A stretch of DNA of 63,370 bases, the filler included, from Hausera hauseri (taxonomy: Eukaryota), in assembly GCA_046269625.1 (NCBI GenBank). It is 12 parts of 12 records of this genome, joined end to end, with 100 filler letters (N's around TTAATTAATTAA, not from the genome) between each part and the next. Parts side by side here need not be neighbours in the genome. Positions count along the whole stretch, not along the records: positions 42,640 to 46,972 come from JBJURY010631774.1; 11 more parts are not named here. The stretch is one strand, 5' to 3'. Shown here one piece after another: positions 1-63,370 of the stretch (positions are counted from its first letter, which is position 1; each line of letters opens with the position of its first letter). The position numbers were made by a program, and so were the translations under genes. The notes beneath the pieces were generated by a model that made no database searches, had not been told where the DNA came from, and saw only the letters and a list, made by a program, of their open reading frames with translations.

Positions 1-1299
1 ATATTCTTCTATTGACTCTAATAGATATAGAAATAGATTTAGCAATTACATTCATTACTTAGGTGAACTGAAATATTTTTCTCATGATATGTCTATGGAA
101 ATATGTAACATAGGTAAATTTTAAAAGTAGAATCCACAACTTTCCATTAATATATTTCTGTTTCATGATGAGGATGATGTAGACTTCAATAAGTATATTG
201 AAAAAAAATTTATTCATTCATATTTTTTATCGAAGCAAAAATCCGAGTCATTCTGTAGTAAAAAAGGGCCAACGATTAAAGTAGAATGCAGAGACAGTTT
301 ATACACTTCACTGTAGAAATTACACCATCTCAGAATTTTACCAGGAAAGCAGGCAGTATTGATTTATTTATTGGACGTGGAAAAGTTTCATCTTTATAAC
401 CCAATACTGAAATATTATGTATCTTACTANNNNNNNNNNAGCTTACTAGGATATGATGGGACGATGTGCGGAAAATTACGTAAAATTTTTAATTCAAAAA
501 GAAATAATTACTGAAGAAAACTCGAATAGGAACTACGATTATTGCTGTACCTCTGACAATCTGGAAGATATCCATTTACCACCTACAGATTGTAAGGTTA
601 GAAAAATCTTCCTAGCAAAAGCCTTACAGAGATGTTTAGAGGCACCACAATTAACAGGATGAAACATCAGTATCTTAGTCACTTCCACCTATTAAATAAA
701 TTCAAACAACAGTAGCTGTTACAGCAATAACAGAATACTTCCTTGTTAATAATTTAATCTTGCCACCCAACTTCAACAGAGGAAATCAGTAGTATATGAT
801 ACAAATGCCATTACATAGATATAATAGAAGATTAGACCAACCAAAAGTAATAAAAGTAAATAATCCAGAGATAATTATTACAGCATGGATGAGTACAACA
901 AGATTGAGCGACGCAAAATTGAACGCTCTCGCTATCAAATATGGAGCGAATCCCGAATGGGTAATCTACGCAAGATTTGTGAATAGAATTATTGCTTATC
1001 TAGGATTGATCCACATCGATCTTATTCGAACCTAAGGAAGTTACCTGACCGATTATTTTATAGATCTACCCAAAGAAGAAATTCTTGTGACCACGATGTC
1101 CTATTCACAATATCTTACAAATATGTATAAGCAAATTATAGAAATGAGACCATCTAAAAGGAAGAAGAGCAAACATAATATCTATAACATTGACAAATAA
1201 TCCTGGTCCGATGTAGACAAAAATATAGATAGTATGAACAAGATCATCCAAAAAGTGACACATCAATGAACAATTGTAAATGATCTCGTTACTGAATCC

Positions 1300-3332
1300 G
1301 AGAGTCATATTGGTACAAGATCCACTTTGTCAAACTGCCATAACTCAAATCTACACCAGGTACTTCTGTCGTCATGCATATTAGCCTTATACATGTCCAA
1401 CCTACAAGTACAGGATACTAAAAGCTTCCGATTAATAGCAAGACTAATGTTCAATGCGGACATACTCATTCCCTTGAAATGGAGAAAATAAAACAAATAG
1501 GAAATGCAGATTTTATCGCGACTAAAATCCTAATGCTCAATGTACTACTTCCTACGGAAAGAAAGCTTGCTCAAAATCACATAGCAAATAGCTCAGTACA
1601 AGAAAAGCTTAGGATTGACAAATCATTCTTAAAAAAGGATATACCCATCGGAAAATCCAATTCAGAAGATATCTGTTTACCCATTAGTTGGCCTGCAGGA
1701 ATGCCAGGAAGAAGAAGAATGCAATTGGTAGCACAATATACCTGTACATAACTTACACCGAACCTAACCTACTTCACTATAAAAGATACAAATTAACATG
1801 TATATACAATGTATATTATACATATACCATATTCTCCGCGTAATAAATGATCAGTGAAAACCAACCACAAAAAATCAAATATAATGTGCCAGTTATCTCT
1901 TGTTGTTCTACATCACGTTCTTATCAGCTAAGAGACATCACGAATGTAACACATCAAACGAGCACTATTCCTTAAATCGTAGTATGTACATCAAAGCAAC
2001 CCGGTGAGGCGGAATACAACCTTGAATGCTCAAGCCCTACACCATCATTATTCTGTATACCAGAGGACAGATACTTCTGACAGTACAATTATTATCTTGC
2101 CATGATACATTTTGGGTAAGTATCATATGTTTCCATAAATCTAGCACATCACCCACTTGCATTTCGCAATAGTTTTCACATACCGAAACTCATCAAAACC
2201 TCTTTTGTACCATTAAATATTTCTCTTAGAGTAAAAGCTAATCTTATTCTATTAAACTATCTGGTTTCATTTGAAGATACCGTTGAGGCTTGTTTCCTAA
2301 TTACAAATCGATTCAATGAGTGCAATTAACTCCAATCAGATTATACTTACTGGTTCAAATAAAACGTTATTACCATGATCCACTTCCTAAATTAAAGACC
2401 ATAGCTCTATCCGAGACCTAGCCGCATCTCATAAGAGTACAAAACCTCATCAATCATTCCTATTTTTAAGTACATTAGCCTGTTGTATACCAAGTTCCCT
2501 GATGCAACCAACACCAAACCCTCAACAGATAATCACTACCTACTCTAAACGAGTGAACCTGACACATTTCTAGATTATGCCGAATTCCTTAAAAATAATT
2601 CTGAAACAGAGTTATGGGACATACAAGAGATTACGTCTTAAAACGGTATTCTGCAATATAACCACGAAAGTAAATGCTTATTCATAACACGCTCCACTAA
2701 AGGGAAGAAAACAGGAAATATCAGGGAGATGAAAAAAGAGTGGGAAGTATTAATAATTTATAGGAAACAAAACCAATGTGAACTTTCGTACCCATGTGCA
2801 AAGAAGAAATTTGTTGTAGAGTCACCCAAGGACTTACTTACTACTTAAAAATACAGGTATCGAAAATAATCGATGAAAAAGATCTTCCCCTTATTGAGAA
2901 TCGAACAATTGCTATATTAATACTCGCGGAAGAAAAAACCACAACAGTATCTTTAACGGAGAACTCACAAAACGAAAAGGAGCAACTCAATATCTATAGA
3001 CTATTCCTGCAAAAAGTACATTTATTGACAAACTTGATTACAAGAACCAGTGCCTGCCAGTAAGATGGAACGAAGGATGAGTGATGCATGTAATAATTAA
3101 ATATGCGGATACTTCTATTACCGGGAGTTATACCTATAACTATAAAAGAAATATCATATCATCAGATAAGGTATACTCCTTAATTTTCGCCATATTCCTT
3201 CCAGTAAACGGTAAATTGAAGCGCACTGTAAAAGGAATCAAACGGAAGGCGCCGATTATCCCTTGCACTCCTACATACATTGATAACCGAAGAATGAAAA
3301 CAAAACTACTTCACGAAGAGGAAACTTGTTAA
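1300..3332 (+). pseudogene. Two tandem degenerate copies of a retroelement accessory ectodomain (Cys/FN3-like repeats)
   Basis: Fragments align by eye with 43362-46756(-): KLRIDKSFLKK..CLPISW vs TQINRSFLEK..CLPIEW; SFEDTVEACFLITN vs TLENTNDACFLVTN; STLACCIP vs SILACCIP; YSLIFAIF vs YSLIFAMF; CCRVTQGLTY motif; stops and frameshifts. Confidence 0.75.
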
Positions 3333-3399
3333 TATTACCACAGATTGGCAATACTCAATATGCCTATCCTCAGCCACAAAACAATATTGTGAGGAATTG

Positions 3400-3770
3400 T
3401 ACGCCACTATTCAACTGGCGATCATGAGTAAATGTCACGATTTCTTTATACTCATGCTAATACAATCAGAAACACACACATACCCTATGTAAACGTAGAT
3501 ATTCTATATTACTAACTATACTACATGGCTGGCACAACCTGACAATCCTAATCTTTAGCTATGTCTATGAAAACAAGGTATTCCAAGCCATTTGCTAAAC
3601 TCAACTACGCATCACCCCACTGCACCATGCAATCTTATTTAGCCGATTCCTCGTGGTGAAAATTTTAAATTAAACATAGAAAAAATGGCACCTACCTATT
3701 CGACGCAAACTGTGCCCATGGAGATACGAAGAAACTCCTCTTATAACCGCAATTTTAACTTGAATTTAAA
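3400..3770 (+). pseudogene. Degenerate ankyrin-repeat region of retroelement accessory ORF
   Basis: TIQLAIMSKCHDFFILMLIQS and KVFQAI..LRITPLHHAI..NGTYLFDAN match 42640-43196(-). Confidence 0.75.
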
Positions 3771-3860
3771 GGTAGTCTCCATCTTGATGTGACAACCAGA
3801 TATTGTATCAGAAACTCATAATTATCGAAAGTATGGGAAAAATGCGGTTTCTCCCTCACC

Positions 3861-4153
3861 CTGGGGGGTGTGCGCGTAGATAAATCGATAGTGCACTATA
3901 AATCCGTATAGTACTAGGCGACGGTGCCGCTAGGCACCGTTGCTAAGGGCATTTTTGCACATTTCACAAATCGATTGCTGCACACTGCAGTATTGATTTG
4001 ATCGATAAGGACAAAGTGCTAATTGATAGTACATATCAGTGTGCAGCGATTCGTACAAAGTGCATGTGTGCAGCAAATGTGCAAGTGTGCAAAAATCAAT
4101 AATATCAGATTTCCGATATTCCCAATATTGATTATTGGGGCACGGCACCGGGT
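3861..4153 (+). mobile_element. Possible polypurine tract and start of a 3' LTR
   Basis: GGGGGG-TG directly after the last accessory ORF; GC-richer non-coding sequence with an 11-bp hairpin (3918-3943). Confidence 0.35.
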
Positions 4154-4253
4154 NNNNNNNNNNNNNNNNNNNNNNNNNNNNNNNNNNNNNNNNNNNNTTA
4201 ATTAATTAANNNNNNNNNNNNNNNNNNNNNNNNNNNNNNNNNNNNNNNNNNNN
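4154..4253. other. Artificial contig-joining linker (N-run + TTAATTAATTAA six-frame stop + N-run); same linker at 9494-9593, 14563-14662, 22023-22122, 26065-26164, 30281-30380, 36832-36931, 42540-42639, 46973-47072, 54459-54558, 58881-58980
   Basis: Identical 100-nt spacer repeated 11 times; flanking sequences are unrelated. Confidence 0.98.
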
Positions 4254-4419
4254 TTTTCGAATTTGTGTAGCTGGATTCTTGCTCTTCAGGCTCATTTTCG
4301 ATTTTTACTTTTTGGGATTTTTGTTGATTGAGGAAATGATTATTTCTCTGAAGGTTTCAGATTCAAAAGGTCAATTTGGGATTATGGTCGATTTTTTGAC
4401 TTTTTGATTCAGATTTTTT

Positions 4420-5245
4420 GTTAATTAAGAGATCCTAACAGCTGGAGTTACTTGCTTGCAAATAAAACAGTGAAGAGCTTCATCCAAAAACTCCTCAGTA
4501 AATTTATATGCATAACAAGGTGCTTTGTCTTGCTATAAAATAGCATCTTTTAAATCAAAACAAAAGGATAAATCTTTGAGCAATGATGTAAGGCACTTTG
4601 TAACATAAGTTTCGCAGTTAAATTTGAAGCCTGATGGAAGAACCACAAGTTTAGAGCGTCCTTTTTCCCACACTCCAGCAAAAACTGTAGCACACAAGTG
4701 CGCTTTTGATAAATTGCTATATTTTTGTCAAGGCTGATGGTTTCCAAAGAACGGCCAAAACAACGTTCATTTTGTTTATTTAAGTATCACCCTACTTTAA
4801 TATACATCCATCAACAAAAGTGATGTTGGGAACATCATTATCCCTAAACTTTTTGCGAAGCGCACGTGCACAATTCAATCGGTTTGCTTTGATGTTTTTT
4901 GAAAGTAAAAAGCGTTTTTGTTTTTTAAAAACACATATTCCTTTCTTTTACATAAACTTTCTCACACCTGTATGACTAACTTTAAGCATCTTTGCAACTG
5001 ATCGTATTGTATTGGGTCGTTTGACTTTTTTAGAAGTCGAATGATACGATTACAAAGGGTCTCACTGAATTTTTTGGAGGATGTTTTTGCATTTTTTTTA
5101 CACAAATTAAATTATTCTGGCGACATCTTTTCTGATACAACATAGCTATTCCACATGGAGGTTTTATAATTTTCTTTATTTCAAGGACACTTTTTTCATC
5201 TTTTAAATGATCCACAACCAAATTCTGAATGTCTCGTGAAATCAT
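4420..5245 (-). pseudogene. Tc1/mariner-superfamily transposase remnant
   Basis: HTH-like TIRSVAKMLKVSHTGV, RLNCARAL..ITFVD, VFAGVW..G, and a QDKAPCY (QD.AP.H-like) motif across frameshifts. Confidence 0.7.
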
Positions 5246-6789
5246 ATTGCAACTGACTACTACTAATGTGACAATATTTATGCTATAAATTTATCTGACA
5301 GCTCATTAAGTTTTCTATTGATTATTTGTTTGGCAGTTTGCCAAATTTCATTTTATGTGAAAATATTCAAATTTTGATAAGCTATTAAAAGTAAGTTTCC
5401 ACTCGGTATATTGTGGATTTGGTTGTTGAAACGCATACTGACCAAACAAACTGGGTTGATAGCTCGGAAATTGTACTTTTTATGTAATATTAAGCAGTTT
5501 TGTTAATATTTTTGCTTATTATGGGACCAAAACTTGAAATTTCTGTAGAAAAAGAAGTCAGATGGTGATCCTCAGGGAAAAAGGATATACGTTACATGAA
5601 GCTGCAGATACACAGGATTGCAATAATAGTAGGTAGAAGTGTCCTCTCCTCCTCATTTCTCTGATTAGTCAATCGATCAATTTTGCGCATCTGATTGGTT
5701 AATCCGCTCATTTCACAAATTTTCTTACGATCTCCCCACCGTGAGAAAAGCTTTGCACATCAGATCGACTCAAATCGGTAGAGCTCGACGAGCTGAGCAA
5801 AAGTTAATTGCGATGCGGCTTACAGAAATGTAAAGGAGAGGCGCTAGAAGAGGAAGAAGCAAAACAGGAAATGTACCACGCGTAACGAGAAACGTGTTGC
5901 TAGCACTGAGAAACTGTGTACAAAGGGTAAATCGATGCTGGCGAATCCAATGGACACGGCTGCAACTCAATCAGACCATGGGAACATAAGGAAAAATCGA
6001 TTGGAAAATTTCAAACGGGGAAAATGTCCCCTAACACAAGTCAAACGGCGGTGAAAATGGGTTGAGCTCCGTTGTGCTTAACAAGTGACATGCTATCTTA
6101 ATATAGTTTTTTTGTTGTTTTTGATTATTGTTTTGCCGAGGAATAATGCACTCTGGTCGTTTTGTCTCGTCGTGCACTGCTTCTCATCGGGATTACAATC
6201 ATTCGGATTTCTGGATTCCCGTTCGAGATAAAAAATCCTGTGACAATAAAACTACATGGAATTATCGAAATAAAGTTCAAAGACAGGCTAATCAAGACTT
6301 CAACAAAAGTGTTGCTCAGAGTTTCCTTTACCGTTCTGCCAAAACAAAGATATATATCGAACTTTCAGAACTCGTCATCCATCAATGTCCTTTTATTAAA
6401 TAGTCTTCACGTCGTCACATGTAATGTCGCTCCTAACGGGATATTGTACTGACACTTGTTATTTTGTTCTTTGTTTGTAAGTTTTTCGATGAACGGAAAA
6501 TTAGACACAACAAATTTTATTCACGTTCCCCTGTTCGAGATTTTCCGCCATGTTCTGTCAAAATAAAATATTCACCGAATGTTCAAGGACATAGTTTCAA
6601 AATTTATATTTAAAAGGCCGTTTGCTATTTCTCTTCAATAATTGAATTATGGTTGTAAATATTATTGTTGTTATGATTATTGTAATGATAATTGTAGAAT
6701 TGAATTATTGACGTAGTTAAAGATTAGAATTTGAAAATACAAAACTTTATTTTCGCAGTAGCGTTTTGTTATTTGATTTCAACGTCTAC

Positions 6790-7584
6790 TTTATGGATCA
6801 ACAATTGGACTTACGTACAAATCCTGAATCATCATACAAACACCGACACCATAGCTGACGTTTTATTCGCACATGGATTAGCAGGCTTGGAACACATCGT
6901 TTCATCATCACGGATCAGGGTCCACAGTTTGAATCCAACCTGTTCAAATCTTGTTAACCGATTGGGGTCAATCACATACATACTACGCTTTATCACTCCC
7001 AATCGAATGGCCTTCTAGAACGTTTTTACCGAACACTGAAAATGTCACTAAAATTCTTGCAGCATCCAACACTAGTTGGACGAATCTTCTTCCGTTCGTT
7101 CTGCTCGGCTGGCGGAATACTCCGTCCACTTCTACAGAATGCTCACCTACTGAAGCCTTATTCGGAGCTCCTGTCCGATAATTATTCGAACTAACCGCCC
7201 TAGATGACACTCCCACAAATGATACGATACGGCGGCGCAAAATCAATTCGTCGAGGTCAGCAAAGATTCGTTCTTTATGATACATTACAAAGACAAAACA
7301 TACCCGAAGATTTGTATACGGCTAAATTCGTATGGCTGAAGAATCAAACTCCTTGCGGTTTCCAGCCACAGTACCTGGGGCAGCTACACTCGCACAACGT
7401 TATTACCTCTAAATATGGCAAAGATTTCACAGTACACATTACCAACTTAAAGCCCGCTTTCTTTGTCGACGACACCTTACCAACCGACACATCAACTTCC
7501 TTTCTTACTCCTCCACTCCCTGCTATCACTACATCTATTGTTACACCATTTCCACCTTCCTCTTCCGCGCCTAGTCCTGCTTAA
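6790..7584 (+). pseudogene. Ty3/Gypsy integrase remnant
   Basis: WISRLG..IITDQGPQFES, HTTLYHSQSNGLLERFYRTLK, WTNLLPFVLLGWRNTP..CSPTEALFG across frameshifts. Confidence 0.85.
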
Positions 7585-8054
7585 TCATTTTCTACACTTT
7601 CTACTTCTATCCTACCACTACCTCTGTATTATTTTCTTTTTCCACTCCTTCACTCAATACAACTACAATCTCTACTCCAACTTTTTCCTCTCTTCCTTTA
7701 TTCATCACTACACCTTTCATCATTCCTTAGTCTTCTAACACTCTTTTCAACGCCTTTAACTATACGTCTTCAACAATCCTTCTTCCTTCTTTGTCTTCTT
7801 CCTTTCTTTATTCTGATTCATCTTCTCACGACACAACACTTACACCAAAATCTACAATTTTTTTCCCAACCTCAGTCTCTGCAGACAAACATATTGCATA
7901 AACACAACATGCACAGTAACATTCAGCCAGTATAGTAGGGAAAAATCAGTAGAAGGTATTCAACGTCTTATACACACTAAGCTCAACTGACACACACACT
8001 TTTCGTATAGCGATTTTTTCTCTCTTTTATTCTTTATAGTTTCAACTTTGCCAC

Positions 8055-8170
8055 AGGGGGGGGGGGTGATGTGGTGCCCGCGTCGATCGTCGCCCTCCGG
8101 CCAATCGGTTGGGCACGGCACTTTTCCGCGGCACTGTCCGGCGCATAGGTAGGCCCCATTTTTCTGCCTT
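8055..8170 (+). mobile_element. Polypurine tract (A+G11) and truncated 3' LTR start of the Gypsy remnant
   Basis: AGGGGGGGGGGG followed by TGATGTGG, downstream of the integrase and a pyrimidine-rich tail. Confidence 0.55.
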
Positions 8171-8557
8171 GAAAACTGAAGTAAATCGATAGAAAGGATG
8201 CCTCTATATTATGTTGTGAATTGTTCAACATCTCTCCAAACAAATCCAAATTATCTAATCCACATTTTGTTAATATTCTACTTTATGACAACGATCCTAT
8301 CATTCAACGGTCTCATTATGAATATATTTTCCAGCATAACATGCGACGAGTAATTCTAATGAAATCTCAATGCGTCTTATTTTTCTGGATGAGAATTTTA
8401 TTATTCCACTCTACTGGTGATGTTACCGATGCAAATTCAGAACAATTCACCCAAACCAAACTGAACCTATGATTTAAATTCAGCGAATAATTCTGACAAC
8501 GAAAACAATTCGAACGTATTTACAAATCATGATTTTCTGTTTCCACAAGCAAACAAA

Positions 8558-9445
8558 ATGGATTTAAATGGGTATAATCAAGTTTCAGTTCGAAACTCTT
8601 CACAAAATATTGACCTGAATCCACTGAACATTGAAACGTTAGAACAAAATATGTCAAACGTTAATTTATCGGACAGTCGCTATTCAAATTTTACTCTTTT
8701 CCAACCCTTAAATCAGTCTCCGTCTCCAACGAAAAAGACTTGGGCAATTATCGTTGGTAAATCGGGGAAATCAGCAAACGCAAATTTTTCAAATATACAA
8801 AATCTTCCCAATCGTATGACATCGACGAAAACGGAATTAAATTTACGAAAATCTCAGAAAATCGATTCAAAATATTCCGTTAACAATGAAAACAGTAGCA
8901 GTTCATTGTTTTTTCAAGACAAAATCAACCATCGAGATTTTGATTATAGTCCGAAAAGTGCAAAGTTTTTCGTTATAAAATCGTATTCGGAAGACGATGT
9001 GTACAGATCGATAAAATATCAGATTTGGTGTTCAACAGAGACTGGTAATCGTCGTTTGGATAATGCCTACAGCCATTGCCGTGGTGAAATTCCAATTTAT
9101 TTGTTTTTCTCGGTAAATGGTAGCGGGCATTTCTGTGGTGTTGCCGAAATGCTCAGTCCCGTTGATTATAAGACTCGTGCCGGTGTTTGGGCCCAGGGAA
9201 AATGGAAAGGGCAATTTCGGGTTCGTTGGATTTTTGTTAAAGACGTTCCGAACAGTCAACTTCGGCATATTCGTATCGAAACGAACGACAACAAACCAGT
9301 AACGAATTCTCGAGATGTTACCGAAATTCCGTTGGACAAAGGTCGACAAGTGTTGAAAATCATCGCAAATTATAAATCGACTTCATCAATTTATGATGAT
9401 TTTGATCATTACGAACAGCGTGAATTGTCTGAAACAAATACGTAA
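8558..9445 (+). CDS. YTHDF: YTH domain family (YTHDF-type) m6A reader
   Basis: [50 protein letters not shown]...[22 protein letters not shown]; aromatic-cage Trp residues intact; low-complexity N/S/Q N-terminus. Confidence 0.95.
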
Positions 9446-9593
9446 AGAAAATAACACACGAACAATGGTTTTATTCGTTTTATTTCTTTTAGANNNNNNN
9501 NNNNNNNNNNNNNNNNNNNNNNNNNNNNNNNNNNNNNTTAATTAATTAANNNNNNNNNNNNNNNNNNNNNNNNNNNNNNNNNNNNNNNNNNNN

Positions 9594-10545
9594 CACTACG
9601 AACAAAATTTACAACAGATATAGGATTATAGATCATCGTCTCCCCAATTTGGTAACCACCAAACGATTTCCTCACATCCTCAAGCTTGTTATACAAGTTG
9701 TGACGTCTAAGAAGCTCAGCGACTTCTTCCTCAGTAAAGCCAAAGTGCTGCGAGAATGCATTGTCGAGTACGGAACATACGCGCAAATTATCAACACCAC
9801 TAAGCAAAATCTCTGCAGCAGGAGTGATCTTGCCACTCATAACAGCTTTGTGGAGAACATCATTCGCTTTGAGAACGCATGCATACAATGACCTCAGGAA
9901 GGCGACCATGTCTTCGAAGTAGCCGTTCTCCAAAGCGCGCTCAAGAGGCTTATCATACTCATTGACTAAAAGCCATGGTTTGACGTGATGATGCTTGAAG
10001 AGACACAGAGCCAACTGTGCAAGGGATGAAATTAATGAGCCGGCACTTGATTCCCTCTCCAATACCTTTTGGAACTCAGTTTTATCCTGCACAGACAAGT
10101 TCTCACTGTCGAGAAGGTAACTGTGTTCTTGAAAAGCGTCTGCGATTACACTTCTAAACACCTCACACGCTTCAGCACAAGTCCTGCCTTCGATCATGAA
10201 CAGGGAAATATAGATCACTGGAAACCTCCCTCGATACTCCTTGCACATCTCCTGTAGCTGCGAAATCTTCAGCCGTTTGAATAACTCATCAGTTAGATGA
10301 ACATTTATCATCTCGTACAGAAAGCAATGCAACAGTAACAAATTAAATGTGTTAACAAAACCGCTTGGACGAATGATAACGATAACTTTGGTCAGATAAT
10401 CCCGAACGACCTCCTCTATGAACAAACTCTTGTCAACAAAACCTGGTTTGTCTAACAACTCCATAACGTTGCTATAGTATGGTGGCAGAGTGTCTCTCGT
10501 TGCGCCGGCAGGAATATTCTCCATAGCGCGTTTAGATATCGACAT
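9594..10545 (-). CDS. Bacterial-type AAA-ATPase-like (PF09820-like) protein, copy A, truncated by contig end
   Basis: FVDKSLFIEE, IIRPSGFVNT (degenerate Walker A), FPVIYISL, LVNEYDKPL, FGFTEEEV, GYQIG..IYNP.SVV; likely start MSISKR at 10545. Confidence 0.85.
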
Positions 10546-10547
10546 TG

Positions 10548-10642
10548 CAGATTGGGATTCCTTAAAGAAAAAAAAGAGAAGGCGAGAAAACAAAAAAATA
10601 GCACGGTCCACAGACAACAGTTTCACCGTAGACAATTCCAGT
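10548..10642. repeat. 5' flank duplicated at 14470-14562 (tandem unit about 3.9 kb)
   Basis: Near-identical ~93-nt sequences upstream of both ATPase copies. Confidence 0.9.
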
Positions 10643-12702
10643 CTACAAAAAAAAAAAGAAAAAAAATGAACAGCAACAAGCATGAAAACGAACATGCGTA
10701 GTGTAGCACATACCACAGTTATGCTAGAAAAATAACTTCCTGTGATAACACAAACACGCATTCCATCGAGACATAAATGCTATCAACGAGTGTCGGTTAA
10801 AGCCAATCTGAGCAACACTGCTAGTCAATTGCGATAATCCTCCGGCATTCTATCGCGGCCTGTACAAGTTCAAACGGCTGCTACTGTGCGGAAGATAAAT
10901 AGCCACTATGACACACATTTCCGTAGATGGCAACTTCAACACGGAGCACATACAGCAGTAAAAATGTTGATGTTGCATATTCCTGTTCTTGGTATGTAGA
11001 TGAGGAAAAATCCTGTGAGAGAAGTGTTCGCCCCAGTTCAACTCCACTCTTCCACAAGCGACGTACCAGACACCGTATATGGAGCACACACCTTTGCACA
11101 GTAATAAAACAGCACATGATCCTACATACAGATTGTAGTATTTCAAGCACTCCAATACACAATAAAATTTTCGCAACGATACGGTCCACACACCACCGAA
11201 ATCACCAGCATCTCGATAACGACAACAGATCCTCGCAACTTCATTCGGTTTGAACTCCAATAACCGCCTCAGATTATATCACATACGGCCAACTCCGGAA
11301 AACAGAACCTCAAGGAACAAGTATTCACTTGAGATAGACATATGCGCTCCACCAACGGCATAATAACAGACTCTGTAGTCTTCATCCAGCTAAATACGGA
11401 GCACGCTGAATGTGACGGTGCAAAAAAGTCACACTTAAGTCTATAGGAATAGTCAAAGGAACAAACAGGAATGGCACTAAGGACGAGGGGAATTTAAGAA
11501 ACCGGAGAACCCGAAATGTACGCTCAACATTCTACATATACCTTCTGTCGAAAAGAATCTCGAATCACAACCGCATGCTCCCTTACATTCGGACACAATA
11601 TACCTTTTGTCATTAGAAACTTGTTAACAGGTAGTACCTACACGCCACAAAAGAACTGTGATGTACCAGACTGGATTCATCTCCTTCCATCGTTCAAAAA
11701 ACTGCACATAGTAATCCCTACAGCAATTATCACAACAGTCTATGATTCACAAGAACCTTGTTCCTCGCCATTAAATCGCACCGTTACCAAAACTCTCCTT
11801 ACAACAATTGGCATTTCGAATGGAATGGTGAAGTTATGGGGAAAGCACACTCTACTCTGCAATGGTGTAGTGATTGTACTACATATCCTCAACACTTTGA
11901 AGACGGGAAAAAGATATCATGTTTAGCGACGGCTTGTAATGATGTGGTCTGTAGCATGCCTTCGCGGCATTCTGACGCACGATTCCATACTGACAGTAGT
12001 TCGGATAGCAACTTCTGTTGAGGATCACTCGTCATTGAAAAAAAGAGCTGAGTCAACGAACTTGACAAATTCAACAGCATCTATAAGAATTTCTGTTATA
12101 TGGTGCAGCGGAGATGTTTTACTTCCCGACAATGGTGCTCACCGTCAATCTTCACCTACAGTGTCCTAAATATAAGGAAACGCGTTCGCTAGAGTCCTCC
12201 ACAGACTAGACCATGTAACGCAAATAATGGTGGGGGAAGTTCGCAAGGCGAAGAAGTAGCGACTCAAAACGCACAATAATGAGATACAGTTAGGAGGAAT
12301 AGAGCTTGCAATCCATTCTGAGGCACACAGTGAACACATTTAACAACAAATGAGAAAGAAGCTGCGTGACATTCACTGAATGTCATGCCAATGCCCCCCA
12401 ACAAAAGACAAAGTAAGCACCGAACGTTATTGCATGAAAACAAAGATATACCAACGAAATAAAAAAAAAGACAAATAGTAAGCGCGAAGAAGCACACACA
12501 CACACACATACTCCGTATAACGTTGACAGGGACATCAAATAAAATATTCATGCCAAAAAGAAACAGATACGGATTCTTCTTCTGAACTTTATTCTGCAAT
12601 TGCGTATAAAAAAAAACACACCACAGACTCTCATACAAAACGAAGGCAACAACAGTGTGTTACCACTTCCACTTGGGATAGTTACGTTTGGTGCTTTGTT
12701 GT

Positions 12703-14465
12703 TTAGCGTGGCGGAGGTTTATACGCAAACACGACATTGTCACCATGACATGCTATAGAGATCTTCACAACCTTATGTAGGTTTCGGAGCACATCGTGTT
12801 CAGTGACGAAATTCCGAACATCAATATGTTGCAAGGCTTTGACCGCTTCATCGTGAAGTATCTCCTCAACTTTTTCAAGATCCTTAACTTTATGGTAATC
12901 TACTTCTGTGAATTGTATAATAGATGAATACTCACCGCGGCGAGAAAGAATCGAGAGACCATAACACTGGCCATCGCTCTCCCTGTGTAGTTTGCACGAA
13001 AACCGGTCTCTATTGGCAACCCAGATGGTCAGACCAACAATGAAGCCGTAATGTCCTTCCAAGTGATTATCGTTGAGGACAGCAGGGCAGAAAACGTCTT
13101 TCACCATATCTGTAAGATCTCTCTCAAACTTTTCCACAGAGCCATTAAGTAGATAGTCGATTGGGCACCTCACCTGTTCATCATCTTGTCCTTGTATGTT
13201 GCGTCTTTCAAGTAATGCACGTATTGCCATTTTTGTCTCAGTGTTAGTAATCTCTAACCGGCACTTTAGTCCACTACTGCGCCATCGTCGCTCCGTCACC
13301 CTCATGTAACCGCGTAAAACAAGCAAAGTCCATACAGTGTCTCTCCGTGCCCTTATGTCATCAAAGGTAATATGCTCGAGTACGGACTTCTCAATAAACC
13401 CAAACTCTAAGAGCTTTTCGAAGTCGCCATTAACCCTTGGACCTGAGCGATCCAAAGCGTACATGATTATGGAGTTACGACAAGAGTAAAAAGAACCAGG
13501 CTTAACGTATCCATCACTACGAACAAAATTTACAACAGATATAGGATTATAGATCATCGTCTCCCCAATTTGGTAACCACCAAACGATTTCTTCAGATCC
13601 TCATGGCTATTGTATAATGTGAGCCGTCGATAAACTGAGCAACTTCTTCATCGGTAAAGCCAAAGTGCTGAAAGTACTTGTTGTCCATTATAGAAGATAC
13701 ATGTAAATCAACACCAACAAGTAACGTCACTTCAGCCGCATCGACCTTGCCACTCATAACAGCCTTGTGGAGAACATCATTCGCTTTGAGAACGCATGCA
13801 TACAACGACCCTAGGAAAATGACCATTTCTTTGATGTAGCCGTTCTCAAAAGCACTCTCAAGAGGCTTATCATACTCATCGACTAAGAGCCATGGTTTGA
13901 CGTGATGATGCTTGAAGAGACACAGAGCCAGCAGTGCAAGGGACGATGTTAATGAGTCGGCATTTACTTTCATCCCCAATACGTTTTGAAACTGCGTTTT
14001 ATCCTGCGCAGACAAGTTCTCACTATCGAGAAGGTAACGGTATTCACGAAAAACGTCTGCGATTACACTTCTAAACTCCGCACATGCTTCAGCATAGGTC
14101 TTGCCTTCAACGCTGACCAGGGACAGAAAAAGAACGGGCTGCCTCTTTTGATACTCCCAGTACATATCGCGTAGCTGCGAATCGTTCAACCGTTTGAATT
14201 CCTGACGGGTGATGTGGAGATCCATCGTCTTATACAGAAAGCAATGCAACAGCGACAAAGTAAATGTGTTAGCAAAACAACACGGACGATTGATAGCGAT
14301 AACTTTGTTCGGGTGATCACGTAAGATTTCCTCTATGAACAAACTCTTCTCATCAAAGAACGACCCATTATTTAACAACTCCATAAATTTCCTATAGTAC
14401 GGTGGCAGAGTGTCCCCCCTTGAGCCCGCAAGGTCACTCTCCCCATCGTTTCTCAATTTGCTCAT
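12703..14465 (-). pseudogene. AAA-ATPase-like + PD-(D/E)XK-like protein, copy B, 1-nt frameshift near 13629
   Basis: Paralogous to copy A; LVDEYDKP, IYNPISVV, WTLLVLRGYM, HRESDGQCYG..IIQFT, ALQHI; alignment to copy A shows a single-base deletion. Confidence 0.85.
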
Positions 14466-14662
14466 TATAGATTGGGATTCCTTAAAGAAGAAAAAGAGAA
14501 GGTGAGAAAACAAAAAAATAGCACGGTCCACAGACAACAGTTTCACCGTAGACAATTCCAGTNNNNNNNNNNNNNNNNNNNNNNNNNNNNNNNNNNNNNN
14601 NNNNNNTTAATTAATTAANNNNNNNNNNNNNNNNNNNNNNNNNNNNNNNNNNNNNNNNNNNN

Positions 14663-15190
14663 CCAAAAGTATTGGGATGAATTTCTAGAAGGAACGCAGT
14701 TCGCGATTAATACACCTCCACATCCAGCAACAGGATTTACACCATGCTTTATGATGTATGGGCAAGAGGCAATTTTACCTGCAGATTTAGGTATGACACC
14801 GTACGAAAACAATCTCGAAGATTTAGAGCAAAACTTTGCCGAAGTCCTACAGATGAGATTACAAAAGTGTTGGAAAGTTGCGAAAACAGTATCACTTGAA
14901 TATGAGAAACAATTTAAAAAACAATATGATAAAAAGACTAAGCCTCACTATCTGGAAAAGGGAAATTGGATTTATATACATTATCCAGTAGCGAAGAAAG
15001 GTACATCTTTGAAATTAACACGTACCGGAAGAGGACCATATGAAATTACTTGTACAACACCAGCCACGGTTTATGTCAATAAAAATGGAAAAGAGGAAGT
15101 CGTATCAATCCAAAGAGTAGTTAAAACGGATATAAGGCCAGCTAAACATTACAATCTAAAACCACGAGAAAACAAGACCTTGTCATTTGT
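14663..15190 (+). CDS. Ty3/Gypsy integrase C-terminus (GPY/F region), 5'-truncated
   Basis: WDEFLEGTQFAINT..TGFTPCFMMYGQE..LP, KKQYDKK, KL...GPYEI. Confidence 0.9.
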
Positions 15191-16618
15191 CACCAGACCA
15201 GTATCTTATGTACAGATAATCGTAGCCTTATTGTTGATTGCCACCTTAACGCCTAAGTCTAACGCCCACTGGTAATTAGATAAAAATTTGTTGAGCGATA
15301 TATATGGAATCAGGAAAGCCGGATTAAAACCACCGTCACAAAAGGAGGGAACTCCCCAACATAAAACTAAACAAAAGAACAAAAAATTTTTACGAGAAAT
15401 AAAATTAAATTATTTTCGCCAGAACTCCCATGTGTCGGATTTAAGTTACCAGCACCATATGAAGGGCAAATCCAAATACTATTTCACGACCTATTAAGCC
15501 GAGCCAAGTTTGATTGCGAAATCGAACTAGAAGACGATACAGTTTGCTGCAACGTGAAGTATGGGTATTCGTACGCCCTCATCTATTGAGCATATATACT
15601 GAACTGTAATGAAGTATGCTCTGAAATTAATCTGAATTCACACCTAGTTATACCACAGACGTATAGAGACTACCTCAATATACAGTTAGAAGATATGCTC
15701 AAGTCTATCGACCCATTGAAACGTATGCCAGAAGAAAATGTAGCGAGTGTAATGGAAAATATAAAAGATAATTGTATCCAAATAAATACAAAGGGACGGT
15801 TGATTAAAGGACGAGTAATAACGGTTCAATTCCTGAGAGAAGACAAAGCAGTTTATAACCAACAATACTGTCAAATCGACACTGAAAGACCGAATAATTG
15901 TTGCAAGTTACCTTAGGGACATAAATATAGAATTCGATTGGACTTATATGAAGTGCGACCAAGCCAATCAAGTATTTTCTTAGGAAGTTATCAACTGGAA
16001 AATTAGATTTTGGGAATTCCATTTGAAACAACAACCAACAAAATTACGACTGCGAAAATGAATAAAACTATTTCAACTTCCACCAAATCCCTACAAACAA
16101 CGGGAGTACCTCAAAAGGAGCTAGAGACAATTCCCATAAAATATTGGGCACAACAGTGCGAAATAACCTTCATTGTGGAAGAAACTCTTAACTACAACGT
16201 AGAAATAAGCTGCCGAACATTATACGATAATCAGAAATTAATATTGGTTAAAGGCAGTCATCGAATAAAATGTATTGGTTTAAAACCCAAGACAGACTAC
16301 ATAATACAGATGAACGCCAAGAACAAACAAAGTAGAACGTTTACGGTACGGACGTTAAATGAGATTGTCTTAACAAAACCACTAACCAACGAGAAAACGG
16401 AGGATGGGATTACGACTACCGTTAAAACGGAAAAATCGACTAAATAGACAACGATGTCATTAATACCCATCATCGGAACATCAATATTCGCTCTCATAAT
16501 GATAATTGCGTTCTGCCGATTGATTACCAAAAACTGTTGTATTAAGCGTCACAAAATCACCGAGAGGGAACTAAAGGTGATGGTACCACAAGATGTAATC
16601 AATGATGGAATGACCTGA
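15190..16618 (+). pseudogene. Env-position type I membrane protein with Cys/FN3-like repeats
   Basis: Signal-like IIVALLLIATL, CCNVKYGYSY, CCKLPLGHKY, CIGLKPKTDYIIQM (FN3 L.P.T.Y motif), Thr-rich stalk, TM LIPIIGTSIFALIMIIAFC; stops and frameshifts. Confidence 0.7.
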
Positions 16619-16718
16619 CAACTACAGATCGGGTTATTCCACCATCAAACAAAGAATTGGTTCAAGTTTCGAACAATACTTTGTTTTAGGATTGACCCTT
16701 ATTTTGTATTTTTTCAGA

Positions 16719-17999
16719 ATGGTAAGTACGAGCAGCCGACCTAGAATCGACGAATTTTTGCAGAGATACGGAACAATTCTCATTCCAAAATGAAAAGGGC
16801 TATACCGAAGAATAAACGACGCATTACGGAAAGAAAAACTTGTCAAATACCGGAAAGTAAATGAGATACCTAACGATCTGACGGGTACCACTGAAGAAAA
16901 TCGCACAGTTTTGCTATATGCAATGCGTGATAACAATGAAGCCAGATCATATGAACTTAAAGAAATGATTAAAAGCAAAGTCACCCGAATAGAAGACATA
17001 TTCATACACCTAGCACATTGTGAAGTTTACTACAGAATAAAGAACCAGCAGTGGGATGGTAACGAAGGGCGCCAATATCGATTCAGTACGTTCAGAATTA
17101 ATGGAAAGGGTTTAGAAACTATCGACTATGGATTAGAATTTCGAGTAGCAGCATTACCTATTAAATTGATGTTCGAAGTAACCTATAGAGAGAGCTGTAA
17201 CTTAGGTTTGCCAGTTCTACAGTTCGAACAAGCCTCTACAGAAGCAGAAGTAGATGAACATTTGCAATCGTATAGATTAGTCCAAGACGGTCGCAACATA
17301 AGGATCCTGGCTACGAACTATGGTAGAGGAGACGACGGATATGGAATACCGATTGAAGTGTCAATTCGAGAAAGAGATGGGACCGAATTGTACTCAACCA
17401 TCATAAACCCTCGGATACATGTCCAGGAGTCACATGCGGAAGTGACTGGTCTAAGGAAAGATCAACTGATAAATGGAAAGGATATTCTACAAGTCCGTTC
17501 GGAGTTAGACCATTGCCTTTATGGATTCATGATAACCGGATACAATGTCAAAAGAGAAATTGGACTATTAGGGATATCCGACGCAAATATCGCCGGACTT
17601 AGGGAAATAGCCACTCATCCAGTAGTTCAAGAACGAACGGAGAAAACCGTGCAGGGAAGGAACAGAACAACCGCACCCGAAGCCTTCTTTAAAATCACCA
17701 TCGAAGCAATGAGCAAAAGCCCCAGTAAAATTCCGAGACTTTTGACAGCTATCCAGCGTTCTCAGTATTTACAAGAAATTTACATAATGCTCAAGTGGGA
17801 ACACGAAAGGGCCCCTAAAATTCCTATATACAATCTACGGAGCTCCATAAATTCTGAACGAATAGATGGTAGATATAGAAGAAACATAAAACCCTATTCC
17901 CCGATGAAAACCATTCAACCAGGAGACAAACACAGCCTCAAAATATCAGTAACAAAACCAAAACCAGAGGGCAAAACGGGATTTCAGATGATCGAATAA
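16719..17999 (+). CDS. Retroelement accessory protein with DEDDh (ISG20/REXO4-like) exonuclease fold, catalytic residues altered; one in-frame TGA at 16791
   Basis: PIEVSI...G..LYSTIINP....ESHAEVTGL....L.NG.D...V..EL...L.G..ITGYNV..E; homologous to 27926-29130. Confidence 0.75.
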
Positions 18000-18765
18000 A
18001 AAAAGAAGACACTGCAAGGAACATCAAAGTCTTCAGAAGAACGAAGAGAAGAAGAAAGGCCAGAAACAATAATTAAAAAGATGAAATTGGAAGAGAAACC
18101 CCAACCCAGAAAACAATATCCATCTACAACTATTTATTTAAAAAGCATAAGGCAGATGAAGGACAGAGGGCGGAAAGCCAGCAGAATCAACCTAGTACCT
18201 CTCAGAATACAGAACCAATTAAAAAGGGAATTAGGAGTCTCGTTATAACGGAAATCTACGCCTTAATAGGGAAAAGAAAGAAAGAGGACCCATATTTTAA
18301 AACAGATCAAGATTTTCCCAGAATGTTGGTAACTACCGAATACTACAGCAAAAAAATAATAAAGGAAGCTATGTTCTTCATTAAACTTGCTCCGGCCAGA
18401 GAGGTTTTTGAAAATACATATGTGTGGAAAAATACTAAACTTGGAACCTACCTTACGTCAATTTTTCGATCAAAAAGGAGAGGGAAAATAATAGTCCCCG
18501 TGGATAAGCAAATCCGTATATTGCTGAAGAAACAATATCAGAAATATAAAATAGAAGGGAGGATTACTGGTTTAGATAAGGACCTCTAGCGGACTGGACC
18601 CTGATTCAGGTAGATTGTGATCCACGTAAAAGTTCTATAAACCCTAAACAGAAGGTAATTCACGGATACTTATATCAAGATAAAGACGGCCTCGTGTTTG
18701 AACCTATCGAATTGATTATTCAAGTCGATTTGGATAGAGAATATTGAGGCAGGGAAGATAGTGAA

Positions 18766-19137
18766 TGTCCCGTATGTGAAGCAAACTTGAGACAAGGTTA
18801 CGTAATTTTGGAGAACAGAAATTGCCGTCATAAATACTGCCGAGATTGTCTAGAAAAGTGGACACTCAACAGTGGGAAAACGACGTGCCCAGTATTCCTG
18901 GCTGAAGCCACGGAATTAAAATACTACTCAGATGGAAGTTATACACGAGTTGTTAGAATTAAACCTTACCACAGCTATAACTTGGAAACGAACCCAGTGC
19001 CATATCGACACCCAAAGAGCTCACCAACCGATCTGCCCGAAAGAATGGAAAGATTAAGACGACCGGAAAAATCGTGCGCCATCTCTTCTGACGCAATGGG
19101 CTCATCCGAGGATGCCGCTCAGGGAGGAGAAATGTAG
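18766..19137 (+). pseudogene. C3HC4 RING-finger ORF remnant
   Basis: CPVC-x15-CRHKYCRDC-x12-CPV(F); last ligand mutated and in-frame stop upstream at 18745. Confidence 0.8.
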
Positions 19138-19847
19138 AAATAGTGATCGTGTGGAAACATTAAATTTTAGAAATAAACAGCTGGTAGAAATTGCGTGGAA
19201 AATATGATCAATATTGTGTGATAGTTGGCAATAATCGTGAGTATTCCGCTTTGTAAATAGTAATTATACAGAAATTATGATTGATATTGTGTGATAGTTG
19301 ACTTTGTAAATAATAAAGAATTGTCGGATATTGTAATAAATCGATTGACATCTGGTCATATTGTATTTTGAGCTGGACCTATGGCTATATAAACAAGTAG
19401 TAGAGAAGACAGAAACAGAACAATTTTTGCGACTTAGGCTCGCAGTAAAACGTGATCAATTCAGTGCTAACATTGACGATATTCTATTCATATTACTGAC
19501 TCTTCTATTCATTATTCAAGTTGTGTTTGTACGTGGTATCAATAAAAGGTGATTATTTATTTTTACGTGTTCTAAAATTCATAGATTTCCATCGTCTCTT
19601 AAAGACGATTTGTACTCCACTAAGGTTAACTTATCACTTAAAATCACATAATTAAGACGATATTTTCTTAAACTTGAGGCAAGCATTTAACGCACGCAGT
19701 ACCCGCAATTAGCTCAAATTTTTCTAAATTATTAAGGCACAAGCAAATTACTGGAGAACGAGTAATCGTAACCTGCTGATTCAGCGATTAAAACTTGGAA
19801 TAATATTGTTATAGTGAGAGAAGGTAAGGGCCACCCCAACTGTAACA
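19121..19847 (+). mobile_element. PPT (19121-19132) and 3' LTR (about 19133-19847)
   Basis: AGGGAGGAGAAA then TGT...ACA; TATATAAA at 19386, AATAAA at 19541; 3' end matches the LTR end at 58769-58811(-). Confidence 0.8.
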
Positions 19848-20884
19848 TATTTATTGTCTGATTTTATTATTATACGACCTGCTTCACAAAATTTACAACC
19901 TGAATTATTTGAAGACATTTTTATTGTATGTTTTTATAATTGAAGTGTTGAGAGTACTTGTAAAAGGACTGGACAGGAGTATTTTTTCAAATTTTTAAAA
20001 ATTGTCATAAGTGAGCCTGGTGGGGGGCGAACGAATGAAAATTCTTTCTAAAATTTGAGGGGCCGGCCTATTCCAATCCTTTTACAACTACTACCAAATA
20101 ATAAAGTACAAGACGGTGATTCTTTCATTCTTTTATTTATTTGAATGTTTTTTTATTTTCATAATTTGTTTATCACTTTTTTGCTCATATAAAAGATACC
20201 CTTATACTTAAATGACCTTAAACTTAAATTGCCTTATGTGACTGTGGTTAAGGAATAAATTCCCGTTCACCAAATTTGGGGATAAGGAATAAGTACCAAT
20301 TCCAATTCACCCAATCATCAAATTGGCTTTTGTTTTAACGCAACAATTTAATTAAATGGGTGGGGGTGGGAATTTTGCCAGATAGACCATTTTCCACTAC
20401 TTGTTCGACATAGAAACAATACAGAAACAAATTTACCACTTTTTTACTTATCTCAATCTGACTCGAAATTATGTACAAATCGTGTGCCATTGAACAAAAA
20501 TATCTTGAAACATCTTGACACAGAACTTGAAAATTTTTTGAAGAAGTCGAAAGTGGTACATTGTCTCAAACTTACATGATGCATCAATGACCGGAAAACA
20601 CTAATCGATGGATTCTCCATGATCATCATGTGACGAACATTATGATCATCTCGCATGACTATTTAATATTTAAAAGACAGTGAAAAAGATTTTTAATTTT
20701 TAAGTTTAAATTTTCTATCAAGTGCTAAAATTTACACAACTTTTTAAATAATCACAATTAACGTCGTGACAAACTTTCAGTCAATTTGAATTGTCTCGGT
20801 TTGTGGTGTTCCTTGTAAAATATTACAGACGGAATATAAATATAAAAATAGCGATTTAATATATTAAGAATAACTGTTCACAAA

Positions 20885-21424
20885 TTATTCAATTAATTGT
20901 TGATCTGAATCAATGGACGAACTGCTGAATTCGTCATCAACTGACCCATAGCTGTTTTCTCCTCCATCTACAGAGTTATAGCGGAATTCTCTTTCATTGT
21001 TGTCGAGGTTTGCATAGCTACACAAGTCAATTTCGATTGGGAAAATGTTTGCGTCTTTCCAAACAGAATAGTTCTGAGTGTAAAAATTCTTCAGAGTATC
21101 CATTAGTCTGCCGAGGTGTTTAACGATGTCTTGTACTGATATTAATAACAATATAATATACGATTAAAACGTTGTTCTCACCGTGCTTATTGTCAAGCAA
21201 ATCTAGTTTCTCCAGAACGTCAGTTCTCATTTTTATAAACTTGTTTCGGCTGTCTTGGCGACGTCGCAGCATCAGTCTGTTACATCGATAGAATCAGTGG
21301 TTGCTGAATAAGAAAGCACTCACCTATATTCGTAATTTCCTGTCTCGACTCTTAACAATATTTCTTGAACAGCAATGCAGCAGGACTCCTCATCATCCAT
21401 TTCTTTTACTTTCAGACAATATGC
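20885..21424 (-). CDS. PICK1: PICK1 (PRKCA-binding protein), last three exons: 21424-21324, 21276-21182, 21135-20885
   Basis: Splicing out GT-AG introns of 47 and 46 nt gives AYCLKVKEMDDEESCCIA..RVETGNYEYRLMLRRRQ..MRTDVLEKLDLLDNKHVQDIV..DANIFPIEIDL, the PICK1 BAR-domain C-terminus followed by an acidic tail. Confidence 0.92.
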
Positions 21425-21723
21425 CTGTAAAACCTTTTAAAACGAATTGGAAAATTTAGATATTTCTTAATGCAAATCAGGATAGAAAAAGTTAAAATGT
21501 CGGCAACTTTGATTTATTTTCAAATGAAATTCATGTTGAAGAATTCGTTTTATGCTGAATAATCGAATACAAGGGCCATTTCAAAAGTAATGAACACTAT
21601 TTATTCATTCAGAAACGAAAACAACAAATATAATACAAACGTATAGTCCTTCAATGCAGTCTCATTTTTTGTCAATTACAGATTGCCAACGTTTTTTGAA
21701 GATCCATTATGCCNNNNNNNNNN

Positions 21724-21970
21724 TGCCTATCAATGCTCTTGTCAGACTTCTCTTCGACACTGTCAAAGCAAATTCTACGTATTGACTCTCAACTAAAGAA
21801 AGTTACTTTCCTTAGATTCATATCGCACAAGAAGCTGTTGTAGATTGTGCTGTTGTTCTGCAAGCTTCCATGACCATCACGAAAACGCGTTGTTTCGGTT
21901 AAACGCTGGTTCACTACAAACTCCGATCAATGCAACATGAATATCTGATGCATTTTTTCGACGCATGTTT
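21724..21970 (-). pseudogene. Heavily deleted mariner-like fragment
   Basis: ASDIH..L..V..E.A and LLVRYESKESNFL resemble mariner N-terminal segments. Confidence 0.3.
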
Positions 21971-22123
21971 CAGTTAGATTTAAAATACAGAGAAAACCAT
22001 AAATATATTCATTGAACTATAGNNNNNNNNNNNNNNNNNNNNNNNNNNNNNNNNNNNNNNNNNNNNTTAATTAATTAANNNNNNNNNNNNNNNNNNNNNN
22101 NNNNNNNNNNNNNNNNNNNNNNC

Positions 22124-22193
<70 letters not shown>
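22124..22193. repeat. (AGT)n repeat, probable Polinton terminus
   Basis: About 23 perfect AGT units at the contig end, about 700 bp downstream of pPolB. Confidence 0.6.
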
Positions 22194-22194
<1 letters not shown>

Positions 22195-22887
22195 ATATGC
22201 TGCTACTCAAGTTGTCAAATTTGGAAGAACATTTAATAATTCTTCTCGATCTTTCACAGGTTTGAAAGTATTAGACGGATGCCATGCCATGCCATAAGAA
22301 GCAACGTAAACTCAGTTAGCCAGGACTTTTCCGGGGACAATCTGCTATAAACTTTTCAGAAGATTTTTCCGGGCACGACTAACTGGTTACAAAATGACAC
22401 ACACACGCCCACGATAGCTTCAACGTGAGTAGTCTTATACGTGCATTATGGCGGTTTTCTGGAGGAAGAGGTTGGAGGAGGAATATAGCTTATATAAAGG
22501 AATACTCCCTCCTCTAGCTGGAGGAGGGCATCGGGGCAAACTACTTTTTATTGGAAATGTTTTTAAGGGGGAGACAAATCTTGTATAGTTTTGTTTTTAA
22601 TTAGGTAATTTTGAGTTTTTAATTAAGAAAATGTGTGTAATTTATTGTAATAATTGTAATCCTTAATAAAGTTGGTGTCGTCGGAAGGTTCGTCTGCTCT
22701 GAGGTCGAGCGGATCGTCCGCAGGTGCTGCGGTCGGCCGCTTCAGGGTCGTCCGGGCGTTGTCCTCTGGTTTGCAGGGTCGTTTTCCAAGCATGTCCAGA
22801 CTTCGTTTATTTACATAGCACAACCATAGATATTTTACATTTGCAACTTTTTTTTCGTAGGAAAACACAATGGGCATCTATGTGTGT

Positions 22888-25800
22888 TTAAATGTCGAGT
22901 GGTTTTGTTGTAAAGTTATCGGACTGGACCTGTCTTTTGATGTAAAAGTAAGATAAGGAATTCCTATGCTGTGTGTACGTGTATACGGCTGATTTGTGTT
23001 GCTTGAACCCTGTGTTTTTCCCACCCTGTGCTTGTCGTGTCTCTAAAACTGTCATGAAAGTGTCTTTGTCTAACGTGTTTTGTTGTTTTATTAGCCCTTT
23101 AGTGGTGATTTTGTTGCAGCTCCCATAGCAATGGTACGTTTTGGGACAGAGGGATACTATCCCTTCACCCGTGTATTCTGATTTGAAGAGACATGGAGTT
23201 CTCTTATCAAATAACTTTCTATCTTTACAATTTTGGCAAACTACCCCCACCTTCGCCTCACCGCTAATAAAATCGGACTTATGGGCGTCACAGATTTGTG
23301 TGGGAATCCACTTGTCGTAAACGCTAAAAAACACTCTGTTCTCATTTCTGGTTTGACTGCTTCAGCTAGGTCATCTGTACTGAGGGCCAAATATAAACTA
23401 TCAGTGTCCATCTTGCACAACTGAAAGTTTGACCTATCTACATATGTATCTATAAAATCGTAATAAAACTCTAGCATTCTCAGTTTGGCATATTCATACA
23501 CGAAGAAACCTATCTGGTGGGGGAGGTTCCAAAATATTTTTTTTTCTTTTGCATTTCGACCTCAAAAAGATTCAGACTAATTTCTGTCATGTTTTTAAAG
23601 AAGGGGCTATTTACCAAATCGGCAGTGTCATCACCCTTACAGTAAGATACGTCAGAGTGTTTGGCTATGTTGGTTAGAGTTTTGCCATAAGCAGCATCCC
23701 CAACAATTTCATGGCATCACTGGTAATGGACTCGGCATCGTTCAGATCTCCCTTGTTCTGAGCATCAGAGACGCTGTCACCAAACTCTTCGAAACAAGCC
23801 ATCGGATGGTACTAAATGACCCAGTACACGTTTGTGATTTTTAGCCTGTGATTTAAATACCACTTTAATAGCGTTGTGGCTATGTGAACTTCTTGCCTTT
23901 GTAACTCCCACGAGTGAACGACGAGGACTCGCCAAGAGTTTGTTCTCTATTGCGTATTTGCGCATAAAGTCCCCTATGTTGTCTCTAGAGACGTCAACGA
24001 TTTTAACTATTGGCGTCATTTCAGAGAAATGATCCTTTAATTCTTTGGGGACGTGGATGTTATACTCTAAACCAAAACATTTCTGATCCTAAACGCCTTT
24101 CGGAATTTCTTCTTCTGTCGGTTTGTGTGGAAGGGTGAATCGCACCCCAAAAGGTGTAGTTTCAGAAAAGCATTGATTGCCGGATTTACTTTTTTCAGAG
24201 CTTTCCACTCACATTCCCAAATCTCCACAACTTCAGCGAATTTAGATATTCGCTCGTGAACAGCCAGAGTTTTCACATATAGCGTGGCCAAAGGTATCTT
24301 ACTGATGAGATAAATGACCTTACCTTTTGTGACGCGACAATCAGGATGCCCGTGGAAAAAACAACTGTGGAACTAGTACGTGGTCCCTGAATTTATCCCA
24401 CTCGTCTACTCTATCATACAACAAACCTAAAGCCATTTCCTTACTGTTATATTGAGTCTTTAAAGTTATTCGTTTCTCGTGTTCTACCAATGCTAACCAT
24501 GTCTGTCTCACATAATAATTAACTTTATGCACTTTAAACCCGTCTACCCTATTCCTCACTATAGCAGTCTGTCGGCATGTCCTGCATTAAAGCCCAAAGG
24601 TAAAGCGCGTTCGCATCGTACTCTTTAATCACCTGAACTACATTATTCCCCCTAATAAAGTCACACCCTTTTTATGGTACCGATGGAAAATATTTGCTGA
24701 CCTACCCACTATATTATCTCTAATCACTTGATGCAGTTCCTTTTCCTTTTTGGACTATAAACAAAAAGGGACATCTGGAGGTTTAGTTTTAAAAAGGTGC
24801 TTTAATGTTATGCCTGGAACCGATATCGCATCATGGAAATGTTGACTCCCAAATTAGAATAAAATTTGACCTGTTTATCTAACGCGTCTATGAAGGGCAC
24901 GACATCCTTATTGTTATACCAAATGTGAAAATCTTGAAGCGTTTTCATGTGGTTTATGGCCCAAATTTCTTTACACTTTTCATATTTGGCCTCTGAAATG
25001 TTACTACTTTTAAAGGATGAGAAAAATTCAGAGTGCCTAGGAAAACTAGTTTTTTTTTAATTTTTCTAAATCGTCTATGTACTCATAACAAAAATACCCC
25101 TTACTTTCCTTTATCTTGTAGGCGGCTAGATACTCGCATAGCTGAAACCAGGCGCTAAATAATTGCAGATGTCTAAAAATGCCAACGTTGTGGTAGAAAA
25201 ACACATAAAGTTATTTTTGTTAACTATGAAATTGCTATGTTTTTCTTCTTCTTTTCGGCTGCCTCCATCGCTTTGAACGACCTTTCCAGTACATTGAACG
25301 CCGAACACATTTATTAGGTAGTGTTTAAACACGTTAATGTCATATTTTCCCGAGTTAAACCAAATGACCGGGAGCTGACGTAAATAATACAACAGCTTGC
25401 CTAGGAGTGTTTTATCTTATAGCCTCCTCAAGGCTTTAAGCAAGCGCATAAATTGTTTTTTTCAACAGTTTAAAAGCCTTCTTTGACATATTTTGGAGAT
25501 GGGCGACTACATCATTGACCAAGGCTCGAAAGCCCCATTTGTAAAGAAGCAATAAGGAGCCATCATTCCAGGCAAGTTAGAGGCTATAGAGCACAATAAC
25601 GGGACGTGCTTTGCAACACATTTCGCACTGGCCTCTGATGGCAAATCTGTCTTTTGGAAATATGTCTCGAAATTAAAAGTTGCTCTATATGGGTACACAT
25701 AGTCTGTCTTAACTGAGAACCCGAGCAGAGCAAATTCTTCCCAAACAGTCTCGGGTGGATTGTAAACACCATCCTTATAGACATTGACACGTTTGCCTCA

Positions 25801-26064
25801 ATTACAAGTCTCTTCATGTCACATCAAATCACAATAGCGGTGCCAAAGCTTTCCGCATTTGCTACACGAAAAGGCATTGCCACTTTCTCAATGTCCAAAA
25901 TATACATGAAATGGTTCCTATATGCTAATAAATAAAGTGTTTCCATATAGTCTCCACTACCTCTGAGTTTAGGGTGAGGACTCGTTCCTCATCAAATTTA
26001 TAAATGTCTATATTAATCTGAAAACAGTCTTCTAAGTGGGGCATGCCTATTAAATTAACACCAG
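22888..26064 (-). pseudogene. Polinton/Maverick protein-primed DNA polymerase B (type with Vsr-like insert)
   Basis: ATFNFETY (ExoI), FNSGKYD (ExoII), YDANALYLWAL, FHGHP..C/VVEIWECEW insert, AAYGKTLTN, YAKLRMLEFYY, MDTDSLY, PKTY; many frameshifts. Confidence 0.9.
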
Positions 26065-26164
26065 NNNNNNNNNNNNNNNNNNNNNNNNNNNNNNNNNNNN
26101 NNNNNNNNTTAATTAATTAANNNNNNNNNNNNNNNNNNNNNNNNNNNNNNNNNNNNNNNNNNNN

Positions 26165-26944
26165 GGACGACCAAAATCGGTAGTGATTCAAAAAAACATC
26201 GCTGGTGTGCGCAAGATGATTGAAGAAGATCAGCATGTCACATATCGTGAGATAGAGGCATCCTGTGGCATATCACAGACTGCAATACAATCGATTTTGC
26301 ACAAACATTTAGCTGTGAAAAAAAATTGTTCGCGTTGGATATCGAATAATTAGACAATAGCTCAGATTGGTGTGAAGAAAATGTCAAAATGAATTGTGTC
26401 GAATCTTGGATATATGAGTATTAACCCGAAAGCAAACATCAGTCGACAGTATGGGTGTTGCAAGATAAGCCAAACCCAACAAATGTTGTTCGCACAAGAA
26501 GCACTTCGAAGCAAATGGTCGTCTGTTTCTTGGACATGTGCCTATAGTGCCACAAGGGGATCGTAAAACGGTCAATCCTGAATGGTATACAAACATTTGT
26601 TTGTCAAAACGCTTTGAAGAAATAAGAAAAAACAACCAGTGAAGCAGAATAATTCTTCACCAAGACAATGCGAACTCTTACACATCGGCCGAAGCACTCT
26701 AAATATCGAATTGATGAGTTATCCGCCGTACAGCCATGATGTGATATCTACTGATTTCTTTTTGGTCCCGTACGTGTTGAATAAACTACGCGGTTAACAA
26801 TTCTCGACGTCAGAAGAAGAGGTTGATGCGTTCAAAATGCATTTTTTCGAGATACCTCAATCGGAATAGAAAAGTGCTACGAAAATGGGTTCAAACGTAT
26901 GCAGAGGTGTTTCGATAATCACGGAGAATATTTAAAAAAAATAA
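26165..26944 (+). pseudogene. Mariner transposase remnant
   Basis: GRPK, VTYREIEA..GIS, SRWISNN (WVPHEL-like), ESWIY.Y.PE.K.QS..W, ILHQDNA, YPPYSHD, GEY. Confidence 0.9.
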
Positions 26945-27059
26945 ACGTACTTTTAATGATAAATGTGAAGCTTCTGATTCACGTTCTTGTTTGTATGAAT
27001 TTTTTGAGAATATAATGTAAGAAAATTAAAAAATTAAATTACACCATTGTTCAATCTGC

Positions 27060-27800
27060 ACCAATTTGAATGGGGAGAGACTTAACAAAGCTTTGTTCAA
27101 ATTAGTGAAGAGAACAATAGATGGTTCGGGTTATATTGTTTAAGTGGTATATGTGGGTAAGACAGATGAGAGAACCTTACCTAACACTATCCTATAGGTA
27201 ATGTGTGCGGTCAGAGTAACCTCACCGGCAGTGGTTAATCAGTTACTTTCTACTGTTTACTTGGCTCTAAAGTTATTGTTATACAGGACGCCATCAGGTA
27301 GGGTAGACCTGGACGGCTTTGACCAGTTAATTGAAGCTTATTCAGTTATTTAGGTTACTTAATATACGAAGATCACAAAACGATGCAACAAATAAAAATA
27401 TAATTTCTCAAATACTACAATATGAGTACGAATAAACATATAGAATCGATGATATAACAACAAACGATTACCCAACAATAAAAGAAATAACGTATAATAC
27501 TCACGTAAAGAAATTAGTCGTCAGATCACGAAGTGAGAGCAGACAAATTAAGTCTGAATTTGTGTCCAGAATGTACAATATATATACCTATTTTTCACCC
27601 AATCCATTATACAAGGTAAATATAAAAATTGCAAACGATCACCAAAAATAACAAAGTGAGTTTATTTTACATTTTCAGAAATATGCAGTCGATCACAATA
27701 ATAGTAAGTGTTGTTTGTTTTAGGCCACTGTCATTAATTAACTTTGCTTTAGGAAATCTGAGGAAGCCAGTTCGATTTATTTGTGGTTAGATTTATTTGT
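27060..27800 (-). mobile_element. Probable 3' UTR/LTR of the second accessory-gene Gypsy element
   Basis: Non-coding, follows the exonuclease-like ORF, TATATA near 27580; PPT and termini not clearly resolved. Confidence 0.35.
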
Positions 27801-27925
27801 TTAATTTTGAAACCACTTATGTTTATTTAAAATTCACTTTTGTTTATTTAGAATTGCTCTGCTGTTGACTGCTGTTGATCAATTCCGATGGGGGTTCGAA
27901 GAAGATTGCCCCAAATTTTTATTAA

Positions 27926-29130
27926 TTAACTCCATAGATCGAAAGAGGGAGATTTGTATCGAAGGCCATCAGGAACATAGATTTCGCCATCCACCAATAT
28001 TTCCTCTTCTATTTCGATCCTTCTTCTTTTCAACGATGGTTCCTTTGGTCTTATTAAGACCCTGTCGGAGGCCGTTGTATCGTCTATAATTTCGTCGTTC
28101 CATCGTAGTGTTTTATACAAGGCATGGTAACATTGTACCAATGCCATACTGCGGAGTGGCATTCCTTTCATTTCATAAAATTTCTTGGCCAACTCCTTAT
28201 AAGTCTTCGTTTCCAATTTATACGTCCGAATTATGTACTCGTGATACAATACATCACGCACACCCATAATTCGACGTAATGGACAGAGGAGATGTTTTCG
28301 TAACATCTTCAGGACTCCGGCTCCAACCACTATTTTGTCATTGAGGACGGCTGATATCTTCTGGTAGAATGCATTAGCATCCATCTGATTATTAATGTTA
28401 CTTTTGATAAGCCCGGTAATATGCGAGTCAAAATTGTTGATTCTTTGTCGAGGAGTGATCATCGTATAAAATAGGGTATCTCCTTGTAGATTTACCACTG
28501 AACATTCTATGGGCGTCAACTGGTTGTTCTGGTCATAGGCTAGATTGACTGCGGCTATCACAATGTCTTCATCGGAAATTCGTGACACCCGTCGATATGG
28601 TTTATCTACATACTTTAAGTAGTCGGGTTCTGTCAGATTAAAGCATTTTCCTTGGGGAGGTGTTGTCCATATTGGTTCGGCCTTTATTAATTCCACTCCA
28701 ATCATAATTCGACTGGTTAAGGTTCGAATTTTAAGAGTGTTTCTTTTTATTATCTCGAATGGGAGTGTCATTCCGTGGTTTGGGTCCAAGTTGATTAGGT
28801 CTCCTTGTTGGTTTTTTTTAGTATCTTTAAGCTTGAACTGAAACTTGCCGACGATATCGTACACACTGATACTGTGAAATTTGTCTGGGAAGCTGATAAG
28901 ATCTTGTAAAGGGAACGACATGGCCTTTGAGATGTGGACCACTGCCAACGATCGATTCCCATCGCATACCCCTTGAGATTGTTGGGTATCTGTTGAACTT
29001 GTGGATAATTAAGGCTGTAGATATTTTCATTAACTCTGACGTGGTACTGATTGGAAGAATCAGCATTTATAAGGTGGTTTCTGGCGTTTTCGTAGAAGTT
29101 TTTACTTCGTTGTATAGCTTGAACGTCCAT
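27926..29130 (-). CDS. Retroelement accessory protein with degenerate DEDDh exonuclease fold (frameshift near 28960)
   Basis: PIECSVVNLQGDTLFYTMITP...NFDSHITGL...KISAVLNDKIVVG; N-terminal YPQVQQIPNNLKG matches YRKVNEIPNDLTG of 16719-17999. Confidence 0.75.
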
Positions 29131-29298
29131 CACTGTAACAATTAACGTTAATCTTAAATATAAAACAACGGTTATCATATATTTTTGTTTGGTAATCGTT
29201 GTTATTTTAAATTCTTTATTCGTTTTAATGGTAACTGAGTGATATTCAGTTATCCTAATTTTTAGGATTGCGTCGACAACAATCCAGAGAAGCCATCG

Positions 29299-30280
29299 TC
29301 AGCTTGGATTATCGGTATCCAAGATATTTGGTATACGTCGCATGTCTATTCGAACCCAGTTTGGTGTGCGACGTTTACTCATACAAATAATCATTTTTAT
29401 TACAAGGACTAGCAGTATTAAGAAAATTATGGGGCATACTGTACTTATTATTATTAGTTCTATTCGGCAATATGCATAATGTGACTTCAGTAATGGTACA
29501 GTTCTACTCGTGCTTGTACTTATTTTATTTTCTACTAGTTGTATTTTAGTTGCTGTTAATAATTTAGTAGAGACTATCGCGTTATTATCACTATATAGTT
29601 GTAATATAACCATATATTTAGTATTTGGACTCAGATCGGCACATGGCACTATATTATCGTCTGGTGTGATTATACCTTTGGCTACAATCTTTGACCCTAA
29701 CTTACAGGTAAGTTTAATTTTATAAAAGTTTAGATCGGGTTGGATAGCTATAACTAAAGAGGTGGACGTGGAAGATATTGTGGCCTTTTCTAAGATAGAG
29801 CGTTTGTAACGATAAGGTAAAGCCTGGGGTCGAATGAGAACAGTCATCTCTCCAACTTTCATTTTTGTTTTGTTAAATAGTGGAGATTTCGCAAGAGGTG
29901 TCGTGACAGTTAATTGCTGGTCGTCGTCATGTTCAATGACATTTTTGAATGGAACATATGTTCTGGGACCTGGATGAATTAGAGTCTTTACATTCTCTGA
30001 ATCTTTTCGTACTAACTTAAATTGTATATCATAAGTTTTTCCTCGTATGACATTACAGCAGGCTCGGAGAAGCTCGTGGTTCAGTTGGCATTTTGTGGGT
30101 AGCCTTTGTTTCTTTTGAACGTCCATAAGTCTTATACCTATTGCTCTGTCTTCTTCCAACTCTATCATTGTTCTAATTTCAATACAACTTCGTCCGTTTT
30201 TAAATCCTATCGGCTTAACCGTAAGTTGGGTTAGAATTATTTCGTCTAGTTTAGTCGCATTCATTGCCCGTCTAGTAGGA
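29299..30280 (-). CDS. Env-position type I membrane protein with Cys/FN3-like repeats (5'-truncated)
   Basis: CCNVIRGKTYDIQF, RYKR furin-like site, CADLSPNTKYMVIL (FN3-like), TM LIIISTVCPIIFLILLVLVI, short basic tail. Confidence 0.75.
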
Positions 30281-30380
30281 NNNNNNNNNNNNNNNNNNNN
30301 NNNNNNNNNNNNNNNNNNNNNNNNTTAATTAATTAANNNNNNNNNNNNNNNNNNNNNNNNNNNNNNNNNNNNNNNNNNNN

Positions 30381-31104
30381 GTTTTTTATGTTGTATCGGG
30401 TGACAGACATTTTGCGTTTCCAAGCCCAATCGATGTCCCATGAGAACAGATATTTCTACCTTTACACGACGTACGTATAATCGTGCCTCCATCATTTTCA
30501 GTATGGGTTTGAGATTTTGCAACTGCGGTTTTTAAACAAAAGACATTGTCGCTTCGTTTGAGCCGAATCATGGCTGTAACACCGGGTAGCAGGTATTTCG
30601 GCTGATTGAAAAATCAAAGTACAGCGATCCACACATTGTAAGCGGTTTTGATTCTGCCACCCATGCCTGACGGTTTGCCGCTGTGGCATCGCATCTGATG
30701 GTTTTCGCCAAATGAGTCGTTTTCGTGTCTGCGCTGTAATTTAAACCCGTTTCAATGAGTGCTTTGATACTGTATAGACTGCTGTTGCCTTTGATTTTGA
30801 CGCTGTTCAAAGTCAGTGAAGCCTCCTGGAACAGTGTGAGGAAAAGGTAATTGGCTGGCGTGACAGTGTTTGTTGCAGCGAGAACCGTTGATGCATCCTT
30901 TTTAACAATGACTTTTACAGAGAGTAGAGTATCGTTTAAATCCAGGTATTCATTGTCCGATGCCATAATGTTGAAATGAATGTCAATATTATTGTCCGTT
31001 GAAACCGAATCAACGGGGTAGATTTCTTCAGATGCCGCATTGTCAATAAAAACTTGTAGCGCCTCTTTGTCAAATATACACAATTCAGATTTTGCAGATA
31101 CCGT
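30381..31104 (-). pseudogene. Polinton/adintovirus major capsid protein (hexon-like), N-terminal part
   Basis: KSELCIF, IHF.I.ASDNEYLDLNDTLL.VKV, PANYLFLTLF, Y..KALIET.LNYS..K.THL; frameshift; truncated by contig end. Confidence 0.85.
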
Positions 31105-31111
31105 TTGTCTG

Positions 31112-31480
31112 TCAATTAAAAATCGTACGACGACGACGTTTGTTTATAGTTGATGAGCTCAATGATGCTCCACGTTTTCGTTTTCTCATCATCAAGCCAC
31201 TGCCAGAGAATAGTTTTTTGACCGATTCAACGACTCCCGGTGCAGCGCTTTTTATTTCTGTCAAGGAATGTTCCTTCAGTGATAGTGAAATTGATTTGTT
31301 TTTGTATAGTACGTCCTGTGCTGTTTTTATTGTCACGGCTCCAATACGCTTCAACACCGGAAATGCTAAACGTGACAATGTACGCAACCATCCAGAGCCA
31401 TACTGCTTACCGACAAAATACTGCAGTTCCCCGCCCTGCTGGGGTTTACTGTAAATGGAAACGATTTCAGAATCAATCAT
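31112..31480 (-). CDS. Polinton core/virion protein with protease-cleavage-like Gly motifs and basic tail
   Basis: QQGG, QYGSG-WLRTLSRLAFPVLK, FSGSG, RKRKR...KRRRRTIF; located just before the capsid gene. Confidence 0.7.
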   Translation of the reverse strand: MIDSEIVSIYSKPQQGGELQYFVGKQYGSGWLRTLSRLAFPVLKRIGAVTIKTAQDVLYKNKSISLSLKEHSLTEIKSAAPGVVESVKKLFSGSGLMMRKRKRGASLSSSTINKRRRRTIFN

Positions 31481-31494
31481 GTTGTTGTTGTTGG

Positions 31495-32553
31495 ATTCGA
31501 CGAAAATGAAGAGTTGTGGTACCGTACGGAAATTCAACAAGGTAGCTCGGGTCACAACGGATATTCACGTCAACATTGATTATAGATGTAGATGCCACAG
31601 GCAGGTACATTGGATTATCGAGCTTGACAGTGACATTGTCACTGGCAGTATACTGCTGCTTTTCGGATAAATTGCACGGAGTAGCGGTACACGTACTCCA
31701 CCGACCGAAATCGGTTCAGTGACATTCACGTAAATGTACATTTGACTTAGTTCCGTTTTCAGTTTAAGTTTGAGTGTTGCAACATGTACCGCCGCAGTCT
31801 TCGTATTCGTCGATACCTCAAACCGCTGTTTTTCAAAACCCAATACCATGGCCAAAGCTTTGTCTAATAAAATGTCTACAATACCCTTAGCCACTTCTAA
31901 TTTAATCAACCCACTTGCATCTGACTCGAAAACTTTAAATATCGCCTTCTACTTTTGATTAGAAAAGTGTTGACAGAGATGTGCTACAGATTCGCAATGG
32001 ACATTGTCTACAATCGATACATATGACGTTGACACCCTTTTTGTTGTATAGGTAAATTTCACTATTGCCTTGTAATACGCGAGACTTAATCTTGGAGCAA
32101 CTACATATCCACTTTTAATTTGTTGACCTTTGTACTCTGTATTTTTGAATCCAAATTTCTGAGCCATCTCAGAGAACGAAAGGTAAAAGAAAAATAAAAA
32201 TCTGCAATAAAATGTAAGTTTTGCTGTACAATAAAAACACTGATTTTGCCGTGTAAACCGGAACCTGTTTCGGTCATGCTACTGACCGATTCTCCATCCG
32301 TTATTTTATTGTTAGTAAATGTCAGAGGACAAGAATGTATCTTGGTTTCAGTAACAGTTTTGATGTACGTTATTTTCATACTACCTTTCAATGCCACCGG
32401 TGCGTAGGCATAGTTAAATTCCGTCAGTGCAACCTCCCATTTTCCAGTAGATAAATCAAAAGGATTGTTCCAATCTACAACGTATTCACTGGCTGAACTG
32501 TTCGGATGAGTCGTCGGACAACTGCTGCTCGGCAACACCACGTAAATACTCAT
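31495..32553 (-). pseudogene. Polinton minor capsid (penton-like) protein, copy 2
   Basis: IYVVLPSSS....PNSSASEY, L..GKWEVALTEF, MYIY....EP..VGG..VPLLR; frameshifted. Confidence 0.8.
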
Positions 32554-32599
32554 GATCTCAATGATAATGATGATGATGAAGATAGTGATGATGCAGTTT

Positions 32600-33679
32600 G
32601 TTTATTATCAACGACGGACGACGACGAAAATGTAGCATCAAATGTGTCTTGGCTCCGAACAGAAATTTAATGGCTTTTCAAAATTCGTCTACTATATTCA
32701 CGGAAATACTGTGAACAACACTGTGAGACAACGATAAATACACGGAACTGATAATATTTACGTGAGAATTTTCACTCAATGTTTTGTACGTGTCAGAATC
32801 CAGTCCAATAGAGGCCAACAGTTGCTTGCGGTCTCCACCAACATATACGGGTTCGGTTAGATCCGTTGAAATATTGATTTGATGAAATGCTTCGTAGAGA
32901 CGTGGTTTGTGTTTAGCAACAATGGACTGTCCGCCACCGGTTTGACCAAATTCTCGTTTCTTAAAACCCAGATTTCTTGCCAATAGTTCATCAAAGGCAG
33001 AACATGTAACATTATCGTGTAGTGTAAACGAAATACGACCATCAAAGTTTAATGCAAATGTCTTGAGAGCCAATTTAGCTACTGCCTTGATGGTTGCACA
33101 CAATTCTGTTTCCGTTTTCGTAAAAAAACCAATTCCTATTGTATGAGAGTAAAAAAATGATTCAGTCTTTTGCCAGTTCACTGTAATATCGGTGATTTTT
33201 GCAATGGAAAAGTTCAATTTTTCACTAATTATACTCTGTCCACCGATCAATAGACCTTTTGAGCGCACATTGACATATGGCTGAAAATCCCATGCCTCAG
33301 CGTCGGCTAGTGATTTAAATTGCAATTCAATCGGATGTTTGTGTTTTTTCACCAATCGATTGTTTAAATTAAAAATATAAACCGGGAAATATTGCCGTTG
33401 GTAATTGCAAACGTGAAATTTTTTATTAGAGTCTCGGACTAACTGCAAAGGACTAGATGCAGGAGATTGTATTACTAGGATATAGTATATTCCACTGTTT
33501 TCACGTATTGTTATTGGTGAAAATGTAAACGTGAATTTCACCAAAGCCACTTCCCAGGCTCCCTGGCGTAAGTCGAGCGGCTGGTCCAACGCCATGGTAT
33601 ACCGTTCAGCGGTATTGTTATTGTTGTTATTATGTTCTGATAATCTGTTACTATCAAGTATCAAATAAGTGCTCATCAC
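32600..33679 (-). CDS. Polinton minor capsid (penton-like) protein, copy 1
   Basis: YLILDSN..N....Y...L..PLDL..AWEVALV, TDLTEPVYVGG...QLL, ISVNIVDE. Confidence 0.75.
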
Positions 33680-34755
33680 TTAATCTGCGATGCAAAAATC
33701 TAACTCCGTGTAGTGTATCCGTGCCACTTGACAAGATATTGTTTATTCGAACCTTTGCCACGTCAGCGTAGAATCTCCTGAATACGATATACATAGGGTT
33801 TCTGGGGCAGTACCTGCAGTTCCTGTTCGTAGATTTTACCGCGTATTTCCTCACCGTTTTTATCCTCTAAAACGTACATGACAGGTGTTTGTTTTGTGTT
33901 TATTGTCAAAATGTGAAAAACCTCGTCGCTCCAGTTCTGATTGAAATTCTTAATGAATGGTGTCGTATTCAGCTTTGAAATACGTACATAATCACCGATT
34001 TTATATTTTGGGCGTTTAATTTCCTGTCGTCCTCGTCGGTTGTTTTGATAAAGCCATATGTCCAAATCATCGATTACGTCAACCGGCTGTAATCCACTGA
34101 TGCCACGATGTGTCGAATGATTGTATGCATGAATAATATCCGGCAGTATATTTACCCAATGCTTGTTGCTTTGGTTCGTAAAGAATTTGTTAAGGCGACC
34201 GCGCAATGTTTGATTAAATCGTTTAACAAGTGCCGCCTTGTATTGGAAAAACACCGAGTAGTGGTTTACACCGAACCGTTTCAAGACCGCTGCAACGTGG
34301 GCGTGGAAGAATTCCTCACCCAAATTCGTTTGTAAATGCTTCGGTGGCTGTTGTTGTTATTGTTGTTGCTGTTGCATCAGTGTCTGAACAGCGTCGGCAA
34401 TCATTTTACCAAATATAGATTTCACGGCAATTTCTCGTGCAAAATGACTAAATACATCAACGCATGTAAGTACGTACCGATACCCATTGTTGATGCTGGC
34501 GTACGGAATTATTTCTATCAGATCCATTTGCCATATATTATTTAAACCGGCAGAACGGTATGCACGAGTTGGAAACCGCCTTCTTATCGGTTTGTTTAGG
34601 CTGTATGCTAACTTTTTCCCGAACCATCGTTGAGTCTGTCTATGACTCTGTTTGACAGTCTTTGCCAGTTTGTCTACGCCTGTACATCCGACGGGATGAC
34701 GCGGATCGAACCACACGTCGTACACTGTCAGTGTTGTCGTCGGTTTTGCTTGCAT
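33680..34755 (-). pseudogene. Polinton retroviral-like (rve) integrase with C-terminal chromodomain-like tail
   Basis: WQMDL, GYRYVLTCVDVFS, GEEF, KAALVKRFNQTL, YNHSTHR.I, YKIGDYVRISK, NWSDEVF, G.IYEQEL, YLVKWHGY; frameshift. Confidence 0.92.
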
Positions 34756-34866
34756 TACAACAATTTGAACGAACCGTAAATGAAAGATTTGGTAAAGTGG
34801 AACAGAAAGATGAAAACCATGCACCCATATAGCCGAATCACCATATACTTACCGTCATTGTTTATA

Positions 34867-35196
34867 CTATGATGTTGTTGCAGAACCAATGAGTCCACTC
34901 AGTAATGACGTGTCAATCGGCAGAATTGCATCAAGGAATCCGCCATCTTGCTGGTACATGACCTCTCGTTTCAGTCGTTTACTACGGGCGTTGGCAAGGC
35001 CAATGAGTCGTTTTCGATACTTTAGTAAATCCCGCCTTCCACTACCAATGTCATCGTGATCCACAACGATATTGTATAAAATTTCCATCAAATCGTCTAC
35101 TACAAATTGTGGGAATGATCGCAGCATGTTCCGCTTATGTCTCGTAGGTGCGTTGAGCAAAGCAATAAAGTACGGCTGACTACGTTTGAATCGCAT
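34867..35196 (-). CDS. Small Polinton virion protein with GGF-amphipathic C-terminus
   Basis: EILYNIV...QQDGGFLDAILP..LLSGLI, typical of the Polinton morphogenesis module. Confidence 0.65.
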   Translation of the reverse strand: MRFKRSQPYFIALLNAPTRHKRNMLRSFPQFVVDDLMEILYNIVVDHDDIGSGRRDLLKYRKRLIGLANARSKRLKREVMYQQDGGFLDAILPIDTSLLSGLIGSATTS

Positions 35197-35239
35197 TTTG
35201 GACGTATTGATGCAGAGACGTAGTTGTTTATAACCGTTG

Positions 35240-35446
35240 CTACTGTGATGGTAATTTGCGTCTAACTCCGGCTTTTGTTGTTCGAAGCACAGAATTGATT
35301 AATCGCTTGACTGTAGCGGCGGTTCGTTTTGATACATATTTCTTGCCGGGCACCCGCTTGGTACGTTTACGTTTAACAATTGTTTTAAGGAAATTCTTCA
35401 TTTTATCACTTTCGTGTCGTCGATTTTCGAATTTGTTTATAGACAC
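35240..35446 (-). CDS. Small basic Polinton protein (possible DNA-binding core protein)
   Basis: K/R-rich 68-aa ORF between the ATPase and the GGF protein. Confidence 0.35.
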   Translation of the reverse strand: MSINKFENRRHESDKMKNFLKTIVKRKRTKRVPGKKYVSKRTAATVKRLINSVLRTTKAGVRRKLPSQ

Positions 35447-36035
35447 ACACCTCTGATTGAAAATGTCTGTTCATACACGCATGTCATCGGTACATTGTGT
35501 AAAGTCGGTGATCAAGTATCCGTGTGGCTCGGTCAAAGCATCATAATATGCATCTATCAAGTAGGCTCGGTTGTGAGGAAATGCTTGTCGTGCAACATAA
35601 TCAATGACAGTCTGATCATGGAGATTTTTGAACAACACTAAATAGTGTACTTTTAGATTTCTTGTTCAATGTTGTCCGCCCCGATGAAACATGTTTTGCG
35701 TAATGAAAATAACCGTCATACCACGGTGTCGTGCAATCTTCGTGAACAGGTTGTTGAAGTCCGATTGCTTCGTTGCCTCTTGAAATAAATCGTCGATGAA
35801 AATAACGTCACCGTTGCGTAAACTCTGATCAGTTCTCATCAAACCCATCAATTATCGTTATCGATTTCAGTTTAAAAAATTCCCCATGTGTCAAACCGGA
35901 CTCACCATCATCACCAACACCTTGATGCCAGTGAATGTGATTGTACGTGATGAATAGAACATGTTACGGTAGTTCTGCAATAGTTTGCACAAAGTGTTTT
36001 GCCACTTCCACTGGAGCCTACAAGAGGAAAATTGC
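35440..36035 (-). pseudogene. Polinton A32/FtsK-like packaging ATPase
   Basis: LVGSSGSGKT (Walker A), IFIDDL (Walker B), LFTKIARHRGMTVIFITQN, HYLVLFKN, PHGYL..D; frameshifted. Confidence 0.88.
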
Positions 36036-36037
36036 AG

Positions 36038-36400
36038 TGTCGTATTATGGGTTTTTGCAAACCAATCACAGCTGACAACACTAACAGTAAACTACTACCA
36101 TGCGCAATTGTCATTGACCAAATTCAATCAATAACGGTAACGACCCAGTTAGACTGCTCATCAATCAATTTGTACAAATTAGCAATGGCCACTGAATGTA
36201 CGTATGAACCCGAACTGTTTCCTGCACTGAGACTGACATCGTTTTGCCCACTTTATTTCAATGTGTTTAGCCGTTGAAAAATTTTTGTACTCGGTATTCG
36301 AACAATGGACTATGAACCGATTATTAATCAAATTAAAAACCACATATGTTTTAGTGAATCAAAATATTTACTCTGCACAACAAACTATAAATACCATTCC
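36038..36400 (+). pseudogene. TATA-binding-protein-like gene fragment within the Polinton
   Basis: CRIMG...IQSITVT...INLYKLA...YEPELFPALRL...FNVFS(R*)KIFVLG resembles TBP repeat 2 (YEPELFPGL...IF.SGKV.LTG). Confidence 0.7.
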
Positions 36401-37214
36401 CATGCTCATTCAGACATTACAGCTATGGAAAACGATGATAATACGATTCAACTCAATGATGGTGATGGTGGTGGTGACAATAATGAAAGTTCAGATAGGT
36501 CGTGGTTATTTGGCTACAAAAAGGTCAATTCTAATATAAAATTGCTGGAAACGAAAACAGAACCTGTCCAACAATTAGAAAACCTTCGGCAATTGTCTGG
36601 AGGACGATTATTATGTGGATTATCTGGAAACGAAAAAGGAACTTGCTCCGAAATCATCAAAACCGATGTTAAAAAGGCAAAATGCAATGACCGGAATACG
36701 TAAAAGAAAATCAAAACCGTCGTGTCAGACATTTTTACGAAACGAATTTTTCGCAAGTATGAAATGCATTTTCTGCAAACGCCCGTACTGATTTCATTAA
36801 ATGATCCCGTGTCTCTATGTGTACCCAAGTANNNNNNNNNNNNNNNNNNNNNNNNNNNNNNNNNNNNNNNNNNNNTTAATTAATTAANNNNNNNNNNNNN
36901 NNNNNNNNNNNNNNNNNNNNNNNNNNNNNNNAAAAAATTTGTCGAAAAGAAACTGTAGAAAAAGTGCAAAATTGACACATTTTTTCTGCTGTAGCACAAC
37001 AAGGCAAATGACTCATACACTGTTCGACGCAGAATTAAATTCTGAACAAGATAGAAATTTCAAAAAAATTTTTGCTAGTAAGGAAAAAATTTTATCGATA
37101 ACATAAAAAATTTTCCCACGGGCCAAAAATTTTCCCACGCTCAATGCTTTCTTTCCCTGTGGGGGTCTGATCTCATACACTCACATCTACCTACTTACTA
37201 CTAGATATTTCTAG

Positions 37215-37667
37215 TCAATTCGGATTACACAAACCACAAGGATTAACCAATTCCGGAGAAGACGAATGATCGAGACCATTGGAATTAATCATATTGCAAT
37301 ATTGCTTCAAGCCAATTTCATCTGCTGACTTCCACGTAGAAATGTAATCTGTCTGACTAATACCACTACGTTTGACAAAATCGGTCATGAATTGACGAGG
37401 ATTATTATTATCGTCCAAAGTCGTCGTCATTTTTCCACCAAATGTGCAAAAAATCTTACAGAATAAAAATTCCATATCACCAACAACCCGCTTCATATGG
37501 CGTAAGTAGGGTTCTCGTGCCCTCCAATTCTGCTCAGCAAGTAGAAGTAGCTCTTCCGGAGATAAATATCGAGCATTGTCGAAAGGTCGATCCAGATTGT
37601 ACAGGTGGCTCCGGAGGCCGTCGAATGAGTGGTATAAGCTAATAAGTTGTGTCGTCAAGTGAGACAT
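37215..37667 (-). CDS. Hypothetical Polinton-associated protein
   Basis: Intact 150-aa ORF with upstream TATA-like sequence, divergent from the pPolB unit. Confidence 0.4.
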   Translation of the reverse strand: MSHLTTQLISLYHSFDGLRSHLYNLDRPFDNARYLSPEELLLLAEQNWRAREPYLRHMKRVVGDMEFLFCKIFCTFGGKMTTTLDDNNNPRQFMTDFVKRSGISQTDYISTWKSADEIGLKQYCNMINSNGLDHSSSPELVNPCGLCNPN

Positions 37668-38016
37668 TGTATAATCTTATGAGGAGAAGCATAAGTATTT
37701 ATACAGCAATGTAGCTTGAACACACACACAAACACTATAAAAATATGTAGCGAAATTATATATTTGTGGTTAAATACGATCAATCAACTTTTTCATTACA
37801 ATACAAAGCGAAGCAGTAAATACAAATCCAATGAGTAAATTAATTTGTCGTTGTTGTTGTCGTTTTCATCTCATTTCATCCTCGATACGTTTTACGAACA
37901 GAGATCTGACTATAAATTCAATATATTCTCGCCTGCTCATTATTCTCGTTTCTGACAGTTCACAGGTACTGAACATCAAACACATGGCCGATTAAATGTC
38001 ATTGGTCAATCTTTGA

Positions 38017-38697
38017 ATGTCACTTTCTATGTATTCTTCCATCTGTTTTACTTGTGACATTGATTCTGAGAATGGCAAATATTTGTTGCTCATTCAGAAA
38101 TGCAAACATTATTTCATGTATTGCGTATCACGCATACACGTAGCTGAAGAACAGTGCCATCAGCAGATGGCGAAGTATTACGGCGTGGGCACGGACGGCA
38201 ACTATTTGTGTCCAACGTGCAATATTTCAACCCAATGCCCGTACCCCGATTTTTATGAGATGCACATGCATCATCTCTGACCGTTTACACGGTCGAAGAT
38301 GATGCTAGTGCATTGCCCCATGTATCCACGGTACTGTACAAGTACAGTGTACGACTTTGATGGTTGCCATAGTGCAATGGAGTAATACTATGGCGCTACA
38401 ACGGTGCACGGTAAAAGAGCCCATAGTTGTCCCGGTTGTTCAATAGTTGATAAAATCAATTATGAACAATTTTACAATGAGCACCAGGACCACTTAAACC
38501 AGTTTCAGCGGTGGTCTAAAAAACAAATATTAATGGAATCAACAAAAATCAGCAGCATCCATTCAACAACAACAACAATCAGTAGAAAACGTAAGGCATC
38601 AACAAGTCTGGATAAATACATCAGAACCAGTCGCGAGCTGCAAGAGAAGCAGCAGGATCAGCAGGAGCAGCAACAGCAAGAGGAACAGATACAATAG
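38017..38697 (+). pseudogene. Polinton accessory protein with a duplicated Cys/His (zinc-finger-like) module
   Basis: CHQQMAKYYG..CPTC..FYEMHMHHL and CHSAME*YYG..CPGC..FYNEHQDHL. Confidence 0.55.
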
Positions 38698-38756
38698 GAA
38701 TCCGACATTAATGTCAAGTACGATCTGAACAGATCGTACGTGGACATAAAATTGAA

Positions 38757-41700
38757 CATGTCGGCGAAAACAACAACACAATTGAGACATGTTCCGTCCA
38801 GTGCGCAAACGGTTGGAATTGGAAGTAGAGAAATTCCAACACTAACTCTGCAAAGTGCAATATTGTACACTTGCAAAATTTGAAAGTGTTGAAGGTTACA
38901 GGAAACAATGGTACTTGTCACATCGAGCTGTACCATATTTGGAAGATTTTATCGCCAATGTAGGCGAAAAGATGGATGAAAAATTGCCAGCTACAAGGAA
39001 AAGGGTAGTGGATGGCGAATTATATGAATTGTTACCCTCGGCTTTATTATAACAAAATCGAGTGACATAATATATTTGTCTGGACAATCATTTATACAGA
39101 CACATGCAGCTTAGAAACAGTCTCTGGTGGTAGTGAATGTAAAAAATACTAACGATGAATACTGTTTTCTTTACAGTATTCTGGCGGTATGGAAATATGA
39201 TGAAGTGGACAAACATAGTGCATCTCGTCCAAAACAGTATCAGAAATATTTTTCCGAATTGGATTTCGATGAAAGTTGAATGCCGATGAAACTTAAATCC
39301 ATTCCGACTTAAAAACGGCGCAATCCGACACTGGAAATCAGCGTCTTCCGGTACAACACAATCGTAGAAATACTGGCAGATGAAGAAATTTACAAAAATC
39401 CTCATGTGGATATAATCTATCGTAGTTGGAACCCAAATGGCCGCTCAGTAAATTTGTTGCTACTGAAACAAAAAGAAAAGTACCATTACGTTGCAATGAC
39501 AAATGTGGACAGACTACTAAACATATAGTATGACCATTTCCTCCAAAATTGGATACGGTTAAATGGTGTCCTGTATGTCTTCATGGATTCAAATCGGAAA
39601 CAACATGGGCGAAACATGCGACTCTGTGCAGACAAAATTCGTCGGGAACAACAGTGCATGTCATAACCGTCAAACAGGAACTCAGGTTCACTGACTGGTC
39701 AAAAACAGAGTCCGACATATGTAGTATATGTCGATATCGAAGCTATCTTACCACGGCACAACATGTGACCAAAAACATGTTACAGTCGTCGCCGGTATGT
39801 TGGTTGTCCCAATAAAAATCGCAGATTAACGTCAATATTATGTTTTCCACGGATGGAATTGTATACGCGATTTCTTGCAGCGGTTGCAAACCATAATAGA
39901 AACTGAAATCGCATTCTGGTACAGTAGAAATAGCAATAAACCCTTTATGTAAACAGATGAAGATGAACGCCTGATGTTGCAGTCACAGATGAATGTTACC
40001 TGTGCCACAAAATATTACCGTTCGACGCACTGGAACGGCTCATACCGGATCACGATCATTTTACTGGTTGAAATCTCTGAGCAGCATGTAATTCATGCAA
40101 TTTGGCAAGGCATGCGCGGCCATTCTTACTGATGGTATTTCATAACTTCAGGGGTTATGATTGTCACCATATTTTGAAATGGGCAATAAATGGATTTCCG
40201 CACTGGGAACTATCCATAATCCAGACTACGATGTGGAAATAACTGTCACTGTCTCCTCATACAAACCACATCCAGGTACGCTTCCTTGATTCATTGCAAT
40301 GACTCAATGAATCATTGACAAAGCTAATAAATGCCTTGCTAGATGTGCCGCTAGCACTGACGCAGTTCCCCGCACATATTGCACACGGCGAAAGCATATT
40401 TCCGTATGACTTCGCAACATAGCATGAGCGACTCCGGACAGCAGAGGAATTACCGCCGCGATGGACAGGTATCGCAGAGGATGAATACAGGAAAGCACAG
40501 AGGTGTTGGACAGACCTCGGCTGTAGAAACATGTTGAAATACGTGCTCCAGTATCTGAAACTGGACGTGTATTTATTAACCTGTGTTCCAAGCGTTTCGA
40601 GTGGAAGCGTTGGCTGAAGATAGGCTGGAGCCACTCAACTTTTATTCCATACCGGGAATGAGTTGGGCGTCAGCTGCAAGACCCGGAAATGTACCGAATA
40701 ATTGATGTTGGTATTCGCGGCGGCATGACATTAGTCAACAAGCTTCAGGACAGTGCTACCGATACCACATCACTGCTGTATATTGATATTAATAACATGC
40801 ATGGCTGGGCGCTTTCAAAACCTTTTCCGTACGGTTCATTCGAATGGGTTGTCGACAGACAGGATCTGGACGACATAATAATCAACCTACCACGACCAGA
40901 CATGACAGACTTAGTCGGATACCTGATGGAGGTCGATCTCGTGGTACCAGATGAGCTGCATGACTTTTGGACGACTTACCGGTGGCACCATTTAACCAAT
41001 ATCCGCCATGCTCAAAAATAAAGAAACTGCTCATGACGCATGAACCGAAGCTGAATTATGTGGTCCATTGTCGTCTGCTACAGTTCTACATGCAGCTCGG
41101 TGTTCGCGTCATACAGCTGCATCGTGCAATCCGATTTGCTCAGACTTGCATATTCAAGGCGTACATAGATGGAAATTGGGAGAAATGAGCCGCAGCTTGT
41201 ACAAAGTTCGAAAAGGACTACTACAAATTGAAAAACATTTCTCTGTACGGAAAAACAGTGGAGAATTTAGAAAAGCGGCTTGATGTACGCGTACGCAATA
41301 GCGAAAAGCGGTTGGTCACGTACACGAGGCACAGTTCAGACGGGAAATGCACATTGCCGATGGATTGGTTGCGGTGCTGTTAAACAGAGAAGTCGTTCTG
41401 GACCGGCCAAGTTACATCGGACAAGTAGTATTGGACTTGAGCAAATTGCGGATGTATGAGCTACAGTACCGCGATTTGGCACGTTACCGGCAAATGTTTG
41501 ACGGCTGTGACATTAGTATAATTGCCGGTGACACAGTCAGTTTTTTCCTGCGGCTAAAAAAAGTCAATCGCGGACAGTTACTGCAGCAAATGCAGTCAGA
41601 TGGATTACTGGACACATCCAACTATCCAACGAATCATCCGCTGTACAGCAGCGCGATCACCAACAAAATCGGTTGCTTCAAGGATGAAAGTGAAGGCAGT

Positions 41701-42018
41701 GTTCAGTATCGGGAATGGATATTCCTACGACCAAAGTACTACAGTCTTCTGACGGACTGTGGACCAAAAATGCGGGAAAAGGGAGTCCAGCTGAGACAGA
41801 CGGAAATCGACCACGGTGATTATTGCCTTATATATGAACAAGCAGCAGCAGCAGCAGCAGCAGAAGGAGATGTTGTGTCTCAAAGAATCATCCGATCAAT
41901 TGAGCACCAGCTGTACACAATAACTAGTGCGAAAGTCGCTTTGTCATGTAACAATGGTAAGCGAAAGTGGGCGGGGCGAAATAAGAGTTGGGCATATGGA
42001 CATTGGCGGCTGAAATAA
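38757..42018 (+). pseudogene. Second Polinton pPolB (type with EndoVII/HNH insert)
   Basis: CPVC..H..C zinc finger, VVYVDIE, CYLC..DHDHFTG..CNSCN, FHNFRGYD, GIRGG, YIDINN, K.KN.SLYGK, YIGQVVLDLSK..MY, GDTVS, RPKYYS; frameshifted. Confidence 0.9.
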
Positions 42019-42639
42019 ACGCACGTCCAAACAATTGGTGCTCTGTCGGTTCAGACAAATCAGTTCAGTTCAGTTCAGTTACTGTAACAATCGTTGACAA
42101 TTATCCGATGTATATTGTTTTTTATATTTCAATAAAGTATTTTGTTCAGTGTCTTTTGTTTTTTGTTTTCCGTTACTTACTTAACCTATTATTATTAAGA
42201 TAGAAGTAAAAGTAAAACAAGTACCTTGCACGAGAAAACAAAATATTTAGCACGAGTGCATTTATTGATCGGAGAAAAACTAAAATCAAAAAACAGTCAG
42301 TTAAATCATAGTAAGCTTCCCCACTTTCCATATTGGGAATTTGACGCCATTCCTTTCCTTGAATCCTTTGAGCTTCAGTGTCAGGTAGCCTTTAGCTCCT
42401 TCCGGTGGCAGAACTGCTGCTGCTGCTTCTGTTTCTCCGCCATGTGAACTGATAATTTTCGTCATATTTCCTTTGAGAAAAATCGACGATGTATCTCGGA
42501 TATCGTTACTCAACGCCAAATCACTGTCAACTTTTCTAANNNNNNNNNNNNNNNNNNNNNNNNNNNNNNNNNNNNNNNNNNNNTTAATTAATTAANNNNN
42601 NNNNNNNNNNNNNNNNNNNNNNNNNNNNNNNNNNNNNNN

Positions 42640-43361
42640 CCATAAGTTCGAGTCAAAAGCGCAGTTACAAGGAGAGTCTCCTCATATGAACCATGAGTGT
42701 AGTTTACGTCAAATAAGTAAGTTCCGTTATCGAATTTCTTATTCAGAAAGGTTTCCAATAAGAGAAATCGTTTGAATATTATTACGTGGTGTAATGGTGT
42801 ACTGCGTAATTGTAATTGGAAGATTGCTTGAAACACCTTATTATCCTAGGCATAATAGAATATTAAAATTGCGAGATTATGTCGACCATGTCGTATAGCA
42901 AGTAATAAGGGGATATCTCCGTCGACATTGGGTATATGTAACGGTGCTTGCGATTGAATGATCATAAGTATGAAAAAGTCATGGCATTCGCTCATAATAG
43001 TTAATTGGATGATAGTGTTACCATTCATATCGTGGAATTTTAGCGCTTCCGATGCTTCATCGACTAATTGAGTTATATCTTCTCTGGCTATTTCCTCGTT
43101 TCCTAGTGCTACTGATAGCATTAATGGAGTCGTTCCGGCGTTATTGATCGTCGTATATTCTATTGGATTTGCTGGTTCATCAATGCATCCCAGCATATAA
43201 CGTTCCGCTTTGGGTAGGATTTGTTCTTCATGGGTTTCGACGTAAGGGTAGTATTCTTCTTCCTTAATAATTGATAACCATTTTTCGTCACCATAAATTT
43301 TAAAATCATATTCTAATTTGGTCAGAAGAATTTCTAATGGTCTGGTGTAACCAAGTGTTGG
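42640..43361 (-). pseudogene. Ankyrin-repeat domain, cytoplasmic part of the accessory polyprotein
   Basis: NNAGTTPLMLSVALGNEEIA, DMNGNTII, NVDGDIPLLLAIRHGRHNLA, STPLHH. Confidence 0.8.
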
Positions 43362-45050
43362 TCAATGACGGAATATGTTTCTCCTCTCGTGTTTACGTTT
43401 ATATACACATATAGCGATGATTGTTGCTATAACAAGTATAATACCAATGGGTAACACTATTACTATTAGCAGGAGTATATTATAATTTGACTGAAGTCGT
43501 TGAAATGGTTCGCCTGATGGTAATATGACGTTAAATGTGTCATTATCTTTAGTGGAGTCCGTAGATATTCTAAATATAAATTTTCCTCTTTTCATTATTT
43601 CGTTGAGTGTAGGAAATTTAAATAATGAATTTACTCCCTTTCTAAGTGTAGTGACTTCTAATAAAGCAACCGTTTTTGGTTTTCGTAATGAATCATAGTA
43701 AAGTAACTGAATATGGGCTAGATAAGGGTAACCTGATATAAACTGAGCACACTCAACATATGTGTTGGTAACTAGAAAACAGGCGTCATTTGTATTTTCT
43801 AATGTAACGATAAAGTCAGGATTTGGTAAACTGAATATTATACGATCATATCTCACTTGTATATAAATGTCTAATAGTTTGAAAGGAATAATCTAAATTC
43901 GTTCTGTGGTTTGTCTTAATCCTGCTATTAGGTAAGGGATTTGATTATGAACCGATTAATGAAAACTGCTTAGCCAAAAGGCGTTTGGAGATGATGATTG
44001 CAATTGCAGTGTAAAAAGTATCTGCCGATTATCGTGTTTCGTACATAATATTAGAGGTCGAGGGATTGTGACCTCTAGAGTATAAACTTCGTCAATATAT
44101 CATTTCGCGGCACATGATAGGGCGTAACTGACTTTACTGATTTGAGGTTCTACCACTAAAACTCAATTTTCATTAAATATCTTTGCTCCGATTCGCTTAT
44201 TATCTTCAGTTGAAGGGGTACATAAAATCATTGATGCTTTTCTTTCTATTCCGGTTATTGTACATCATTATATACCATTTACGACGCGAAACATAGCAAA
44301 TATTAATGAATATTCTTGATCAGGTCGTGCGAATATGCAAGTCGATTGATTATGTTCTCTGGAATAGTAAATATTATTATGTCTGATGGTTGTATCAGCA
44401 TATCGCGTGGTTATTTGCATTATTCTACCTTTTGGAATTTTCCTATCCCATTCGATTGGTAAGCATTTTCTTTTGTAATCGGGTTGCCTTATAAATATTC
44501 TTTTTTCTAAAAATGATCTATTAATCTGCGTTTTCTCTTTCTGTTTGGGCGAATTATCTGTCAGAGATAACGTAACTGTTTTTGGTCTTAACGCTACCAT
44601 AACTTGGGTATTAGACTTCCGTAGAGGAGTGAAGTCTTATTTTTAAACATATGTATCTGCACTGAATAAACAGTTCCAGGCATAACCTTACAACAATTTT
44701 CCTTGTGTGTGGATGTAGACGTATATATCATTTTTTACTTCCCTATAGCGTGTTAGCGTATCCCAATTTTCGTTTATAGTTTTATTATTGTTTATCGCAA
44801 TTCGTGGAGTAAAGGATTTCAACAATAAGTTTTTTCTTGTATGATTATATTGGATGTAGAGATCTCGTGGGGTAGTTCCTTGAATATACCATGGTTCTAT
44901 TTTTGGAATTCTTTTTAAATATTTCATAAAGTCTGAAAATGTATTCGATGATGTCTGGTTAAGTGGATTTGTTGTTTTCTGTGGACTTGCGGCTAGCCGT
45001 GTAGATGAATCTGGTATGCAACAAGCTAATATGCTCATTGGTAGTAACAT
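43362..45050 (-). pseudogene. Accessory membrane module 2 (signal-like segment, Cys/FN3-like ectodomain, TM)
   Basis: MLLPMSILACC, CCKVMPGTVY, YALSCAAK..LC...QILF, TM ILLLIVIVLPIGIILVIATIIAICVY-KRK. Confidence 0.7.
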
Positions 45051-46756
45051 TCAATGAGGTTTTATATCATGTTTGATTTGTAGTGGATGGGTTTTAACAA
45101 GTTTTTTAATTTGTTGTCGGCGTTTAGCATATAGTAATACTGCCAACACTGATATGGAAATGAGGATGACGACGGGTGCGATAATTATTAGTAACAGATA
45201 TTCATCCTCGTATATTGTTGTCATAGTGGATGTTCGGTTCTTCACCAATATCTTATTTTCGTCAACTATTGCTTGTGGTTTCATATGGACGTTTTGTCGT
45301 TTGCCAGAAGTGGTTATATGACAGTGCTATTATCATTTGTTGGTGTATTATCTGTACTATAAAGACATTGGGGTTTGAAATTGTCACAACTGATAGTCGT
45401 ATCCGTAAATAATAAACATTAAACTGTATCATCGTCGAATGATATCATATAATTTTATTAGAGAAGTTAAATACGGAATTTTTATCATTCACTTGATAGG
45501 AAATATTTAAAGGAGTAAATTGAACCATCTAAATATGCTTAGGAAGACGTAGACCGTCATATGATGCGTGTAATGGTGAACTGAGAGCGTTAAAAAAGTT
45601 GTACTTATCCAAAATATATTAGTACAGGGGGATGATAGTTGTAAGGCAATAGTATTTGTTTTTCATTACCTGGTGCACAAAGTCCTGATGGTTCTACATT
45701 AGAATATTCTATTTTATAATCCTCATCATTTCTTAGTTTTGCTGCGCAGGTTATAACGTACGACATATTTTCGGTTTTAGGTATAATTCTTATAATTCCT
45801 TTAGAGTTGTCTACATCTGCATTTATTGGTGAGTCATATTCCGGTATTGGACGGCATTGGTTATTAGCTAATTCATTGTTGTTTTGCTTACTTAAATTTC
45901 CTGCTTTGGATTTTATTGGTTCGATGGTTGTTATTTCCACGGGTATGGTAACAAAGATGGTCCGTCGCAAGGTGATATTATAACCAAATCCTTTTGTTCC
46001 AATGGTAATTTGTGATACTTGAAAGGTTAGGGAATAGATGCGTCCTTGAGCAACCAAACAGCATTTATTTTTCATTAATTCTGAATGTGTAACGCAGATA
46101 GGTCTGTTTACCTAGAACAGTGTCACTGCTTACCATTCTTGTCCTTTCGGTTTACTTACACATGTTATCATCAAACATTTCTTTTCGGTGCTATAATAAT
46201 TAGAGGAAACCTTAAATCTAAGTCATTGATTATCTTTAAATTCGAATCTTGTGTTTTCCGGTAATTTAGCATAATCTCGAAATATAGCACGTAATTCTCG
46301 TCTTTGGGTAAAAGTTGAGATCAGGATTTGAGCCACTTGAGATGCTGGAGTTAATTGCGTCGAGACATTCGTCATAGATTGGGCCAGTATACATAAGAAT
46401 AAAATTGTTGTACTAAACTTTGATTGTATGCTTTGGCCTTTATGGTTTACTGAATCACTTTCGGTATTTTGTTGGTTATCCAATCCAGAAGAACTTTTAT
46501 CTGAGATAAATTTCTCATTTGATGTAAGACTCATATTTTGTTGGTCATTTGATTCTATAGCGTTTTTATCTCCAATGAGCTGATTGTTTACTGTAGAATT
46601 AGCGTCATCCGATTCAGCTGGATGTGTGTCGGTAATGGGTTCCGTTTCTTCATTTGTGTAGGTAAAGCTTTTAGTGGCAATAGGTTCTTCTCCTTCTAAT
46701 ATTGGATCCAACTTAGATTCGTTTTTCGATGTAGGATTTGGGATGAGTTGATGCAA
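45051..46756 (-). pseudogene. Accessory membrane module 1 (linker, signal-like segment, Cys/FN3-like ectodomain, TM)
   Basis: TILFLCILA, CCLVAQGRIY, YVITCAAK..LC...QILL, TM LLLIIIAPVVILISISVLAVLLY-AKRR. Confidence 0.7.
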
Positions 46757-47072
46757 TTTTTTAATATTCTCCTACATTTTGGTTTAAATTTCTTTATCTC
46801 TGGTAGATCTTCGGAATTTATTTTTCTTCTTTTTCAAGTAATGTTTTGTATTAATTATGTGTATATATTTCTGTCAAATATTCCTGATAAGTCACTTTTG
46901 TTACTTGAATTCTTTCTTGTGGCAATTTTACTAAATATTCTACCAAGTAGTCTCTTTCTTTTTGTAATAAATNNNNNNNNNNNNNNNNNNNNNNNNNNNN
47001 NNNNNNNNNNNNNNNNTTAATTAATTAANNNNNNNNNNNNNNNNNNNNNNNNNNNNNNNNNNNNNNNNNNNN

Positions 47073-49777
47073 AACAACGTCAAAATCAACGAAGCATGCT
47101 GACGCAACACCAAATACGCTTTACCGCACAATTCCATAAACATCTGGAACCTTTCACTGGCCAACGGTTTTTTACAGCCATCGGCAACGACGACGATAAA
47201 GTCCTCCGTCAACACAAACTGCACCTGTTCCCGATTGATACCCAATTTCCATTTGACGTTATTCAGAATGTGTCCAAAGTCAATATGGAATAATTGACCT
47301 TGTTTGTTGACCATAATATTATCCGGATATCGATCACGAATACCCAACACAAATGTCGCCACTGAATAACCGGCGCAACTCCGCGTGAACGTATAGATAG
47401 CCTTCTGTTGGAGTTCCAATGTATTGTTATGATTTTGGATACATTTGTAAAGTGACATGTTGTTGATTTGTATTGTTGATGACAAATACGTTTTCTGAAT
47501 AGACATAACCGTTTTAGCATCTTTCACTGCCTCAATAACGCCGGTATCTTTCCCCGTTGCCAGACAACCGTACGGTAACAATTTCATATCCTGGAATTGA
47601 CGTTTCCAAATGTAATCGAAAATCGCAAACAACTGCAACGTCAACATGTCCTGTCGTAGATCGTCACCGTGTTTGAAAATGTATTTTGGATTCGTTTCAC
47701 CGAATTCATCCGTACTGCTCCATTCCAGAAAAAACGGTCGTTTCTTCGATTTCTTCACGTCGCATCTGTCGACAATCAACGAACCCAGTTTTTCAATCGG
47801 CCGCAACAAACAGTAAATGTTCTCACACAATTTTCTCGACTCATTCGTCCGGAGATTTTCCTTGAGAAAGTGCAACTGTTTATCGTCGGGATATTTCTTG
47901 ATATGTTTGTTCAAATCCACCAGATTCTCAATGGCTCGACATTGCGGCAACAGAATCGTTTGGAAATTCCAATATCCCCGACATAATGATTCCAACAAAA
48001 TCCCGAAATAAATCTTCACCGAATCGTTGTCCATTTCCGATTTCAAATACCAAAATAATTTCTGTTCGATGGATTTGTTGCGCAGTGCGTATCGCAACAG
48101 AAACGTGGCCAAATCGTTACAGAAATACGACTCGTATTTCAGTGCTTGAATCAACTGTAACAAATAAATACTGAGATNNNNNNNNNNNNNNNNNNNNNNN
48201 NNNNNNNNNNNNNNNNNNNNNNNNNNNNNNNNNNNNNNNNNNNNNNNNNNNNNNNNNNNNNNNNNNNNNNNNNNNNNAAACGTGGCCAAATCGTTACAGA
48301 AATACGACTCGTATTTCAGTGCTTGAATCAACTGTAACAAATAAATACTGAGATCGGATTCGGCGAATATATTGCCGAAATTTTTCACGGAAAAATTCCG
48401 CAGTTTACCGTCGAAATAATTCCCGCTCAACAATTGAAACGACGATTCCAGACTGATTTGCGACCAGTTTACGAGAAGCGAATAGAACAACGACACTTCC
48501 GAACGGTTTATCCAGCGAATTGAGCGAGCTAATCGCGGTAAACTGTCGGGCACAAAACGGCATAGTTCTCTATTCGTACGAAGAAAATCCAAATTCTGTT
48601 CGGATATTTCCGATAAGAATTCTTTACTGACGATCTGTTTGATTTTTAATAGAATCGGATCGGTCGGATTGGATTCTTTTAGAACGACGTGCGTCGGTTC
48701 GTCGTAAGACTTATTTCGTAAATTGCTAAATTCCACCGACAGAATGGCATTGGTCAGATTGCTGAACGAATGCGGTAATCCGCACGGATAGAAATAACTG
48801 CTATCCGTCGTCCGATACAGATTCAAATCAAACAATCCGTGCACCAAACAGCTGCAATAATCGAACACATTCATATTTGCCCAGCCCAGAACGATTTCAT
48901 TGCCTTGTCGATCACTTTTCTGCACGAGTGCTACGCAGAATCGAGAATTTCTCGACAGATTGTTGTACTCAATGTCGAACGTCAATTTCGCATTCCAGAC
49001 AGGACGATCAGCTGCAACCGATTCGGTTTTAACGTCCGTTCCCAACATGCAAGTCATTCCGCAGAACAATGCAGCACGAACGTACACTTTGGCAATATCT
49101 TTACTGATTAACTGGGCGCATTTGACAATGAACGAGAAACAATTCTGATTATCGATTTTGTGTTTTCGACTAACTTCCGGTACATTTCGATAGAAATACT
49201 GCGGAAACGAAAATGCATTGACACTGAAGTTTATTAGCTTTTCGAATGGATACAGACTCAATACAGGCATTTCATCGTTGTAAAGACAGGCTTGAACGTA
49301 ATCGTAATGAATGAGACTATTCTCATGATTTATTAAATAACTATCATACGACGAAACTTTGAGAACGTACAATCGTGAACGCAATTCCGCGTCTGTTTGA
49401 TTGTCCACTTTGTACTCTCGACATCTTAACAAAATTGTAACGATAACTTCGCCCACCTTCGAATTTTTTGGCAAACACAGTTGTTTCTTAACAACACTCG
49501 AACGCGTGTTGTACATTGTTAAAATACGCAAACTATCCATTTCTTGTAGAATTTGCCGTGTCGATAACGTAATCAACTCGTTGTAATCCGCAGAATATTG
49601 GAGCATGACGATGTTACCTTTATCACACGTTAAATTTTCGTATTCCTCTTTGGCAATTTGCAAATAATATTTCCGTGCAAACAACAATTCCGAAGACCAT
49701 AATTCATTGGTGTTATTTTTCTGACACCAGTTTCGTGTTATTAGGTTAAACACAAATGCACGATTAAACGAATCCAT
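47073..49777 (-). CDS. Class I phosphoinositide 3-kinase catalytic subunit (p110-like), C-terminus truncated, internal gap
   Basis: RBD-like, C2 (PVWN..L.FDI....L.R.SR), helical (YLLQLIQALKYE, LFWYLKSE) and kinase (SKKRP, FKHGDDLRQDMLTLQ, PYGCLATG, SCAGYSVATFVLGI.DR, FHIDFGH) domains. Confidence 0.93.
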
Positions 49778-50216
49778 AACAGTATAATCCAAAAGAAATA
49801 TCTCGCTGAAACAGATTATCTTTATTTTCAAGTTTCAAAAAAAACCATTGAATCATTAAATCAATATTATGCTACCATGAAACATATTTCTATATACACA
49901 TGTCTTTATATTTATATATACAAAATCACGCAGATTAACACACAATGAGTATCGAATTTTAAAACGATCATACCAAAACAAACACAAAATAAAAAAAACG
50001 CCAAACGATTGTCGAAATAAGTGTTACACATAAACAGAGAGAATGAAATACAACGTAGATACAGTTAACAAGATCAACGTAGACTAATTTAAAATAAAAA
50101 TGAGATAAAATGAGCAAAGGAGAGAGATGAGATTTATTAACAAACGTTCTGGCTAGCGTCTAATGTTTTGAACGTACGAGACGATGTTATTGATGGGTCT
50201 ATTTACTGACAATTAT

Positions 50217-50464
50217 AGTTTCATTCCAATTGTAGTTTCGCATGAGATTTGATATGATAGTGTTCTTCTGACTGCTAAGAGGCAAGATTGAAGAAGTGTG
50301 AAATGACGTAATTTTTTGATTGTCGGATATTGACGAAAATCAGTTTCATTCCAATTGTAGTTTCGCATGAGATTTGATATGATAGTGTTCTTCTGACTGC
50401 TAAGAGGCAACATTGAAGAAGTGTGAAATGACGTAATGTTTTTGATTGTAGGATATTGACAAAA
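50217..50464. repeat. Tandem duplication, 125-bp unit x2
   Basis: AGTTTCATTCCAATTG... at 50217 and 50342, near-identical. Confidence 0.9.
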
Positions 50465-51869
50465 AGGACCCGCGAGGGACTCGAGCGCCCCCACGGCCAC
50501 GGCACCACACATGTGCTAGCAATATGTGTCACGTTGTGTTTCATTTCTTCATTGTCAATACACACACGCACTTCATCGCTCAGCGAACAAATCATTCTCC
50601 TTGTGAGTAACAGTAGTAGAAGTACTCAATTATGAGTTCGTCATACAAAGTAAAATTCACACAACTTTTTACTAAGCGAATGAACGAACGACTATGATGA
50701 TGATTTTGACTTTTAACAATGTGTTTTATTTTTGTTTCTTTTTTCATTTTTCGTTGCATTTTTCACCCGGAATCCATTGGTTTGATCGTGAGGCGACTAT
50801 AATATGAAATCCTCAATTACCGATGGGCTACGTGCTCAACACATTTCCATAACCAGCAGACTTAAACAAGGGGAAATTTTTAGAGTTTGAAATTTCCCCA
50901 TCAATTTTTCTCCAGGTTCCCACGGTCAGAAACGTTGAAATTGTGAGCATTCGATTCCCCAACATTGATTTAACATTTTCACCAAACATGGCGCAATTCG
51001 TAACTAGTGTCTTGTTTATCATAAAACATTTCCTGTTTTGCTTCTTTTTCTTCTAGCGCCACCCAGTAAAATTTTCAATTCTCGCCGCGCTAGAAAATTT
51101 TTCTCGTCTCATCCAGTTCTACCGATTTCCGCTGGTGACATGTGCGACATATGATTGATGCTTCCGGCTGGGGTGGGTCTGCGACCACAAAACATGAAAT
51201 GCTCGGAATTGCGAGATAGGTGGAGAAATGTTGGTCCCGAGTCGATCTGTGCACTTTTTGGGAAATGCGATAGAGCTTACACTTCTACCTACTTGAATCA
51301 AATAAGAGAATGTTTGAACAATTTTATTCAAACAAGCGATTTGGAAAACATCCTGTAGTGTTTTACGTTAAATAAAAACACTATTTTAAACAATTGTAGT
51401 TTTTTCAGTCATCCCAGCAAAATATTAGTTTTGAAACATATAGAGTTGAAATAATTGAGTGAATATAAGCCGCTACTGATGTCAAAACAATTTTTCATAG
51501 TTACTTAACAATATTTATGTTTGTTATTACTTTAGATTCATTGTCTGGGAAAACACAAGACCGCTAAATTGTAATCAAATATTTGTTGAGTTAGAAAAAA
51601 GTCATCCAATGAATTTTAACAGATGATCTGGCACTTTTGGTGTTTTGTACAAGCAGCTATGCTGAGTTCGAAAATGTATAACAAAAAAATTTACAGTTAG
51701 TGGAACACCTCCTTTTTTCTTGCCAAATATATAAAAAATCATGTTTTTGACAGAAATTTTCTACGTATATACCGGAGTTTAATAAATACCAGTATATCAG
51801 TTCCTTATAATATCTGTAAGACTTACTGTTAGACAATAAAAATAAAAACATTTCACTTATCAGATTTAT

Positions 51870-54030
51870 TTCTTGTGCGGTAAAAAAATCTTGCTTCATC
51901 TGAAATGATGGCATGAAGTTTCTGGACATGATGACTGCTACAATGTAGCTATCCCTTGTATCCATCCGGTAGACTGATTTTGATGCCTCACGCATTGTTC
52001 TAACACAGCATTTGACTTCCTGAGAGTGACACGGTATCAGACTGATAAAGGGCTGCATGAGAAACTGCTGAAGTTCTTGATCAGGCGTTTTCTGTAAGAC
52101 GTGATTCAGGGGTGAGTTCGTCCACTTATGGCAGTAAGTCTTGCAATGTTCGCGCATTTGCAGTTATTTTGGGAGGTCGAGATTTTCTGGCTAGCTGGGC
52201 TAGCCACCAGCTGCTTGGAGAATGGATTTGATTATATATGCTGTGGCCTTTATATTGACTTCAAAATCATGTCCAATCTTTGACAAAAGAACATTTTCCA
52301 GGTGGGTTCAGTAAGTGTTCCGTTGCACTACATGCCATATTACATTTCTGCTATATTACATTACTCTGTTGCTTAATTTGATCAAGGAAGTGCTTTGGCC
52401 CATCAGTGCACCGTAAGTAACACTTGATGTTGAATCATGATTACCCGTAAAGGTACACAATAAATTGTGTCAGGGAATACAGTTTGTTGCATTGTTCTGC
52501 TGTTGCCACATACATCCGACATATTCTGCTAGCCGTTGTGAGCCACCTGACCATCCGGATGGCTCAGGCTTTTCTTATAAATTATCATTGATACTTTCAC
52601 TTTAAATATCTGTGATCATTGTGTACATGTTGGCTTTATCATTACTAAGTTCACAGAGATAGATTTTTGTAATGCATTGAAATCATGTCGCAGGAACTCG
52701 CAATGATGTACAAATTGCTAATACATTAAAAATTTGGCCTTTCTATGTGGGTCTTTCAGTTTGTCCGATGAGCGTTTTGCAGAGATGGCAGAATGGAGGC
52801 TTTTTCAGAAGTAAGGAGCAAATGAACCAGTTCAAAGGACGACCAGTGTAAAGTGTATTGCTCCATCATCATATCTGGTGTTCACGACTATGCTATCAGC
52901 TCCAGCAGTCATGATCGTGTTTGTAATTACCATGTTTTCAATTGCACGGTGAATGCTATCAGAAATAGCAGCGCCTGTACTCGTTTCAGTGTTAGATGAC
53001 GCAGATAAAAAGTTCCAGACTAGTGATCTTCAGTTTTCTTCATACCATACCACTTATCTCCCTTTGTCTCTCACTAGCGTCGTGTCTTTCCGCGCTTAAA
53101 AAATATTGCCGTGATTTGTTCCTCAGCATTGATAGGATTTGTACCCATGTTCCTTCTCAACTGTTGTCGGGCTGTCTATACTTTATGATCTTCGACGACA
53201 TTGATTTGTTCTTCTAGGCTACTAATGTCACACTCTACCAATTTAGCTGTGCTGATGGGCGCAGCAGCACAGTTTTGACATTTAGTATCGGTTTGCTTCT
53301 AGTACAACAGTTGGTATTGGAACAATATTCCTGTCCTGCTTTTGGGAGGACCAACCCACTCGTCATCTTCATTGTCATCGTTGTCATCATTGTCGTTATT
53401 GCCATCATCGTCGTCGTTGTTATAGTCATTACCATTAACATTATCAGCCTCTTTCATATTGGTACTCAATAAAACTGTCTTTATTTGCCATCCTCCTTCT
53501 TTCTTAATTTACTCTATCTATCATCATATCTTCGCTTGCTTGTTTTCATTTCATACTTGCTGTCACTTTCTTATGAATGGTACTAATTTAAATTTGCCAT
53601 GTAGTTCTCTGGTGCATTAGAAAGTGTCGTTTTCGCTGTTCAACTTTCATGGCTCTTTTACATCTGCATGCACCGAAGTCCTGACATTGGCGGGCAGCAA
53701 TATCAAGCAGCTGATTCAGAGTTTCTACGAAAGGTACTGTCTTTCAGCCTCATTGGTTTTCTTTGATGTTTGTGCACCATCGTCCATTAATCTGGACACC
53801 TTGAGCTTCACATTATTCAGTGCTTGTGATGGAATTCCAGCACGAGTCCACAGATCTATCGGCATCTGTGAAACTTGGGGAACAATGTCATTGTTGCTTG
53901 TGTATTTACTCTCCTTCATGGAAAGAAAAAGACGGAAACTTGCAAACGAGTTGGTAGTTCAATCAAGTGTAGTTTTGAAAACGGAACACCAAAGGTAATA
54001 TGACAGGAAGCCGATTTTTTCTTTATGGTA
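51870..54030 (-). pseudogene. hAT-like DNA transposase remnant
   Basis: RPLNWFIC, RWLTTASRI...YVAT, IPCHSQ.V...V....EAS..V.....RD..I....SR..MP.F; acidic low-complexity insert; superfamily assignment tentative. Confidence 0.6.
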
Positions 54031-54558
54031 CTCATTATATCACAAAAAATATCTAAAACAAGTGAAATAGAAACATGTGGGTAAGATTAATTTATTGGTT
54101 TTAATGCAAAAATTAGCATTTGTATTATTATAGTAATTGCTAAAAGACTTACTGAAAAGATTTTACTATACCAGTGAGCAAAACACCTCCTTCACTACTG
54201 TGATCGACAAGAAATGCCATTCAGAATGATGATATTTTATGTTCACGGAACAAAGCACTTTAACATTTTAATGTCAGTTTCCTTCCATTTTGTGATAACA
54301 ATGGAGGTGTTCCGCTCATTGTAGAGAAAGATCTTTTTTATATTTCAATAACAACAACGTCACTTTCCGAACCAGAGATTGACAGTGATGAATATCAACA
54401 GTCCGAACATTCAAAAGAACAGTCCACAAGTACTATTAAGAAGTATAAACCAAGTCTTNNNNNNNNNNNNNNNNNNNNNNNNNNNNNNNNNNNNNNNNNN
54501 NNTTAATTAATTAANNNNNNNNNNNNNNNNNNNNNNNNNNNNNNNNNNNNNNNNNNNN

Positions 54559-57340
54559 ATACTTTCACTTTCACTTCCGCTTCTGGTCTATTTTTCAATA
54601 GTTTGGCTGTATGCCGTATTTTCACTAGATAATTTGGTCAAGGTTGGAATCAATTTCCTTAACCTATCCTCACTTATATTTATTTTCAACACACTGCTTA
54701 GTTCCTTTTCGGCTATTGTAGAGTCAAGTAACATTTTTACGTTGAATTTCGTCTTCTAAGTGCCAATAGGCGACTCATAAATTTGTACTGGAATTCTTTG
54801 ACTTTGCTCGTTTAAACTTTGGAGGTATTCCTCCCATTCGACATCATTTTCCATGTCGGGCAATTCATATTTCACTAATACCGCATGTCCCACCTGGACT
54901 CTTTCGCATAATTTTCTTAACTGTGGCTGCAATGTTTTCATAATGGATACCTTAAATCCATCTCCGTTCCCGCAAGCTTGTTGTATCAGTTTTCTTAATT
55001 GGCACATTTCTACTGGTTGTATCAAGGCTTTCTCTTGATAATTAGTCACTTCCGCAATTCTGTCTCTGCCATCTTTGTATAAATTCCATTTTGTCGTTAA
55101 TTTCAGATCCCGTAAGTGAATACTTGTTGTTATAAACTTGTGTTTCTCTTAGTAATTCGTTTAGCTCGCGTTGTCTTTTCTCGGAGCGTAACCGTTTTTT
55201 TTATCAGACGTATCCGATTTATTAGTCTTTTTGCTACTACTTCGCCAATTTCTACTATTTCGGTTAAAAGTAGGATTAATATGTGTGTTTGATTTAATAC
55301 TTTGGCGTCCGAATCTATTGCATCTATTAGCCTGCTTATGAACTTGGCTTTATTGCTCGTCAACTTAGGATCATTTCTAATTTCTGTTAGTTAGATGTGG
55401 CAATGTAGATCAAAACCAGGTATCCATTCTGCTGGATTCTGTAAATATTGTAAGGTTTGCACCAGAGCAATCCGGTGATCATTGCATGCTTCCAATGTAT
55501 CTATTTCCTGTACTGAGGTTTCCTTCAACGGTTTTTGCATTAAGTTCTGTATCCCTTCCCAACGGATGTTTGCTAAACTTCGCTGAAGATTATTTAGCTT
55601 GTTTCTTTTTCTATGGAATTCCTTCTCCTCTATCATACTATATATCTCTGTTAATGTTGTTTGATTTTGATCCTTGCTCATAATTTTAAGTTTTCGGAAT
55701 GATTCGAATTTAATTCGCAATTTTGCTTCATCTTCCATCGTACCGATATCTAGTAACATTTCTTCTAATTGGTGTTTCATTATAGGCCCAGCTATGGCGA
55801 ATTCTTTTAGTCTTTCATTTATTATCCCTGCTACGGAAGGTAACAAATCTATCCACTTCCTTATTTGTTTATATATTGCCGGTTTAGTGTAGATTATTTC
55901 ATCTAATATCTTGAGACCTTCTTTTAGTTAATGATCTGGTCCTCGTACAAACTCTATAATATGTTTCATGTAGTTGAATTTTTCTTTGTATTCGTCTAAT
56001 TCGGGAAGACAAGCACGTGTTATTCTCTGTGCTTCTACTTTTTCAGAAGAAACTACATCGATTTTTAAGTCTTTGATTTTGGTTCGTATTTCATTTTCTC
56101 TTTCAATGCGTATTTCCAAATCTAGATATTGTCAAGGGCTATCCTTTATCAGGCTGCACATTGCTATTAAAGAGGGAATACCGATTGGGTCTATACCCAA
56201 TATCTCTAATTCAGTATTAATTAGCTCGTAGACCGGCTTGTTATGCAGATAAGAAATTATCGCATCTTTGATCTCATGCATCAGTCCTTCTAAATTACTC
56301 CGTACACTTTTTAGTTTTGGGTTGTCTTTTAGAGCGCTTAAAAATACTCGCGCTTGATTAACCTGATCGAGAAAAGGCTCATTTCTATTCCACCATATTT
56401 TCGTAAAATCGATCCCACTGTTTGTCCATAGCTCTAATTTATTTTGCCAATTTCCTATCCAGTCTTGCGGCGTTTCTTGGAGTTCGCAAGGTGTGCTTTC
56501 TTCCTCATTCTGGAGGCCGGTTTTAAACTTTTTATATAACTTTTCTATGAACTGCTGTTCTTTTCCGAAGATATCCAACTGTTTGCTCATCAAGCTCTCA
56601 TTTAGCCTTTCAAAATCATTCAGTGCGTTTCTTATTTCATTTAATTCTTTTGCATTTTTTCAAGATTTTTTAATCTTCCCAAACTTAAGAGACTTTTCTT
56701 CTTTTGCTTCCTCTTCGCGAGGTGGTAATGGACATATTTCATTAATTTCATAGATATTTGGAATATTTGTTGTCTCCGGGGCGTCTTGGATTATAACAGG
56801 AGTATTTAACTCTGTTTCATCTCTTAAAGTGATAGTAAAGTTTTCCTCCTTTTCTACCTCCTTTTTAATAGGAGATCGAAACAAGTTCCTGACCTTCTCC
56901 TAAGAGAAGGGCTTCTGCCTCTATTTTTGGTTATTTTGAGTATTAATGGCCCAATGAATTCACTCTCGACCTCGTCTGTCCTTTTATCCTTATTTTGGAA
57001 TACAATTTCGGTATCTACGTCCAAGTCTACACTTGAAGGCGTAGTCGGTTTCCCATCCTGCGCTACTTGATTTAGGTTTCTCTTCCTAGCCATATTAGTA
57101 TTCTTAGGTGCTATAGCATTTTTATGCTCCGTTTTTGGTTCTCTTAACCCAAGATAAACTTCCATTTGCTACAACTTTTCTTCGTACTCCTTCCTGGCAT
57201 TGATTACTTGCGGATTATTAGATTCACCCATATTTCTTACGTACCTTCATAAATCCTGAATCTCGATAATCATGCTTATGTCATCTCGTTTTCCATAGAT
57301 TCCTTCCAAGTTATCCTTTATTGTGCTAGCTTTACTAGTC
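54559..57340 (-). pseudogene. Long helical/coiled-coil region between gag and the presumed protease
   Basis: Chain of same-strand K/E/L-rich ORF fragments; ends with NRPEAEVKVK, resembling a retropepsin N-terminus at the contig edge. Confidence 0.55.
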
Positions 57341-58390
57341 TATGAAAACGATACACTTCGCGGATTAGGACATGATCTAGCTATATGTCTTTCTTTACCA
57401 CATGAATAAAAAATCAAATTTCCGTCTCGGCCGATCCTTTGTCGTCCATCTTCATTCACTGGTGATTTGGATCTACCTATTGTTTTGTTTTGAGCTTGCT
57501 TGTCGATTCCGTTATTTCTATTTTTGAAACTCCGATTATCTATATATCGGTTCTTATTGTTTCGGTCATTATTTTGGTTCCTATTCGAAATATAACTTGT
57601 TTTCTTATATGGATTATAGGTGCTCCGATTATCACTGAAGTTCCTATTATCGTATCTCGTACCTCGATTAGTGGCGTTTTGCGCTCTATTCTCATAAACT
57701 CGATCCTTATTATTATAGTTAAATCTTCTATTGTTTCGGTTTCTATCCCGAGTATCTCGATCGTTATTTTGGTCATGCCTATCACTCTGTCTAGCGTATA
57801 TATCTAATGCCACTTCTAAGTTTTGAACCAACTGTAATGCAGTCTCGAAGTTGTCTGGTCGAGATAAAATTAGTTGCTTGACTAAATCTCTGGACCATAT
57901 ACAGTTTATTAACTGAGTTGTCATCATGATATCTAAATCTGGTGGACTAGCTTTTCTGCTGCTTTGCGTTTTGCGTCTGTCTTTGCCTTTGCCGCATTAG
58001 CTATCCTTAATGTACTCACGTAACTATTAGCAAGCTTCTTTAGTGCGAATGCGAATTGAGTGACCGATTCACCTTTTTGTTGCGTTCTGTTTTGGAAGGC
58101 CATAAGCTTTTGTTGTTGCGTTACCGTCGGCAAAAGTTTACAGTCCAGGGCTTTTACTACTGAGGGCAATGATTTCTTTTCTTCATTGGTGAGTTCGCTG
58201 TAGGTGTCTGCAGCCAAGTTTTTTAAGTATAATGACAATCGTTTAATCATAACTTCAGGTGCAAGACTGGCACCTTCTGCATGTAATCTATAAGTCCTTA
58301 AAAAGTCGTTTAACCCATCTGGGTCTCCGTCATATTCCGGTAAATTCAAAGAATTGTACGTGAATAGATAAAGTTATCCGCTGCCATCTT
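57340..58390 (-). pseudogene. Ty3/Gypsy gag
   Basis: LPEYDGDP..L..FL..Y, L.LYL...A...Y, R.QQKGESV.QFA..LK.LA, P..FE.A, N/R-rich linker, knuckle (F)YSCGKERHIARSC. Confidence 0.88.
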
Positions 58391-58747
58391 AAACTTGTTT
58401 GGTTTGTCTACTTTAATTTTATGAGGAGCATTAAATTCCTTAACGGATATTAGTTCAGTGTCGGATAAATAATGCTTATCGATTATCTTTTCTTCTATAT
58501 AAAGTTTATTTCGAGTTTTCCTTTGATTCAATTTCTTTATACCGTTTACTAATAAATTTTTACAGGCGTTAAACCTATCAATCTTTGCTCTCAGATTAAT
58601 CTTTACTTATTTTCTTCCCAACCACTTATAATCCCAAGTTTGAACTCTTTACTAGTAACGTATAACAATTATTTGGTGTAAGTGGCGCTATTCACTCGCA
58701 TGTCTTTAATTGACTCTCAAAAGTAATGTCTAGCAAAGTGCAAACTG

Positions 58748-58764
58748 CCTTGCCAGGGTCGCCA
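58748..58764 (-). promoter_or_regulatory. Primer-binding site TGGCGACCCTGGCAAGG (probably tRNA-Arg)
   Basis: TGG start 4 nt inside the LTR end ...TGTAACA; TGGCGA(C/T)C is complementary to tRNA-Arg-type 3' ends. Confidence 0.75.
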
Positions 58765-58768
58765 AATA

Positions 58769-58880
58769 TGTTACAGTTGGGATGGCCTTTATCGTCGCCC
58801 ACTATAACAATGTTTTCACGATAATTTATTCCTTTAGTGTGCAGGTTATGACTATTTGTTCTCAAATAGTCTGCTTGTAC
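58769..58880 (-). mobile_element. 3' end of a 5' LTR
   Basis: Reads ATTGTTATAGTGGGCGACGATAAAGGCCATCCCAACTGTAACA, matching 19805-19847. Confidence 0.85.
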
Positions 58881-58980
58881 NNNNNNNNNNNNNNNNNNNN
58901 NNNNNNNNNNNNNNNNNNNNNNNNTTAATTAATTAANNNNNNNNNNNNNNNNNNNNNNNNNNNNNNNNNNNNNNNNNNNN

Positions 58981-61900
58981 AAATTTTCGGCTTTTTCATT
59001 TGGTTTGGGCAGTGTACAAAATATTAAGCGGTATCGGATAGCATTTATTCAACCAGATAATCCTTCTGCGTTTACATTACAAAACGAGTATATGTCTAGG
59101 TAATCTTGTTCAGAGAGTTCTAGATTTAAGTTTCGTTTCAAATGTTTAATCCATAGAATTTTAATTACCTTTTCTTCATTGCTTTTAACGCTTCTTCATC
59201 GAGCTTGTCTTTTAATACTATGATTTTGTAAGCTGTGATTCATGGGACGTAAATGTCACAATTACCCTGTCGTTTCATTTCCAGTCAAAACCATTCATAT
59301 AAAGTTAGTTATTAATTAATTACGCTGTGCATATCATGATCATCAACGTAATCATTTATACCAGGTACTTCGTTTTCAATTTCTTTTCTGATATGATTAA
59401 CTGGTAAGAGAGCTTTATCGCTTCGCAAAGTCTTGTTACGAAGTTTTGTTCGGCTTTGCTACCTCTAAATAAGGGTTCGTAATCCATGCTGGATCCGATT
59501 ACGAGCATTTTAACCGCATCGAATTCATGTCTTACGTTAAGTAAGTCCACTGATCGTATTTTTGTATCACTTGTAGTATAGTTGATAATTGTAATTCATG
59601 CATAATTATTAGCTCGTGTTTCCGATTTTCAAAGTTGATGGATTTTATTTCACATCTATAGTTCCAAGCTTTAGCTAATTTGTGCATATGGTTGTGCCAT
59701 AAATGCTTTAAACCAGATACATTCATGATTTTGTCAAATGTTCTCAATCCTAAGTTAGTTTGCTCGTTAGTTTTCTTAACGTTCTATAAAGGATCTGCCT
59801 TCGTGCAGTACTTCCTTAGAAAGTTGGGGTTAAAAACTGGTGATTAGTAGTAAGTTATCTCTCATGGGATGTGTGTTGGGATTATATCTTATTTCTTTCT
59901 GATATTTCTGGAAATATTTTTGTCCATTTCGAAGTAGAAAGATATCAGTTCTTTTCTGGTATGGTCAGGTGTTTCCCATAAGCAATTTGAGTATCGATTA
60001 CTTTCTTAGACGTCCGTGTTACTTCTTCAACAAAGTTGTATTCCTTTCTGTAACATTAATAGTGCCATTTTTCCGGCCAAATCAAATCGTCTAATTTCCT
60101 TTTTCCATTCTAGATGCGTTACATAAGCTTGACTGAGATTGTTAATCATCGTCAGTTTGTCAGGGGTTTGTTCGAGTATTGTTACGGAGATTCTGTTGTC
60201 TAATGAAAATTGGGCCTAACAATTGGCCACTATATACAGTTCATATTCTTCGGTTGACAAATCATGACGGTCTTTGCGAAGCTTGTTTATATTGCGAAGT
60301 ATTGTGACTATTTTGTTAGTAGTTAAATAGTGGTGTTCCGCTATTAATCCTACACCTTTTGCTATTAAAGCTATGATTATTTGTGTTCGTATGAGAGTGT
60401 GTCGAATGGAGAATAAATTTTCTCCTTTATATAATTCATAACTTCTTCGTTCTGTGCTACCAAATGCAGATAATGGCTATTCGGTTTTGGATTTTTAGCA
60501 TAAGTTTCGAGGTTTAATTGTAAAGAGCCGTCTAAATTTAACCATTCTGTTGTTTGATCAAATTTCTTAATAAAGATTTGGTTTTCTCGCTTATCTTCTT
60601 GCAGCCTTTTTCTTTCAAAACTTTCTAGTGATAGAGATGGGTTTCGGGATTCATTCGACTCTGTTTGTCTGCAACAGTATTCGCTCGTAGGATCAATATT
60701 TTCTTCATCACTATTGGGTAACAAGGACTTATTAATTAGTATTTCCTTCATTCTTGCTAATGTTGGACGTTTCATATATTTTGGTTTAAGAGTTTGAACT
60801 TCTTCAGTTTCCGTGTATCCTTCGGTTGGAGTAATCTCTTCGTCGCTGTTTGATTGTTCAGATTTCTTCATATGAAACATTAAGTTGACTAAGATTAATA
60901 ATAACTGCCATATAGGTGAGATTTTCTGATTAGTACTTGTTGTCGGAGGAGTAGCTTCAGCTGTTCCAAATCATATGAATTATATAGCAAGTAACATTAG
61001 TGCTGAGTAAGTAAATCCGTTGCTAAACTACTTTTTTCCTGATATCGGTTGTGTCGGTATCATTTTCCTTATGGGTACTAGGATTCGTAAATTCCTTCTC
61101 TACTATTTGTTCAGTTATTTTAATAGGTGTGGGTTCGTCTGGACTGATGTTATCGTCGGCCACTGTTTGACCGTTATTGACGTTGGACTGAGATGTTTCG
61201 TATTTTGTCTCAACTACCACTGATGGTTTATAATTATCATTTCATTCTATCATCGTGGGCATCGTCGCTATGCGGTATATCTTCGCGCTTTTCCATTTTT
61301 GATGATTCTCTATTATAGGGGATGCGTAGGACACGTTTCCCGAAGGCATATATATAGCTTTATCTCCATATACTATAGTTTCTTCGTAGGTTAGCCGGTA
61401 TTTTCTTATTAGTGGGTCGAGCGACCGAACGCAACGTATTATCTGTAATGTAGAATGTGTTTCTATCCGTGCTTTTAATAGCAGTTCATGTTTTGAACAT
61501 ATGGGTTCGTTGCTTGGTATCCCGATCGCATCGTTCCAAATTCCTATCACAATATTGGTAGGTTGTAGCCATATATGTTGTATAGGTATTTCTATTAGAA
61601 TTCGTCGACGTAGGTAAAAACCTTCATAGTATACTTCGGCTTGAAAGTCACTCACTGGGCAAGATAGTAAACTATTAATTGGGATTTTATAAGAGGTTTA
61701 TAAGATGCTAGCTATTAGAAGTAATTGGTATTTATAATCTGATTCCTTAAAATTTATTCCGGTTTCTTGTTTTAGTCGATCAAAATATAGTCCGTATAAA
61801 ATAATGTATATTTTTATGAAATCTTTTCGATCTTTGTTTGGTAATTCATCTATACTACCCAGTAACAATATGCAATTAATGTTACCTTTGGCCCATTCAC

Positions 61901-63370
61901 GAGGGGTCTCTCCGAATATACGAAGTGTGGTGCTAGGTTGGTTATTATTAGATTTAATATCGTCTATCTATTGTTCGGTTCTATTTGCTATGTGGCGTAG
62001 CTTTTTTATGGTGCTTGAGATAGCTTGGTCCTGGGTGCATATTTTCAGTGAGTTGACGATGAAACGATGTAATGGCTGATACACTAATCTATGCACTACG
62101 CGATCTACTTCCTCTAGGGCCGACGGGAGGCTTCTTGTATCTATACTTATGATATTTATTATCCTGAAGTACGGAACTATCTGGTTAGCCATTGTATAAT
62201 TGTATTCTCCTACGAGATTTATTATGTTTGCAATGGTGGCTAGAATTGTCTCAGTTTCGGGTGTTGTCGCTGGTCTAATAAACTTAAGATCCTCCTGTAT
62301 TGCTTCTATTAAATCTGACGCAGTTACCCATTTAGTTCTATATCGTTCCCATTCGTTTTCGTTCCTGTTTATTTCATCTATAACTCCTTGTATTGGTTCA
62401 GGTAATTCTTTCCACTTTTCAGTATCATTATAACCTTCCTGAAATATCTTTTAGGACAGTAATATTTATGTTTCTTTGGAGGAAGGTAATGTTCAAATTC
62501 CGTAGTTTTCCAGCCTCTAAATTGGTTTGGGTATGGCATCTTCATCTTTATATGAGAAAAACAGTTGTGTTTTACCTTTCCTTTTTGATATTTTCTCACT
62601 AATCTAATTAGGTTTGAGTAATTGTCGTTATGTGTCGCCTGTTCGTAATCTGTTTTTTTCAACAGCCGTTCTACAGACGAATAATCTGATGAATCTTTTC
62701 GGATAAACTTTGGCATGTATATGTAATCCAACATTTCATTCTCTAGTTCTCCGTCGCTTCTCGGAGATTCAGTCATATTTAATGTGTTTGGTATAGTAAT
62801 TTGGAATGAAAATTTTTTATTCTCACTAGTGATTTTATCACGAATGAATTCTTCGCATTCTCTTTTAAAAGGCTTGGCTATCGCCTGGTGGTCACTCAAC
62901 ATACAAAATAGTAGTCGATATCGTAAAGCATTCAGATAGCCACATGGTACTCTAATGTTTACTTGATCCAGTTGATCAATTTCTTCGATGACTTCTTTAG
63001 TTAGAGATGTATCTTTGTCTCTATATAAATAGTTATTCCATAATACTCCAGCTTCTTCTATTTCCATGTTCTCTATTTCATCTTTTCCTGTTTCATTTTT
63101 TATCGTCATTAGTATGTAAAATGACGATATCATTAGTATATCGTCATTAGTATATCATTAGTATGTATCATTATGATATGTTGTTGATCATCAGTGAGTT
63201 GGTTACTTTTTCATCCACTAGCTCTTTACCATAATTTTTTAACAGTTCAGTGATTCTTTCCCCTAACTTCTCAGCTCTTTCTTGAGATACGTAAATGTTG
63301 CACAAGGGAGATGTTTGTTGTAATAGAGCAAGTATATTTACAACAGGGATTCGTGGTACTTTTTCTCTTA
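58981..63370 (-). pseudogene. Degenerate long unidirectional orphan ORF region, probably retroelement accessory polyprotein
   Basis: Same-strand ORF fragments across the contig, hydrophobic segments near 60880-61020, weak motif similarity to 453-1035(+). Confidence 0.4.

Follow-up and report, generated by a model that had tools for sequence, protein, structure and literature searches.

A decayed receptor-like cassette with ankyrin repeats in Hausera hauseri, probably derived from a large Ty3/Gypsy-like LTR retrotransposon

Results

Coding capacity and decay of the contig

The window analysed here is a stretch of 63,370 nucleotides (filler included) that joins 12 parts of the Hausera hauseri genome assembly GCA_046269625.1. 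The contig at 42640..46972 carries the remains of a long coding region on its minus strand (Table 1). Its limits are mere contig ends, flanked by N/TTAATTAATTAA/N linkers, and the frame continues past both. The best coding path, whose frames were assigned via homology, contains 18 stop codons and seven frame changes in 1,435 codons, where about 103 stops would be expected by chance. The copy is thus far more decayed than in the first-pass annotation, which had described open reading frame pieces that just abut over single stops. The two stops named there (45051-45053 and 43362-43364) are both present, each with the same frame on either side. Elsewhere, the window contains Polinton-like pieces and a YTH ORF that is about 70% identical to diverse animal proteins; no tRNA genes were found.

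Table 1. Coordinates of the cassette, its second copy and the related cassettes in the window.
Position	Strand	Feature	Details
42640..46972	-	Whole unplaced contig	4,333 bp; decayed member of a high-copy repeat; coding path runs off either end
46860..46970	-	Conserved upstream coding segment	Matches copy 2 at ~1030-1180: phmmer E 1.5e-5; 0/1000 shuffles reach score
46421..46771	-	Linker	Stop-free, Cys-free, S/N/D/E-rich (translation)
46373..46420	-	First signal-like segment	Weak, internal; below hydropathy threshold; copy 2 match weak (4/1000 shuffles reach score)
45200..46372	-	Ectodomain 1	~390 aa, 11 Cys, 7 N-glycosylation sequons
45131..45199	-	TM1	19-residue hydropathy peak 3.13 at 45194
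45051..45130	-	Short basic loop ending in stop 45051-45053	26 aa, 8 K/R vs 1 D/E; copy 2 has no stop where it aligns
45009..45050	-	Second signal-like hydrophobic segment	11-residue peak 2.43; 69% identity to copy 2 over 16 codons
43482..45008	-	Ectodomain 2	~510 aa, 10 Cys, 7 sequons; two Cys-Cys modules, then modules C and D
44235..44528	-	Module predicted as fibronectin type III (FN3) beta-sandwich	AF2 pLDDT ~70
43410..43481	-	TM2, then basic stop-transfer stretch	19-residue hydropathy peak 3.31 at 43472
43362..43364	-	Stop separating TM2 from the cytoplasmic tail	Frame unchanged across it
42680..43145	-	~4-5 degenerate ankyrin repeats	Pfam and PDB similarity; most conserved part of cassette
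440..3765	+	Second copy, diverged and internally deleted, different subfamily	Homology to 42640..46972; synonymous sites saturated
3863..3870	+	PPT-like G6 run then TG, candidate 3' LTR start	~100 nt past ankyrin homology of copy 2
14664..19850	+	Related cassette in Gypsy-type element	Integrase C-terminus, in-frame signal, two Cys-Cys modules, FN3, TM, DEDDh-like exonuclease, RING, PPT, LTR
27926..30279	-	Third related cassette	Cys-Cys module, FN3, TM, DEDDh-like exonuclease

A contig survey of one run, possibly the source sample, with longest listed pieces below 400 nt, returned 7,001 contigs matching this region, which identifies it as a high-copy repeat and places it in a dispersed multicopy family, as for Ty3/Gypsy elements. 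Most matches (5,614) are less than 95% alike, the identity classes being 351 contigs at 99% or more, 1,036 at 95-99%, 2,639 at 90-95% and 2,975 below 90%. Three of the 40 majority differences listed fall in stop codons of the present copy, 37 of the 40 lie at codon positions 1 or 2 of the path, and indel variants occur among the surveyed contigs at six of the seven frame changes. Comparison with the second copy, on the contig at 1-4153 (copy 2), yielded pS 0.80 and pN 0.28, with identities of 0.65, 0.74 and 0.44 at the three codon positions (356 codons). The cassette was formerly a long coding frame under purifying selection.

In the alignment, copy 2 reads through at the position of the first stop, as the first-pass annotation had stated, and has no Met at this break either; in the present copy, an ATG directly follows the stop. 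The proposal of one ancestral frame is supported by this alignment, by the majority differences in stop codons and by the indel variants at frame changes. The region of the second stop is missing from copy 2 and is not among the contig-survey rows listed. Copy 2 lacks TM1 as well as the stretch from mid-ectodomain 2 through TM2, and therefore confirms neither the topology nor the second stop. It has at least 1.2 kb of coding sequence upstream of signal 1, unlike the neighbouring cassette at 14664..19850, and this upstream domain had no match to anything searched. G6+TG motifs of the kind seen at its end were found twice in the window (0.43 expected), the other one downstream of a Gypsy-type integrase; the motif is short, and what follows it in copy 2 did not match other LTRs in the window. 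On neither contig of the family did Pfam scans of the three sense frames detect gag, RT or integrase.

Membrane topology and ankyrin tail

The architecture predicted earlier, two ectodomain-TM modules followed by ankyrin repeats, is real and comprises a hydrophobic segment, ectodomain 1, TM1, a basic loop, a second hydrophobic segment, ectodomain 2, TM2 and degenerate ankyrins. TM1 and TM2 are the sole segments over the 19-residue hydropathy threshold in the three minus frames, and a basic stretch lies behind each. A signal had been assigned to each ectodomain: at the second, a hydrophobic segment with a peak weaker than those of the TMs lies behind the first stop, whereas the first stays below threshold and is internal, since 180 or more codons of coding sequence lie ahead of it. 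The two signal-like segments are both short. Conservation of the segment at 46860..46970 in copy 2 places the start of the polyprotein further 5'.

Ectodomain 1 consists of a Cys-Cys module (~45960-46190) followed by modules C and D, with four frame changes between ~45600 and ~45320, and ectodomain 2 contains a frame excursion at ~44626-44737. The two ectodomains are paralogous (BLASTP E 2e-7). Neither has an RX[KR]R furin site in this decayed copy.

Ankyrin similarity behind the second TM, also noted previously, is genuine though degenerate. The Pfam Ank_2 match (E 1.9e-5, 25.5 bits) does not reach the curated cut-off of 27.3, and 22 PDB ankyrin sequences match the tail at E<=0.01 (best 1.9e-6). 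Between the two copies, the tail has 66-81% amino acid identity and a pN of 0.08-0.18. A word-index protein search, which covers longer proteins only, yielded 3 of 270 candidates for the ankyrin ORF, all generic ankyrin proteins at 27-34%. The nearest ankyrins are generic repeats (NompC, DARPins), with Notch1 ankyrins among the weak matches (E 0.012); a kinship specific to IkB or Notch is unsupported.

Fold of the ectodomain modules

At least one module of the cassette has an FN3 fold according to structure modelling. The AF2 model of 44235..44528 matched 5n48_B with Z 9.9 (rmsd 2.4 A, 90 residues), and a family-only model gave Z 9.4, with Z 9.2 (rmsd 2.5 A over 92 residues) against 4gh7_B, so that the fold was obtained with and without alignment rows from neighbouring families. 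Alignments A4 and A5, visibly misaligned, were left out. About 100 of the ~900 ectodomain residues were modelled confidently, and those ~100 match FN3; modules C and D had pLDDT <50. No match to modules C and D was found in a PDB profile search, in which the Cys-Cys module hit JAK2 alone at a chance level (E 0.56). An open ORF of ectodomain 1 had no usable match in the ESM Atlas, and a viral fold library gave no match at E<=0.001. For the modelled part of ~100 residues, no F or gB protein was among the fold matches listed. Since the ectodomains are paralogous and one module is predicted to adopt the FN3 fold, their look would be that of a receptor, not of an F- or gB-type envelope.

Related cassettes and database searches

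Two related cassettes lie in the window. The one at 14664..19850 starts with an integrase C-terminus that matches a PR-RT-RH-IN record at E 7e-8; this record was the sole match, the domain being missed by Pfam, PDB and local alignments. An LTR-PBS-gag contig is 75% alike to the end of its LTR, and the gag of this neighbour was seen by motif alone (zf-CCHC E 0.097; nothing in PDB). In a profile search with the Cys-Cys modules of the neighbours, the top three non-training matches all belonged to the 42640..46972 family, at 9.3, 7.1 and 5.5 bits, whereas 20 shuffled sets reached 4.0 at most; the reverse profile gave 8.6 and 7.8 bits (best shuffled 5.9). Direct comparison with hhalign gave E 5e-5 and a probability of 67%. 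Homology across the families is modest and confined to the Cys-Cys module; profile and hhalign comparison revealed no link between module D and the FN3 of the neighbours. Cargo shared with an element that carries integrase, PPT and LTR supports the Ty3/Gypsy assignment without defining it.

The tails differ: the 42640..46972 family has ankyrins, the two neighbours a DEDDh-like exonuclease, joined by RING in the one at 14664..19850. In these neighbours, a second hydrophobic segment behind the TM is followed by the exonuclease-like domain. In a word-index search of longer proteins, none of 1,796 candidates was retained for the neighbour ectodomain. By features, it resembles the FNDC9, IL11RA and FNDC5 clusters (0.90-0.91), a likeness that is weak given a recognition value of 1996, below the guide value of 2300.

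Searches for relatives of the cassette were negative. When 715 residues, running from TM1 up to the edge of the ankyrins, were compared by phmmer with 1.84 billion representatives, a library that may or may not include Burro proteins, no match was obtained at E<=0.001. Of the pattern matches in viral contigs, 0/63 and 0/35 were confirmed; one metagenome search returned no pattern match and another confirmed 0/145. Mostly open literature, covered at the level of main texts, where a TM annotation of Burro in supplements may be missed, yielded no report of LTR elements with FN3-TM-ankyrin cargo.

These data bear on two alternative origins. The contig could stem from another class of mobile element or from an endogenised virus (a large DNA virus, a Polinton-like element or a giant RNA virus) with host-like FN3 and ankyrin modules. 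It contains no pol, Polinton-like pieces are present in the window, and the nidovirus PSCNV has ankyrin and FN2 domains in one polyprotein, according to the available parts of PMC6211748. We nevertheless regard this origin as quite unlikely in view of the module homology to an integrase-, PPT- and LTR-linked cassette, the PPT-like motif in copy 2, the thousands of diverged pieces, and the failure to find a relative in viral contigs or a viral fold match at E<=0.001. The other alternative is a pseudogene with no tie to transposition, from a host receptor family that has expanded (cytokine-receptor-like, or Notch-like with ankyrins), which would share the FN3-plus-TM layout of host receptors and agree with the weak likeness of the neighbour ectodomain to FNDC9, IL11RA and FNDC5 and with the weak Notch1 match. 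It is highly improbable: the 4.3 kb path needs no introns, the ectodomain-TM units are in tandem with internal signals, EGF and LNR matches are absent, no relative was found among the 1.84 billion proteins, and the diverged pieces are very numerous.

Discussion

We favour, with a probability of roughly 0.6, the reading that the contig preserves, in a dead copy, the 3' accessory region of a large animal Ty3/Gypsy-like LTR retrotransposon encoding a receptor-like polyprotein. By analogy with the neighbour whose signal lies in frame behind the integrase, the cassette would form the end of one long polyprotein, just before PPT and 3' LTR. Signal 1 would open translocation and TM1 would stop it; the basic loop would stay cytosolic, after which signal 2 would reopen translocation and TM2 would stop it. 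Cutting of the precursor by signal peptidase would free two type I membrane proteins, namely an FN3-ectodomain protein with a 26-residue tail and a second product with a cytosolic ankyrin domain. Rather than serving as a fusogen, both may have mimicked host FN3 receptors in adhesion or ligand binding, and the ankyrins would bind a host signalling protein. The receptor-like product with cytoplasmic ankyrins suggested by the first-pass annotation is supported, whereas the likeness it saw to viral glycoprotein precursors extends to topology and not beyond.

The same cargo might instead be an uncut polytopic protein with uncleaved anchors, or two units expressed separately by splicing or internal initiation. 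This alternative would suit the ATG right behind the first stop, the ORF3s of rotifer LTR elements, which are typically separate spliced units in the available parts of PMC5408684, and the second hydrophobic segment of the neighbours, which precedes an exonuclease-like domain that poorly fits a lumenal location. Against this, copy 2 retains the hydrophobic segment behind the first break with 69% identity and lacks both stop and Met at the break itself, the first signal of the neighbour is in frame with the integrase, and the paralogy of the two ectodomains requires re-translocation. We consider such an arrangement rather unlikely.

Burro elements, giant Gypsy-like LTR retrotransposons of planarians, are described in the available parts of PMC6431247 as having an F-type env between gag and protease and AIR1, Smc, MATH, BIR, BCL2 and SUMO motifs. 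The resemblance to Burro drawn earlier holds only for a giant Gypsy-like element with ankyrins: both have a very long polyprotein, host-like accessory domains including ankyrin repeats, and many decayed copies (same source), and ankyrin repeats in a giant polyprotein are found at 42640..46972. Pfam scans of both copies in their three sense frames, which cover 4-5 kb of the element, detected neither the F-type env nor any of the six motifs. The available Burro description (PMC6431247) includes no FN3 ectodomains, whereas two FN3-type ectodomain-TM units precede the ankyrins here, apparently at the 3' end. Membership in Burro, beyond common ankyrins, is unsupported.

The F-type and HSV gB-type env of errantiviruses share the signal-ectodomain-TM layout within Ty3/Gypsy elements (available parts of PMC13524379, in whose main text the words ankyrin and fibronectin are absent). 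The present cassette differs in the FN3 fold of the modelled module, the lack of a furin site, the duplicated units and the ankyrin tail. The furin site RX[KR]R is conserved in F-type env and not always in the gB type, and a class I or class III fusogen fold would be expected of such env proteins. We see very little chance that the contig is a Burro segment, despite the giant polyprotein with ankyrins (PMC6431247), or a true fusogenic errantivirus env diverged past recognition, despite the common layout: the modelled module is predicted to be FN3, RX[KR]R is absent from both ectodomains, no Burro motif was found in Pfam scans of the fragment, and env lies between gag and protease in Burro, whereas this cassette appears 3'-terminal.

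Rotifer LTR elements carry extra 3' ORFs with TM or DEDD exonuclease; as in the non-env accessory ORF3s of bdelloid Vesta and Juno, the neighbours here have a DEDDh-like domain. The TM ORF3s of these elements are 210-230 aa long and typically separate units, with no FN3 or ankyrin noted in the available parts of the source, unlike the >1,400 codons found here (PMC5408684). The planarian secretory cell nidovirus, likened by description alone, is a mobile polyprotein with host-like extracellular modules and ankyrins; it is an RNA virus with FN2 instead of FN3, and its ANK and FN2 domains have been proposed to mimic host signalling (available parts of PMC6211748).

Among host proteins, FN3 receptors (cytokine receptor family, DCC/Neogenin, Tie2) share the FN3 fold and single-pass units. 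Class I cytokine receptors have a WSXWS motif in the membrane-proximal FN3, which was not seen when the translations of this decayed copy were read by eye. In Notch, a TM is followed by ankyrins and the ectodomain is made of EGF and LNR. The cytosolic ankyrins lie ~90 residues behind the TM here, roughly the Notch spacing, but the cassette has no EGF or LNR Pfam match, an FN3 fold instead, and tandem units in one frame.

More broadly, and at somewhat less than even odds, we propose that giant Gypsy-like elements have radiated in this genome, their polyproteins finishing in receptor mimics that consist of an FN3 ectodomain and a TM and carry interchangeable tails. Alongside F and gB env, such mimics would form a third kind of retrotransposon surface protein, produced via internal signal peptides, that binds host ligands or cells and modulates host signalling. 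So far, F- or gB-type fusogens and short TM ORFs have been described as surface proteins of Ty3/Gypsy elements. The value of the present finding is limited by the decay of the copy and the absence of a direct pol link. If related versions of a conserved FN3-TM-ankyrin cassette, with different tails, do occur in three or more element families of the same genome, retrotransposons would, in the manner of large DNA viruses, maintain receptor-like proteins for host interaction by selection, and non-fusogenic receptor mimics as a route of signalling or spread by invertebrate LTR elements would become testable.

Decay state and copy number of the cassette

The cassette under study, a decayed coding region for two ectodomain-TM units and ankyrins, occupies exactly one whole contig with a GC content of 34%. 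The window contigs (12, unplaced) are separated by N-TTAATTAATTAA-N linkers, and the remaining ones are mobile DNA for the most part. The host is an animal, judging by a YTH ORF on one of these contigs that shares about 70% identity with proteins of diverse animals. The coding path of the cassette, with frames set by homology, comprises 1,435 codons with 18 stops and 7 frame changes, compared with about 103 stops expected by chance. The first-pass annotation had placed two single stops within one frame; both exist, with an identical frame on either side of each, but the degree of decay it had assumed was too low. The coding sequence runs off the contig end upstream and is extended by at least 1.2 kb in copy 2, a second, diverged copy of the family at 1-4153. 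At the site proposed for the first signal a signal-like segment is found, although it is weak and internal, with coding continuing upstream.

The stretch is present in one public run, which may be its source sample. In this run, 7,001 contigs align to the cassette, 5,614 of them with less than 95% identity. The best-supported 40 of 1,212 differences fall at 21 first, 16 second and 3 third codon positions of the inferred path, a pattern in line with drift in this copy and agreement among the others at constrained sites. Three of these 40 lie in stops (44102, 44165 and 45421), where ~98-99% of the depth carries another reading; the two stops noted initially are absent among them. Small indel variants occur at six of the seven frame changes (12 of the 15 indels listed).

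Identity between the cassette and copy 2 was 0.65/0.74/0.44 per codon position over 356 codons. pS was 0.80 and pN 0.28, with the ankyrins most conserved (pN 0.08-0.18); because local protein alignment selected these segments, pN is biased towards low values. At the aligned place of the first break, copy 2 carries neither a stop nor Met, in agreement with the read-through claimed previously. Copy 2 lacks TM1 and the stretch from mid-ectodomain 2 through TM2, so that we can only infer that the second stop, between TM2 and the ankyrins, is a decay mutation. The cassette is a decayed member of a formerly selected repeat family, a real but dead feature. In the same run, several contigs skip stretches over TM2 (43286-43579) and one skips TM1 (45139-45224); together with the TM-less copy 2, this reflects either TM regions that diverge fastest or recurrent TM-less derivatives.

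Coordinates of features in the window
Feature	Position	Strand	Remarks
Cassette	42640-46972	-
Frame changes	near 46860, 45600, 45455, 45358, 45320, 44738, 44625	-	homology-placed frames
TM1	about 45131-45199	-	hydropathy, strong; basic residues follow
TM2	about 43410-43481	-	hydropathy, strong; basic residues follow
Neighbour cassette	14664-19850	+	Gypsy-type 3' end
Second neighbour cassette	27926-30279 (contig 26165-30280)	-	stop-free 326-aa ectodomain-TM ORF (Cys-Cys module and FN3), further hydrophobic segments, DEDDh-like exonuclease
LTR/gag-like contig	54559-58880	-	LTR end; a PBS-like TGGCGACC (58764) precedes a gag-like frame that has a single zinc knuckle
Long coding region	58981-63370	-	decayed; no Pfam match in three frames; may be another piece of a giant element
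Class I PI3K catalytic subunit frame	47075-49834	-	intronless; RBD, C2, PIK, kinase; 77-nt duplication spans assembly gap; either retrocopy or captured gene
YTH-domain ORF	8465-9445	+	intronless; ~70% to animal YTHDF/diverse animal proteins over domain
265-nt repeat	5772-6032 and 50869-51128		69% alike; common to YTH and PI3K contigs
AAA-ATPase-like ORFs (PF09820)	9594-14562	-	tandem pair with a spacing of ~3.9 kb; the two match at 81% across about 1 kb
Polinton/adintovirus-like remnants	22123-26064, 30381-36831, 41302-42018		including integrase (rve E 1.7e-4)

Membrane segments, ectodomains and ankyrin tail

The two TM segments described initially were recovered by hydropathy, and a weaker hydrophobic segment lies just behind the first stop. 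The loop between TM1 and this putative second signal contains 8 K/R vs 1 D/E. The ankyrin assignment of the tail was likewise borne out (Ank_2 E 1.9e-5, short of the curated Pfam cut-off; 22 PDB ankyrin sequences at E<=0.01), and the repeats were not particularly close to either IkB or Notch. An IkB-like role has been proposed for nidovirus ankyrins (PMC6211748).

The two ectodomains are paralogues of each other (E 2e-7), and each is Cys-rich with seven sequons. Using an eight-row alignment, AlphaFold2 predicted a seven-stranded sandwich at 44528-44235 (pLDDT about 70; remainder <50) that matches fibronectin type III (Z 9.9, rmsd 2.4 A over 90 residues). Its top Foldseek matches were the IL-3 receptor beta chain (E 7e-4) and fibronectin (E 1e-3). 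Because the alignment included rows of neighbouring families, the domain was refolded with five own-family rows only; the fold was recovered again (Z 9.2-9.4), with a mean pLDDT of 50.8 in the best of five models and <=35 in three. The Z values are slightly above the 7-8 that the tool deems common, and nearly all of the 50 matches listed were FN3 domains; the predicted fold is generic and points to no particular donor or ligand. Module D looks FN3-like by eye only. A host receptor pseudogene, with which the receptor match might be reconciled, is highly improbable for a member of this repeat family.

Links to LTR retrotransposons

The tie of the cassette to LTR retrotransposons is indirect. A profile of the neighbours' three Cys-Cys modules, chosen by eye ahead of testing, returned modules of the cassette's family as its first three non-training matches, at 9.3, 7.1 and 5.5 bits, whereas 20 shuffled sets reached at most 4.0 and a reversed control 4.9. 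With the roles exchanged, the neighbours came out on top (8.6 and 7.8 bits; best shuffled 5.9), and profile-profile alignment gave E 5e-5 at a probability of 67%. Module D showed no link to the neighbours by either method. In copy 2, a G6 run followed by TG (3863-3870) lies ~100 nt beyond the ankyrin homology; two such motifs were seen in the window vs 0.43 expected, the second (8056) behind a Gypsy-type integrase. The YTH ORF starts ~400 nt behind the latter motif, itself after the integrase remnant at 6850-7420. Speaking against a tie to LTR elements, a Pfam scan showed no pol on either contig of the family, and the upstream domain of copy 2 gave no match. An origin in another virus or mobile class, compatible with this absence of pol, is quite unlikely given these module matches; no relatives were found in viral contigs or metagenomes, nor among 1.84 billion protein representatives, where eukaryotic transposon ORFs are probably under-represented. 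The Polinton/adintovirus-like remnants contain what we take, by eye, to be B-family polymerase-like, packaging-ATPase-like and capsid-like frames.

The first neighbour is less decayed and directly tied to LTR anatomy, and is perhaps the better target. Its contig (14663-22022) opens on an integrase C-terminus that matches, at E 7e-8, the part behind PR-RT-RH in NZ_CP087956.1. This is followed in frame by a signal, two Cys-Cys modules and FN3 (Pfam fn3 E 0.07, Pur_ac_phosph_N E 0.004), then by a TM and another hydrophobic segment, and lastly by a DEDDh-like domain and a RING finger (E 7e-7). Downstream lie a purine tract (PPT at about 19121-19132) and an LTR of ~715 bp; at its end, this LTR shows a 75% match to the start of another contig, 54559-58880. 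After its gag-like frame, the latter continues with >2.5 kb of largely helical-looking coding sequence, in which no protease or RT was seen, suggesting part of a very long element. In the second neighbour, the ectodomain-TM lies near FNDC9, IL11RA and FNDC5 by Atlas features (0.90-0.91; weak by the tool's guide), and the DEDDh-like domain matches ISG20L2 (E 0.034) and the first neighbour's domain at 17250-17625 (E 0.003). NZ_CP087956.1 808-4300, filed as a Wolbachia plasmid, shows the Gypsy arrangement of protease, RT, RNase H and integrase and is probably a host retrotransposon circle.

Comparison with known elements and proposed mechanism

The comparison with Burro made initially holds for a giant Gypsy element with host-like cargo and ankyrins. 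As described in PMC6431247, Burro differs in an F-type env between gag and protease and in further motifs that did not turn up in Pfam scans of the cassette and copy 2. Membership in Burro is unsupported and, like a true env, very unlikely; neither ectodomain contains an RX[KR]R site. Errantivirus env genes are of F or gB type (PMC13524379) and rotifer LTR elements carry short ORF3s with TM or DEDD (PMC5408684). No published report of FN3-TM-ankyrin cargo was found in the incomplete literature covered.

Most likely (probability roughly 0.6), the region formed the end of one long element polyprotein threaded into the ER twice, in the putative order signal 1, ectodomain 1, TM1, basic loop, signal 2, ectodomain 2, TM2 and cytosolic ankyrins. 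The loop charge fits such threading, and the topology is suggested by hydropathy and paralogy. Signal-peptidase cleavage would yield a short-tailed FN3 membrane protein and another with an ankyrin tail. Units left uncleaved would share these segments, and separately expressed ones would face a first break without Met in copy 2; either arrangement is unlikely. By analogy, the cleaved products might be displayed at the surface and act there in adhesion or as receptor mimics, with a tail that binds signalling proteins. The cassette is probably accessory cargo of a giant Ty3/Gypsy-like element, and this cargo is probably receptor-like, not fusogenic. Tentatively, at somewhat less than even odds, it may belong to an LTR-element family that carries FN3 receptor mimics with exchangeable tails.
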